Of a DNA stretch of 64,000 bases, positions 1 to 64,000 are shown in pieces; the first letter of the stretch is position 1; every line of letters begins with the position of its first letter. The notes under the pieces were generated by a model. It saw only the letters and a program-made list of their open reading frames with translations. It did no database searches and was not told the DNA's origin. The DNA lies in contig NIVC01003331.1 of the NCBI GenBank assembly GCA_002269645.1, positions 5,269-69,268 of the forward strand, in the 5' to 3' direction. This DNA comes from Macrostomum lignano. Lineage: Eukaryota. Both the position numbers and the translations under genes were made by a program.

Positions 1-3000
1 TTTTTACATGACGCTTCTATGATTTTTACATGACGCTTCTATGATTGTTTACATGACGCTTCTATGATTTTTTACATGACGCTTCTATGATTGTTTACAT
101 GACGCTTCTATGATTGTTTACATGACGCTTCTATGATTTTTACATGACGCTTCTATGATTTTACATGACGCTTCTATGATTGTTTATATGACGCTTCTAT
201 GATTTTTACATGACGCTTCTATGATTTTTTACATGACGCTTCTATGATTGTTTACATGACGCTTCTATGATTTTTATATGACGCTTCTATGATTTTTACA
301 TGACGCTTCTTGATTGTTTACATGACGCTTCTATGATTTTTACATGACGCTTCTATGATATTTTTATATGACGCTTCTATGATTTTTACATGACGCTTCT
401 ATGATTTTTTACATGACGCTTCTATGATTGTTTACATGACGCTTCTATGATTGTTTACATGACGCTTCTATGATTTTTTACATGACGCTTCTATGATTTT
501 TTACATGACGCTTCTATGATTTTTACATGACGCTTCTATGATTGTTATACATGACGCTTCTATGATTGTTTACATGACGCTTCTATGATTGTTACATGAC
601 GCTTCTATGATTGTTTACATGACGCTTCTATGATTTTTACATGACGCTTCTATGATTTTTTACATGACGCTTCTATGATTTTTACATGACGCTTCTATGA
701 TTGTTTACATGACGCTTCTATGATTGTTTACATGACGCTTCTATGATTTTTACATGACGCTTCTATGATTGTTTACATGACGCTTCTATGATTTTTTACA
801 TGACGCTTCTATGATTTTTTATATGACGCTTCTATGATTGTTTACATGACGCTTCTATGATTTTTACATGACGCTTCTATGATTTTTTACATGACGCTTC
901 TATGATTTTTACATGACGCTTCTATGATTTTTACATGACGCTTCTATGATTTTTACATGACGCTTCTATGATTGTTTACATGACGCTTCTATGATTTTTA
1001 CATGACGCTTCTATGATTTTTTACATGACGCTTCTATGATTGTTTACATGACGCTTCTATGATTTTTATATGACGCTTCTATGAATTTTTTACATGACGC
1101 TTCTATTGATTGTTTACATGACGCTTCTATGATTTTTACATGACGCTTCTATGATTTTTATATGACGCTTCAATGATTGTTTTACATGACGCTTCTATGA
1201 TTTTTATATGACGCTTCTATGATTGTTTACATGACGCTTCTATGATTGTTTACATGACGCTTCTATGATTTTTACATGACGCTTCTATGATTTTTAATGA
1301 CGCTTCTATGATTTTTATATGACGCTTCTAGATGTTTTTACATGACGCTTCTATGATTTTTACATGACGCTTCTATGATTTTTTACATGACGCTTCTATG
1401 ATTTTTACATGACGCTTCTATGATTTTTTACATGACGCTTCTATGATTTTTACATGACGCTTCTATGATTTTTACATGACGCTTCTATGATTTTTTACAT
1501 GACGCTTCTATGATTTTTTTACATGACGCTTCTATGATTGTTTACATGACGCTTCTATGATTTTACATGACGCTTCTATGATTTTTACATGACACTTCTA
1601 GATTGTTTACATGACGCTTCTATGATTGTTTACATGACGCTTCTATGATTGTTTACATGACGCTTCTATGATTTTACATGACGCTTCTATGATTGTTTAC
1701 ATGACGCTTCTATGATTTTTACATGACGCTTCTATGATTTTTTAACATGACGCTTCTATGATTTTGCATGACGCTTCTATGATTGTTTACATGACGCTTC
1801 TATGATTGTTTACATGACGCTTCTATGATTTTTACATGACGCTTCTATGATTTTTACATGACGCTTCTATGATTTTTACATGACGCTTCTATGATTTTTT
1901 ACATGACGCTTCTATGATTTTTTAAATGACGCTTCTATGATTTTTGCATGACGCTTCTATGATTGTTATTATGACGCTTCTACGATTTTTTACATGACGC
2001 TTCTATGATTTTTATATGACGCTTCTACGATTTTTTACATGACGCTTCTATGATTGTTTACATGACGCTTCTATGATTTTTACATGACGCTTCTATGATT
2101 TTTTACATGACGCTTCTATGATTGTTTACATGACGCTTTCTATGATTTTACATGACGCTTCTATGATTTTTATATGACGCTTCATGATTTTTTACATGAC
2201 GCTTCTATGATTTTTATATGACGCTTCTATGATTGTTTACATGACTTCTATGATTGTTTACATGACGCTTCTATGATTTTTTACATGACGCTTCTATGAT
2301 TTTTTAATGACGCTTCTATGATTTTTATATGACGCTTCTATGATTTTTTACATGACGCTTCTATGATTTTTACATGACGCTTCTATGATTTTTTACATGA
2401 CGCTTCTATGATTGTTTACATGACGCTTCTATGATTTTTATATGACGCTTCTATGATTTTTACATGACGCTTCTATGATTGTTTTACATGACGCTTCTAT
2501 GATTGTTTACATGACGCTTCTATGATTGTTATTATGACGCTTCTACGATTTTTTACATGACGCTTCTATGATTTTTATATGACGCTTCTACGATTTTTTA
2601 CATGACGCTTCTATGATTTTTTACATGACGCTTCTCTGATTTTTTTAATGACGCTTCTATGATTGTTTACATGACGCTTCTATGATTGTTTACATGACGC
2701 TTCTATGATTTTTACATGACGCTTCTATGATTTTTTTAATGACGCTTCTATGATTTTTATATGACGCTTCTACGATTTTTTACATGACGCTTCTATGATT
2801 TTTATATAACGCTTCTACGATTTTTTACATGACGCTTCTATGATTTTTTACATGACGCTTCTCTGATTTTTTTAATGACGCTTCTATGATTGTTTACATG
2901 ACGCTTCTGATTAATGACGTTTTACATGACTTCTACGATTGTTTACATGACGCTTCTATGATTGTTACATGACGCTTCTATGATTGTTTACATGACGCTT

Positions 3001-6000
3001 CTATGATTGTTAACATGACGCTTCTATGATTGTTTACATGACGCTTCTATGATTTTTATATGACGCTTCTATGATTTTTTAAATGACGCTTCTATGATTT
3101 TTTACATGACGCTTCTATGATTTTTTACATGACGCTTCTATGATTGTTTACATGACGCTTCTATGATTTTTACATGACGCTTCTATGATTGTTTACATGA
3201 CGCTTTTATGATTTTTATATGACGCTTCTATGATTTTTTACATGACGCTTCATGATTGTTTACACGACGCTTCTATGATTTTTACATGACGCTTCAATGA
3301 TTGTTATTATGACGCTTCTACGATTTTTTACATGACGCTTCTATGATTTTTATATAACGCTTCTACGATTTTTTACATGACGCTTCTATGATTTTTTACA
3401 TGACGCTTCTCTGATTTTTTTAATGACGCTTCTATGATTGTTTACATGACGCTTCTATGATTGTTTACATGACGCTTCTATGATTTTTTACATGACGCTT
3501 CTATGATTGTTTACATGACGCTTCTATGATTTTTTTAATGACGCTTCTATGATTTTTACATGACGCTTCTATGATTGTTTACATGACGCTTCTATGATTT
3601 TTATATGACGCTTCTATGATTGTTTACATGACGCTTCTATGATTTTTATATGACGCTTCTATGATTTTTTACATGACGCTTCTATGATTTTTTACATGAC
3701 GCTTTTATGATTTTTTTATATGACGCTTCTATGATTGTTTACATGACGCTTCTATGATTGTTTACATGACGCTTCTATGATTTTTATATGACGCTTCTAT
3801 GATTGTTTACATGACGCTTCTATGATTTTTATATGACGCTTCTATGATTTTTACATGACGCTTCTATGATTGTTTACATGACGCTTCTATGATCTTTACA
3901 TGACGCTTCTATGATTTTTATATGACGCTTCAATGATTGTTTACATGACGCTTCTATGATTTTTATATGACGCTTCTATGATTGTTTACATGACGCTTCT
4001 ATGATTTTTATTTGACGCTTCTATGATTTTTTACATGACGCTTCTATGATTTTTTACATGACGCTTCTATGATTTTTATATGACGCTTCTATGATTGTTT
4101 ACATGACGCTTCTATGATTGTTATTATGACGCTTCTACGATTTTTTACATGACGCTTCTATGATTTTTATATAACGCTTCTACGATTTTTTACATGACGC
4201 TTCTATCTTGATTTTTACATGACGCTTCTATGATTTTTTACATGGCATTTCTATGATTTTTTACATGACGCTTCTATGATTGTTTACATGACGCTTCTAT
4301 GATTGTTTACATGACGCTTCTATGATTGTTTACATGACGCTTCTATGATTGTTTACATGACGCTTCTATGATTTTTATATGACGCTTCTATGATTTTTTA
4401 CATGACGCTTCTATGATTGTTTACATGACGCTTCTCTGATTTTTTACATGACACTTCTACGATTGTTTACATGACGCTTCTATGATTGTTTACATGACGC
4501 TTCTATGATTGTTTACATGACGCTTCTATGATTGTTAACATGACGCTTCTATGATTGTTTATATGACGCTTCTATGATTTTTTACATGACGCTTCTATGA
4601 TTTTTTACATGACGCTTCTATGATTGTTTACATGACGCTTCTATGATTTTTATATGACGCTTCTATGATTTTTTACATGACGCTTCTTTGATTGTTTACA
4701 TGACGCTTCTATGATCTTTACATGACGCTTCTATGATTTTTATATGACGCTTCAATGATTGTTTACATGACGCTTCTATGATTTTTATATGACGCTTCTA
4801 TGATTGTTTACATGACGCTTCTATGATTGTTTACATGACGCTTCTATGATTGTTAACATGACGCTTCTATGATTTTTTACATGACACTTCTACGATTGTT
4901 TACATGACGCTTCTATGATTGTTAACATGACGCTTCTATGATTGTTTACATGACGCTTCTATGATTGTTAACATGACGCTTCTATGATTGTTTACATGAC
5001 GCTTCTATGATTTTTATATGACGCTTCTATGATTTTTTAAATGACGCTTCTATGATTTTTGCATGACGCTTCTATGATTGTTTACATGACGCTTCTATGA
5101 TTGTTTACATGACGCTTCTATGATTTTTATATGACGCTTCTATGATTGTTTACATGACGCTTCTATGATTTTTTACATGACGCTTTTATGATTTTTTTAT
5201 ATGACGCTTCTATGATTGTTTACATGACGCTTCTATGATTGTTTACATGACGCTTCTATGATTGTTATTATGACGCTTCTACGATTTTTTACATGACGCT
5301 TCTATGATTTTTATATAACGCTTCTACGATTTTTTACATGACGCTTCTATGATTGTTTACATGACGCTTCTATGATTTTTATATAACGCTTCTACGATTT
5401 TTTACATGACGCTTCTATGATTGTTTACATGACGCTTCTATGATTTTTATATGACGCTTCTATGATTTTTACATGACGCTTCTATGATTGTTTACATGAC
5501 GCTTCTATGATCTTTACATGACGCTTCTATGATTTTTATATGACGCTTCAATGATTGTTTACATGACGCTTCTATGATTTTTATATGACGCTTCTATGAT
5601 TGTTTACATGACGCTTCTATGATTGTTTACATGACGCTTCTATGATTTTTTACATGACGCTTCTATGATTTTTTTAATGACGCTTCTATGATTTTTATAT
5701 GACGCTTCTACGATTTTTTACATGACGCTTCTATGATTTTTATATAACGCTTCTACGATTTTTTACATGACGCTTCTATGATTTTTTACATGACGCTTCT
5801 CTGATTTTTTTAATGACGCTTCTATGATTGTTTACATGACGCTTCTATGATTTTTTACATGACGCTTCTCTGATTTTTTTAATGACGCTTCTATGATTGT
5901 TTACATGACGCTTCTATGATTGTTTACATGACGCTTCTATGATTTTTTTACATGACGCTTCTATGATTTTTTACATGACGCTTCTATGATTGTTTACATG

Positions 6001-9000
6001 ACGCTTCTATGATTGTTAACATGACGCTTCTATGATTGTTTTACATGACGCTTCTATGATTGTTAACATGACGCTTCTATGATTGTTTACATGACGCTTC
6101 TATGATTTTTACATGACGCTTCTATGATTGTTTACATGACGCTTCTATGATTGTTTGCATGACGCTTCTATGATTTTTAATGACGCTTCTATGATTTTTT
6201 GCATGACGCTTCTATGATTTTTATATGACGCTTCTATGATTGTTTACATGACGCTTCTATGATTTTTACATGACGCTTCTATGATTTTTATATGACGCTT
6301 CTATGATTTTTTACATGACGCTTCTATGATTGTTTACATGACGCTTCTATGATTGTTTTATGACGCTTCTATGATTGTTTACATGACGCTTCTATGATTT
6401 TTAATGACGCTTCTATGATTTTTTACATGACGCTTCTATGATTTTTACATGACGCTTCTATGATTTTTATATGACGCTTCTATGATTTTTTACATGACGC
6501 TTCTATGATTGTTTACATGACGCTTCTATGATTTTTACATGACGCTTCTATGATTTTTATATGACGCTTCTATGATTGTTTACATGACGCTTCTATGATT
6601 TTTATATGACGCTTCTATGATTGTTTACATGACGCTTCTATGATTGTTTACATGACGCTTCTATGATTTTTATACATGACGCTTCTATGATTTTTACATG
6701 ACGCTTCTATGATTTTTACATGACGCTTCTATGATTTTTTACATGACGCTTCTATGATTTTTAATGACGCTTCTATGATTTTTATACATGACGCTTCTAT
6801 GATTGTTTACATGACGCTTCTATGATTTTTACATGACGCTTCTATGATTTTTTACATGACGCTTCTATGATTGTTTACATGACGCTTCTATGATTTTTAC
6901 ATGACGCTTCTATGATTGTTTTACATGACGCTTCTATGATTGTTTACATGACGCTTCTATGATTGTTTATATGACGCTTCTACGATTTTTACATGACGCT
7001 TCTATGATTTTTTACATGACGCTTCTATGATTTTTTAATGACGCTTCTATGATTTTTACATGACGCTTCTATGATTTTTTACATGACGCTTCTATGATTT
7101 TTTTACATGACGCTTCTATGATTTTTACATGACGCTTCTATGATTTTTACATGACGCTTCTATGATTTTTTACATGACGCTTCTATGATTTTTATATGAC
7201 GCTTCTACGATTTTTACATGACGCTTCTATGATTTTTTACATGACGCTTCTATGATTTTTAATGACGCTTCTATGATTTTTACATGACGCTTCTATGATT
7301 TTTTACATGACGCTTCTATGATTTTTTAATGACGCTTCTATGATTGTTTACATGACGCTTCTATGATTTTTACATGACGCTTCTATGATTTTTACATGAC
7401 GCTTCTATGATTGTTTACATGACGCTTCTATGATTGTTTACATGACGCTTCTATGATTGTTTACATGACGCTTCTATGATTGTTTTACATGACGCTTCTA
7501 TGATTTTTATATGACGCTTCTATGATTTTTTAATGACGCTTCTATGATTTTTACATGACGCTTCTATGATTTTTTATGACGCTTCTATGATTTTTTACAT
7601 GACGCTTCTATGATTTTTACATGACGCTTCTATGATTTTTATATGACGCTTCTATGATTTTTTACATGACGCTTCTATGATTTTTTTACATGACGCTTCT
7701 ATGATTTTTTACATGACGCTTCTATGATTTTTTACATGACGCTTCTATGATTTTTTACATGACGCTTCTATGATTTTTTACATGACGCTTCTATGATTTT
7801 TTACATGACGCTTCTATGATTTTTATATGACGCTTCTATGATTTTTACATGACGCTTCTATGATTGTTTACATGACGCTTCTATGATTTTTACATGACGC
7901 TTCTATGATTTTTACATGACGCTTCTATGATTGTTTACATGACGCTTCTATGATTTTTATACATGACGCTTCTATGATTGTTTACATGACGCTTCTATGA
8001 TTTTTACATGACGCTTCTATGATTGTTTACATGACGCTTCTATGATTGTTTACATGACGCTTCTATGATTGTTTACATGACGCTTCTATGATTGTTTACA
8101 TGACGCTTCTATGATTGTTTAATGACGCTTCTATGATTGTTTACATGACGCTTCTATGATTTTTATGACGCTTCTATGATTTTTAATGACGCTTCTATGA
8201 TTTTTACATGACGCTTCTATGATTTTTATATGACGCTTCTATGATTGTTTACATGACGCTTCTATGATTTTTTACATGACGCTTCTATGATTTTTTACAT
8301 GACGCTTCTATGATTTTTTTACATGACGCTTCTATGATTTTTCATGACGCTTCTATGATTTTTACATGACGCTTCTATGATTGTTTATGACGCTTCTATG
8401 ATTGTTTACATGACGCTTCTATGATTGTTTTACATGACGCTTCTATGATTGTTTACATGACGCTTCTATGATTTTTATATGACGCTTCTATGATTTTTTA
8501 CATGACGCTTCTATGATTGTTTACATGACGCTTCTATGATTTTTACATGACGCTTCTATGATTTTTATATGACGCTTCTATGATTGTTTACATGACGCTT
8601 CTATGATTTTTATATGACGCTTCTATGATTTTTTACATGACGCTTCTATGATTGTTTACATGACGCTTCTATGATTGTTTACATGACGCTTCTATGATTG
8701 TTTTATGACGCTTCTATGATTTTTACATGACGCTTCTATGATTTTTTACATGACGCTTCTCTGATTTTTTTAATGACGCTTCTATGATTGTTTACATGAC
8801 GCTTCTATGATTGTTTACATGACGCTTCTATGATTTTTATATGACGCTTCTATGATTTTTACATGACGCTTCTATGATTGTTTACATGACGCTTCTATGA
8901 TTGTTTAACATGACGCTTCTATGATTTTTTACATGACGCTTCTATGATTGTTTACATGACGCTTCTATGATTGTTAACATGACGCTTCTATGATTGTTTA

Positions 9001-10398
9001 CATGACGCTTCTATGATTGTTAACATGACGCTTCTATGATTGTTTACATGACGCTTCTATGATTTTTTACATGACGCTTCTACGATTGTTTACATGACGC
9101 TTCTATGATTGTTTACATGACGCTTCTATGATTGTTTACATGACGCTTCTATGATTGTTTACATGACGCTTCTATGATTGTTTAACATGACGCTTCTAGG
9201 ATTGTTTACATGACGCTTCTATGATTTTTATATGACGCTTCTATGATTTTTATATGACGCTTCTATGATTTTTTACATGACGCTTCTATGATTTTTTACA
9301 TGACGCTTTTATGATTTTTTATATGACGCTTCTATGATTTTTTCCATGACGCTTCTATGATTGTTTACATGACGCTTCTATGATTGTTATTATGACGCTT
9401 CTACGATTTTTTACATGACGCTTCTATGATTTTTATATAACGCTTCTACGATTTTTTACATGACGCTTCTATGATTGTTTACATGACGCTTCTATGATTT
9501 TTATATGACGCTTCTATGATTTTTTACATGACGCTTCTATGATTGTTTACATGACGCTTCTATGATCTTTACATGACGCTTCTATGATTTTTATATGACG
9601 CTTCTATGATTGTTTACATGACGCTTCTATGATTGTTTACATGACGCTTCTATGATTGTTTACATGACGCTTCTATGATTTTTTAATGACGCTTCTATGA
9701 TTTTTATATGACGCTTCTATGATTTTTTACATGACGCTTCTATGATTTTTATATGATGCTTCTATGATTTTTTACATGACGCTTCTATGATTGTTTACAT
9801 GACGCTTTTATGATTTTTATATGACGCTTCTATGATTTTTTACATGACGCTTCTATGATTGTTTACACGACGCTTCTATGATTGTTTACATGACGCTTCT
9901 ATGATTGTTAACATGACGCTTCTATGATTTTTTACATGACGCATCTATGATTTTTATATGACGCTTCTATGATTTTTTAAATGACGCTGCTATGATTTTT
10001 ATATGACGCTTCTATGATTGTTTACATGACGCTTCTATGATTGTTTACATGACGCTTCTATGATTTTTTAAATGACGCATCTATGATTTTTATATGACGC
10101 TACTATGGTTTTTTATATGACGCTTCTATGATTTTTACATGACGCTTCTATGATTGTTAACATGACGCTTCTATGATTTTTTACATGACGCATCTATGAT
10201 TTTTATATGACGCTTCTATGATTTTTTAAATGACGCTTCTATGATTTTTATATGACGCTTCTATGATTGTTTACATGACGCTTCTATGATTGTTTACATG
10301 ACGCTTCTATGATTTTTTAAATGATGCATCTATGATTTTTATATGACGCTACTATGATTTTTTATATGACGCTTCTATGATTTTTACATGACGCTTCT
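1..10398. repeat. 23-bp tandem satellite (consensus ATGACGCTTCTATGATT[G/T]TTTAC), about 450 copies, running off the window start
   Basis: Continuous array. Units vary from 22 to 25 bp mainly through T-run length, and the array ends at ...GACGCTTCTTTTT near 10398. Confidence 0.98.
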
Positions 10399-10799
10399 TT
10401 TTAAAAAGTCTTTTAGTTTTCCTGACGTTGAAAAGCTTTAATTAAAAAAATTATACTCTACGAAAATTCGAACCATCGTCGCTGCATTTAGCAGTTCAGT
10501 TTGTTCACCTCTAGGCTAGCTCTCATCGTTTTGATAACATCAAATTTTGCACTTATATAATTCAAAACTTGAAAATCCAAGCATAGAGTAAATCACACGA
10601 AGCAGTTATGACATAATCAGTTTCTCAGTCAGTCAGTATCAGTTAACAATATGGTTACGCAATTTAAATCAAGTCTGGTGCTACGCTTCCACACTGCATT
10701 TTCAATTCAAGTCGGAGTTACAATTCAGTTATGATGCAATCTATTTCAGAATCAGAATTCAACCAGTCAGTTTTTTCTCTAGCATTCTTACAATGCATT

Positions 10800-11008
10800 T
10801 CAAGTCGAAAAGTTTGCTTGACCTTTGCAAAAAAGCATGTTTTTCGAATATTTAATGCTTTTAGCATCGAGCAATTTCTTAGCCACGATGCATGTACCGT
10901 CACGGGAAAATTTCTGATCGAACAGTGCAAGTTTGAACAAAATCGGTCCAGCCATTTTTTCTCTAATCGATCACATAGACACAGACAGACCATTTTTAGT
11001 ATATAGAT
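10800..11008 (+). mobile_element. Possible 3' end of a non-autonomous Helentron/DINE-like element
   Basis: ...CAAAATCGGTCCAGCCATTTT...ACAGACAGACCATTTTTAGTATATAGAT resembles typical HINE/DINE termini. A similar TTTAGTATATAG end occurs near 13750. Recognition only. Confidence 0.3.
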
Positions 11009-11159
11009 AGAGTGGAACTCCTCCTTCGGAGGAGAAAGGGGAAGAACTCCCATCACCGGAATTCCATTTCCTGAAATATCCATCAACTGAAATTCCATGC
11101 CTTGAACCCTATCTTCCAAATCGTCTCCAAATTCTTTACAAAACCTTTAAAAGACCATA

Positions 11160-12110
11160 GCTCAAAGACTCTCACGTCTATCATATCTCCTCTCTACTCT
11201 CTTCGCTATTATCGTGACTCTCTTCTCTCTTCTCTCTCATATCTTATCTCTACCCCTACTCCCTTATTTATCTCTTCTCCCTCGTCTTTCGTCTGTACCC
11301 TCTCCTGTCTCCTGTCTCCTCTCTTCTCTCTTATCTCTCCCTCTTCTCTTCTCTCTCATATATCATCTCTACTCACTTATCTATCGTCTCTCTTAACCCT
11401 CTCTCTCTCTTCTCTTTTCTCTTCTCTCAGCTCTCATTTCTCATATCTCAAATACGCTCTCACACTCTACTTTCTTGTCTCCCATCTTTCTTTCCTTCTT
11501 TCCACTATCCCCTGTCTCTTCTCTTCTCTCTTTTCTATCCTCTCCATTCTCTCTTTTCTCCTCTCCTTGCTCCTTTCATCTTCTCCCTCTCTTCTCTAAT
11601 CTCTAATCTCTAATCTCTTCTCTCTTATGTTCTCACGCATCTCTTCTCATCGCATCTCTCATCTCTCCTCTCCGCACTACTTTCCTCTCTTAACTCTCTC
11701 ATCTATGATCTTTCATCTCTCTCCTCTCTCCTCTCTCTCTTCTCCTTTCGCTTCTCTCTCCTTTCTCCCCTCTTTTCTCCTCTCTTCTCTCTCCTCTCTC
11801 CCCTGCTCTCTCATCCCTCATCCCCTCATCTCACTCTTTCTTTCTCCTCTACTCTTCCCTCTCTTCTATTTCCTCTGTACGCTCTTATCCCTCATCTATT
11901 CTCTCTCCTATTATCTCTCTTGTATCCCTTTGCTATCTCATATCTCCCCTCTCATCTCCTCTCTCCTCTTCTCTTCTCTCTCCTTCGTTCCCGCCTTACT
12001 CCCCTTTTTTCTCCCATCTGTCATGTCTAATCTCTCCACTCATTTCTACTCTGTTTTCTATCATCTCATCTCTCTTCTCTTTTCATTCTTCTCTTTACTC
12101 TCTTCTCTAA
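11160..12110. repeat. CT-rich polypyrimidine low-complexity tract
   Basis: Almost only C and T on the + strand. The S/L-rich ORFs here are compositional artefacts. Confidence 0.9.
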
Positions 12111-12149
12111 CTGATTGAAGATGCCAAATCCATCAAGATCCTCTCCGCG

Positions 12150-12352
12150 CGAAGCAGAAATCCTGTCCGTGCAACTGAAAACCATCGAAATCCTCTCCGT
12201 GAAACTGGACTCCTTCGAAATCCTCTCCTTGAAACTTAAATCCATCAAAATGGTCTCCATAAAACAGAAATCAATCATAAATTATCTCCACGAAACAGAA
12301 ATTCTCTCCGTCAAAATTAAAACATTGAAATCGTCTCCGCTAAACTGGACTC
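12150..12352. repeat. Degenerate ~30-bp tandem repeat (GAAATCCTCTCCGTGAAACTGGACTCCTTC-like), about 6-7 copies
   Basis: GAAATC(C/G)T(C/G)TCC recurs at ~30-bp spacing. Confidence 0.7.
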
Positions 12353-12396
12353 AATCGAATTTTTTCCGTCAAACAACTCAACTCCGGATTCATTGG

Positions 12397-12424
12397 TTAG
12401 GGTTAGGGTTAGGGTTAGGGTTAG
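12397..12424 (+). repeat. Short interstitial telomeric repeat (TTAGGG)4TTAG
   Basis: Direct read of the sequence. Confidence 0.85.
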
Positions 12425-14260
12425 AACTACGCACAGGTTTGTGTTAAAAGGCACTGATAAGAATATTGAACTAATTGAATCAATTCATTGCGCAACCGAT
12501 TTCACAGTCAGTCAGTACCAGTCTCAGTTAAAGTTAACAAAAACATTGCGCAATCTAAATCAACCCTCCAATACACAGCAGCAGTGAGAAGTTGAACCCT
12601 CCCCCCAACTTTATCTATTACGTCTCGCAAAACTGAGTACAATCTTTGCAGAAAGTTAAAAGTATGGAAATAGTTTTTCAAATGCTGTGCTTTTTCTTTT
12701 CATATTTAAAGCAAACAACTTATATCCCCGAACTCAGCGTTGCAAGATCTTTCCAGCAATATAAGTTTCTCTTCTCAAAGTTTAAAACTCGAGGAACAGT
12801 TAGCGTTTGAAATTTACCGATTTCCCAACTGCTTGCTAGAGAAGCTCGCAAGTTTATTCATTGAAATTCACTGCCCAGCTAATACACAGGGCCGATAATA
12901 AAACCAATTGAATCTCGGCACAGTTCTATCTGTTTACAACAGCTATGTACACTCAGCCCAAGCCCAACCCCCCGTTCCGGGGGAATCATTAAATTTAACT
13001 CAACCCCTCAACTCGCGGGGTTTTATTTGCATTGAACGCAGAACACGCGCACCCACCACCCCTCAATACACAGCGGCCCGCGAGCGGAGGTTGGGGTGGC
13101 TATTTTTACAAACTGGCTGAAGCCCCAGGCAGAGTAGCAAAAGAAGGTTATTGGGGGTCAAAAAGGCAGTTTTCTGCTTTTTTTGAGGATCTTAGAAATT
13201 AAAATTTCAGAATTAAAATAGCCTATAGCCGACCTCGGATAATTTCCAATCTTCCCAACCTTAAAGCAGAAATTAAGGTGCAAGTTTTCCCGTTTCTTAC
13301 TTGCAGAGCGCAATGTACACTCTGTGATGAGTTAAAAAATCAAGCCATCCATTCTCGCGCAGTGTGCACCTCCACCCCTTTTTAACACTGAGCAAGTAGG
13401 CCGCCAATTCTCAAGTGCCGGCGACCCTCCCCCAGCTGAAATGAAATACACTGCAGAGATAGGAGAAAAGTTGTGGCGCAACCATACAAAATAGCGTCAA
13501 GTGGGAAGTCCATGGAATGCGATATATAGACATCTGGTCTGGCTGTCTGGTTTGTGCTGTTTTCTGCTTTTTTGAAGCACTTAAAATTGAAATTTGAAAA
13601 TGAATTTTAAATTGTAGCATCGTCGGGACATTTGACATGTTTTGGTACCGGTTTGAAAGTTGAGTTGCAAGAATCCTAGGAGGAGATCGTCGACAAACCC
13701 GGCCCACCGGCCCACCCTACCACCGGACCACGACGTCAGCTTTAGTATATAGAGGATTCGAAATGCTCTTATAACAGTTATGGTCTAATTTCAGACTGAA
13801 ATTTTGATTGTTGTCACAGTGGAAACAATTCTTTTACTGTGCAACTTGCACATTTAATGACAGGCACAAAGGCAGGTTTATGAGTTCCAGTGGGACAAGA
13901 CATGGCGGTGAATAAAATAAAGTGGAGGCCTTGCTGTGTACACTTTTGGTTTTGCTATGTACACCATTGCATGCTGTTTATTGTAGATCATTGCAGACTG
14001 TTTATTCCTTTACAACAGTTTATTCTGTGTTTATTAGACTGTTTATTCAATGACACAGTTCCAAAGCTACTTTACTTTGTTGCACCAGTTTTAAGAACAA
14101 TTCACAAGCACTTTCTTTTGTGTGACTCTGTTTTTTTTCAAATTGATCCTTGGACATTTTTCTTAACAATTGATAAGCAAAACAGTGCAAAATGACTATG
14201 TGTGATTGCAGTGGTTTGCAGGTTGCTCATTAGTTTAGTTGCACGCTTAGAGTGCTAGGG

Positions 14261-14700
14261 TGCTCATTGATCAAGAATTTCTAGCCAAAGTATATGCTAG
14301 ACTGCCAGAAGTCCAATGGACATATCCGTTAAAAGTCACAATGGTCGTTTAGATAGTTGGGATGGTGCAGGAAGTATAGTCAGTGCAACAAGGAGTCTCA
14401 CATTGCTCATTGGTAAGGCTTGATCAAGAATTTCTAGCCAAAGTATATGCTAGACTGCTAGAAATCCAATGGATACATCCGTTGAAGGTCCCGATAGTTG
14501 TCCAGATGGTCGGGATGGTGCAGGAAGTATAGTGAGTGCGACAGGTAGTGTCATGTTGCTCATTGGTGAGGCTTGATCAAGAATTTCTAGCCAAAGTATA
14601 TGCTAGACTGCTAGAAGTCCAATGGACATATCTGTTGAAGGTCCCAATGGTCATCCAGATGGTCAGGATGGTACAGGAAGTATAGTGAGTGCAATTAGTT
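14261..14700. repeat. 153-bp tandem repeat, about 3 copies
   Basis: GATCAAGAATTTCTAGCCAAAGTATATGCTAGACTG at ~14269, ~14422 and ~14575. Confidence 0.9.
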
Positions 14701-14959
14701 GTAGGATGCTTATTGACAAGATTTCATAATAAATATTTGACCAATTTTTTTTCGGATCTTAAATTCCGATGATGTCAGAATATGCTCATTGAATCTCCTG
14801 ACAATGGTTAACTGTCAGATGCCAGAGACAGCCAAGGGACTCGCCAGCCGCAAATGCACTGGAGCTCAAGTCGGTGAGGGTCAGTTGGTCAGTCGGTAAA
14901 TTATTTATTTATAATTAGTATGTATTCTTAAATCACTTGGCCCTGTGGCAGAACCTAAG

Positions 14960-15592
14960 CTGGCGCACTATATAGACAAAAGCAGCATGTAATGATGTTC
15001 TGCAATGTGAGCCACCAGTAGAGGACCACTGGTTGGCTTTGTCTGCAATGGTTCAATAACTCTCTATAGATGGCTTTGATGCGGCATGCAAGTTCTTGAC
15101 TTTTTCAATGCAGTGGGTAGGAAAATATGAATTTCACACTTTAATATATGGCTAGTAGACAGTACTACAATATTCTCAACGTAGGAAGTTGGCTTTCGCA
15201 TGTTGTCCAGGTAGGTAATCAGATTCATGCCAGATTCGTTGAAGTCTTTAGAAACTTTAAAAAATTCTGGGTTTATTAGTTTGGTGCATGCCAAAGTGTG
15301 GAGTCTTATAGGGTCCTTATAGGGAAAGCAGTTGGCAAATAGAGTCAAAAAAGCAATTGCTATCAGCAGCAGCATCACCCAAGATGCACCCTAGCCTCTT
15401 GCCAATTAAGCGCAGTTTAGATTTTGCATTCTGCAATTCAGCCACTGGATTGAGACTTCTAATCTGGGCCATCTTCTGTAGCTGCCACTGCTGTGCTGCT
15501 GTGGCCTTGTTTTTTTTCATTTCAGCTAGCACTCCTTGGCATTTTAATTGTGCCAATTGTCGATTTCTCGCTTTTGGATTTCTCTTTGACAA
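14960..15592 (-). pseudogene. Decayed OTU-family cysteine protease domain at the C-terminal side of the transposase relic
   Basis: Joining frames gives LGDAAADSNCFFDSICQLL (DGNC motif) / RLHTLACTKLINPEFF...YLDNMRKPTSYVENIVVLSTSHILKCEIHIF / ...PLLVAHIAEHHYMLL (His motif). Interrupted by a frameshift and TAA/TAG stops. Confidence 0.75.
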
Positions 15593-15599
15593 AGAACTT

Positions 15600-17301
15600 C
15601 CAGAAACTTTGGGCTGGTCAATTTAGGCATGCCCGCTTCCCTCGCAATTGAAGGCCGCTGTCGCTTAGGCTGATTAGCTTTTGGCTTAGGCTACAACATT
15701 TCAAGATGGTTGTATTGGTGAGCCACTGAACGTAAAATTTCAAGTGTTGAATTCGGTGAAGACTTTAGAGTCAGAGAGATAGCACTTTGATCGGCATCTA
15801 AATCAATGCTAGTGGTGCTCACTAAGCAGCTCGGTGCCTCGCCATCACCTTAGACAGCTGAGGTGACATTGCTGCTTGGCACCTCGCCATCGCCTTGGAC
15901 AGCCAAGGTGGCATTGCCGCTCGATGCCTTGCCATGGCCTTGGGCAGTCATTGTCGCAGTTGCACCCACTTGCTGGCTGGCCAAACTGGAGGCAACATAC
16001 AACTTGTCATATAATAAGGCTTCTAGGTTGAATGGAAAGAGGCCACACACTCGAAACCCAGACTTTACATTGGTAATGGAGATTGACTCAGCCAAAGAAG
16101 ACAAAAACAGTTGTATAAAGTCCATATTACACAGAACTCCAGCTGAATCTAGCCTCGCTTGCTGCGCAATGAGATTGTTCCAAGCAGCCTTAACTGATCA
16201 AAAGACTGCAACATCCAAAGGCTGCATTACATGCATTGTGTTTGGGACTTGGCCAAAAATGTAGACCTGTTTAATAATTTCAGAATTAATAAATATCTAT
16301 GAATTGTCAACTGATAGAAGAAAAGATAAAGGGATTATCAATTAAAACAAGATATACAATACCTGATAGAAAGATCAGAATGAAACAAAATATACTAGCT
16401 AGTTTTTTTTACTTTTCAGGAACTCATATAATTAGATAGATTACAGTTAAAGCCTGTTTACATTTTCCTTGCTTAGCAGCTCCAACATCTAAGCATTATG
16501 TTGCAAATTGTAATTATTGCAAAATAAAATCACAGGTCTTCTGATTTTTTTCTACTCTAGGTAGGATAGGAATGTCTCCATGACCCACTTCCAAAACGAC
16601 TCCCTGGTCAACCAACCTTTCTTTGTCATGGAATAGTTGTAAATGTCCGCAACATTATGTCTCTTTCCTGCAAAAACAAAATGCGGTGGCAGCATAGATC
16701 ACAAGCCTGGATTGTAACCATGATGGTAGCATTTTCTTTTCTACTGTCTTAGTGTAAACAAATTTGGATCCCTTTCTAACAACTACTTTGCGGGACTTTC
16801 TAGCAAAGTAAGCGGCTGAAGTATCTGCTTCTTAGTGACTAAATATTGGGTGTAGTTGATCGGTTGAGGTGTCCAGATTGACAGGACACTCTGGTGGCAC
16901 ACAAAGAAGCAGTTTAGCCAACCTTCTGTCATCGTCACTTTTTTTACAGTTTTTAAACTGATCTGAGTTGTCACTAAAAGCAGAAATTTTCTTTAGGGCT
17001 AGAGAGGCCATCTCCAGGACCTGTACTCTAGTCATTGGGATATGCTGCCTTTGCATTGCTAATGTCTCAACAAAGACAGCTTCCTCTTTGACTGTGAAAA
17101 CCTGTTTCTGTGAATTAAAAGGCTTTTGGGGTTTGTTAGATGAAACCTTCCTTATGTGATAAAGCAAAATTTGATGAAAAACACCAAATCGCTGCACAAT
17201 GCTCCTATAACTTAACTTTTCACCTGCTTCAAGGAATGTAATAACAACCTGCACAGCTTCATCAAGGTCCTTCACTCAAGATCTTACCTGATTTTAGCCA
17301 T
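15600..17301 (-). mobile_element. Decayed pogo/Tigger-type (CENP-B/DDE_1) DNA transposase pseudogene with one intron (16461-16267)
   Basis: HTH_psq-like DLDEAVQVV..LSYRSIVQRFGV; CENP-B HTH VFTVKEE..EGWLNCFFV.H; DDE_1 motifs MLPPHFVFAGK, KKGWLTRESFWKW, RPVILF, HVMQPLDVAVF*SVKAAW, NVKSGFRVCGLFPFN. Multiple stops and frameshifts. TIRs were not found. Confidence 0.85.
15826..15948 (-). repeat. 45-bp (15-codon) triplicated segment inside the transposase C-terminal linker
   Basis: QGHGKASSGNATLAV / QGDGEVPSSNVTSAV / *GDGEAPS. Confidence 0.85.
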
Positions 17302-17329
17302 TAGCCTAGTCTTAAACAAAATTCTAACA

Positions 17330-17720
17330 GGTAGACAAAGTATACAGGAAAAAATATGCTAAGAAGTAAGCAAAGTAGATAAAGTAGAATAGGCAGTTTA
17401 GGTAGGCAAAGTAGATTTAGTAGACAAGGCTAGTTAAATAGTCAAAGCAGTTTATTTAGATAATACAGTAAGTTATTGTAAATAGGCAAAGTATGAGTAG
17501 GTTAAGTAGACAAGGTTGGTTAAGTAAGCAAAGTAGGTTAAATAGACAAGGTTGTTAAGTAAGCAAAGTAGGTTGTAGATAAGGTTGGTTAATTATAGAC
17601 AAAATAGTTTATTTAAATAGTACAGTATGTTAAGTAGGCAAGACAGTCTACATAGGTAGGCAAAGTAGGTTGGGGAGAAAAGGTAGGTTATTTAGGTTAA
17701 GTAGGCAAAGTACTCTAAGT
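17330..17720. repeat. Degenerate purine-rich simple repeat (AAGTAGGTAGGCAAAG-like)
   Basis: Recurring GCAAAGTAG / AGACAAGG motifs. Confidence 0.6.
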
Positions 17721-18057
17721 TGACAATGTAGCAAAAGTAAAATATGAGTATAAGTATACAAGCCAGCAAAATTGACTTAACAATGTTTGAAGTGACCTCC
17801 AAAAACTTTCAGATTAGCAGTTGCAAAAATGGTTCGAATGCTGTTGATTTAATGTTTAGAAGGTTTAAGAAAAAAACTAAGTATATCTTATTGCTGGATA
17901 CATATAGCCAAAGATACTCGCTACAAACTTCCGGCGCTATTGTTAAAGAGCGAATAAGAATCCTAGGAATGCGCCGCAAGAGTTTCTATTCATTGGCAGT
18001 CCGTCGGTGTAAATACAGTGAAAAAACCACTGCTGTCGCTGTATGCACTAGCTGCTA

Positions 18058-18420
18058 TTAAGATGGCTATTTCTCTGCCTTTGCATATCTTGAAAGCCGA
18101 TTGACTTACTTAAAGAATTCTTTCTACATCATACATGTATCAGTGTGGTTTAGTAGCCTGTAGAAATTTAGCCGCTAATCTGCTGATCCAGCTTGGCAAA
18201 TTTGGGTTGGATTTGTTGACTTTCTCCTATCTAAATACACTATAAGATGGCTCTATTTCTCCACCTTTGCTTATCTTGGAAGCCAATTGACTTACCTAAA
18301 CAATTATTTCTGCATCATACATGTATCAGTGTGGTCTAGTAGCCTGTAGAAATTTAGCCTCTAATCTGCTGATCTGGCTTGGCAAATTTGGGTTGAATTT
18401 GTTGACTTGTTCCTAACTAG
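18058..18420. repeat. ~183-bp tandem duplication (2 copies)
   Basis: AAGATGGCT...CATCATACATGTATCAGTGTGG...GGCAAATTTGGGTTG occurs twice, at ~18060 and ~18244. Confidence 0.9.
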
Positions 18421-20832
18421 ACTCACAGCTGCTTACTCCTCTACTTTTCTTTTTGTATAAGTATTAGTGCAATAAATTAATAGTAGTTTCAATAAACTAC
18501 TTAATTCATGCTGCAGAGCTAGCCATCAGGTGTTTAGAAGGCTTTATGTAAACACAGTTTTTTGGATGAAAAGGTCAAACATATTTTTCCCCCATTTTAG
18601 TGAGATATTTTTTTCTGTTTCAAATAGCTGGTTGAAAGGCAAACCATGCTCTATAAAATGTTATGTTTTTGACAGATTTTAGTTTACTCTTTTAATTGTA
18701 TATTCTATTTTTTAATTATGCTTCTCCAACAAGTAGATAAAGCAAATACATTTTTGGCAAAAATGACAATAGTATAGTAAAATGAGAGTATTTTATGCTA
18801 CTCTTGATTTTCAAATAGAAGTAGGCCTACTTGTACATTATCACTCATATTGAACTTGAAATCAATAGAAATTATAAATGATAATGCCTATAACCTCAAC
18901 TCTTGCAGATTTATGAGCCTACTCGTACCTATATAACTAACTCTACTGGCAGAATTGAGAGGTCTAGAAACTTCTGGAGAAACACATGACCAGAAATGTG
19001 TGCCATCATGCTTCTTTACAATTACATTGAAAACTTGCAGATGCGCACTTTAGAAAAGGAATCAAATTATTTTACCGCATTTTAGGATTATTAGAAATCA
19101 TTTTTTACAATGTTTTCCTATAGGGCATGTGCCTGCATGTGAAAAGATATTATTAAGGCTAACAAACATCAAACAGCATTGCAAATTCTCTAAAAAGAAG
19201 CTCAAATCATAGATAGGTAGTACAAGTATTGTAATATACCAGTTTACCACCATTTTTGTTCCTATTCTTCTCTTATTTCTATAATAAAAACTTGAACTTG
19301 CACTTCAGCTTATTTTCTTATATCAATAGTCTATGTTCTAGATCATCAGAAATGTTTGTCAAGTACAAAGACTTCCTTGATCAAGTAACAAATAAGTTAA
19401 ATAATCTGGAATATTATATTGGCTGGAATGGGGTGAAATAGGGTATAAATAAGGTTGCTGACATGGTGGCTCTTTAATGTTTGACATGGTGGCTCTTCTA
19501 TGTTTGACATGGTGGCTCTTTAATATTCTGAGGCTGATAATAGCCTGAGGATGATAGAGTCATCTAAAGCAGATAGACAAGTTGTGTGTATGCCTACACA
19601 CATATCCATGTATGTTTGTGAAGAGTAAGCTAAGGAGTAAATGGAATAGGCAGAATTGCCTTTTCACTGTTTGTGGAATGATCTTTTCAAAGGCCTTGTG
19701 CCATGGTGCCTATAATCCTCCTGCAAATATTTAAAAAAATTACTAGATCACCATTTGCTCCAATTCAAGACCTGACAGACCTCGAACACAAGCTTTTTTA
19801 GTGGCATTTTTATATGCTTGTTTTTCCTTGGCACTCAGATGCTTAAATGCTTCACTTAAGAAGGCTATTCTTTGCTTTGAAAAATTATTTGAAAGATAAA
19901 TATACAAGCATATTCCATACCAAAAGCATTCACAATGCTAAAGCAAATCTTACTAGCTGATCTTACTAGTGACACTTATTGGCTCCCTTGGCCTTGATAA
20001 ACATAGACTAGGCATTGACTTTTCTTTTGTGGTGACTGCAAATGCCTTTCATTTTGTTAACTATATTCAATATTAATTGATGTCCCTAAAAATATTCATT
20101 AAGCTATAACCAATTATAAATAAATTTCTTAATACATAAAATGGGCTCATATGACAATATATATCATTCTTCACAATTTTGACAATGATTATTTTTTAAC
20201 TTGTTGATAGATATAGATATGGTAATATCACACTTAATTAAACAAATGTAGCATGACAAGTAGAAGGGGGAGGTTGAAAAGGAGGGAGGCTAATAGATTA
20301 GAAAGTGGGTAGATAGGAAAACAGGTGGATGGGAAAGTGGGTGGATGGGAAAGTAGGTGGATGGGAAGATAGGTAGAGGGGAAAGTGGGTGGATAGGAAA
20401 GCAGGTATAAGGCAAGGTGGGTGAATGGGAAGCAGGGTGTAAGGCAGCAGGACTGGATTAGCAAAGGGTGAGGCATTAAGGCTAGATTAGCAAGGATAGG
20501 ACAACAAGACTAGATTAGCAAGGGTGGTTAATAGGGCTAGCAAGGTAGAGTATTAGGACCAAATTAGCTTGTTGGAATTAGATAAATTATAGAATGAATA
20601 GATAGATAGAAATATTCATTGTAAAATTATTATACTCGGCTATCAATAGGCCTAGCTATAACAGACATATAACTAGGCCTATATACAGCTCAAATAATTA
20701 TAGCTATATTTATTTTTTATGGCTGTAGGCTAGTTTAAGATATTTATAAAATCAAATATAGCTAGGCCTAAAGCTAAAGTATGAATAAAATAGCTAGTAT
20801 AACATGGGTCTAGATTGTAGCTAGGCTTATGG

Positions 20833-20834
<2 letters not shown>

Positions 20835-20884
<50 letters not shown>
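20835..20884. repeat. (AT)n microsatellite
   Basis: About 25 AT units. Confidence 0.95.
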
Positions 20885-20889
<5 letters not shown>

Positions 20890-23800
20890 GGTTACTACTG
20901 CTGGATATGAAATAAATAAATATGAGAGGATATAAGGTTGATGTTTGTTTAATTTTCAAGTTTTAAAAAGGCCTGAAACTTAACTAATCTTTGGTCTTGA
21001 GTGAATATTTGAGCATTTACTTTTTGATAAAAAGGACTAAATACAATAAATGATGATTTTGTTTATATGATCTATTTGTTTTGGCTTGCCTACTTTTACA
21101 AATTTTGTGAATCAGAAGAATCAAACATTTTGTTATTTATTAGCTTTCATCTTGATATTGTTGGCAATTTGCCAAAATACCAAGCAAAACATAGGCATCT
21201 TACTTGTTAATTTATTTTATGTTTAAGCCAAGCATAAAACCAAAAAAGATGACATTTTTATTTAAGTTTATTAAATTAAGTTTATATTTAGTTAGTTTTC
21301 TATAGCAGTTTAAAACATTTTTTCAATGAAACTTAAATGGTCTAGGCCTAATAGCAACAGGCATAAATGGCTAAAATAGGAGTGTTATAATCTATAATAT
21401 TAACTAAAATTTCTACAACAAAAAGACCACCTATTAGATTGTAAAAAATTTTATTAGCACATATAATGATATATTAGAAATCAATATAGAAAATAAAAAT
21501 GAATAGTTTCTTCATTGAAAAACAATATTTTTATAAGTAGGCCTAATATGTATAATAATGATATCATAAGCATAATTACAATAATAAATATATTTTGATA
21601 TAGCTAATAGTAAAAGTAATTACTTGAAAAAGAAAAAAGAGAGCAAGCAAAAAGAGAATAAAATTAGCAAGTTACATCTATGGCATATAGCAAAAACATT
21701 AAGGCAACATAGAAAAATAGGAGATCCAATATTGATCCCATATATGGCATTTCAATAAATGAATGCAGAAATAGAAAAAACCAAAAAGAGCAATTGGATC
21801 CATGGCACAAAAAAGAAAGAGAGGACCACCAAAAGGACCAGAAGTAAGGCCAATAAAAGAACAAGTATTAAATCATATAGAACTTTTTAATAGCCTGCAG
21901 TGTCCTATCCTGGGGCACAAATTAATTATACAAAAGTTCACAAAGAAAGAGTAATAGTCTCATTCCTACATATACTAAAGTGCCAAGGTGCCATACATAT
22001 ATGCAGAATAAGGCCATCTTTAGCTATTTACTGATAATATATATAGTTATTTGGCACATAGCCTCCACAAGTAACTGGGTATACTTTGCATTTGCCTCTA
22101 TTAGCCAGGGTGTTTCATGTTGCACAGTGTGGCTTGGGGCTTTCTAGGGCCATGGTGGAGCTTGGAGAGTTGCTATGTTTCCCATTGCAAATTGTTAGGC
22201 ATTGCAAGGAAGTCTTGAAGGGGGCAAGAAAAAAGACAATGATAGGCAGAGTAAACAAAAAAGGGAGCAAGAAAAGCAAGACAATCAACAGAATGAATAA
22301 ATGTAAATAAATATGGGGCACAAAAGGGGAATAGGAAAATAAAAAGATAAGCAGGCAATGGCAATAGACAAATAGCAAGGATATAGCTTTACAATCAAAG
22401 TCTATAGCATAATTAAATTTCACCTTTTATATTCCTTTGGCACTCCATCCAATGGACAAAGAGGTCTAATTGCTAGAAATATCCTTTATCGTTGAGTCTA
22501 ATTAAGGTCATGCCTAAAGATTAATGTGGGTGATTGAAATCAAGGAGTAGTAAAAATATACCCAAGTGATATAAAGGTACAAAGCCATTAAAAGCTGCTT
22601 GCTATCTCCTTTAGCAATATCAAAAAGTCTTCTAAAATAAACATATTTACAATATTATACAACATATTCTTATATTAGCAAATTTCTTATACAACAAAAA
22701 ATAACAATCATGCTTGTTGAATAATTGTAGCAGAAGGAAAGAACAATTTGTATAATTGCTATCTATAAGGCTAGATTCTAAAATATATCTTTGCTCCTTT
22801 GAGGTTTCCAAAGAAAAACCAATGCTATATACTAAATAGAACATAAAAACTAACATATGGAGACAAATTTGCATTTGTCAACCTAAATATAGTTTCATTT
22901 TGAACCTAAAAATAGAAAGTACAAATCAATATTTAAATATAGTCCTAATGTGCCAGTTACAAATGGCCTATAATGGCCAGCTCCCTTGCAACTATTGCAT
23001 AGCTACAATTTAGCCACTGTATTGCCATAGAAAAAATAGAGATACTAATTTAACTAAGTTCTTCTTAGTTTCTATCTGATGATAGTATATATGTTATGCA
23101 TGTCTTTTGGTCTTTTTCAATTTTTTAATAGTCTATTTGAGACTTAGACTCAGCCTTAGATGAACCTAGTAACTGCATTGCTATCTTGCCAATTCTTATT
23201 GGTCTATGATACCAGTTTGCTTATCTGTATACATGCCATGGGTACAAAATAGTTTAAACACAATTCTTTGAAGCTAGCTTCCATTTGTTATGTCATGCCT
23301 TTGCAGATGCTTTTGTATAGTATTTAAATGTCAATGTTTAATAAGGCAGATATATTTGACCTTTAGAGGTAGTTAAACTTACACCTAGTTTTCTCTAAAT
23401 TTCAACATGCATTTGTGTCAAGGAATGGGCATCAAAATTAAAGCAGGCAGTTTCCACCTTGAGTGGTCTGGCTTGTGGTTCCTTGAATATACCAGATGCT
23501 GCATTATTAGGGCCTAGCTTTTTTAAGGCAGATAAAAAAATTTGCTACTAGACTAGAACTTGCAGTGACCATGATTGTTGATAAAAATAACCTGTTTGCT
23601 GCTGGACTATGACTTGCAAAATACCTTACCAATTTGTTGCTAAGAACAAGGTATTGCTAGGCTTAGACTAAAGGGGCTACAAGATGCAACAAGGCTAGGT
23701 GTGTCCTTGGTATATAGATATAGACATTAGATGCTAACTCAGTCTATAGATATGTGTAAAGAGGGTTGACAAGTTAATGCACTTCAAATTCCAACTTCGT

Positions 23801-25055
23801 TGCAAGCAGTTGCGAAATGATAGTTTGATAAATTTATTTAACAAAATATGCTTTAACTAAATGGTTGTTATAGTGCTACTGTTATAACTAAACTAATTAT
23901 ATAATCTGAAATATAATGATAGAATTTCTTGCAATGCATATAAAAAACATGGTGTTAAAAAAAATCAGTAACACGCATATGTATTCATATTATATACTAT
24001 CTTTTACCATTGTGAACATGATATGCCAACTGTAAAAGTAAGTCAATAAAGCACTTTTTAAAACTCTTAAACCTTACATAAGCCATTGTTTCTTGGCCAT
24101 TGTCAGTCTCATTCAGCAGTACTTAAGATTTAGATAAAAATTTGAAATTTATGTTTATTTGCATTATTTATTTACCTGAACCACAGGGTATTAAAAGTCA
24201 AAGTCACTTAGACAATAGTCAAATAGGCAATAGGAAGGAGGGTAAAGTGTAAAAACTCAAATCTGCAGAAACATAATACCAACAAAGTCAACATTTGACT
24301 TGATTTCACGTGAAAAAACTCCTTGCTACCATAGGCTTGGTTCCATTTCTTCATTATTGACCTAATTTTTTTAAAGATTACCTAATAATAAATGACTCAG
24401 TTGATATGGTATAAATAATTTAGTCAAATGGTTAAGTCTTTACAAAAAGTACAGCTTGTTCCATTTACTAAAATACCTTAAATAAGTATCCTTGAATATG
24501 CCATGCTTAACTGTTGCAGCAGTGGCTATTTAATAGCTATATAGTGCTATCAAACTAAAAATTACCTTGAAATTTTGATGTAGAACACATCAATTGCACT
24601 ACTTCTGGAAGTATACTATGTTTAACTCATTTTGCACAATATTAATTTCGAAAATATCAAATAATATATTTTAAATATTTTCTAATTAAACTTTATTTGA
24701 TTTGATTTTCTATCTTATGCTAGTTTTAATTTTTGGCTAATAAGAAGGTAAAGATAATCTAAATATTTGTAAGACAGAAAACCAATGAAAATGAGTCAAA
24801 TAGTGCTAGAGCCATGTTGTATAATGAATTCAGATAAAAGAGCTATGTAGAGGGATTTATCTATCCCAAATATCACTAGCTAAGTAAAAATGAAACTGAT
24901 TCCCAACTAAAATGATAGACTTCAATGATTTTGAATAAGTGTGGAGCTCCAGGAAAAAACCCTGTAAATTGTACAATTTTATAACCAAATACACTACCAA
25001 ACTCCAAATCAATAAATTCAATTCATGACATGAACAATCTTATTTTGATGCAGCA

Positions 25056-25645
25056 ATGAACACTGTACATTTAGATAGCAAACCGGAGCCATTAACTGTC
25101 AAAACCAATGCCAATTTAATCGGAAGTAATAGTAGCACCGCTACTAGCAGTAGTAGCAGTAGTAGCGCATGCAGCAGCGCTTTTAGTAGCGAAGACTCGC
25201 CGGCCCAGCAGCAACAGATGCAGCAGTCACCAAGCATGCCAGCTGCTGTAGGCGAGGCATCCAGAATGGTGTCGGCGCGTTGTGCCGCTATAAATTCTTC
25301 CTCAGCCTCTTCGGGCGTAGAATCTCGCACCCAACGTGGCTTCTCGTGCGCATTTGACGAAGTGTTGGCATCGAATAGGGCTGTTGTGCAAGCGGAAAAT
25401 GTGCCGGGTAGGAGGGTAAACAACAATGGCGGATGTGGCGGTACAGCTGGTAGCGGTTGCTCTAATTCTGGCAATGGTCGCAGCCTGTCACGAAATGGTA
25501 GTGCTTGCGGCGCCAATGGTAGTTATTCATTCATATTGCCTGACTTGTCAACCTATCCGTTGGAATTTCGAGCCTTTTTGGAGAAGGAACTGTTGGATAC
25601 GGGGACTCTGGTTAACTTGGAGCAGGCTGGTTGTTTGAATTGGTG
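25056..25645 (+). CDS. OTUD7: OTUD7/Cezanne-like deubiquitinase, first visible coding exon
   Basis: SFILPDLSTYPLEFRAFLEKELL...LEQAGCLNWW matches the OTUD7 pre-catalytic segment. Donor TG|GTAAGG at 25646. The start codon is uncertain. Confidence 0.85.
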
Positions 25646-25697
25646 GTAAGGTTACTTTGGGTTAATTTTGTCTACCATTGGTTAGTAGTAAGGGGTA

Positions 25698-26793
25698 GTC
25701 TGACATTGTTACCAGTTTCCTAATGGTAAACTAGGGATGTAGCCTGACATTGTTACCAGTTTCCTGAAGGTAAACTAGGGATGTAGCCTGACATTGTTAC
25801 CAGTTTCCTGAAGGTAAACTAGGGATATAGCCTGACATTGTTACCAGTTTCCTAAAGGTAAACTAGAGATGTAGTCTGACATTGTTACCAGTTTCCTGAA
25901 GGTAAACTAGAGATGTAGTCTGACATTGTTACCAGTTTCCTGAAGGTAAACTAGGGATGTAGTCTGACATTGTTACCAGTTTCCTGAAGGTAAACTAGAG
26001 ATGTAGTCTGACATTGTTACCAGTTTCCTGAAGGTAAACTAGGGATATAGCCTGACATTGTTACCAGTTTCCTAATAGTAAACTAGGGATATAGCCTGAC
26101 ATTGTTACCAGTTTCCTGATGGTAAACTAGGGATGTAGCCTGACATTGTTACCAGTTTCCTAATGGTAAACTAGGGATGTAGCCTGACATTGTTACCAGT
26201 TTCCTAATGGTAAACTAGGGATATAGCCTGACATTGTTACCAGTTTCCTAATGGTAAACTAGGGATGTAGCCTGACATTGTTACCAGTTTCCTAATGGTA
26301 AACTAGGGATGTAGCCTGACATTGTTACCAGTTTCCTAATGGTAAACTAGGGATATAGCCTGACATTGTTACCAGTTTCCTAATGGTAAACTAGGGATGT
26401 AGCCTGACATTGTTACCAGTTTCCTGAGGGTAAACTAGGGATGTAGCCTGACATTGTTACCAGTTTCCTGAGGGTAAACTAGGGATGTAGCCTGACATTG
26501 TTACCAGTTTCCTAATGGTAAACTAGGGATATAGCCTGACATTGTTACCAGTTTCCTAATGGTAAACTAGGGATGTAGCCTGACATTGTTACCAGTTTCC
26601 TAATGGTAAACTAGGGATGTAGCCTGACATTGTTACCAGTTTCCTAATGGTAAACTAGGGATGTAGCCTGACATTGTTACCAGTTTCCTGAGGGTAAACT
26701 AGGGATGTAGCCTGACATTGTTACCAGTTTCCTAATGGTAAACTAGGGATGTAGCCTGACATTGTTACCAGTTTCCTGATGGTAGACTAGAGA
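25698..26793. repeat. 44-bp minisatellite in OTUD7 intron 1, about 25 copies
   Basis: Unit TGACATTGTTACCAGTTTCCTAATGGTAAACTAGGGATGTAGCC; period 44 verified (25701, 25745, 25789). Confidence 0.97.
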
Positions 26794-26849
26794 TTTAATA
26801 TGCTTAGAGTACAAGCAGCTGACGCGTAAGTCCTCACACTAATACCTAG

Positions 26850-27924
26850 GCACGACCTTGGCCTGTCCCAACGATTGTGGCCTCTGCAAACGAGCGGCGA
26901 TGGCAACTGCCTTCTACATGCTATCAGTCTGAGCAGTCTAGGCTTCCACGATCGTCAATTGGTATTCCGAAGCGCGTTGCACGAATATTTGCTGTCTCAT
27001 AGTGCAGCTGTGTACAGGCGCTGGAGATGGCAGACAGCCCGGGAGCTGTACCGAGCCACGGGCCTGAGATTAAGCGAGTCGGAATGGCAATCGGAATGGA
27101 AATCGTTGCTACAACTGGCTAGCGCCCAGCCTAAGCAGCAACAACAGCAGCAGATCGGTCAGCAGCATCAGCATCAGCTGGATTCTCTAGAAGAAATCCA
27201 CGTATTCGTAGCCGCCAATGTATTCCGCCGGCCCATCATAGTGATAGCCGATCAGTTTGTCAAAGACTCCGAAGGTGACAATTTAGCTCCAATACCGTTT
27301 GCCGGAATCTATCTGCCGCTGTTAGAGAAACCAGAGCATTGTTCTAAGCATCCGGTATTGCTAGCCTACGATGCAGCTCATTTCTCCGCATTGGTTCCCA
27401 TGGAAACTGCTGTAAACTTGCCCTACGCTGTTCCATTGTGCTGCTGCGATCTGCACACCCCGCTGCCTCTGCACTTTAGCGCCGATCCCGGGCCGCACTG
27501 GAAATGGTCGTCGAAATCTGCCGCTGCGGCTGTTGTTAACGGCGCTCCAGTGGCGACGCCCGATACAGAAATGGGCGGCAGGCTTCGAGCTAAACTGCTG
27601 GCTTCTTATCTGAGATGCTCAACTCTGAGATTGCCTGTGGCTCCGCCGCAGCCGCTTCCGGCGGCTGTCGCTCAGGCTGCCGTTGCTGCTGTTACTCAAC
27701 GCCCAGTAGTAGTTGGACTAACTCGTTCGGGTAGTTCAGTTGGCAATGCGGCGCAGTTGTCTATGGCAACAGTCGGTGCTGTTTCAGCAGACGATAGCGG
27801 CTTTGTTGAGTATCAACAGCAGCAGCAGCAACAACAGTTGCATTCGCAGTTGCAGCAGAGATCTGCTACTCTGGACTGTCGTAGAATGCGCGGCGGTGTT
27901 GATGGATTGTATCCAGGGGGCATG
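26850..27924 (+). CDS. OTUD7: OTUD7-like exon 2, catalytic OTU domain
   Basis: Acceptor CCTAG|G restores W-HDLGLSQRLWPLQTSGDGNCLLHA. Also LEEIHVFVAANVFRRPIIVIAD and LAYDAAHFSALV (catalytic D, C and H intact). Donor ATG|GTGAGC. Confidence 0.95.
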
Positions 27925-27930
27925 GTGAGC

Positions 27931-30490
27931 TGCTGTAACATGTTGTGTAACAGATGCTGTAACATGTAGTGTAACAGATGCTGTAACATGTAGTGTAACA
28001 GCTACTGTAAAGTATAGTGTAACAGATGCTGTAACATGTAGTGTAACAGATGCTGTAACATGTAGTGTAACAGATGCTGTAACATGTAGTGTAACAGCTA
28101 CTGTACCATGTAGTGTAACAGCTACTGTAACATATAGTGTAACATCTACTGTAACATGTAGTGTAACAGCTACTGTAACATGTAGTGTAACAGCTACTGT
28201 AACATGTAGTGTAACAGCTACTGTAACATGTAATGTAACAGCTACTGTAACATACAGTGTAACAGATGCTGTAACATGTAGTGTAACAGCTACTGTAACA
28301 TATAGTGTAACATCTACTGTAACATATAGTGTAACATCTACTGTAACATATAGTGTAACAGCTACTGTAAAGTATAGTGTAACAGATGCTGTAACATACA
28401 GTGTAACAGCTACTGTAACATGTAGTGTAACAGCTACTGTAACATGTAGTGTAACAGCTACTGTAACATTTAGTGTAACAGCTACTGTAACATGTAGTGT
28501 AACAGCTACTGTAACATGTAGTGTAACAGCTACTGTAACATATAGTGTAACAGCTACTGTAACATGTAGTGTAACAGCTACTGTAACATGTAGTGTAACA
28601 GCTACTGTAACATGTAGTGTAACAGCTACTGTAACATATAGTGTAACAGCTACTGTAACATATAGTGTAACAGCTACTGTAACATGTAGTGTAACAGCTA
28701 CTGTAACATGTAGTGTAACATCTACTGTAACATGTAGTGTAACAGCTACTGTAACATGTAGTGTAACAGCTACTGTAACATATAGTGTAACAGATGCTGT
28801 AACAGCTGCTGTAACATGTAGTGTAACAGCTACTGTAACATATAGTGTAACAGCTACTGTAACATGTAGTGTAACAGCTACTGTAACATGTAGTGTAACA
28901 GCTACTGTAACATGTAGTGTAACAGCTACTGTAACATATAGTGTAACAGCTACTGTAACATGTAGTGTAACATCTACTGTAACATTTAGTGTAACAGTTA
29001 CTGTAAAGTATAGTGTAACATCTACTGTAACATATAGTGTAACAGCTACTGTAACATGTAGTGTAACAGCTACTGTAACATGTAGTGTAACATCTACTGT
29101 AACATGTAGTGTAACAGCTACTGTAACATGTAGTGTAACAGCTACTGTAACATACAGTGTAACAGCTACTGTAACATACAGTGTAACAGCTACTGTAACA
29201 TATAGTGTAACAGCTACTGTAACATGTAGTGTAACAGCTACTGTAACATGTAGTGTAACAGCTACTGTAACATGTAGTGTAACAGCTACTGTAACATATA
29301 GTGTAACAGCTACTGTAACATGTAGTGTAACAGCTACTGTAACATGTAGTGTAACATCTACTGTAACATGTAGTGTAACAGCTACTGTAACATGTAGTGT
29401 AACAGCTACTGTAACATATAGTGTAACAGATGCTGTAACAGCTGCTGTAACATGTAGTGTAACAGCTACTGTAACATATAGTGTAACAGCTACTGTAACA
29501 TGTAGTGTAACAGCTACTGTAACATGTAGTGTAACAGCTACTGTAACATGTAGTGTAACAGCTACTGTAACATATAGTGTAACAGATGCTGTAACAGCTG
29601 CTGTAACATGTAGTGTAACAGCTACTGTAACATATAGTGTAACAGCTACTGTAACATGTAGTGTAACAGCTACTGTAACATATAGTGTAACATCTACTGT
29701 AACATATAGTGTAACATCTACTGTAACATATAGTGTAACAGCTACTGTAAAGTATAGTGTAACAGATGCTGTAACATATAGTGTAACATCTACTGTAACA
29801 TATAGTGTAACAGCTACTGTAACATGTAGTGTAACAGCTACTGTAACATACAGTGTAACAGCTACTGTAACATACAGTGTAACAGCTACTGTAACATACA
29901 GTGTAACAGCTACTGTAACATATAGTGTAACAGCTACTGTAACATGTAGTGTAACAGCTACTGTAACATGTAGTGTAACAGCTACTGTAACATACAGTGC
30001 AACAGCTACTGTAACATATAGTGTAAGAGCTACTGTAACATGTAGTGTAACAGCTACTGTAACATATAGTGTAAGAGCTACTGTAAAGTATAGTGTAACA
30101 TCTACTGTAACATGTAGTGTAACAGCTACTGTAACATGTAGTGTAACAGCTACTGTAACATATAGTGTAACAGCTACTGTAACATGTAGTGTAACAGCTA
30201 CTGTAACATACAGTGTAACAGCTACTGTAACATACAGTGTAACAGCTACTGTAACATACAGTGTAACAGCTACTGTAACATATAGTGTAACAGCTACTGT
30301 AACATGTAGTGTAACAGCTACTGTAACATGTAGTGTAACAGCTACTGTAACATACAGTGCAACAGCTACTGTAACATATAGTGTAAGAGCTACTGTAACA
30401 TGTAGTGTAACAGCTACTGTAACATATAGTGTAAGAGCTACTGTAAAGTATAGTGTAACATCTACTGTAACATGTAGTGTAACAGTGTAA
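27931..30490. repeat. 24-bp minisatellite (two 12-bp subunits GTAACAGCTACT/GTAACATGTAGT) in OTUD7 intron 2, about 105 copies
   Basis: Period 24 verified. The array begins a few bp after the splice donor. Confidence 0.97.
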
Positions 30491-30561
30491 CGTAGTGGAT
30501 CATGTTATACTAGTACTAGTTTATCGTACTAACACCTACCCCTCCCGTTCTTGTTTCCCAG

Positions 30562-31023
30562 TCGCAGGGCCAACAGAACCCCAGCCGATCTCTTGGCCAT
30601 CAACTGCTCAAAGCCATGCAGCAGCGTCTACCAATTAGGCGAACAGGTAAATCTAGTAAATGGCCGTCAGTTGCAACGCCAGCTTCATCAGCTGATGCCT
30701 CGGTGGCGGACCAGGCGCTATTGGATAGCGCCTCAACCGGGTTGCTATGCGCCCACCTGGGCGTTACTAATCGACCGCCGCATTTCACTGACGCAGTTAG
30801 CAGCTACCTGACCTCGGCTATGGCTCGGTTCTCACAATTAGACGAATTACAGAAGCGCCGGTCTGCCGAAATTATCGACCAACAAATGCGCCGCTCGGCT
30901 CTGGTGCAGTGTGTCGGTCCGAACTGCGACATGTTCGCTCGAGAGGAGACCAATTTCCTGTGCTCTCGCTGTTACCAGGACCAGCAGTTGCTGATGAAGC
31001 AGATGCTTAATGACGATCATTGA
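30562..31023 (+). CDS. OTUD7: OTUD7-like terminal exon with C-terminal A20-type zinc finger
   Basis: Acceptor TTCCCAG|TCG is in frame (phase 0). CVGPNCDMFAREETNFLCSRCY is a C4 A20 zinc finger. Spliced CDS is 2127 nt (708 aa + stop). Confidence 0.92.
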   Translation, partial: SQGQQNPSRSLGHQLLKAMQQRLPIRRTGKSSKWPSVATPASSADASVADQALLDSASTGLLCAHLGVTNRPPHFTDAVSSYLTSAMARFSQLDELQKRRSAEIIDQQMRRSALVQCVGPNCDMFAREETNFLCSRCYQDQQLLMKQMLNDDH

Positions 31024-31210
31024 GCAGCTTTTTTGGTTTGTTAAACAGTTAGACTGTCGATAAAACTCTGTTCGATTCTTGTTCTCGTCCTTCATTTTTT
31101 ATACTATAAATCGCTTGTTTCCAGTCAATGTTTTTGTTTCATTTTGCATATCTACATCGCAGGGTTGGGCGCATCTCTGACTCTTGCCTGTGTACACCCT
31201 GTGTGAGCGT

Positions 31211-31498
31211 GCGGGTTGTAGCCTAGTAGTCAGAGCGTCGGACTCACAACTTGAAGGTTGGGAGTTCGATTCCCGATCCCACTGAACCAATTTGTATCCT
31301 TGAGCACAAGATACTTAACTCTGCATTGCTTCAGTTCACCCAGCTGTAAAATGGGTGCCAGCATTAGCTGGGGTAATTGAGGGTGTGTGGCGACCCCCCA
31401 GTCCTTGGACTGAACAGCCGTACATAAGGTTATGGTTAAAGCGCTCTAGTTAGCCAGAAGCATATTGTACCCCTTTTAAACTTAACTTAAACTTAACT
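31211..31498 (+). mobile_element. tRNA-derived SINE with Nin/Deu-like central domain
   Basis: tRNA-like head with A box (TAGCCTAGTAG) and B box (GAGTTCGATTCC). It is followed by TGTATCCTTGAGCACAAGATACTTAACTCTGCATTGCTTCAGTTCACCCAGCTGTAAAATGGGTGCC and a (TTAAAC/TTAAC)n tail. Confidence 0.7.
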
Positions 31499-32252
31499 AC
31501 TGAGTAAATCTAAAACACACTATATTAAAATATGCCATTAGTCATTCTTTGCAATATATTTATTTACTTATTTTTGTTTCTCAAGTTAAGTTTAGCAGGT
31601 CGAGGTGTTCCTTACTCATTTAAAAGAATAAATATAGATAATTTTATATATTATTAAGCATACAGCTATTTTCTATTTTCCGATAGTCCATAAATTGACA
31701 ATATGAATTTGGCCAAAATAAACTAACAATCTCTTTGTCTTGATAATCATTATATTCATGTCATCGGAATTCGACTGTTATACCTCAATAAAAAACTTAT
31801 TCAAGCTGCAATCAATTTTATTGCTTGAAGTGAAGAGACAACTTTTTATTTTATGCCTACAGAATAAAGTATTAATTATCCTGTTATCATAATTTTTGTA
31901 CTTTCATAATGCTAGTCGCTTTAATGTTGTTAATAAATGTGGTGACCTTTTTTCTTTAATTTAAGTTGCAATTGCACTTAGAAAAAAAGAATCTATTATT
32001 TTTCATATTTTCCACTTTCAACTATTGAATAGTTGAAATAGTTCGATACCTTTGCAATTTCGCAATTGCAAAGGTATCGAATGAATTTTTTTGCAATTAG
32101 GCTTTAAATATTTTTTTTAAAATAAGTGTTACTTTAATATAAAGTACTTCAATTAGCGCGATGGGATTGAATACTCAAAGGTTACATATATTGATATAGC
32201 ATTTTGCTTATCTCTCTAACCCAAGTCTCACTCATTTGTATTAATAACATCG

Positions 32253-32284
<32 letters not shown>

Positions 32285-33184
32285 TCTGCCACTTTTTGCA
32301 ATACGTCAGCTATAGTTAGTATTTTCCGCAACACTCACACTGCACTGCTTACTTTATTATTAAAGTAGTAATATCAAAAGTTTATAGATCGTCTTTTTCT
32401 GAATTGTACCGCAAGAGTCTGTGTTGGCTACAGCTTTGCTTTCGCTTTATTCTGTCAGTCTGTGAATCTGAGCTTCAAAGTCTATATAATGTTACCTAAG
32501 TCAGTTATTACCTGGACAGACCTACCTGGTGTGTTTCAAAGAAAATAGATTTAACAATTTATTTTGCAGAGCAACGCGTCTGGCTTTGCTTTAAAACTAT
32601 TGCTTTAATAAATCTCAAATTTATTTGTGAGACTTGACGTTAATTAATTTCTGAATACAGTGTGTTTAGTAGGATTTAGAGGTTGGAAGTCCCAGATATC
32701 TAAGATATCGAAATTATTAAAAGCCTATAAAATTCCATAGTTAACGGTATTAATTACTTAGTATTACTACCGATGATATAGTTAAGAATGAGAACCGGCT
32801 GGGAATGCTGCAGCGCTATAAGGGTGCCTCAGGGGCCAGATAGGTAATTCAGCTCTTGTCTGCTGACCAGATGAGAGTGGAAAGGAAAGGGAATAGAAGA
32901 CGAAAGATGAGAGAAGAGAGGAGAGGCGGGGAATGAGATGAGAGCTTGTCGCTCGCACTAGTCGTAAAAGTACAATCTTATCAATTTTATAAATTACAGT
33001 CTCAAATAGTAGATACTATGTACATTTAAATGACGCTTACTATAAGTCCAAGTCACTTTAGGCCACTCAAGCATTTCTTGATACATAAGCAACCGTAACA
33101 GCCAAGTTATACCCTATTATCAATTTGACACAAGCACAGGTTCTCATTGAAATCTAATTTTATGCCAAACTACACTTCACTACT

Positions 33185-34828
33185 ATGCCAAGCCGTGGAG
33201 AAGCAATAAAAAAACAACGCGAAACTTGCAGCGTCAAATCTTGCGACAATCCATCAGTAGAAGTTGGCTTAGTCGGTAACAATAAAGTTCTTTGCCAGGA
33301 GCACCTGGATAATGAGTCCGAGACAGTGCGCAAGCAAGCAGCTGATGTATCGTGGAAAATGAGACAGCTAGTTCCCGTAGCAAAACAACGAGCAAAGATG
33401 ACGAAGGAACTGCAGGCTCTTACCATCGAGGTGCAGGAAGTCAACGAAATGTTCAACGCAGTTCAGGAAAAATTGCAGCAGTGGCGCCAGAAAACGGTGA
33501 ACCGACTGCAGTTGGTGCACCAATCGGTGGCAGAGAGGCTGACAGACGCTGACGAAGCTGAGACCCGCGAGAAGGAGGCCTCGCTCGCCCTGGCCGCCCA
33601 GGAGATAAAAAAGTTGGCGGAGCTATCCAAGAAAAACAGCGCCTGGCTTGTAGACGCTTCTAAACGATGCAAAGATTTTAATAACAAGCGATACGAACTT
33701 CGAGAGTTTCAGCGTGACTACATCGACGCTGGTCCTAGAGCCGAGATGCGGCTAAGGTCGTTTGGCGACGTGGCCGCTGGAGTGCAACAGTTCCAGTCTA
33801 CAATTGACGACCATATGACCAGCGTGATGACCGACTGCTGGCTTGATTTGGACAATAACGGTGACGATATCGATGATCTTGATATCACGCCTGTTTCATC
33901 CAATCAAGTGTTCCAGGTGAATCTTCAGTCTGAGCCGAAGTTCTTGGCAGCCTGTAGCAACACAGCTGGCTTTGTAGTCAATTCGGTCGGTTTTGTAAAG
34001 CGATCAGCTGATTGCACTGGCCGCGGCAACGTTAGACCTCTTGGCGCACCGTGCGTATTTTTCGAAAGACAAACCGACGAAAAGCAGAGCATTCTGGCGT
34101 TTTCAGCTGAGCTTAAAAAAGTTTTGAATGTCGAGTGCGATTTCAGCTCAACGTCAGGTAAAATCACTGGGCTGCACTGTGACAGCAACCGGCAGCAGTT
34201 GTTTGTGACGCATCGCAGCACTGTAACTGTGACTGACCTTAGCGGCGGTTTGGTCAAAGTGATCAGTGGCAGCAGCTTTGACGGCGTCAGCAGATCGTTC
34301 GACGCCATTGCGGGCAATTCTGACAAGCTTTGCTTCCTTGATTTGGCAAAGCAGTGCGTTTTTTCTATCGACAAAGACTCTTCTGAATTGCTGTCAGTGA
34401 TTGACTTGTGGCCTCTTCACGATAAAGGAATTTTCTTCACCGATCTAGCTCTTGTCGGCAGCAAATTGCTGCTGTTTAACTGGGGCGTTCTTGAATCGGT
34501 GCTGAAAATCTGCGGCATCACTGGCCAAGCCATCAGTTCGCTGCCGGACAAAGACTCCGACGATGACGAGGAACCCGTTGACGCGGCCGCGAGAGTTAGG
34601 AGGCTGGCCATTGATAGCAAAGGCTTCATTGTTAAATTGACCGGCAATGAAATTGTCATCTCAACTGGCAATGATGTTTTTGTTGACTCGTTTGAGCTTC
34701 CTGTCAAGGAGACTGGACTTTGTGGCCATATTGAACGTCTGGAGCTGGTTGAAAAAGACAACGCGAGGTGGTTGGCCTTCACTTCTAATAGGAACCGGTT
34801 GGTCCTTCTGAAGTTGGCTTATAATTAG
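33185..34828 (+). CDS. Intronless 547-aa protein: Cys/His finger (B-box-like) + coiled coil + NHL-like beta-propeller (TRIM-like, no RING)
   Basis: Long ORF with coding-like composition; CSVKSC...LCQEH; heptad-rich region of ~140 aa; blade-like repeats (ITGLHCDSNRQQLFVT, RRLAIDSKGFIV). Confidence 0.8.
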   Translation: MPSRGEAIKKQRETCSVKSCDNPSVEVGLVGNNKVLCQEHLDNESETVRKQAADVSWKMRQLVPVAKQRAKMTKELQALTIEVQEVNEMFNAVQEKLQQWRQKTVNRLQLVHQSVAERLTDADEAETREKEASLALAAQEIKKLAELSKKNSAWLVDASKRCKDFNNKRYELREFQRDYIDAGPRAEMRLRSFGDVAAGVQQFQSTIDDHMTSVMTDCWLDLDNNGDDIDDLDITPVSSNQVFQVNLQSEPKFLAACSNTAGFVVNSVGFVKRSADCTGRGNVRPLGAPCVFFERQTDEKQSILAFSAELKKVLNVECDFSSTSGKITGLHCDSNRQQLFVTHRSTVTVTDLSGGLVKVISGSSFDGVSRSFDAIAGNSDKLCFLDLAKQCVFSIDKDSSELLSVIDLWPLHDKGIFFTDLALVGSKLLLFNWGVLESVLKICGITGQAISSLPDKDSDDDEEPVDAAARVRRLAIDSKGFIVKLTGNEIVISTGNDVFVDSFELPVKETGLCGHIERLELVEKDNARWLAFTSNRNRLVLLKLAYN

Positions 34829-35464
34829 CACGATTTAACATTTCCATGATGGTGCTTCATTTGACTTGTCACTTAGCAAGCGTTTCATTGGCTTAGGCTT
34901 TTATCTTAATTAGTCTGAAATTTGTTTGTTTTCTTTTTAGTTAGCCCGTAAAATAGTAAAACACTAAAATTCGGTTAAAGTGTTGGTCATTTCAATGATT
35001 CCACCAGTCCCATGTTTACTCAGTTTTTATCACATTTAAGGCTCAATTCGAGTCGCATTTTTTGTTTGTGGTTTCTTTTGTTAGACGTTTGGTGCATTTT
35101 CGTACATTTCGTTTTATGTTTTTCTTAACCCACAAAGCAGTTGATGTTTTACTGGGTTTCTTATAATTTCTAAAATTTTCCAAGTTTAAGATCTTCCTAT
35201 TCGTTGTTTTTATGTTCATTTACAGTTTATGTGTGTTATTGCTTGTAAGCATTTATTGTTTACAAAATATATCTTATTTTTCGTTCTGTGTTGTTGTTTT
35301 AAAAAAAATGCTATTGCTCTTGGCCGTTGGCCTGATCTAATTCACTGACGTTATTAACACTTCTGTATCTATTATCAGGTGAGGCCAAGATAGGTTAAGC
35401 AATGAGTCATTAAGGCTACAATTCATAAAGCAATTAAAAGCAATGCTAGAATCTAGGAAGATCA

Positions 35465-35722
35465 GAGAGTGAGAATACAGAAGAGAGAAGAAAGGTAAGG
35501 GGGAGAAGAGAGTGAGGGAGAGGAGGGGGAGAGAGAAGAGGGGGAAGAGAGAGGAAAGGGAGAAAAGAGAAAGGAAAGGAGGGAGAGAGAGGAGAGAGGA
35601 AAAGACCGGAGAGGGGAAAAGAGAGAAGGGGGGAAGAGAGAGGAGAAAGGAGAGTGTAGAGGGGGAGAAGAGAGTGAGGGAGAGGAAGGGAGAGGGGACA
35701 GGAGAAGAGAGAGGTGAGAGAG
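35465..35722. repeat. GA-rich polypurine tract
   Basis: Direct read of the sequence. The overlapping ORFs are artefacts. Confidence 0.9.
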
Positions 35723-35729
35723 CCACAAA

Positions 35730-35817
35730 CCTTTAGCGGGCCGAATTGCTATTTTGAAGTTTCAAAGAACCCGAGGGCCGGATAGAGAGGCTTCGCGGGC
35801 CGGAGTGCCGACCCCTG
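35730..35817 (-). mobile_element. Possible solo hAT/MITE terminus (CAGGGGTCGGCAC...GGCCCGCG)
   Basis: Resembles hAT-family CAGGGGTCGGCAA termini. No partner TIR was found. Confidence 0.3.
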
Positions 35818-36262
35818 CGCTAAACTATGTACATTTCCTAAGTAAAACCATTATACTGTATCTAGCTTTTAATTTGAACGAACGAAAGCATTTCCTAAGG
35901 TAAATTATATTTGAATGGATAAAGAAAAGCTTCATCAATATGCATATGCTTCGAAACAGCCTGTCAGCTGGCTTAATTCACGCCAATTCATGAGAATTCA
36001 AATAGCATGCCTCTTGTTGAAGACATCTCTTCTCTTCTCTTTTTCTTTTGATTAAAATTCAGAAGCCAGAAACACATAAGAGCTTTCAGTTTGATAATGG
36101 CTTGGGAATTGTCACAGCTGGCATCTGCAAATAAAAAATGCTTGTCAGTCACGCTGATTCCCAATTATCTTTAATAGCGTGAAAAACAGCAAAAAAATTA
36201 AAGAGAAAATTTGCATGATACGACATCTCAAAGCTATAGAACGGTTGTCAAGTTCGACGACA

Positions 36263-37321
36263 ATGTGTCTAATAGCCAGAATTCGATTCGCCATGCTGCT
36301 AGTTAGCGCATGGCCGTTACTATCGGCTGTTGACTGCGCTAAACAGTGGTGCAAATACTTCTCACCGCTGTGCATCAACGAGAGCTCCTCTCTGAGTTCG
36401 TGGCAATCCCAAAACCTGCAAAGCTGCATGCTCAAAGCGTCGAGCACCGGCCATTCTGATGACGACCTCGTCCTGCAGTGGGACAGGCAGACAGGTGCGT
36501 GCTCGCTCTTCCACTACCAGCGCGTGTGCCGCGTCCTGCAGTCAGTTGAAGCCCAGCTAATTGGCACTGACCAGGTGCTGAGCAGCAAGCAAGAAGCGGC
36601 GCAGTGTTATGTGTTTCGAACCAAATCGTTGACAAACTGCGATACCTCGGTGCACGACCGACTACTGGGTCTGTGGCTGGCTGGAGGCGGACACCGATTT
36701 GGCAACCTGGCGTGCCAGGGCGATGCTCCGGGAAGCAGCGGCAGCAGCCATCGACTGGAAAGTGGGAACCTGCAGTGGACCGAAGAGGGCGCCGTGTTCG
36801 ACGGGGTGTCCTCATATGCGCTGCTCAACGACAGTCGCTTCTCTGGAGCCGCCTTTGCTGGCGGGTTCACTTGGCTGATGCGGCTGAAGAGAAAGCCAAG
36901 GGTCCAGCCGTTCATAGAGGCGGTGTCTTGCTCCGATCCTGTCAGCATAACTTTCGGTCCTCATCTGTGGGAATACAGTCAAGCAGGCCAACTCTATTTT
37001 AATGCAAGGAACTATTACTACGTAAAATCTGCAGTCGGACTGCTATCTTTAGATGAAAACACCTGGATGGACGTGGCGTTTTCTGCTACCGTTTCTTACA
37101 CTGCAGAATCTGCCCTATTTTATAACAAAGGGTTTATTGTACCCTCTGCAGTTGGGTCGGCAGTTCTCGGCGGATCTCCTTCGTGTTTTGCTGTTTCGAT
37201 CGGCCGTCGCTTCTATGCTGGACACACTGCCCATTTAATAGGCGTTGTTTCTGCTGTGGCTATCGCCAATTTCAGCATGAATGAGAAACAGATTAACAAC
37301 TTTTTCAGCGCTTTGCCTTGA
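36263..37321 (+). CDS. Secreted protein: signal peptide + PAN/Apple-like module + LamG/concanavalin-A-like domain
   Basis: ATG at 36263 then MCLIARIRFAMLLVSAWPLLSAVDC; SCMLK...LQWDRQTGACSLF; GAVFDGVSSYALL...FTW...NTWMDVAF...VSIGRR...GVVSAVAIANFSMNEKQI fits LamG3. Confidence 0.75.
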   Translation: MCLIARIRFAMLLVSAWPLLSAVDCAKQWCKYFSPLCINESSSLSSWQSQNLQSCMLKASSTGHSDDDLVLQWDRQTGACSLFHYQRVCRVLQSVEAQLIGTDQVLSSKQEAAQCYVFRTKSLTNCDTSVHDRLLGLWLAGGGHRFGNLACQGDAPGSSGSSHRLESGNLQWTEEGAVFDGVSSYALLNDSRFSGAAFAGGFTWLMRLKRKPRVQPFIEAVSCSDPVSITFGPHLWEYSQAGQLYFNARNYYYVKSAVGLLSLDENTWMDVAFSATVSYTAESALFYNKGFIVPSAVGSAVLGGSPSCFAVSIGRRFYAGHTAHLIGVVSAVAIANFSMNEKQINNFFSALP

Positions 37322-37395
37322 GCCCTCTTTATCATGTAAATTCGAATTCGAATTAGCACTCTATTTTCTTAATAAAGCTCATTGTCAAGCTGTCA

Positions 37396-37627
37396 AGCAT
37401 TGTTATAAAACCGCGCGTCGAGAGGCATTACTGCCCATCCCGCCGACTCCCCCTGAGCAGACATACGCACAGGCACACACTCACACAGGAATGTACAGAG
37501 GCCCGGACTTAATTTATCGTTAGGCATGTACACTTCACTGCGCCTTGGGGGTTGGTCCTCAAGACCATTAATTGCACGAGATTCCAATTGTGCCCCAAAT
37601 TAACGCGACTGCACTTGGAATCGAGCT
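37396..37627 (-). mobile_element. Dispersed SINE-like repeat, copy 1 of 4
   Basis: Shares GCTCGATTCCAAGTGCAGTCGC.TTAATTTGGG...GTACATGCCTAACGATAAA...TGTGTGAGTGTGTGCCTGTGCG with the copies at 42.6, 46.6 and 57.3 kb. Confidence 0.8.
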
Positions 37628-38132
37628 ATACGTGATGTACCTGTTTTGATGTTCGCTAGACGCTTATGCCTTGGATCAAAAAAATCATTTGTTTGTTATA
37701 ATTTAGCACTGCGCGTTCTTCGCGTATCACACACTGAGCCCTGTTTTGTCAAAATTTCCACCAAGAATCGCTGGAAACTTATGAGCATTGCTAATTTATT
37801 TTGTTATAAAAATAAAAAAAATAAATTTTTGATTTGCTACAAATTTGCTCTTCTTTTTCTTTTTTATTGAAAAGAGCAACATTAATTATTTTGTTAAATC
37901 CATAATCTTAAGCCGATATAAATACTCATAAACACAAAACTTAGTTATGTAAGTTAATATAATTTTCCGAAATTTAATTTACATAAAAGATAAATAAGCG
38001 TTACAGTTCTGAACAATATCGTCATGTTGCAATCAGCTGTAAAGTAGAAAAATATTAGAAACGATCATAGCATAACGAAACCGGCAATTCACAAGCAAAG
38101 ACTCAGAATTCGAATGCTGCAGTATAAAAGGT

Positions 38133-39770
38133 CTAGCTGGTGACCGCAGCTGTTGTCGCCTCTCGATACCAGGCGTCATCATCGAGCGGAGCAAAGCGAA
38201 CATTGCCGGCGCCCATGTAATTGTTCCACAGGGTGCTCTGACCTTTGACCTCGATGTGCGGCAGCTCTTTGTGCGCGTCAGCCAACGAAAGCATCGGTCG
38301 TTGAGTCCTTCGCCGATCGTGATAGCCCGCTTCGTCGTAGTCGTCATCGTCGTTGTAGGTCTCCGTTGCCGGCGTTGTCAGCGGCCGCTCGCCTGGGCGC
38401 TGGGCGCTGGAGAAAGTCGACGTTGACGAGCTTCCGTCGACGCCGCGCAGCTGTTTTCGTCGTCGCTCTCCGGCCGGATTCCGACGCCACGATTGCAGTA
38501 GGCGGGGATCTGTCAGGTCAAGCTCGCCGTCGCCCCCTCGTCGTGACTCCAACTCGAGCTGCTCCCGACGGCGAGCCCTCTCGAGCGCTCCGCCGAACAG
38601 CTGGCCAAGGTCCGCCTCGGCCTCGTCCATGAGCCGATCGGCGGAATCGCGGACTGGTCGCTCGTCCAGAATGCGTCGAGTGGCTACACCGAACGTGACA
38701 GCCATCTGCTGCATGTGCCGATGCTCGCGCCACTCGTCCAGCCGCTTGCGTCGGCGCTCCTTCAGGCGTTCAAGTTCCAATTCGTCGGCCGATTTTTCCT
38801 CTTTCTTGGTGAAGTCAACGTTAAAGCTGCTGAGCTTGGGCCGCTCAGCTCGTGGGAATAGCTCCTCGAGCATGCGGTTCTGCTGAGCGCGCGACATGCT
38901 ATGAAAGCCGCCGCCGCTGCGAGCACCAGCAGCGTTTCGGCTCGCGCCCAGCTGGAGCGTATCGTCCGTTCTTTCCCAGTGCAACGTGGGATGCAACTCT
39001 TGATCGTCCGCTTGTAGCAGATCATCTCCAGCTGCAGAGTGTGCACCCGAACCGGCACCGGCGGCACCAGTCATGTGTCTGCGCTGCCGTCGTCCAAGCG
39101 CCGACGTCTCCGTAGGCCGCAGCAGTCCTTTGGTTTGAAGCTCGCCCAACCAGAATTGGTCGTGATCGTCGCGCGATCTAAACTGCTGTTTCTGCTCGCG
39201 CTGCACCAGCCGGTAGTACTTTGATTTGGCTACGTCGGCGACGAACTGCGAGTCGGTGGCGAGGTCCACCTTGTCTAGACGCTTGTGCAGTTTGTGCTGC
39301 TCCTTTTTCCGCGCCGCCGCCTTTGCAGAGGCCTCCCTGGCGGCTTCGGCTTTTGCCCGCTCGCGTTCTTCACGGTCGCGCTCAACTTTAGCCTGCAGTC
39401 GGTCGTAATGATCCAGGTAGGTGTAGAACCTTTCTTGCTCCTCCGGTTGCATCAGCGACATCAAGCGCTGGTCTCGTTGCTTTTTTCTGGCCAGCTCCTC
39501 CTTGGGATCGAGCTCAAGCAGCACAACTTCTTGACCGAACGGACGATTGGCTCGACGGCGTTTCCACTCCTCGAAAGAGGGCATGTCTCGGTTGGAAGGC
39601 ATCCTTAGCGCGTCAGAATGCTGCTGCTGCGGCTGTTGTTGCTGCTGCTGCTGACTTTCCAATTGTTGCGGCTGCTTCTGCTGTGAGCTACCCACCAGAT
39701 AGTGAAATGTGCACACTCTGCTTCGGCTTGTAGCGCTGCCGTCTCCGAACACCCGCTGGTCGTCAGTCAT
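38133..39770 (-). CDS. Uncharacterised 545-aa charged coiled-coil protein with polyQ N-terminus; candidate ciliary gene
   Basis: Long GC-rich ORF in AT-rich flanks, with E/R/K-rich helices. No family recognised. Confidence 0.8.
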   Translation of the reverse strand: MTDDQRVFGDGSATSRSRVCTFHYLVGSSQQKQPQQLESQQQQQQQPQQQHSDALRMPSNRDMPSFEEWKRRRANRPFGQEVVLLELDPKEELARKKQRDQRLMSLMQPEEQERFYTYLDHYDRLQAKVERDREERERAKAEAAREASAKAAARKKEQHKLHKRLDKVDLATDSQFVADVAKSKYYRLVQREQKQQFRSRDDHDQFWLGELQTKGLLRPTETSALGRRQRRHMTGAAGAGSGAHSAAGDDLLQADDQELHPTLHWERTDDTLQLGASRNAAGARSGGGFHSMSRAQQNRMLEELFPRAERPKLSSFNVDFTKKEEKSADELELERLKERRRKRLDEWREHRHMQQMAVTFGVATRRILDERPVRDSADRLMDEAEADLGQLFGGALERARRREQLELESRRGGDGELDLTDPRLLQSWRRNPAGERRRKQLRGVDGSSSTSTFSSAQRPGERPLTTPATETYNDDDDYDEAGYHDRRRTQRPMLSLADAHKELPHIEVKGQSTLWNNYMGAGNVRFAPLDDDAWYREATTAAVTS

Positions 39771-40160
39771 TTTTTATTTTTAATTCGTGGACACTTTGCA
39801 CAGTGCTGGGCAAGAGAAGCTAAGGAGGGGAGGTCGGCCGTTGTGCGCAGAAAAATGTGCAGCAAAATTGTGCCGAAGAATTCAATGCCACTATGTCTAT
39901 TATTCTTTTCTGCTTTCACTATGAAAGGTAGCGTCGCACTGTATTCGTATGGAGCTAATGAATGATGAGCACCAGGGGGCTGTGCTGTGCGCAGACCTTA
40001 CCAAGCCATGGCAACCCTGGCTAGAGAGCATCCAGAGTGAAGGGAAGAGAGGATTGGTAGGAATCGCGGGCAGGTGAAGGAAGAGAGTACGCTCTAGGCT
40101 TGGCAAGTAAGGCTTCACCTGCCCGCCCCCCCCCCCAGCAATGCATTGATCGAACGCGGC

Positions 40161-40174
40161 GTCTCCATGACAAC
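40161..40174. promoter_or_regulatory. RFX X-box GTCTCCATGACAAC; a second partial site GCCATGGCAAC at 40005-40015
   Basis: Matches the GTHNYY-AT-RRNAAC consensus and lies ~390 bp upstream of the 39770 ATG. Confidence 0.6.
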
Positions 40175-41094
40175 GCGAGTGAGTTTCTTGCTGGCTGCAT
40201 TTTAAAAAAAACGCTGCTGCTTCTTTTTCATCTTGGCTCTTAATTTGCTTCGTCTCTCTCCACACTCTCTGCCCAGCTCGCTCTATTTTCCTTCCCCGCA
40301 TGCGACCGTTTTATATGCAGGAATATCGCCTCACCTGCAGGTCCACCTGCAGCAGATGCTCACGTTAGGTAGAGCTGTACAGACTGCTTCTCTATCTGTG
40401 TCAATTCTTCCTTCTATTGAACGTTTCTGAAACATGCTGAGTTCTGCTGCCAGCTGCAAGACAGGGCGCCAATGCGCAATTGCTCCGCTACTTACAGTAG
40501 CAAGTTGCGATACAGAGAATTCAATCTAACATATTATCAATTTGATTTTAAGAAGCGAAAAGGAAAGGCACGATTTATAGTATCAGATGATAATATGTGC
40601 AAATATTGTAGTTTGTTTGAAATCGCTTTTTTCATTGTTGGTATCTTCAATTTGAGACTTAAAAAGGATAAGAAACACACATTTAGGCGTGACGTAGTGG
40701 GGTGTCGTAGACTAGTGGTCCAGCGCGGCGCTCTGGTGTGCCAGCGGCCGGAGATCGCAAGACAAATGTGACTTTGCTTTGCGATCTCTAGTCCCGAACA
40801 ACGCAAGGCATATCATAACAGTCGTGCCTTGCGTTTTCCTTGATTTGAGATCTCTGGGGGGTAAAAATGTACATGAGCGGTGTACAGACACGAGGCTACA
40901 ACTCTGCCAAAGAATTACTGGTTGCATGTGCAGGGACTCACACGGCCCACACAGCTCTAGATGAGTTGTCGGTGTAATTGCGCAATGTATACAATTCATT
41001 CTCACTGATGCTCTAGTATTTTAAAAGCTATTAAATTAAGAATTTAGAAGGCTGCAAAGCGTGACTGAGGTACTTGCAGTTTCAAGTGGAGACA

Positions 41095-41370
41095 GACGTG
41101 GCAAGTCTAAACCAAGTGTTCTTTAACGAGCTTGTATTGAACGAGTACGCCAAAATTCCCGGAGACTTGCCGGCCAAAGTGAGGGACAATTTGAAGCGCA
41201 AAATTCCAGAGAAAGTATAAAGGCTTTTCTTCCAAGACGGTCAATTGTTCTAAAAAGTGACAAACCGGAGCTGCTGCAAGAAAAGGCGCCCAGAACATCA
41301 GCGGCGTGTGCTTTTTACGGAGGATGAAGTCAGGGAAAAGATCAAAACACTGCACGTCGAGTCATGTTAA
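41095..41370 (+). pseudogene. Fragment resembling the region N-terminal to a Gypsy/GIN-type integrase
   Basis: KVRDNLKRKIPEKV*RLFFQDGQLF*K...RRVLFTEDEVREKIKTLH, with two stops. Recognition only. Confidence 0.35.
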
Positions 41371-41804
41371 ATGGGAATGAAGAGCACCACTGGCCTCTTT
41401 ACTGTGCGATTTTACAGCGAAAACTTACTTAAAGCCACCCACCGGGACATGGGGAATGGGGGTTTTAGGGTGGCGAGATTCTTCATGTGGGGATCGATTT
41501 TTAACCTAAACTTTGATAGAGGCATGGGGTCTATAGAAACATTAAAAAATTTCCTAACTCAGTAATTTTACATCCTTGAAGCACTTTCACTTAATCTTTT
41601 TGTTCCAAGACTAATCGTTTTAGTACATTATCGTTCTTTGACCCGGAAATCACAATCCGCATATCTCAAAACAAACCTTAGTTTTTCGGCAGGATGTTTC
41701 AACTTAGCTTGTGACTTCCGGGGAGACTGCAAGCACCCCTGAGAACGTAAAGCAGCTTGAGCTACCCGGACCGGATACTTTAAGACGCTTGAAACATCCG
41801 GGTG

Positions 41805-42545
41805 TCCAGGTGGAGATCAGAAAGCACTTGCAATGTCCAGGGGGAGATCAGAAAGCACTTGCAATGTCCAAGGGGAGGTCAGAAAGCACTTGCAATGTCC
41901 AGGGGGAGATCAGAAAGCACTTGCAATGTCCAGGGGGAGATCAGAAAGCACTTGCAATGTCCAAGGGGAGATCAGAAAGCACTTGCAATGTCCAGGGGGA
42001 GATCAGAAAGCACTTGCAATGTCCAGGGGGAGATCAGAAAGCACTTGCAATGTCCAAGGGGAGATCAGAAAGCACTTGCAACGTCCAGGGGGAGATCAGA
42101 AAGCACTTACAATGTCCAGAGGGAGATCAGAAAGCACTTGCAATGTCCAGGGGGAGATCAGAAAGCACTTGCAATGTCCAGGGGGAGATCAGAAAGCACT
42201 TGCAATGTCCAAGGGGAGATCAGAAAGCACTTGCAACGTCCAGGGGGAGATCAGAAAGCACTTGCAATGTCCAGAGGGAGATCAGAAAGCACTTGCAATG
42301 TCCAAGGGGAGATCAGAAAGCACTTGCAATGTCCAAGGGGAGATCAGAAAGCACTTGCAATGTCCAAGGGGAGATCAGAAAGCACTTGCAATGTCCAGAG
42401 GGAGATCAGAAAGCACTTGCAATGTCCAGAGGGAGATCAGAAAGCACTTGCAATGTCCAGGGGGAGATCAGAAAGCACTTGCAATGTCCAGGGGGGAGAT
42501 CAGAAAGCACTTGCAATGTCCAGGGGGGATCAGAAAGCACTTGTA
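41805..42545. repeat. 31-bp minisatellite GATCAGAAAGCACTTGCAATGTCCAGGGGGA, about 24 copies
   Basis: Period 31 verified (41815, 41846, 41877). Confidence 0.97.
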
Positions 42546-42594
42546 CTATCTGGGCGGATAACACAAGACACGGATATCCGAAAGTATAACATCG

Positions 42595-42870
42595 GGCTCG
42601 ATCCCAAGTGGCAGTCGCATTAATTTGGGCCTAAATTGGAATTTCGGCTTGGCTCTGCTCGTGCAAATTGACGCCATTGAGGGTCAACCCCCAAGGCACA
42701 GTAAATTGTACATGCCTAACGATAAACAAAGTCAGGGCCGCTGTAAACTCCTGTGTGAGTGTGTGCCTGTGCGTATGACTGCTCAAGGGCAGTCGGTGGA
42801 ATGGGCATGAGTAATGCCTTCCGCCGGTTGTGAGACAATGTCGCTTAAAGTGCGCCAGAGTGCACACAGC
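42595..42870 (+). mobile_element. Dispersed SINE-like repeat, copy 2
   Basis: B-box-like GGGCTCGATCCC head plus the shared body. Confidence 0.8.
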
Positions 42871-44147
42871 TCACTGCCTCTAACTAACTTAAGTAACTAA
42901 TGTTATGGCCTTTAAAGTTTTTTATTCCATTAGACAATGCAAGACGCCTTCCGCTTATAGGTTTGAATTAAGCAACAAATTTGAATCTAAATATACTACT
43001 AACCTAACGCTGTCATTTTGTTGAGCAGCAACTTATCGACTACTTTTTTACGAGCTTGCAACTTGGTTGTTTCCGGACCAGCGACATTTAAATTGGTCTC
43101 CTAATTGAGCTTTCTATTTAATGAAAAATTGAACGCATTGTGCAAATTGAAGAGTGATTTTAAAAATAGATCTTTTAAATGCTCTCTTGCTCCCTGCCGA
43201 TGCTGTTGTTGAACATTTCAATAGACATTTCCGATACTGAATTAACGAAGTAGTCGTCTATTTGTTATTTCTTTGCCATGGGAGCCAGCAATGTTTGAAG
43301 ACAAAGCCCGCAAAGCCAAAAAATTGACAAAGCCTTTCAAGACTCAATGTGAATGAATCGAAAAAAGTAAACTATAGATAGTAAAGATCTTTTCTACATG
43401 GATTCCATGAGGGCCTCAACTTTTTCATCGAGATATTCCCTGCCTAAGGGTTCATCCTTGCGTGGCATCCATAGCCGAATAGATAGCGGTACCGCTGCGG
43501 GGCGAAAGCTGCAAGACTGACAGATAAACATGTAATGCTGTGTATGACTGCACGCTTTTTTCCACAGCTGCAGGCCCGACCCGTGACAATAGCGACTGCT
43601 GCTGCTCCCAGCCGCTGGAGACAGCTGCTGCAGTTCGCGGACACAAAAGAAGCTTAGAATCTTACTGCTGGGGCGTGTGGGCGAGAGTCAGACCTGCAAG
43701 CCACCCGGGCACTTCAGCTGGTTTGTCCTTCCACTAAGCCAAGTACCTCCCCCTGCGTCTGCCTCTACGCATCTCTATTCACTCTTCCAGTCTCTTTTTT
43801 ACCATTCATTCGTTGTTGTCGTCCATAGTAACCAGCCATTCTCTTTCTGCAAAGCTGATTTGCTGAGTGTGGCCCGGCAGGGAAACTGGAAGGGGGACGC
43901 GGGGTGGAGACGGCAGGAATTATCCCCCAATTACTAATTATTGCTGAGTGGCTGGGGGATTTCGGCTCTGCGGCCAGCCAATTCGGATCAGAGCAGGGGG
44001 TGAGAGCTCTTAGGACTAGAAATCTATTACTGATAAGTTAAGCCGCATCCTTTGTCGCAGTATCCGTGCAGCCGGTTTAGTGGTTCCTTCCGGACACTTT
44101 CACTCACTCTATAAAGTCATTAGACCTCGCACAAAGACGCAGTGGTC

Positions 44148-44515
44148 ATGCCCGAATTGAAATCAGCCAAAGGCAACGCCAAATCAACTTCGTCGTTGAA
44201 CAGCAAGAAGCAGCCGGCGGCGGCTATGGTCACGCCGCCAAGATCCGTGAGTCCGAAGCCGCCGCTGCCGAAAACATCGTCTGTAGCTTCGGCTCCAGCG
44301 GCTACGCCTGCCGCTCAACCGCAAGAGCCGCAGCCGCCGCAGCCGCAGCCGCAGTCGCAAGCTCCTGGCACGCTCGAAGAGATCGAAGTACTATTCGTTA
44401 ATAGTTTGGAAAAGAAATACGAGTGCCCGGTGTGTAGTCAGGTGCTGCGCTATCCTATGCAGTTTCCTCAATGCGGACACCGTTGCTGCAGTGCTTGCTT
44501 GCCGGAATTGCTCAG
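44148..44515 (+). CDS. TRAF4: TRAF (TRAF4-like) exon 1: Pro-rich N-terminus + RING
   Basis: EKKYECPVCSQVLRYPMQFPQCGHRCCSACL; donor AG|GTGCG. The paralog assignment is tentative. Confidence 0.9.
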
Positions 44516-45206
44516 GTGCGAATTTACTCCGGAACGGCCTTGAAATTCAGCTTTAAGTTGGGAAGCAGCGACAAGGGCCGCTAAAAGTTACCTTTTAATA
44601 AGGATTTAGCCCTCAGTTTCTATGAAATGCTTTATTTAAAGGCCTACTTTCGCTCTGCAGTAGCAAAGCGACAACACTCATTTTTAGTATAGTGGACTAG
44701 CAATCTTCCCCCGTTGGGGGAGGCAACAGAGGAAGGAAAAAAAATTTTTAGTAGATTTCATGTAACCTTTGACCTTCTGCAGTCGCTATTGTTTAGTTTC
44801 TTGAATAAAATGACGTTTCATGTGACGTCCATTGTCCAGTTAAGTCCTGATAAAACGATATTACCTCTAGCTGCGCTTGGATTGGGTGGAGGTTATAGTG
44901 TTGGGGCATTCTTTCAACATTCCGTGACCATGCTCGATTTTTAAACTGTACGAGCGTACAAATCAGATCCTGATAGCAGCGTCGTTGCACTTGGGTCGCA
45001 CTTTTTAAAAAAATCTGTAACTTTTAACTGCATCAAATCTAACTGCATGCTGAATGCATCAGTTTCATCTGCATTGCAAAACGGAATCTGAGCTCCCTTT
45101 TCTCCCTGGATTATTTTGCTTGAAAAACTGGGAGCTGCTTTTTTATTTTGGCTGCTTCCTGCTTTACAAAATTTTAACTAATATGCACTACTTTAATAAC
45201 CGTCAG

Positions 45207-45360
45207 AGTGTCGCCCAGGTGTCCCCTGGACCAGACCAGCATCGACAAGGACAGAGTGCTGGAAGACCGTGCGTTTCAATCCGAGACAGAGGCGCTCGAG
45301 GTGAAATGTTCCTACTGCGCCAGGGGCTGCAAGTGGACCGGGCATCTGGTGGACCTGATG
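45207..45360 (+). CDS. TRAF4: TRAF exon 2
   Basis: Acceptor GTCAG|A completes Arg; RCPLDQ...DRAF...LEVKCSYCARGCKWTG; donor ATG|GTGAGG. Confidence 0.92.
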
Positions 45361-45383
45361 GTGAGGCGTTTGGAGTGGGTTAT

Positions 45384-45897
<514 letters not shown>

Positions 45898-46584
45898 TTG
45901 TTGTAATGCCGCTACGTGGAGGGGCCTAAGCTGCTAGGGAAAGTTATTCTGCTGTCCTTAAACAAGCGTCGAACTACGTTAGGCCATGTTTCCCTTCCAT
46001 CTCATCTGTCCCCCAAGATCTGGCCTGAAAGTTTCCACCTGCTATAATTAGTCTTGTCGACGTTCTCGTTTATGGCCTTTGTGGCTTTCACAAATGGCGG
46101 TTTCTTTTAAATTGCTGAAAAGTTGCTGGGGCAGCCTCTCTTTGCAAGAAAATCGATACAAGAGAAGGCAGGTAGGACAGAGGTGGAGAGGAGGAGACGA
46201 AAAAGCAGTTAAGAAGAAATTTTTAACAACCTTTGGTTGTTTGGTACTCTTAAAAGACTTTTTTGAGCAATTCTATGCGGCCTCACGATCGTCTCTCATC
46301 AGAGTGTTGAAGCCTCTCAAAGGGACAGGATTATTGATCTTTAAATAGAAACAGAGTCAGTTGGAGTTAAGGACCAAGAAGGGCATACTTTTAGAAAATT
46401 GAGAGAGAGTTTGTTTTAATAAAATTCTGCACTCCAAAAAGAAAGCTGATTTCTTTCAAGGTGATTTATATTATACTCAATCAATATCCAGTGAAGGCTA
46501 TGGGCCTCTCTAAAGTCATTGCATATTTTAACTTTAATATTTTAGTAGGCTGGCTACATTTAAACGTTTAATATTATAATGGGC

Positions 46585-46870
46585 CTGTGTGCCACCCTGA
46601 TGCACTTTAAGCGACATTGTCACACAACCGGCGAGGGGCATTACTGCCCATTCCGCCGACTCCCCTGAGCAGTCACACAAGCGCGCAGTCAAACGCACAG
46701 GCACACACTCACACAGACTCACAGCGTCCCTGACTTTATTTATCGTTAGGCATGTACACTTCACTGCGCCTTGGGGGTTGGCCCTCAAGGCCGTTAATTG
46801 CACGAGCAGAGCCAAGCCGAGATTCCAATTCAGCCCCAAATTAATGCGACTTCACTTGGAATCGAGCCTG
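46585..46870 (-). mobile_element. Dispersed SINE-like repeat, copy 3 (in TRAF intron 2)
   Basis: Reverse complement of the 42.6 kb copy. Confidence 0.8.
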
Positions 46871-47002
46871 GGCTGCAATTGAAGTACTTAAAAGTAAAGG
46901 ACATTTAAATCGACATGAACCTATCGACATCGACATAAACTAGATATATTTTTTCATAAAAAGTCATCGCTTAAGAATAATCATTAATCCCCACTTCAAC
47001 AG

Positions 47003-47323
47003 CCGCATTTGGAGACCTGCGACCGCGGCCTCACGGTGTGCCCTCTGAACTGCGGCATAGTGTTCGAGAAGCGCTTCCTTGACAAGCACCGACAGCAGGA
47101 CTGCGCCAAGCGTCAGGTGAAATGCCGCCTGTGCTCCGCTGAGATGCTCGCCCACGACGAGCCCGACCACGCCAGCGAGTGTCCAAAAGCGCCAGTTCAG
47201 TGTCCGAATGGCTGCTCGAATCCGAAGTTGGTCATCACTAGGGAGATGCTGACGGCCCATCTGTCCGCTTGTCCCAAACAGGAGACGTCTTGCCCTTTGG
47301 CTGTGCACGGCTGCGAGTTCAAG
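47003..47323 (+). CDS. TRAF4: TRAF exon 3: TRAF-type zinc fingers
   Basis: HLETC...CPLNCG...H...DCAKRQVKCRLC...HASECPKAPVQCPNGC...HLSACP...CPLAVHGCEFK; donor AAG|GTTAGT. Confidence 0.93.
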
Positions 47324-47326
47324 GTT

Positions 47327-47331
47327 AGTAG

Positions 47332-47365
<34 letters not shown>

Positions 47366-47366
47366 G

Positions 47367-47457
<91 letters not shown>

Positions 47458-47474
47458 GACTAGCTAACTAACTG

Positions 47475-47529
<55 letters not shown>

Positions 47530-47530
47530 G

Positions 47531-47570
<40 letters not shown>

Positions 47571-47571
47571 G

Positions 47572-47612
<41 letters not shown>

Positions 47613-47613
47613 C

Positions 47614-47657
<44 letters not shown>

Positions 47658-47909
47658 GCCTGACTAACTAGCTAACTAACTAACTGACTAACTAACTAAC
47701 TAACAAACTAACTAACTGACTAACTAACTAACTAACTAACTAACTGACTAACTAACTAACTAACTGACTGACTGACTAACTAACTGCCTGACTAACTAGC
47801 TAACTAACTAACTGACTAACTAACTAACTGACTGACTAAATAACTAACTAACTGACTGACTAACAAACTAACTGCCTGACTAACTAGCTAACTAACTAAC
47901 TAACTAACC

Positions 47910-47973
<64 letters not shown>

Positions 47974-47990
47974 GACTAGCTAACTAACTG

Positions 47991-48045
<55 letters not shown>

Positions 48046-48046
48046 G

Positions 48047-48094
<48 letters not shown>

Positions 48095-48095
48095 G

Positions 48096-48173
<78 letters not shown>

Positions 48174-48202
48174 GCCTGACTAACTAGCTAACTAACTAAC
48201 TG

Positions 48203-48241
<39 letters not shown>

Positions 48242-48417
48242 GACTAACTAACTAACTAACTAACTAACTGACTAACTAACTAACTAACTGACTGACTAAC
48301 TAACTAACTGCCTGACTAACTAGCTAACTAACTAACTGACTAACTAACTAACTGACTGACTAACTAACTAACTGCCTGACTAACTAGCTAACTAACTAAC
48401 TAACTAACTAACTAACC

Positions 48418-48495
<78 letters not shown>

Positions 48496-48538
48496 ATAAC
48501 TAACTAACTAACTAACTGACTAACTGACTAACTGACTG

Positions 48539-48590
<52 letters not shown>

Positions 48591-48606
48591 GCTAACTAAC
48601 TAACTG

Positions 48607-48648
<42 letters not shown>

Positions 48649-48668
48649 CAACTAACTAACTAACTAAG

Positions 48669-48700
<32 letters not shown>

Positions 48701-48701
48701 C

Positions 48702-48735
<34 letters not shown>

Positions 48736-48775
48736 CTAACTAACTAACTAACTAACTAACTAACTGACTAACTAA
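47327..48775. repeat. (CTAA)n microsatellite with CTGA/CTAG variants, filling TRAF intron 3
   Basis: Starts ~3 nt into the intron and ends ~12 nt before the acceptor at 48787. Confidence 0.97.
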
Positions 48776-48787
48776 AACAACACCCAG

Positions 48788-49121
48788 GGCAAGAAGCAGG
48801 ATGTCCAGTCGCACCTGCAAACTATGCAGTCGTATCACACTGAGCTACTTTGCACAGCCTTCAAGTCGGCTCGTGAGCGCCTGGAAACAAAAGAAAAACA
48901 AGCCGCTGACCTCGAGGAGAAAGTTATCGGCTTGGAGAAGCGCATCCGCTGCATGGAGTCCGTCTACGGGCCGCAGATGATCTGGCGAATCGAGAACTAC
49001 GCCGAAAAGCTGGCGGAGGCGAAGTCTGGAAAGAAGGTCACCATCTACAGCCCGCCATTTCTGAGTCATCGGCATGGATATAAGTTGGCTGCGTCAGCCT
49101 GCCTGTTTGGCGATGGGGCTG
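48788..49121 (+). CDS. TRAF4: TRAF exon 4: coiled coil + start of MATH domain
   Basis: In frame from CCCAG|GGC; MIWRIENY...YSPPFLSHRHGYKL...GDGAG; donor G|GTGAGG. Confidence 0.93.
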
Positions 49122-49284
49122 GTGAGGATGCTGAGCACGGGAATTTGTTATCTTTATTAGCAGATTAGTCCTCACTTATCAATACAAATACATGTAGCAG
49201 TGTCTAATCACATATTGTTCATAGAATTTGTAATCTTAATCCTACTGAACTCTAATCCGATGTCAATCTCATCTCATCTCAGTC

Positions 49285-49640
49285 TAATCCAATCTCAATC
49301 TGATCCAATCACAATCTGATCTAATCTCAATGTGATCTAATCTCAATCTGATCCAATCTAAATCTGATCCAATCCCAATCTGATCTAATCTTAATCTGAT
49401 CTAATCCCAATCTGATCCAATGTTAATCTGATCTAATCTCAATCTGATCCAATGTCAATCTGATCCAATCTCAATCTGATCCAATCTAAATCTGATCCAA
49501 TCTAAATCTGATCTAATCTCAATCTGATCTAATCTATATCTGATCTAATCTCAATCTGATCCAATGTTAATCTGATCTAATCTATATCTGATCTAATCTC
49601 AATCTGATCTAATCTTAATCTGATCCTATCTCAATCATCT
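49285..49640. repeat. 16-bp degenerate repeat (AATCTCAATCTGATCY) in TRAF intron 4
   Basis: About 22 units. Confidence 0.85.
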
Positions 49641-51283
49641 AATCCCATCTCAGTATGATCCAATCTCAATATAATCCCATTACAATGTAATCTCAACCTA
49701 ATTTTTCCCAATGAAAAACCATTATTTGTTTCATTAGCTTCTATACTTAGCTCGTAAAAATTGAACATGTATAAAAAATTTGTATATTAAAGAGTTTTTT
49801 TTATTTAGTTCGTGACAAAAAGTTTTAGTTGAATGATGAAAAAAAATTGACAGGCATTAGGATTACACACGATTTTTAACAAATTGTCATGCCCCAATAC
49901 GTGATGTGGGCTGATATTAACCTTGGATTGGTTTTCTTGCAATTAAAAATTTGCTGAATAATTTGTCTGTAGCTAGCTCTGCTTTACCAGTGCTACAGGC
50001 CAATTATATTCTAGGATAAATTGTATGAGTTGGGTCACACGCTTACGTGCAAATCCTGAAATTTGTATGCTAGGCAAGAAATTTTAGTCTTCTTTTTCAT
50101 TACGTCTAACAATGAAAGTATAATAACAATCATTTCACTTTTGAAAAAATTAGCCTAGACTTAACTTTTTTCAAGATTAAAGTATCTTTTGAAACTGTAT
50201 ATATGCAACTTTGTTATATTACGCATAGCTTCCAAATTACGTTTTGAAAAGTAGAAAAATACTTGCTAGCCGAGAAAAAACATTTTAATTCGCTAGGATT
50301 TGGTAAATTCAGAAAGATTAATTCTACCTATACTACTTTTTTTAGATAGATATGTACTTTTAATTATAGTATTTAATTAAGTTGGTCAGAACTTGCGAAA
50401 GCTTTCATAGGGCCCCCAACCCCCGTTTCAAATTAAATCCACGATAGCTAATTATAAGAGGACGCGTTTAAAACAAGTTTTAGCAACCAAAAGCTTAAAA
50501 TTTTACCCAAAATAGTTTTGAAAGGGAATAGCTAGCTAATATAAATAATATTGAACTTTGAAATTTTTGACAACTTTCCAACTTGTGACTTAAAGGAACA
50601 TTTACATAATTGGAGCCACAATTCTTGTTGGCTTGAAATGGCATTGCATACTTATACTTGAATAGTTAAGTAGCATATGGGCGTAGAGTAAGTAGATCGT
50701 GGCGTATAATTTTTAAAATCTGGTGACCTGCATGTTTAACGCACGTAAGTAAAAACACTTTACGACTGTCTTTGTACTTTGTATAACCATTGGCATAATA
50801 TACTATATAATGTAAGTATAAGTATAGTATAGACTAATATATATGTCCTTATTCTCGATCTCTTTATTCTCTTTTTAATCAATATGGATTTACGAGCTAA
50901 ATGGAAAAATCGATTAAGGGTTAGTGCTATATTAAAAGCATGTGGATCCACAAGTATTTGTGTTTCTGATGAAGAACTTAAGGCCACTCAAAACATTAGT
51001 TTTTAGACTGTTGTTATCTATTAATAGTTCCCGAGTACAACCAAGTAAAATTGTTTTACTGAAGTGCGCTAAAATGTTCAGTCCAAAAATTAGAAAGCCA
51101 GTTTGAGTTACTCCAATGCATTCAATGAATACTGTATTTATTTGAAGCGAATATTAGCTATAATTATTTATTTTTGTCATGGTGTGTACTTTGTCTTCAA
51201 CACGTAATTTTGAAGAAAACAAGTTTGCAGACTTCTTTAAATTACTAAAACAAAGCCAATAATTCACCGTTAATTCCGCGCAG

Positions 51284-51612
51284 CCCGCGGAAAGTACATG
51301 TCGGTGTTCATCTGCATCTGTAAAAGCGACAACGACTCGCTGCTTCAGTGGCCATTCAGCCATCGAATCAACTTCGAATTACTCGACCAGCGAGATCAAA
51401 CCGAAGCCAGGCGCAACATTTCCTACTCGTTCAAACCGAATCTGTGCTCCGAGAATCGGCCATTCCTTGACAGGCCGATTGGCGAACGAAATCCCAGCTT
51501 CGGATGCGTTCGCTTCGCCGACTTGGACTGCATCGCCGCCAAGCAGTTTGTACGAGACGACTCAATCTTCATCAAAGTGACGGTCGATTGCGAGAATATC
51601 AAACCGTTTTGA
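51284..51612 (+). CDS. TRAF4: TRAF terminal exon: rest of MATH domain
   Basis: G|CC RGKYMSVFICI...LLQWPFSHRINFELLDQ...FVRDDSIFIKVTVD. Spliced CDS is 1506 nt (501 aa + stop). Confidence 0.93.
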
Positions 51613-52019
51613 AACGTTGAAGAAAGCTCGGTAAACGAAAAGCACCGATATATAAAACTTGAGATGCTTTAGACCAGGCTAGCTGTAGATAGCCAGTGTT
51701 TTGCATTGCGGGGCGCTTTGGCACCTGGTTTAACAAAAAATGGTGAATAAATAATAAGTGCTTCATATTAAAGTATAAGCTGTTGAAAACCGCGGATTTT
51801 AAACCCGCAGAATTCCGATCCCCGGACCTATTTTTGCAAAAATTCTTTATTTTGAAGTCATACTAATACTCAAACAAAAACTTGTCAATATTTAAGATAT
51901 AGAGGTTTGAAAAATGGAGTAAATTCGTGTTAAATTAAGATTTGAGCCAAGCATTGATCTGGTCAGCTGGGGTGCCGCCACGCAGAATGAATCTCTCTAA
52001 ATGTCTGTCTTAAGCATGT

Positions 52020-52235
52020 GGGCTTCTTTGAAACTTCTCTCCTTTCTCCTCTTTCCTCTCGGATTTTCTTTTCTCATCTTATTTATCCTCTTGTATTCTC
52101 TCTCTCTTCTCTCCTCTTTTATCAATTTTCTTTTTATCTCATCTCTTTTCTCTCATCTCTGCTCTCTCTTCTCTTCTCCCTCGTCTCTTCTCTCTTCTCT
52201 CTACCCTCTCTCCTCTCTTCTCCTCTCTCGTCTCT
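52020..52235. repeat. CT-rich low-complexity tract
   Basis: Direct read of the sequence. Confidence 0.85.
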
Positions 52236-54220
52236 TTACAGTATAACAATATATGCTGCAAAAAGGGTATATTTAGATAGGTGAAAAATTGGTTGCTAAA
52301 TTAATACTTCTTAGATTTAGATTTATAGAAACTTATAGGCTTGTTGATCAGCCTGGTTACATGTTAATACTTTCTATAGAAGCTGTAACGCCCCCAAAAC
52401 CGACACTATAATACTTACCAAGCATTCGGATTGAATGGAGAGTGAGATATGAAGAATTTTTACCCATTGAGTCATAAAATTTTGTGGCGAGTTGAGCCAC
52501 GTAAAGTTTATTTGGAAGTAGCAGAGTGGAGGCGCGCGAGACAAAAGTCTAAAGTTATATAGGCCAGCGGTGTACACTGGGCAGCCAATCAACGCACAGC
52601 GACCGTGCACCTAGCGCCGGCCTCCCCGGCCGGGGTTGGGGTGGCTGCTGGAGCGCGTACGCGCGTGTGGCGTGACCGCCACAATTCTCTTTATTTTTTA
52701 TACTTTAAACTGTATTTTTTATACAAGATAACTTTTCCTGTAAATGCTACTTGTAGTAAGCGCGAGCGCACGTTTACCAAACCGTCTGTTGTGTGTCAAA
52801 TTAATTTCGTGTTGGAATGAAAATTTTTAATCCACTATAGAAGCGCTGAAATATCCCCCCCCCCTGAAAAAGTGTCAGCTATAAGATCTAGAATTGATTT
52901 TCATGTCGCACTGATTAGGCGCCAGGATTTTTCTGTTCCCATGAGGAGTCTTGAATTGCTAATTGTGCCCGAGACTTGAGATGGGCGTTAATCTGATTTG
53001 ATGCCTCTGTGGGTTAGGATTTAGGAAGTTAGCTAGCACTCAACACTCGATCATACTTGATAAAATTTCAGTTGAAGACGCCTTTTCTATAATTTTTTTT
53101 GAGATTTAAGAGCTTCGTTTTCAAATGCCTTCTCAATATCGCGTTCTCATCTTTATTAAACGTTTTATCTGCGTTGTCAACTGATTTGTTGTTTCCCTGA
53201 CCTCCTTAATGTCTTCATTATTGAAGCTTTCTCTCTAACTTTAATTTTTTTCGCCAAAATTGTTTCAATTTAGTTACTGATGCAATCAATCAGTTTTATC
53301 AATAATTACCAATTAGTACATTTTGGAGATCATAGCGATTTTCATATTTTACAGCGCAAAATTTATAGTTGCCTAAGGCAGGGCAGACCCAATGTTTCTG
53401 CATCTCCTGATGTGGCTTCGTTTATAATAACTCTATTGATATTCGAAGAGCTGTTTTAAAGAAAATTAGGATTCTATATGCTAATTTCCTCTTGTACGTA
53501 CTTCTCCTGTGTCGGAAAGTCATAAAATGGCATAACTAGCAACTAGGTAAGCTTTCTCATAAGTATGGCCTATATATACTCGTATACTTGCCTAATATAA
53601 TGAAACATTTTTATTCTAAACAAAAAGCTCTATAGGAATATCAATCGAGTTATAATGAAGTACTTTTACTTGAGCAGTCCTTGTTAATTGCATGTGAGAA
53701 CCTGTTCTTCTGTCGCAGTTAACGCCGGAAAAAGTTAAATCGTTTTGCTTTGTTTGTCTTTGCTAAGCTACAAATTAAAAATCTTCGTTTTGTCACGTAC
53801 GCGGAAGCTGTTGTTCTTGAATATTTTTTCTATAAAAAGACTTCTTTTGAAACTCTTTGCAACGCTTCAACTGTCTCTTTGCCACTCTTGTGATTAATTT
53901 GCTTTCACTGGATTATAATTGCTGCCTTCTAGTATATTTTTCTGTATTTTTAAACAATTAAAGCCAAATATACTAATAAAACAGAATATAACAATACTAA
54001 TATATATTTGTCTACGTTAATCGGATAAACAGTTTACATCAAAACGGCTCGCGTGTATTTTGGGAATGAACTTGATTTTTTTACAATATAGCTTATTTTG
54101 AGATATATATATATTTATTCGTATTTAATAGGCAAACTTTTTATAGACAAATAAGACTCATTGTTTATAGAACATGCAGTTACAAAATACAAAGCATGGT
54201 ACTGTATTTGTAAAAATATC

Positions 54221-55330
54221 CTAATCCCTCTTCCGATGTGTTTAAATGAACTGTTAATCCTTCTTCCGGTGTGTTTAAATGAACTGCTAATCCTTCTTCC
54301 GGTGTGTTTAAATGAACTGCTAATCCTTCTTCCGGTGTGTTTAAATGAACTACTAATCCTTCTTCCGGTGTGTTTAAATGAACTGCTAATCCTTCTTCCG
54401 GTGTGTTTAAATGAACTTTTAATCCTTCTTCCGGTGTGTTTAAATAAACTGTTAATCCTTCTTCCGGTGTGTTTAAATGAACTACTAATCGTTCTTCCGG
54501 TGTGTTTAAATGAACTGCTAATCCTTCTTCCGGTGTGTTTAAATGAAATGCTAATCGTTTTCCGGTGTGTTTAAATGAACTGCTAATCCTTCTTCCGGTG
54601 TGTTTAAATGAACTGCTAATCCCTCTTCCGGTGCGTTTAAATAAACTGTTAATCCTTCTTCCGGTGTGTTTAAATGAAATGCTAATCGTTTTCCGGTGTG
54701 TTTAAATGAATTGCTAATCCTTCTTCCGGTGTGTTTAAATGAACTGCTAATCCTTCTTCCGGTGTGTTTAAATAAACTGTTAATCCTTCTTCCGGTGTGT
54801 TTAAATGAACTGTTAATCCTTCTTCCGGTGTGTTTAAATAAACTGTTAATCCCTCTTCCGGTGCGTTTAAATAAACTGTTAATCCTTCTTCCGGTGTGTT
54901 TAAATGAAATGCTAATCGTTTTCCGGTGTGTTTAAATGAATTGCTAATCCTTCTTCCGGTGTGTTTAAATGAACTGCTAATCCTTCTTCCGGTGTGTTTA
55001 AATAAACTGTTAATCCTTCTTCCGGTGTGTTTAAATGAACTGTTAATCCTTCTTCCGGTGTGTTTAAATAAACTGTTAATCCTTCTTCCGGTGTGTTTAA
55101 ATAAACTGTTAATTCTTCTTCCGGTGTGTTTAAATAAACTGTTAATCCTTCTTCCGGTGTGTTTAAATAAACTGTTAATTCTTCTTCCGGTGTGTTTAAA
55201 TAAACTGTTAATCCTTCTTCCGGTGTGTTTAAATGAAATGCTAATCGTTTTCCGGTGTGTTTAAATGAACTGCTAATCCTTCTTCCGGTGTGTTTAAATG
55301 AACTGCTAATCCCTCTTCCGGTGCGTTTCA
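54221..55330. repeat. 33-bp minisatellite CTAATCCTTCTTCCGGTGTGTTTAAATGAACTG, about 34 copies
   Basis: Translates as an 11-aa period; a recurrent 32-bp variant breaks the frames. Confidence 0.97.
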
Positions 55331-55429
55331 ATAGGCTGCTATCAAAGTACGCGTACTGTAAGTAAATTTCAAAGCAGGTTACGCAATTCTTGGTCAGCAA
55401 AACGTTCTTCAACTATTCAACGTACATCG

Positions 55430-56050
55430 CTACACATAGTCTCGTCTACAAGGCGCTTCAGCTCCCATTCGCTGTCCAGCTGACCCACTAGATCCGCTAT
55501 TGATCAGAGCAGCAAACCGAGACGACGCAGTAGCTGTTTGCAGAGCTCCGTTGTCGCCATCAACAAACTCGTCGCATTCTTCGTCGTCGTCTAGCTCGAC
55601 TACCGTGGGTACTAACAGCACTCGAGTTTCATCCACGGTTCGAGGCGTTACAGGTAGGGAGCTCGCGTTGCTGTGGTTACTAATCACAGTCGATGAGGTC
55701 ATCGGTTGAAGCCTGAGGCTGCCGCTGTCGCCCTGCTGCTGAAACATTGTCGGTGAGGACAACAGTGCAGCCTGACGCTGATATCGACAGTGCGTTGAAT
55801 AGTGGCTGACGGATGTGGTAGCGGCGTCACCGATTCCGCTGCTACATGTACATCCGGGTTCATCGTAGTCGCTCCAGGACGACAGTTCGGAGGCAAAGTA
55901 AAACTCAGCGCCGCAGCAGGTGAACCGACTTGTGTCCCGGAGGCAGCAGTAGAGAGCCGCTGCCACCAGTACGCCCGCGCTGATAGCCGAGGTGACGAGT
56001 GCCAAACAGACTGGCCAAGTTGCGGACGCCAAGGTTGCGGTTGGAGACAT
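55430..56050 (-). CDS. Putative single-pass membrane protein (206 aa) with Cys-rich juxtamembrane segment; may be a terminal exon
   Basis: WPVCLALVTSAISAGVLVAAALYCCLR is TM-like. Ser-rich and acidic tail. GC-rich island in AT-rich flanks. Confidence 0.55.
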   Translation of the reverse strand: MSPTATLASATWPVCLALVTSAISAGVLVAAALYCCLRDTSRFTCCGAEFYFASELSSWSDYDEPGCTCSSGIGDAATTSVSHYSTHCRYQRQAALLSSPTMFQQQGDSGSLRLQPMTSSTVISNHSNASSLPVTPRTVDETRVLLVPTVVELDDDEECDEFVDGDNGALQTATASSRFAALINSGSSGSAGQRMGAEAPCRRDYV

Positions 56051-56414
56051 GGCTCTGGCTGATATTGCAGGCGCTAAGGTTCAATTTGAAAGTGGCTGGA
56101 TGAGTTCTCTAGGCGGAGATGCTAAATACTCGTATCATGATGGGACGGCAAATTTGACCAATCCTGTTGGCCCGTTCGGGATACAGTAGGGATGAGGTGG
56201 ATTGCCGGGGAAGTGAAGATCAGTTAAGAAGGAATCGCGGTGGGGGAAGGAGAGAAACTGAAAATTTCTGATTTCCAGGTGGGTAAAACGTGTTATATTG
56301 CAGATTAAAGTGCAGATTTATGAGTTTGGGCGTAGCTAGTTGCAAATTTTTATCAAAGTAAAGCTTGGAAACGAATGAAGACCGCTAATGCAATAAGTCA
56401 CGATGCTTTGAAAT

Positions 56415-56523
56415 GCATAGACAGACAGACAGACAGACACTAAAACAGGCAGGAAGGCAGACAGACAGAGACACTAAGACAGACAGGCAGAACGAAAATA
56501 GACTGACACTAAAACAAGCAGGC

Positions 56524-56560
<37 letters not shown>

Positions 56561-56690
56561 CTAAGACAGACAGACAGACAGACAGACACTAAGACAGACA
56601 GACACTAAGACACAGACACTAAGATATACAGGCAGAACGAAGATAGACTGACACTATAACAGGCAGGTAGACAGATAGACGACAGGCAAA
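56415..56690. repeat. Degenerate (GACA)n microsatellite
   Basis: Direct read of the sequence. Confidence 0.85.
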
Positions 56691-57299
56691 ATGAGACATT
56701 TTCGCCGTTGTTGTTACATCTAAACTATAGTTCAAATATCAGAATGCTATGGTTTCCTCCGTGGTTATAGCACGCAACGACAAGTACAACACCAGATAGT
56801 GTGACGATAAATCCAGGCAACTCAGAAAACAAATTTCCTGCCTTGAAAGTGATGTGGCTTTTTTCATTGCGTACCAGCTTCGCGCTGATGTAGAGTAACT
56901 AGAGTAACTAGCCAGGTGCTTCATCTACTCATTCATATTCATTGCAACTTGCTTTTGCAATCGATAATATACGGTTTATTTGTAGGTAGCAATGCATTGC
57001 AATCTCTCTCTCTTTATGTCGGTTCTGTTGACAATGCTCTCTCTGTATTAACTATATTTGCTCCTAATTCAACTGCAGGACCGATTTCTCGTTGAGTGAA
57101 GTCTCGCTTAGTCAATAACTATACACAGTATAAATACGTTCATCCCTACATCTGAGTAGTTGAATCGCAAAATGTGATACAATAGGCGCTAAAGTATCAC
57201 CATTGAGTCAATTGCTTCAAGTATATTAATAAACTATGGAGTGTTACTTAGGTAGACCAGGTCAGCAATACCTTTCTAAAGCTTTTCATCAGCACCAGA

Positions 57300-57530
57300 G
57301 TCAGTGGTCTGGCGCCGCGCTCTTATGTGCCAGGCTCGATTCCAAGTGCAGTCACATTAATTTGAGGCAAAATTTGAATCTCGGCTTGGCTCTGCTCGTG
57401 CAATTAGCGACCCTAACAATAATTATTGAAGTTAGGGCAGATGTACTGTCCTGTGTGAGTGTGTGCCTGTGCGTATGACTGCGTACGTATCCGCGTACGT
57501 ATCCGTGTGCCTGCTCACTGTGTAGCACCA
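57300..57530 (+). mobile_element. Dispersed SINE-like repeat, copy 4 (internally truncated)
   Basis: A-box-like GTCAGTGGTCTGGCGC and B-box-like GGCTCGATTCC, then the shared body. Confidence 0.7.
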
Positions 57531-58295
57531 CAGTCAGGATAAGTAGAATTACTAAGGCAGGAAGATCTTACTTGTCACCCATTCCATGGTCAGTTGCGGC
57601 TTTACAAAATTCGCTGCTAATGAGAGACTGAGAAAGAGAACTCCAGGCACGAAGGATATAAAAGCTTCCTTATGACGAGGAACTGAGAAGGGTTAAGCGC
57701 ACGGAAATATGAGGTTAGGCAGGCTGGTTTGAATCCGGGCAGACGCCTTTATAGAAGGAAGTGACTGAAGTCTCTCAGCTTCAGACCGTCCAACCTCTTA
57801 TTTCTTTTCTACCTACCTTCTTTTTTCGTTTAACTCAATTACCTGCCCGACCCGTTAACTAAGGAAGTTAATGCGACCGCTTCGAAGGACCTTCCTTAGC
57901 TTTGAGCAACCTCGTCTCCCTTTCTATAATCTAGTGTCTCATTTTAGAGACAAGCCTGACTGACTTTGTGACACATTTCGCGGGCTCGAAATGGCTTAAT
58001 CACGACAAACTGAGTGCATTTTTGGGGTCAAATTAGTCCATTTGGCATGCAACTTTACCTTTTTTTCAAGTTACACAGCCTAACTTAATTATAATTGAGA
58101 GCTTAATTACCCTAAATAAGGCACGCAAAGTCAGTTGAGCGTCAAATGATAAATGTAATTTCGTCAGCTAACTGGTTTTATTTTTGAGTAGCGAGACTCG
58201 CTTCAGTTCAACCACCACAAAAAAATGTAATCAGTTTTCTTGACCAGAGTGCTTTGAGTGCTTTGAATAAAGTTTTCAGTTTCAGAGCGCAAATG

Positions 58296-58402
58296 CTACT
58301 TGCAGCGACCGCAAGTTTTCGCGCATAGACGGTGCAGCGTAGAGCACATTCCCGAGTGCTTGATTGCTTGACAATCGTGCGCCTTGATTTGATCGTTGCA
58401 AT
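58296..58402 (-). CDS. Basic Cys-rich multidomain gene, terminal exon: ShKT domain 3
   Basis: G|AT gives DCNDQIKAHDCQAIKHSGMCSTLHRLCAKTCGRCK*; acceptor TTTTTAG. Confidence 0.85.
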
Positions 58403-58487
58403 CTAAAAAGAGTTAGAAATTGTAGATCACTATAGTGAATTTGTTCATGCTTGTAAAAAGTAATTTGACGTCAAGGACGGTTCTTAC

Positions 58488-59702
58488 CAGAGGCGGCACT
58501 GACGCATTTCTCGCTTCGGGTGATCTTCTTAGCCACGCAGCGGCGCCGACCGGGGTAGGTGACATAATACCGAGTGCAAACAACGCGACGGCCGCACTTG
58601 CACCGAGACCGGCTAACGCTACGCTTGGGACACTTCGGCGAGCACGCGAATGTGTTCTTATGGTGGCGCACAATGCAGCGATGCTTACGACTGTTGCGCT
58701 CCGTGAATGTACTCGTCACCACGCGGTGCCAGCCGTGTCCCGGCTTGCGAACGCAATGGCCAACTTTTCGAACTATATCGAGTCCGCCGCAGCCGCGACA
58801 GCTCACCAGGCGATGTTTCTTTTTGATTCGACAGGGTCGACCGTGATGACCCCGACGACTGTGTCTAGTAACCACAATCCAGGTCAGCTTCCGTTTGCCG
58901 TGCTTGGTGCAGCGTCCAACAATCAGTCTGGAACCGATTGGGCAGCGAATGCAGCGTTTGTGACTCACTCCCTTATAAACTCGCCACAGCTTCAGTCGCC
59001 TGTCGTAGTACAGTCCACCTCGAACGATCTTACGCCAGCCAGATTTGGAGCAAGCACTAATGCGACGGCGCATTAGCCGATGACCATGACCTGCGCGTCC
59101 TGCCCGAGTGCGATGTCGGGCGCACTTGTGACAGCTGTGCGGACAAAGTTTTCTCACGCGGGAATCCTTGGCGCACTTGCCCTTACGAGCGGCTTGTTGG
59201 CACCAGCGCTTCTTGTCCTCGCAATCGTGGCAAGGAATTAAAATTCGGCGAAGTTTGTGGACACAGCGGCGGCGGCTGCGTCGGAAGTAAACAGCGATGA
59301 GAGCGCGTCGATAACACAGCGGACGTCGATCCTTGCCAAAGAATCGACGACAAACGCAGGCCCAAGACTTCTGAATGCGTCGATGCGGGCAGCCTTTTGG
59401 CTTTCGTTGACAAGCTTTTTCGAACAGCAGGCAGCCCGGGGTGGGCTTGAGTTCCGGAAGGTCGCGGTCGAGGCTGTGGTGGTTGATGCGGAGCAGGCGA
59501 CAGTGGCCGCTGCTGCGTTTATAGTCAAAGGCTCGGCAGTGAGGATTAGCCAAGCAGGAACGGCTGCAGGCCTCAAACGTGGTCAGCTTTGCAAGGGTAA
59601 GTTTATGGTTGCTACTCGTATCATTTTGACTGGCAAGCAGTGTACGATTTTGAGCCAGCAGACAGTGCTCTCCTACGTGGACGATTGTCGATTTGCTGCA
59701 GC
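58488..59702 (-). CDS. Exon: PAN/Apple domain, ShKT domain 2, basic Cys repeats
   Basis: TFEACSRSCLANPHCRAFDYKRSSGHCRL; CEDKKRWCQQAARKGKCAKDSRVRKLCPHSCHKC; acceptor AAACAG|GC, donor G|GTAAGA. Confidence 0.85.
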
Positions 59703-59784
59703 CTGTTTGATGGTAAATTAAATAGAGTCATAACTTAGTTATAAAAATGGAAAATCGAAGACAGTTCCACTATCCTAAGCTTAC

Positions 59785-60214
59785 ATTTTCCACATGTTGC
59801 AGCGCACAGCCGATCAGCCAAGTGGGGTGTCGACGGCAAATCTTAATTTTACGAGATGCGGCCCACTTCTTGCACACCTTGCTAGGAAGCTTGTCAGTGC
59901 AGGCGGCTTTGCAGGCTATCAAACGTCGGTAAAGTTTTGCTTTGCAGCGACATTTCTTCGGCGTGAAGACTTTAACGATGACAGTTCGTTTGCCTGAGTG
60001 ACATTTTCGTCCCATGCGGATCACTGGTCGACGGCAGCGGACTCGGTGGCGGCGAGTTTTTCGTACGATTTTGCATGTCGCAGATCCATTGCGAGAATGC
60101 GCCAGACGGTGATGATAAAGCGTAACCGAAAGTTGGCGGTTGGCATGGCAACGTGTCACTCGACGAACGCGTTTTGTACATGCACAGAGGCGGACGTGGG
60201 AGCGGCGGATCCGT
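59785..60214 (-). CDS. Exon: basic Cys repeats + ShKT domain 1 (one frameshift near 59818)
   Basis: CTDKLPSKVCKKWAASRKIKICRRHPT/LADRLCAATCGKC; donor T|GTAAGC. Confidence 0.75.
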
Positions 60215-60292
60215 CTGCAAAAAGACGTAAAGATAAACAGAAAGATAAAAGACAAGATAAACAAATCAAGATCAAAAAACGCTTCAACTTGC

Positions 60293-60847
60293 CTGCACTT
60301 GCAGCCAGCCCTGCGCTGCCACGTGACAGTTTCAATAGCGAATTTCCGACCGTCCTTCGCTGCAGCAGCGGCCGCCTTTGCCGCTTTGCCGCGACCGCAG
60401 CGACCCTTAACTCGAACGCGACGATGGCTGCAGGTGACTCGCTCTCGGCGACGTGTGCGACTGCGCAGTTTACAGCTGTTGCCGCGCGGATGCAGCCAAC
60501 TCTCGATTGTAACTATCACTCCACGTCGCGACAGACAGCGCTGAACTTTGCGTCTCTTCGACGAGCATCGGCAAAGGCGCAAACCACTTTTACGTGTTCG
60601 TCGAATGCAACGACAGCCACGTCGATGCCAGGTCTGCGTGACTACGCGTCGATAAAAGCCGTTTTTGTGGCGTCGGCAGTGGCCGGTAGCTTACGACGAT
60701 CGTGCGACATCGGATGGGTGCTCCGTCTTGCGCGAGACAGGGCGACAAGCGCCGTGAACCAGGGGTAGTGCGTTTTAACTCGAACTATAGCGTGTCGGCG
60801 CTTGTTGCAGAAACTGTGCTTACGACTTTTTCGCTTGCAGCTTGGAC
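60293..60847 (-). CDS. Exon: basic Cys repeats (about 3 frameshifts)
   Basis: Acceptor CAACAG|GT in frame with the previous exon; ends at a GC donor AG|GCAAGT. Confidence 0.7.
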
Positions 60848-61268
60848 CTGTTGAAAATGTTCCGAAAATGTTTTAATAGAGCGACTTTTGTAATGCCATA
60901 ATAGCGCTCTAGTAGGCCAGAAGGTCCCTAGCTTAGTAGGCTAGTAAATTCACTGCTAGAGAGGCAAGTTAAGCAGAGTTTTTCGCGGTTAGTGCGCAAC
61001 CTAATAGGCTACGTCGTATAGTGTCACCCCTCAAAATAGCCACAGTAAGAAAAGACAAAAAATGAAGTTGAGCTTCACTTTACCTAACTCTGATATGATA
61101 GATGGCCCTGAGCTGTGGTGAAAATTCTGGACGGAAGTTATGGGCACCTAGCTGTACACAGCCTTTGGATGCGCCGCGCCTGCTTTTTGCATACGTGGCT
61201 GGTTTTCAACGAGCAAGACGCATTTTTGTATTCTAAGCACGCATGCAAATACTCTTACGAATACTTAC

Positions 61269-62018
61269 AGCAGACTTGAGTTAAAGTCTTGACTCTTTTC
61301 CTGCAGCGACATTTATGAACGCTGTATGTGACTACACTGTTTCGGCGACGGCAGCTATGTCGATGGCACCGGCCTCGAACCCGGACAACTCTTTTCTTGT
61401 GTCGACAAACGACTCGACGCTTTGAACAATGTCTCCGCTTTTTGCAACCGCGACGATGCAGTTTGTACTCAATACGGCAGGTAACGCGGTACCAATGACG
61501 CGTCGATTGCGTCGACATTTTTGCTGACGTTTAGTCGATGGACAACGCAGCGAACAGCGCGTAGGTGGCGCCGTTTTGTGTGGCATCGACAAGATTTCTT
61601 AGTGACGTAGCGATGTACCAAAACGTCGCGACGCCAGCCTTTAGCATCGCAAGAGCCGCGACGTCGCAGTTTGACTGGACGGCAGCGAGCGTGTAGCGAG
61701 GCTGAGGTGTCGATTTTATGAACTCGCCTATGACAGACGCCTCGACGCCCGTCGAACTTGTATCGGACAATGATTCGAAGTCGGCGACCGTTTCTGCACA
61801 CCAGGCGATTCGAATTTTGACCTCTACAGCAGCAGGTGCGAGATTTTGTCCGGCGGCGTCGGACGCACTTTCCGCTGCGCTTGTCGCGATGCCACGTGAC
61901 TTCGGTAAGCAGACGACGGCACGTGTCGCGCTTGCACTTGCCAATATGACGTTTAGGCCGTCGTCGACAATGCTTGCGACAGGCGTGCTCAAAGATTCGC
62001 GAAGCGATGAACTTGTAT
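61269..62018 (-). CDS. Exon: basic Cys repeats (2 frameshifts)
   Basis: AA|A YKFIASRIFEHACRKHCRRR...; donor T|GTAAGT. Confidence 0.75.
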
Positions 62019-62284
62019 CTGAAAAATCAATGGTGCTTACTATTGGCTACTTAACTATACTTACTACTGACTGCGCGGATCGTAAATAATTAATCGTTCG
62101 TTACTACTACGAGCACTGGAACTTGGTCCAGGAACTTTACCTGACCTTAACCAGCCTCTGAATGCTTTTTGTCTTATTAAGAACAATACTAAGTACCAAG
62201 ATGTTTGTGCTTGTACTTTTGAAATTTATATGCGTTTATACTACTTATATGTCCGGATAGTCAGGAGTTATTGCCTAGACTTAC

Positions 62285-63321
62285 TTTTGTGTCTTCTTCA
62301 TCCTCAGATAATGCACCCGTCTTGGCCTGCTAGCCAACCATTTAACATAGCGACCCGATTTAGGCAGCGAACCGAATCCGATGACGAACAATCGAGCCAT
62401 GTGTTTGATCTTATCCGCGAGTAAAATCGAGCGCCTGCTCTTTGTATGTCTTCCTCTGGTCACTACGAGCACGATTCGCTTGACTTTATTCGAATATTGA
62501 CGCCTGCTGCGAACCAGGTGAGCCTTAATAGCTTTCAGAGCGCCGAAAAGATTTGTCTTACTGTTGGTGAAATCGTTGAACAATGCAGAAGCATCATTCT
62601 CGCTGGACTCGATATGATGCTTGCGCACAGTTGAGCTGTATGTGAACAACACCGTGCGAACCTTCGCTGAGCCGGATTCGAATTGGCGCAGGACTACTTC
62701 AAGAAAATCGGAGACGTGCGATCGATAGTTTGGACTGCCTTCCTTCACCGAAGAATGAAGATCCACAGCGACAACCAGCTCGACTATCTTGTTACCGACA
62801 ACCGCATCGGCGGTGATAGGAGCGTTTCACTCGAACGCATCGACAGCCGCTTAGTCCAAAAGTGCTGGACGTAGGCCTGTCGACCGTTACGGCAGCGTCC
62901 GCGAACAACGTGGCGACGCTTTTTGGGACATTGTACTGGTCGGAAGGCATTGGAAACGATAGCGTGGCATCGACCATCGCGCAACTGGTAGCGCACAGTT
63001 CGATGGCGTATGGAACCGCGGACGCATTTGCGAATTTTCTTTGGCCCAGGACAGCAGCACTTTCGGCCAGTTCGATGCACTTTGTTTTTTGCGACGCATC
63101 GGCAACCTTGAACACGGTATTGCTTAGTGGCTATTGCAATGGCACACTTTTTGCTACGGTGACAGATTGTCCGACGTCGAGAACGCGGACAGCGTACACG
63201 GTGTCGTTTGACGACCACACGACGGATGCATCGACAATTAGAAAGGTGCCAGCAAATTCTTGAACTGACGAGTACTCTACCAGCGGAGCTGCAGCGACGC
63301 TTTTTGATGCATGGTCGGCAC
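62285..63321 (-). CDS. Exon: basic Cys repeats + von Willebrand factor A domain with degenerate MIDAS (2 frameshifts)
   Basis: VELVVAVDLHSSV...VRTVLFTYSS...TNLFGALKAI...RIVLVVTRG...LFVIGFG; donor AA|GTAAGT. Confidence 0.8.
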
Positions 63322-63407
63322 CTGGGGTGAGTAAATAGTAGATTAGAAACAAAAATTAATAATATTTTAATGGAAGCCCAGACCTCGAAATAAAGGTAGC
63401 AGCTAAC

Positions 63408-63955
63408 CTTGATCTGCAGGGCACTCGCTTAATTTGTTTCTTACAATTGCAACCAATTCGGACGTGTTTTACGTAGATCTTCAAGTGTACATCCTTGCGC
63501 TTCGGGTGGGCAACTCGTCGCGAATAGCGCCAGGTTTTTATGACCGCACTTCACCCGATGCTGCGTTCGCTTGATCGCTTTCACGCAACGGCCCTTGTTG
63601 ATTCGATAGTGAACTCGGATGTGTTCAATCAATCCGCGTCGTCGATGACAGTGCTTTTCGAGCTTGATCGCCAGCAGCGACACACGACAGATTGACGTTT
63701 GATGATGCGCACACAACGGCAGCGCTTCTGGCGCCAGTGAACAGTGCGCTTAACGCGGTAGAAGCCGTACTTTGTAGGCACGGCGCATCTGCTTTGACTG
63801 AATAGCACTGGCGGACAAACGGTGGGCGCGAGTGCGGACCCGGATCTGGCCGTAGCATCCGCCGTGGGTCAGACGCCAATGCTTTAACATAAGCTGGGTG
63901 CGACACTTGCCATTGACACAGATGCATCTCTTGCGTTTCAATGGACGCTTGCAGC
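63408..63955 (-). CDS. Exon: basic Cys repeats (3 frameshifts); the gene continues beyond the window
   Basis: Acceptor CGACAG|G, donor AAG|GTTAGC. R/K/H/C-rich pieces alternate between frames. Confidence 0.7.
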
Positions 63956-64000
63956 CTGTCGGGTGGGTATGATTGGTACTTTGACACAGTAGAGCCAAAT

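Follow-up and report, generated by a model that had tools for sequence, protein, structure and literature searches.

A polycationic array of four-cysteine modules in an unannotated, truncated gene locus of Macrostomum lignano

The minus strand of contig NIVC01003331.1 of the M. lignano assembly Mlig_3_7 (positions 63,564–69,268) carries the 3' portion of a genuine gene that lacks annotation and is truncated by the contig end. It encodes an extracellular-type mosaic protein, in which an array of approximately 24 four-cysteine modules is interrupted by single VWA and PAN domains and by three ShKT-like units. Judged by sequence comparison, the only relatives of the module appear to be uncharacterised M. 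lignano proteins and the module seems to be restricted to Macrostomum. The assembled sequence shows breaks in the reading frame. The best overall explanation, with an estimated probability of about 0.5, is a real gene for a Macrostomum-restricted module array, in which the breaks are consensus indels and the product belongs to the cohesive or matrix components of a secretion. Among flatworms, M. lignano is the principal model in which temporary adhesion, regeneration and reproduction are studied. An intact gene would extend the secreted proteins of this animal by a family of cysteine modules that is undescribed so far and by an extremely polycationic design.

Gene structure

The window, i.e. 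the whole stretch of 64,000 nucleotides that was analysed, ends with the contig: position 64000 corresponds to base 69,268 of 69,268. This placement follows from an annotated locus of the contig that is identical to window positions 28133–49770; in addition, an ORF of 545 residues from the window has an exact counterpart on contigs of GCA_002269645.1. The 5' end of the gene is absent because the contig stops there, which agrees with the original prediction of a 5' end outside the window. The spliced gene comprises seven exons with 4,687 nt in total (~1,560 codons). The predicted seven exons and at least ~1500 codons are present, but they form a broken frame and not a single reading frame. The features are listed below in window coordinates.

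63408..64000, minus strand: exon 1 (partial, reaches the contig end); cysteine modules in three frames; donor AG/GTTAGC
62285..63321, minus strand: exon 2; about four modules, then the VWA domain; two frameshifts
62305..62787, minus strand: VWA domain (Pfam PF00092), in exon 2
61269..62018, minus strand: exon 3; module array; one or two frameshifts
60293..60847, minus strand: exon 4; module array with the best-preserved super-repeat (60400–60681)
59785..60214, minus strand: exon 5; modules, then ShKT-like unit 1
59786..59901, minus strand: ShKT-like unit 1 (CTDKLPSKVCKKWAASRKIKICRRHP/HLADRLCAATCGKC); assigned by cysteine pattern alone, no Pfam match
58488..59702, minus strand: exon 6; single open frame of 405 codons; PAN, two modules, ShKT-like unit 2, about five modules
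59410..59700, minus strand: PAN/Apple domain (Pfam PF00024), in exon 6
59122..59223, minus strand: ShKT-like unit 2 (CEDKKRWCQQAARKGKCAKDSRVRKLCPHSCHKC); Pfam ShK 18.3 bits, full profile 1–37
58296..58402, minus strand: exon 7; ShKT-like unit 3 and stop codon TAG (58296–58298)
58299..58400, minus strand: ShKT-like unit 3, in exon 7; Pfam ShK 20.0 bits, full-length alignment
58177..58182, minus strand: AATAAA, candidate polyadenylation signal 113 nt past the stop codon, from sequence only

The six introns are short (78–421 nt) and AT-rich (GC content 0.30–0.43 vs 0.51–0.58 in the exons), and all of them have consensus ends. Five are of the GT-AG type and intron 4 is GC-AG with the donor AG/GCAAGT. 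The splice phases (2, 2, 1, 2, 1 and 1) agree on both sides of every intron.

Composition and domains of the product

The product contains 19.2% Arg, 10.4% Lys, 6.3% His and 8.6% Cys, while Asp and Glu together account for 3.2%. The protein had been described as saturated with R/K/H and nearly free of D/E, and these values confirm it. The product has a pI of 11.6 and carries a net charge of about +418.

VWA, PAN/Apple and ShKT domains are typical of secreted or surface proteins. The VWA domain scores 39.9 bits (cut-off 23.8, E 6.5e-10) over positions 2–164 of the 174-position profile and the PAN_1 domain 38.7 bits (cut-off 21.4, E 9e-10), so that both predicted domains exceed their Pfam cut-offs. 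The metal-site (MIDAS) motif of the VWA domain is degenerate, with V-D-L-H-S-S in place of D-x-S-x-S, and its matches in the PDB, to MIC2 and integrin I-domains, are weak. All three domain types are strongly divergent here (best PDB E-value 0.015).

Three ShKT domains had also been predicted. A six-cysteine pattern ending in C-x3-C-x2-C is indeed present in all three units, in unit 1 after correction of the frame, but units 2 and 3 fall just short of the Pfam gathering threshold (PF01549, 20.9 bits) and unit 1 has no PF01549 match in the Pfam search. A CCCC run near 59824 carries a -1 frameshift that divides unit 1, whose cysteine pattern requires a 1-nt correction. The corrected frame is the only reading compatible with the phase-1 splice into exon 6.

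The four-cysteine module and its relatives

The repeat is a four-cysteine module of ~44 residues with the pattern C-x9-10-C-x~20-C(-x-C)-x10-13-C. Modules follow each other head to tail and are paired into eight-cysteine super-repeats of ~90 residues; almost every non-structural position is occupied by Arg, Lys or His. The disulfide module of ~40–50 residues that was noticed originally is thus real, but is better described as a ~44-residue unit paired to ~90 residues. The AlphaFold2 model of the module has three β-strands (pLDDT 69), and that of a 94-residue super-repeat reaches a pLDDT of just 52.6. Foldseek found no significant structural match for the module model. The spacing C-x20-C-x-C-x11-C presumably resembles that of fibronectin type I or VWC-like modules; no module or super-repeat matched the Pfam families fn1 and VWC at E≤10.

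The module matches no Pfam family and no PDB sequence. A profile search with the repeat, as proposed with the original prediction, was carried out with 18 modules against 1.84 billion representatives. It matched a single cluster (hmmsearch, E 5.6e-9 over 11 stretches), namely M. lignano PAA48661.1/A0A1I8JML5. This 90% cluster contains PAA48661.1 (BOX15_Mlig000884g5), PAA67207.1, A0A1I8JML5, A0A1I8JKC7, A0A1I8I7P7 and A0A1I8JLU0. Alignment of the window modules with the alignment of this cluster by hhalign yields a probability of 92% (E 6e-7), and both sets were also combined in a joint alignment.

The proteins of the cluster are likewise basic and carry tandem four-cysteine modules with matching, perfectly regular spacing (C-x10-C-x20-C-x10-C). 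A 'CP' start, a G-[YF]-R strand and a G-R-C motif are common to both sets of modules. In contrast to the R/H-rich window product, the proteins of the cluster are Lys-rich with 11% D+E; their modules lack C-x-C doublets and are separated by K-rich linkers in near-identical 225-residue repeats. No VWA, PAN or ShKT domain was found in the fragments of the cluster and no literature on these proteins was found.

In a search of 5.8 billion proteins, none resembled exons 1–5 or exons 6–7, and no protein from the gene is present in NCBI or UniProt. The module family is undescribed and no protein in the protein databases resembles the gene product. Its absence there is compatible with a non-functional or unexpressed locus.

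Frame breaks: consensus errors or pseudogene

The K/R/C-rich frame was traced by three-frame reading and by a composition Viterbi path. At least 8 and probably 11 switches of ±1 nt, forced by stop codons, are located in exons 1–5. They lie at about 63770, 63667 and 63538 (exon 1), 62848 and 62795 (exon 2), 61533 and 61500 (exon 3), 60757–60684 (exon 4, one to three events) and 59824 (exon 5). All breaks are found between 59806 and 63770, at most 4.2 kb from the contig end, and several coincide with short homopolymer runs (T3, A5, C4). The following 1.3 kb of the gene, with the uninterrupted exons 6 and 7, is free of breaks, as are the other ORFs of 1.1–1.7 kb in the window. As assembled, the locus is unable to encode the protein described here; one copy was read. 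The original prediction had overlooked the repeated breaks.

Mlig_3_7 was assembled from PacBio CLR reads by Canu 1.4 with Pilon as the sole polishing step (PMC5730564) and was termed error-prone in a later paper (PMC10733133). Most likely, the breaks are uncorrected PacBio/Canu consensus indels, an explanation slightly favored over a young pseudogene. Therefore, the real gene is probably intact.

A young pseudogene is nevertheless a serious possibility, although the less probable one. The locus would then be one of (usually three) paralogous copies from a recent genome duplication, decaying by real single-base indels and giving no full-length protein. Since ~85% of the M. lignano genome is present in three copies (PMC10733133), the loss of one copy would be tolerable. 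The density of 8–11 breaks in 3.4 kb of exons, the GC donor of intron 4 and the lack of an annotated protein matching either half of the gene are consistent with decay. Furthermore, indels are common between the two duplicated contigs compared here, with 16 gap openings vs 36 mismatches in 7 kb.

On the other hand, the 1,554 corrected codons contain no in-frame stop, although 83 of them are CGA. At a substitution:indel ratio of 10, no stop would be found with a probability of 0.01; with a ratio of 3, this probability rises to 0.25. This argument is weakened because the ratio between the two duplicated contigs is just 2.3–5.7, which corresponds to probabilities of 0.07–0.35. Additionally, all splice sites and phases are intact, the cysteine pattern is kept through every frame-shifted segment, and the CpGs have not decayed, as the observed/expected ratio at the locus is 1.2–1.6. 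The confinement of the breaks to the final 4.2 kb of a Canu contig also argues against a pseudogene: if 11 events were evenly spread, exons 6 and 7 would remain unbroken with a chance of ~0.03 (estimated from exon lengths). The missing annotation carries little weight, as the contig is sparsely annotated anyway and an intact TRAF-like gene is uncalled in the listed part, up to window position 49770. Either indel errors at contig ends or decay of paralogues in a triplicated genome can hide a gene of 1,500 codons from the Mlig_3_7 annotation.

The broken frame, the lack of a database protein, the GC donor, the triplicated genome and the low substitution:indel ratio count against the best explanation. 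So do the missing N-terminus, the lack of a significant structural match, the low pLDDT of the super-repeat model and the derivation of the proposed function from composition and domain types.

Possible function

With the breaks taken as consensus indels, composition and domain types suggest that the product contributes to a gland secretion as a cohesive or matrix component. It is probably secreted and kept rigid by its disulfides. A net charge of ~+400 would bind polyanions (sulphated or sialylated glycans, mucus, microbial surfaces), and the VWA, PAN and ShKT units would supply protein and carbohydrate contacts. A tentative and rather doubtful proposal is that the gene is intact and expressed, and that its giant secreted protein (net charge ~+400 or more) binds sulphated glycans in a rigid, multivalent manner through the undescribed, Macrostomum-specific module, by convergence with the heparin-binding domains of midkine and pleiotrophin. 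If true, flatworm secretions would contain, in addition to the GRK-type low-complexity regions known from Mlig-ap1, a second class of cationic cohesive component with a different structure. The K/R-rich regions of the known glue protein are disordered; a cationic array that is folded and locked by disulfides would behave quite differently and could be of use in the development of biomimetic adhesives or glycan binders.

It is improbable that the product is a toxin or antimicrobial precursor, which would be cut at dibasic sites into numerous small, cationic peptides with disulfides and into channel blockers of the ShK type. The cationic, cysteine-rich product, its three ShKT-like units and its 142 dibasic and 16 R-x-[KR]-R sites are in line with such a precursor. 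However, 142 dibasic sites are what 30% K+R yields, and they are scattered within the disulfide modules instead of flanking them; the earlier idea of peptide release at these sites is not upheld. Nor does the conserved tail of the super-repeat, V-R-V-x-G-R, have the form of a classical R-x-K/R-R site. Furthermore, the modules are contiguous in an even eight-cysteine super-repeat, the K-rich linkers of the related M. lignano proteins contain no processing motif, and no toxin-family match was found. Large VWA and PAN domains are characteristic of proteins with a role in matrix or adhesion and are not typical of peptide precursors.

It is hardly credible that the locus is not a gene and that its K/R/C-rich frames are a by-product of CpG-rich, stop-poor DNA open in multiple frames: long ORFs do occur in several frames on both strands of the region, but two Pfam domains exceed their cut-offs, six phase-consistent AT-rich introns separate the GC-richer exons, and the regular cysteine spacing recurs in an independent M. 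lignano protein family.

Comparison with known systems

Mosaic proteins with VWA, PAN and ShKT domains (PF00092, PF00024, PF01549) share all three domain types with the product. Their combination with this module array was found in no database protein, and the architecture, originally noted as not recognised, is absent from the 5.8 billion proteins searched.

Mlig-ap1 is the cohesive protein of the temporary glue of M. lignano, in which low-complexity basic repeats of Gly, Arg and Lys surround a C-lectin/vWD/C8/TIL/EGF core (PMC6410801, PMC8621496). Mlig-ap1 and the product are both very large extracellular mosaic proteins from M. lignano with extremely cationic regions, which in Mlig-ap1 bind negatively charged sugars. 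However, the basic regions of Mlig-ap1 have no cysteine framework and its core is not VWA/PAN/ShKT. Mlig-ap1 was not retrieved by sequence: both protein searches were empty and the profile search gave the PAA48661.1 cluster alone. Mlig-ap2 has Thr-rich repeats of 221/255 residues with vWD/TIL/TSP1, and its sequence, taken from the supplement, is unrelated to the product. Identity with Mlig-ap1 or Mlig-ap2 was rejected, as Pfam found none of their domains here and neither protein has the module or the domain set. The link to flatworm glue drawn in the original prediction is compositional only.

The C-terminal domain of midkine and pleiotrophin binds sulphated glycans via basic clusters. Like the module, this heparin-binding domain (PDB entries 1mkc and 2n6f) is small and basic, and its cysteine spacing C-x9-C-x21-C-x9-C, verified in the sequence, is nearly that of the window module. 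Its fold is three-stranded and TSR-like; the module has three strands in its AlphaFold2 model (pLDDT 69), but the Foldseek alignment of this model with 2n6f is non-significant (E 5.2, TM 0.40). Profile similarity was absent (hhalign 0.1–0.2%). Midkine is a two-domain growth factor, whereas the product is an array of 24 modules. The likeness to midkine and pleiotrophin is to be read as a functional analogy only.

Gene structure

Three-frame reading of the minus strand between 58296 and 64000, combined with location of the splice junctions, gives the following gene model.

Exons, non-canonical intron and stop codon of the gene (three-frame reading and splice junctions)
64000-63408, minus strand: exon 1
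63321-62285, minus strand: exon 2
62018-61269, minus strand: exon 3
60847-60293, minus strand: exon 4
60215-60292, minus strand: intron 4, GC-AG, with the GC donor AG/GCAAGT...TTTTGCAG
60214-59785, minus strand: exon 5
59702-58488, minus strand: exon 6
58402-58296, minus strand: exon 7
58296-58298, minus strand: stop codon TAG, end of the gene

The exons sum to 4,687 nt, and the approximately 1,500 codons over seven exons of the original prediction are correct. The six introns (78–421 nt) are AT-rich, with a GC content of 0.30–0.43 compared to 0.51–0.58 in the exons. Five of them are GT-AG, and all six junctions have matching codon phase on both sides. An AATAAA is located 113 nt past the TAG. 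As predicted, the 5' end is missing: the gene reaches the last base of the contig (window 64000, contig 69,268), and its upstream part lies beyond the end of NIVC01003331.1, not merely beyond the window. The sequence present is a fragment of an unannotated M. lignano gene, truncated by the contig end and with a reading frame that is interrupted as assembled.

Domains and composition of the product

Domains of the product
62305-62787, minus strand: VWA domain, Pfam E 6.5e-10, 39.9 bits (cut-off 23.8)
59786-59901, minus strand: ShKT-like unit 1, six-cysteine pattern only
59410-59700, minus strand: PAN domain, Pfam E 9e-10, 38.7 bits (cut-off 21.4)
59122-59223, minus strand: ShKT-like unit 2, full-length Pfam ShK alignment, 18.3 bits (below the 20.9-bit cut-off)
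58299-58400, minus strand: ShKT-like unit 3, full-length Pfam ShK alignment, 20.0 bits (below the 20.9-bit cut-off)

The predicted VWA and PAN domains both score above their Pfam cut-offs, and the metal-site motif of the VWA domain is degenerate (D-L-H-S-S). Two of the three proposed ShKT domains align over the full length just below threshold, whereas the third is recognized by its cysteine pattern only. The conceptual product (1,565 residues) contains 19.2% R, 10.4% K, 6.3% H and 8.6% C, with only 3.2% D+E, in agreement with the predicted R/K/H-saturated and D/E-poor composition. It has a pI of 11.6 and a net charge of approximately +418.

VWA, PAN and ShKT all belong to the domain repertoire of secreted or surface proteins. 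The dense disulfide framework would imply an oxidising compartment. Some 24 small β modules in a rigid chain, with about +400 charges, could bind polyanions in a multivalent manner; sulphated glycans, mucus and microbial envelopes are candidate partners, and the product could cross-link a secretion. From the kinds of domain, the disulfides and the charge, such a role is put forward tentatively. The product was also suggested to release peptides at dibasic sites. However, these sites do not fall between modules, and the presence of large adhesion-type domains speaks against release as well, which makes a peptide precursor or toxin very improbable.

The cysteine module

Cysteine anchoring places about 24 modules in the product. 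Eighteen of these align as x-C-x(2-6)-G-x-[beta strand]-[YW]-x(3-8)-C-[RK]-C-x(9-12)-C. Module pairs form a super-repeat of approximately 90 residues with eight cysteines, C-x20-C-x-C-x11-C-x-C-x9-C-x20-C-x13-C, and a conserved tail V-R-V-x-G-R. Mean column identity of the super-repeat is 38% over seven copies, including those that cross a frameshift. Since no repeat of more than 25 nt is seen in the DNA of the gene and pairwise protein similarity among modules is weak, the array is old, and recent tandem amplification was rejected.

The architecture had been described as unrecognised, and the module indeed belongs to no Pfam family (noise only at E≤10 for modules and super-repeats) and its profile has no match among PDB sequences. 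In the proposed AlphaFold analysis, AlphaFold2 predicts three antiparallel strands for a 46-aa module supplied with the joint alignment of gene and PAA48661.1-type modules (pLDDT 69.4), whereas the all-β model of a 94-aa super-repeat is too poor for use (pLDDT 52.6). A Foldseek search of the PDB with the single-module model returned nothing significant (best E 3.6).

Interruption of the reading frame

The original prediction overlooked that the reading frame is broken. The frame was traced by a Viterbi path based on composition, with penalties for stops and frameshifts, followed by visual check. The K/R/C/H-rich coding frame is readily distinguished from the A/S/T/L-rich alternative frames.

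Frame switches (Viterbi path and visual check)
~63770, ~63667, ~63538, minus strand: frame switches
~62848, ~62795, minus strand: frame switches
~61533, ~61500, minus strand: frame switches
60757-60684, minus strand: frame switches, one to three events
~59824, minus strand: frame switch

Every switch is imposed by stops in the abandoned frame. The minimum count is 8, and 11 events (five +1, six -1) fit the module pattern best. ShKT-like unit 1 shows this most clearly: lengthening a CCCC run by one C recovers '...CRRHPHLADRLCAATCGKC', and no frame other than this corrected one is compatible with the phase-1 splice into exon 6.

Most likely, with a probability of roughly 55–60%, the breaks are assembly errors. 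The contig belongs to Mlig_3_7 (accession NIVC01000000, PMC5730564; GCA_002269645.1, PMC10733133). This assembly was built from PacBio CLR reads by Canu 1.4, with Pilon (Illumina and RNA-seq reads) as the only polishing step (PMC5730564), and a later study terms it error-prone (PMC10733133). No break is more than 4.2 kb from the Canu contig end and several sit in short homopolymers. The next 1.3 kb of the gene (exons 6 and 7) and the other long ORFs of the window are free of interruptions. Splice sites and cysteine framework are intact, as is the CpG content (observed/expected 1.2–1.6).

A young pseudogene is a serious but less probable explanation. The genome is redundant, with approximately 85% present in three copies (PMC10733133), and the product is absent among the annotated proteins. 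The latter is weak evidence because an intact TRAF-like gene (44124-51609) is also absent among the called genes listed for the contig (to window 49770). Against a pseudogene, splice sites, cysteines and CpG content are all preserved and there is no in-frame stop in 1,554 corrected codons. Zero nonsense codons despite 83 CGA codons has a probability of 0.01 at a tenfold excess of substitutions over indels. Between duplicated contigs, however, indels are relatively frequent (substitution:indel 2.3–5.7), which raises this probability to 0.07–0.35. Tiny introns were rejected as the cause: a 53-nt in-phase GT..AG candidate (60694-60642) would take away the beginning of a module that is among the best conserved.

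The interest of the gene hinges on its being shown to be intact and expressed.

Relatives of the module

Word-indexed protein searches gave no match, either with exons 6–7 or with frame-corrected exons 1–5. The proposed profile search, run with the 18-module alignment on a set of 1.84 billion representative proteins, gave a single match (P0048, E 5.6e-9, 11 matched stretches), and this leads only to a cluster of M. lignano proteins that are uncharacterised (PAA48661.1, PAA67207.1, A0A1I8JML5 and others). PAA48661.1 is itself part of Mlig_3_7. These proteins are arrays of a strictly regular 44-aa module, C-x10-C-x20-C-x10-C (consensus CP-x8-G-x-C-x2-G-[YF]-R-...-G-R-C-x10-C), separated by K-rich linkers. 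Profile-profile comparison (hhalign) matches the entire module with 92% probability (E 6e-7) and both sets co-align. This puts the module in a family confined, in the databases searched, to M. lignano.

In the PAA48661.1 gene each exon encodes one or two modules, and no other known domains were seen. A literature search on the locus tags of PAA48661.1-type proteins found no paper. A link between the cluster and the adhesive protein Mlig-ap2 was rejected, as the cluster's peptides are absent from the supplements examined and Mlig-ap2 has another repeat sequence. An intron of the PAA48661.1 gene (NIVC01004089.1; locus L005, 7221-11027) holds a 1,269-codon ORF with a retroviral-type protease motif (LLDTGAQVSL), probably a retroelement insertion.

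Remainder of the window

A 545-aa ORF (38136-39770, minus strand) has exact matches on two contigs of GCA_002269645.1. One locus (NIVC01003331.1:33401-55038) is identical to window 28133-49770, which places the window at NIVC01003331.1:5269-69268 on a contig of 69,268 nt. The other (NIVC01002757.1:92557-114194) is 96–99% identical over ~16 kb and encodes an identical 545-aa protein; indels between the copies avoid coding ORFs. Colinearity of NIVC01002757.1 with the window is limited to ~26.6–42.9 kb, ending at a 31-nt minisatellite (41803-42543). Among the called genes listed (to window 49770), none lies between ~42.9 kb and the gene. A conjectured single-exon protein at 55433-56050 has no database record.

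Other features of the window
1-10398: satellite (10.4 kb), 23-nt unit TTTACATGACGCTTCTATGATTG, ~459 copies, 92% match, GC 0.32, strong AT skew
14001-24000: CpG-depleted block, observed/expected 0.03–0.4 against 0.7–1.5 for most of the remaining window, with short ORFs, possibly mobile-element-derived
25029-31020: OTUD7-like deubiquitinase gene, OTU domain 26830-27966, A20 zinc finger 30520-31020
27928-30489: 2.5-kb minisatellite between the OTU and A20 exons, 24-nt unit, ~107 copies, several frames open
28001-30000: minisatellite block, CpG observed/expected 0.0
44124-51609: TRAF-like gene, RING, TRAF zinc-finger and MATH exons, apparently intact; intronic microsatellites (CTAT)111 and (CTAA)361
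54221-55332: 33-nt minisatellite, 34 copies, 93% match, several frames open on both strands, ~3 kb downstream of the gene

The CpG depletion at 14001-24000 and its short ORFs would point to an old insertion or to methylation that differs locally. The best homologues of the OTUD7-like gene (annelid, rotifer, arthropod and mollusc proteins) are only 47–51% identical.

Comparison with known systems

The C-domain of midkine and pleiotrophin is basic, heparin-binding and three-stranded. Its cysteine spacing, C-x9-C-x21-C-x9-C (verified on 1mkc), is nearly equal to that of the module, and pleiotrophin (2n6f) ranks fourth in the Foldseek search, at a non-significant E of 5.2 (TM 0.40). Homology, considered because of the spacing and this weak match, was rejected (hhalign probability 0.1–0.2%), and the resemblance is treated as a functional analogy.

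The proposed analogy to flatworm glue holds for phylum and charge, but not for relationship. In Mlig-ap1, low-complexity Gly/Arg/Lys sequence surrounding a C-lectin/vWD/C8/TIL/EGF core accounts for two-thirds of the protein (PMC6410801, PMC8621496). Mlig-ap2 has Thr-rich repeats of 221 aa and 255 aa. Unlike the gene product, both are devoid of the module and of the VWA/PAN/ShKT set. A relationship is unsupported because these elements are not shared, protein searches were empty and the profile found only the PAA48661.1 cluster.

The original observation is real but over-read. The gene carries an undescribed, lineage-specific cysteine module of extreme cationic composition; its product is a mosaic of extracellular type with lineage-specific cysteine repeats, which is a familiar kind of protein and not a categorically new system.
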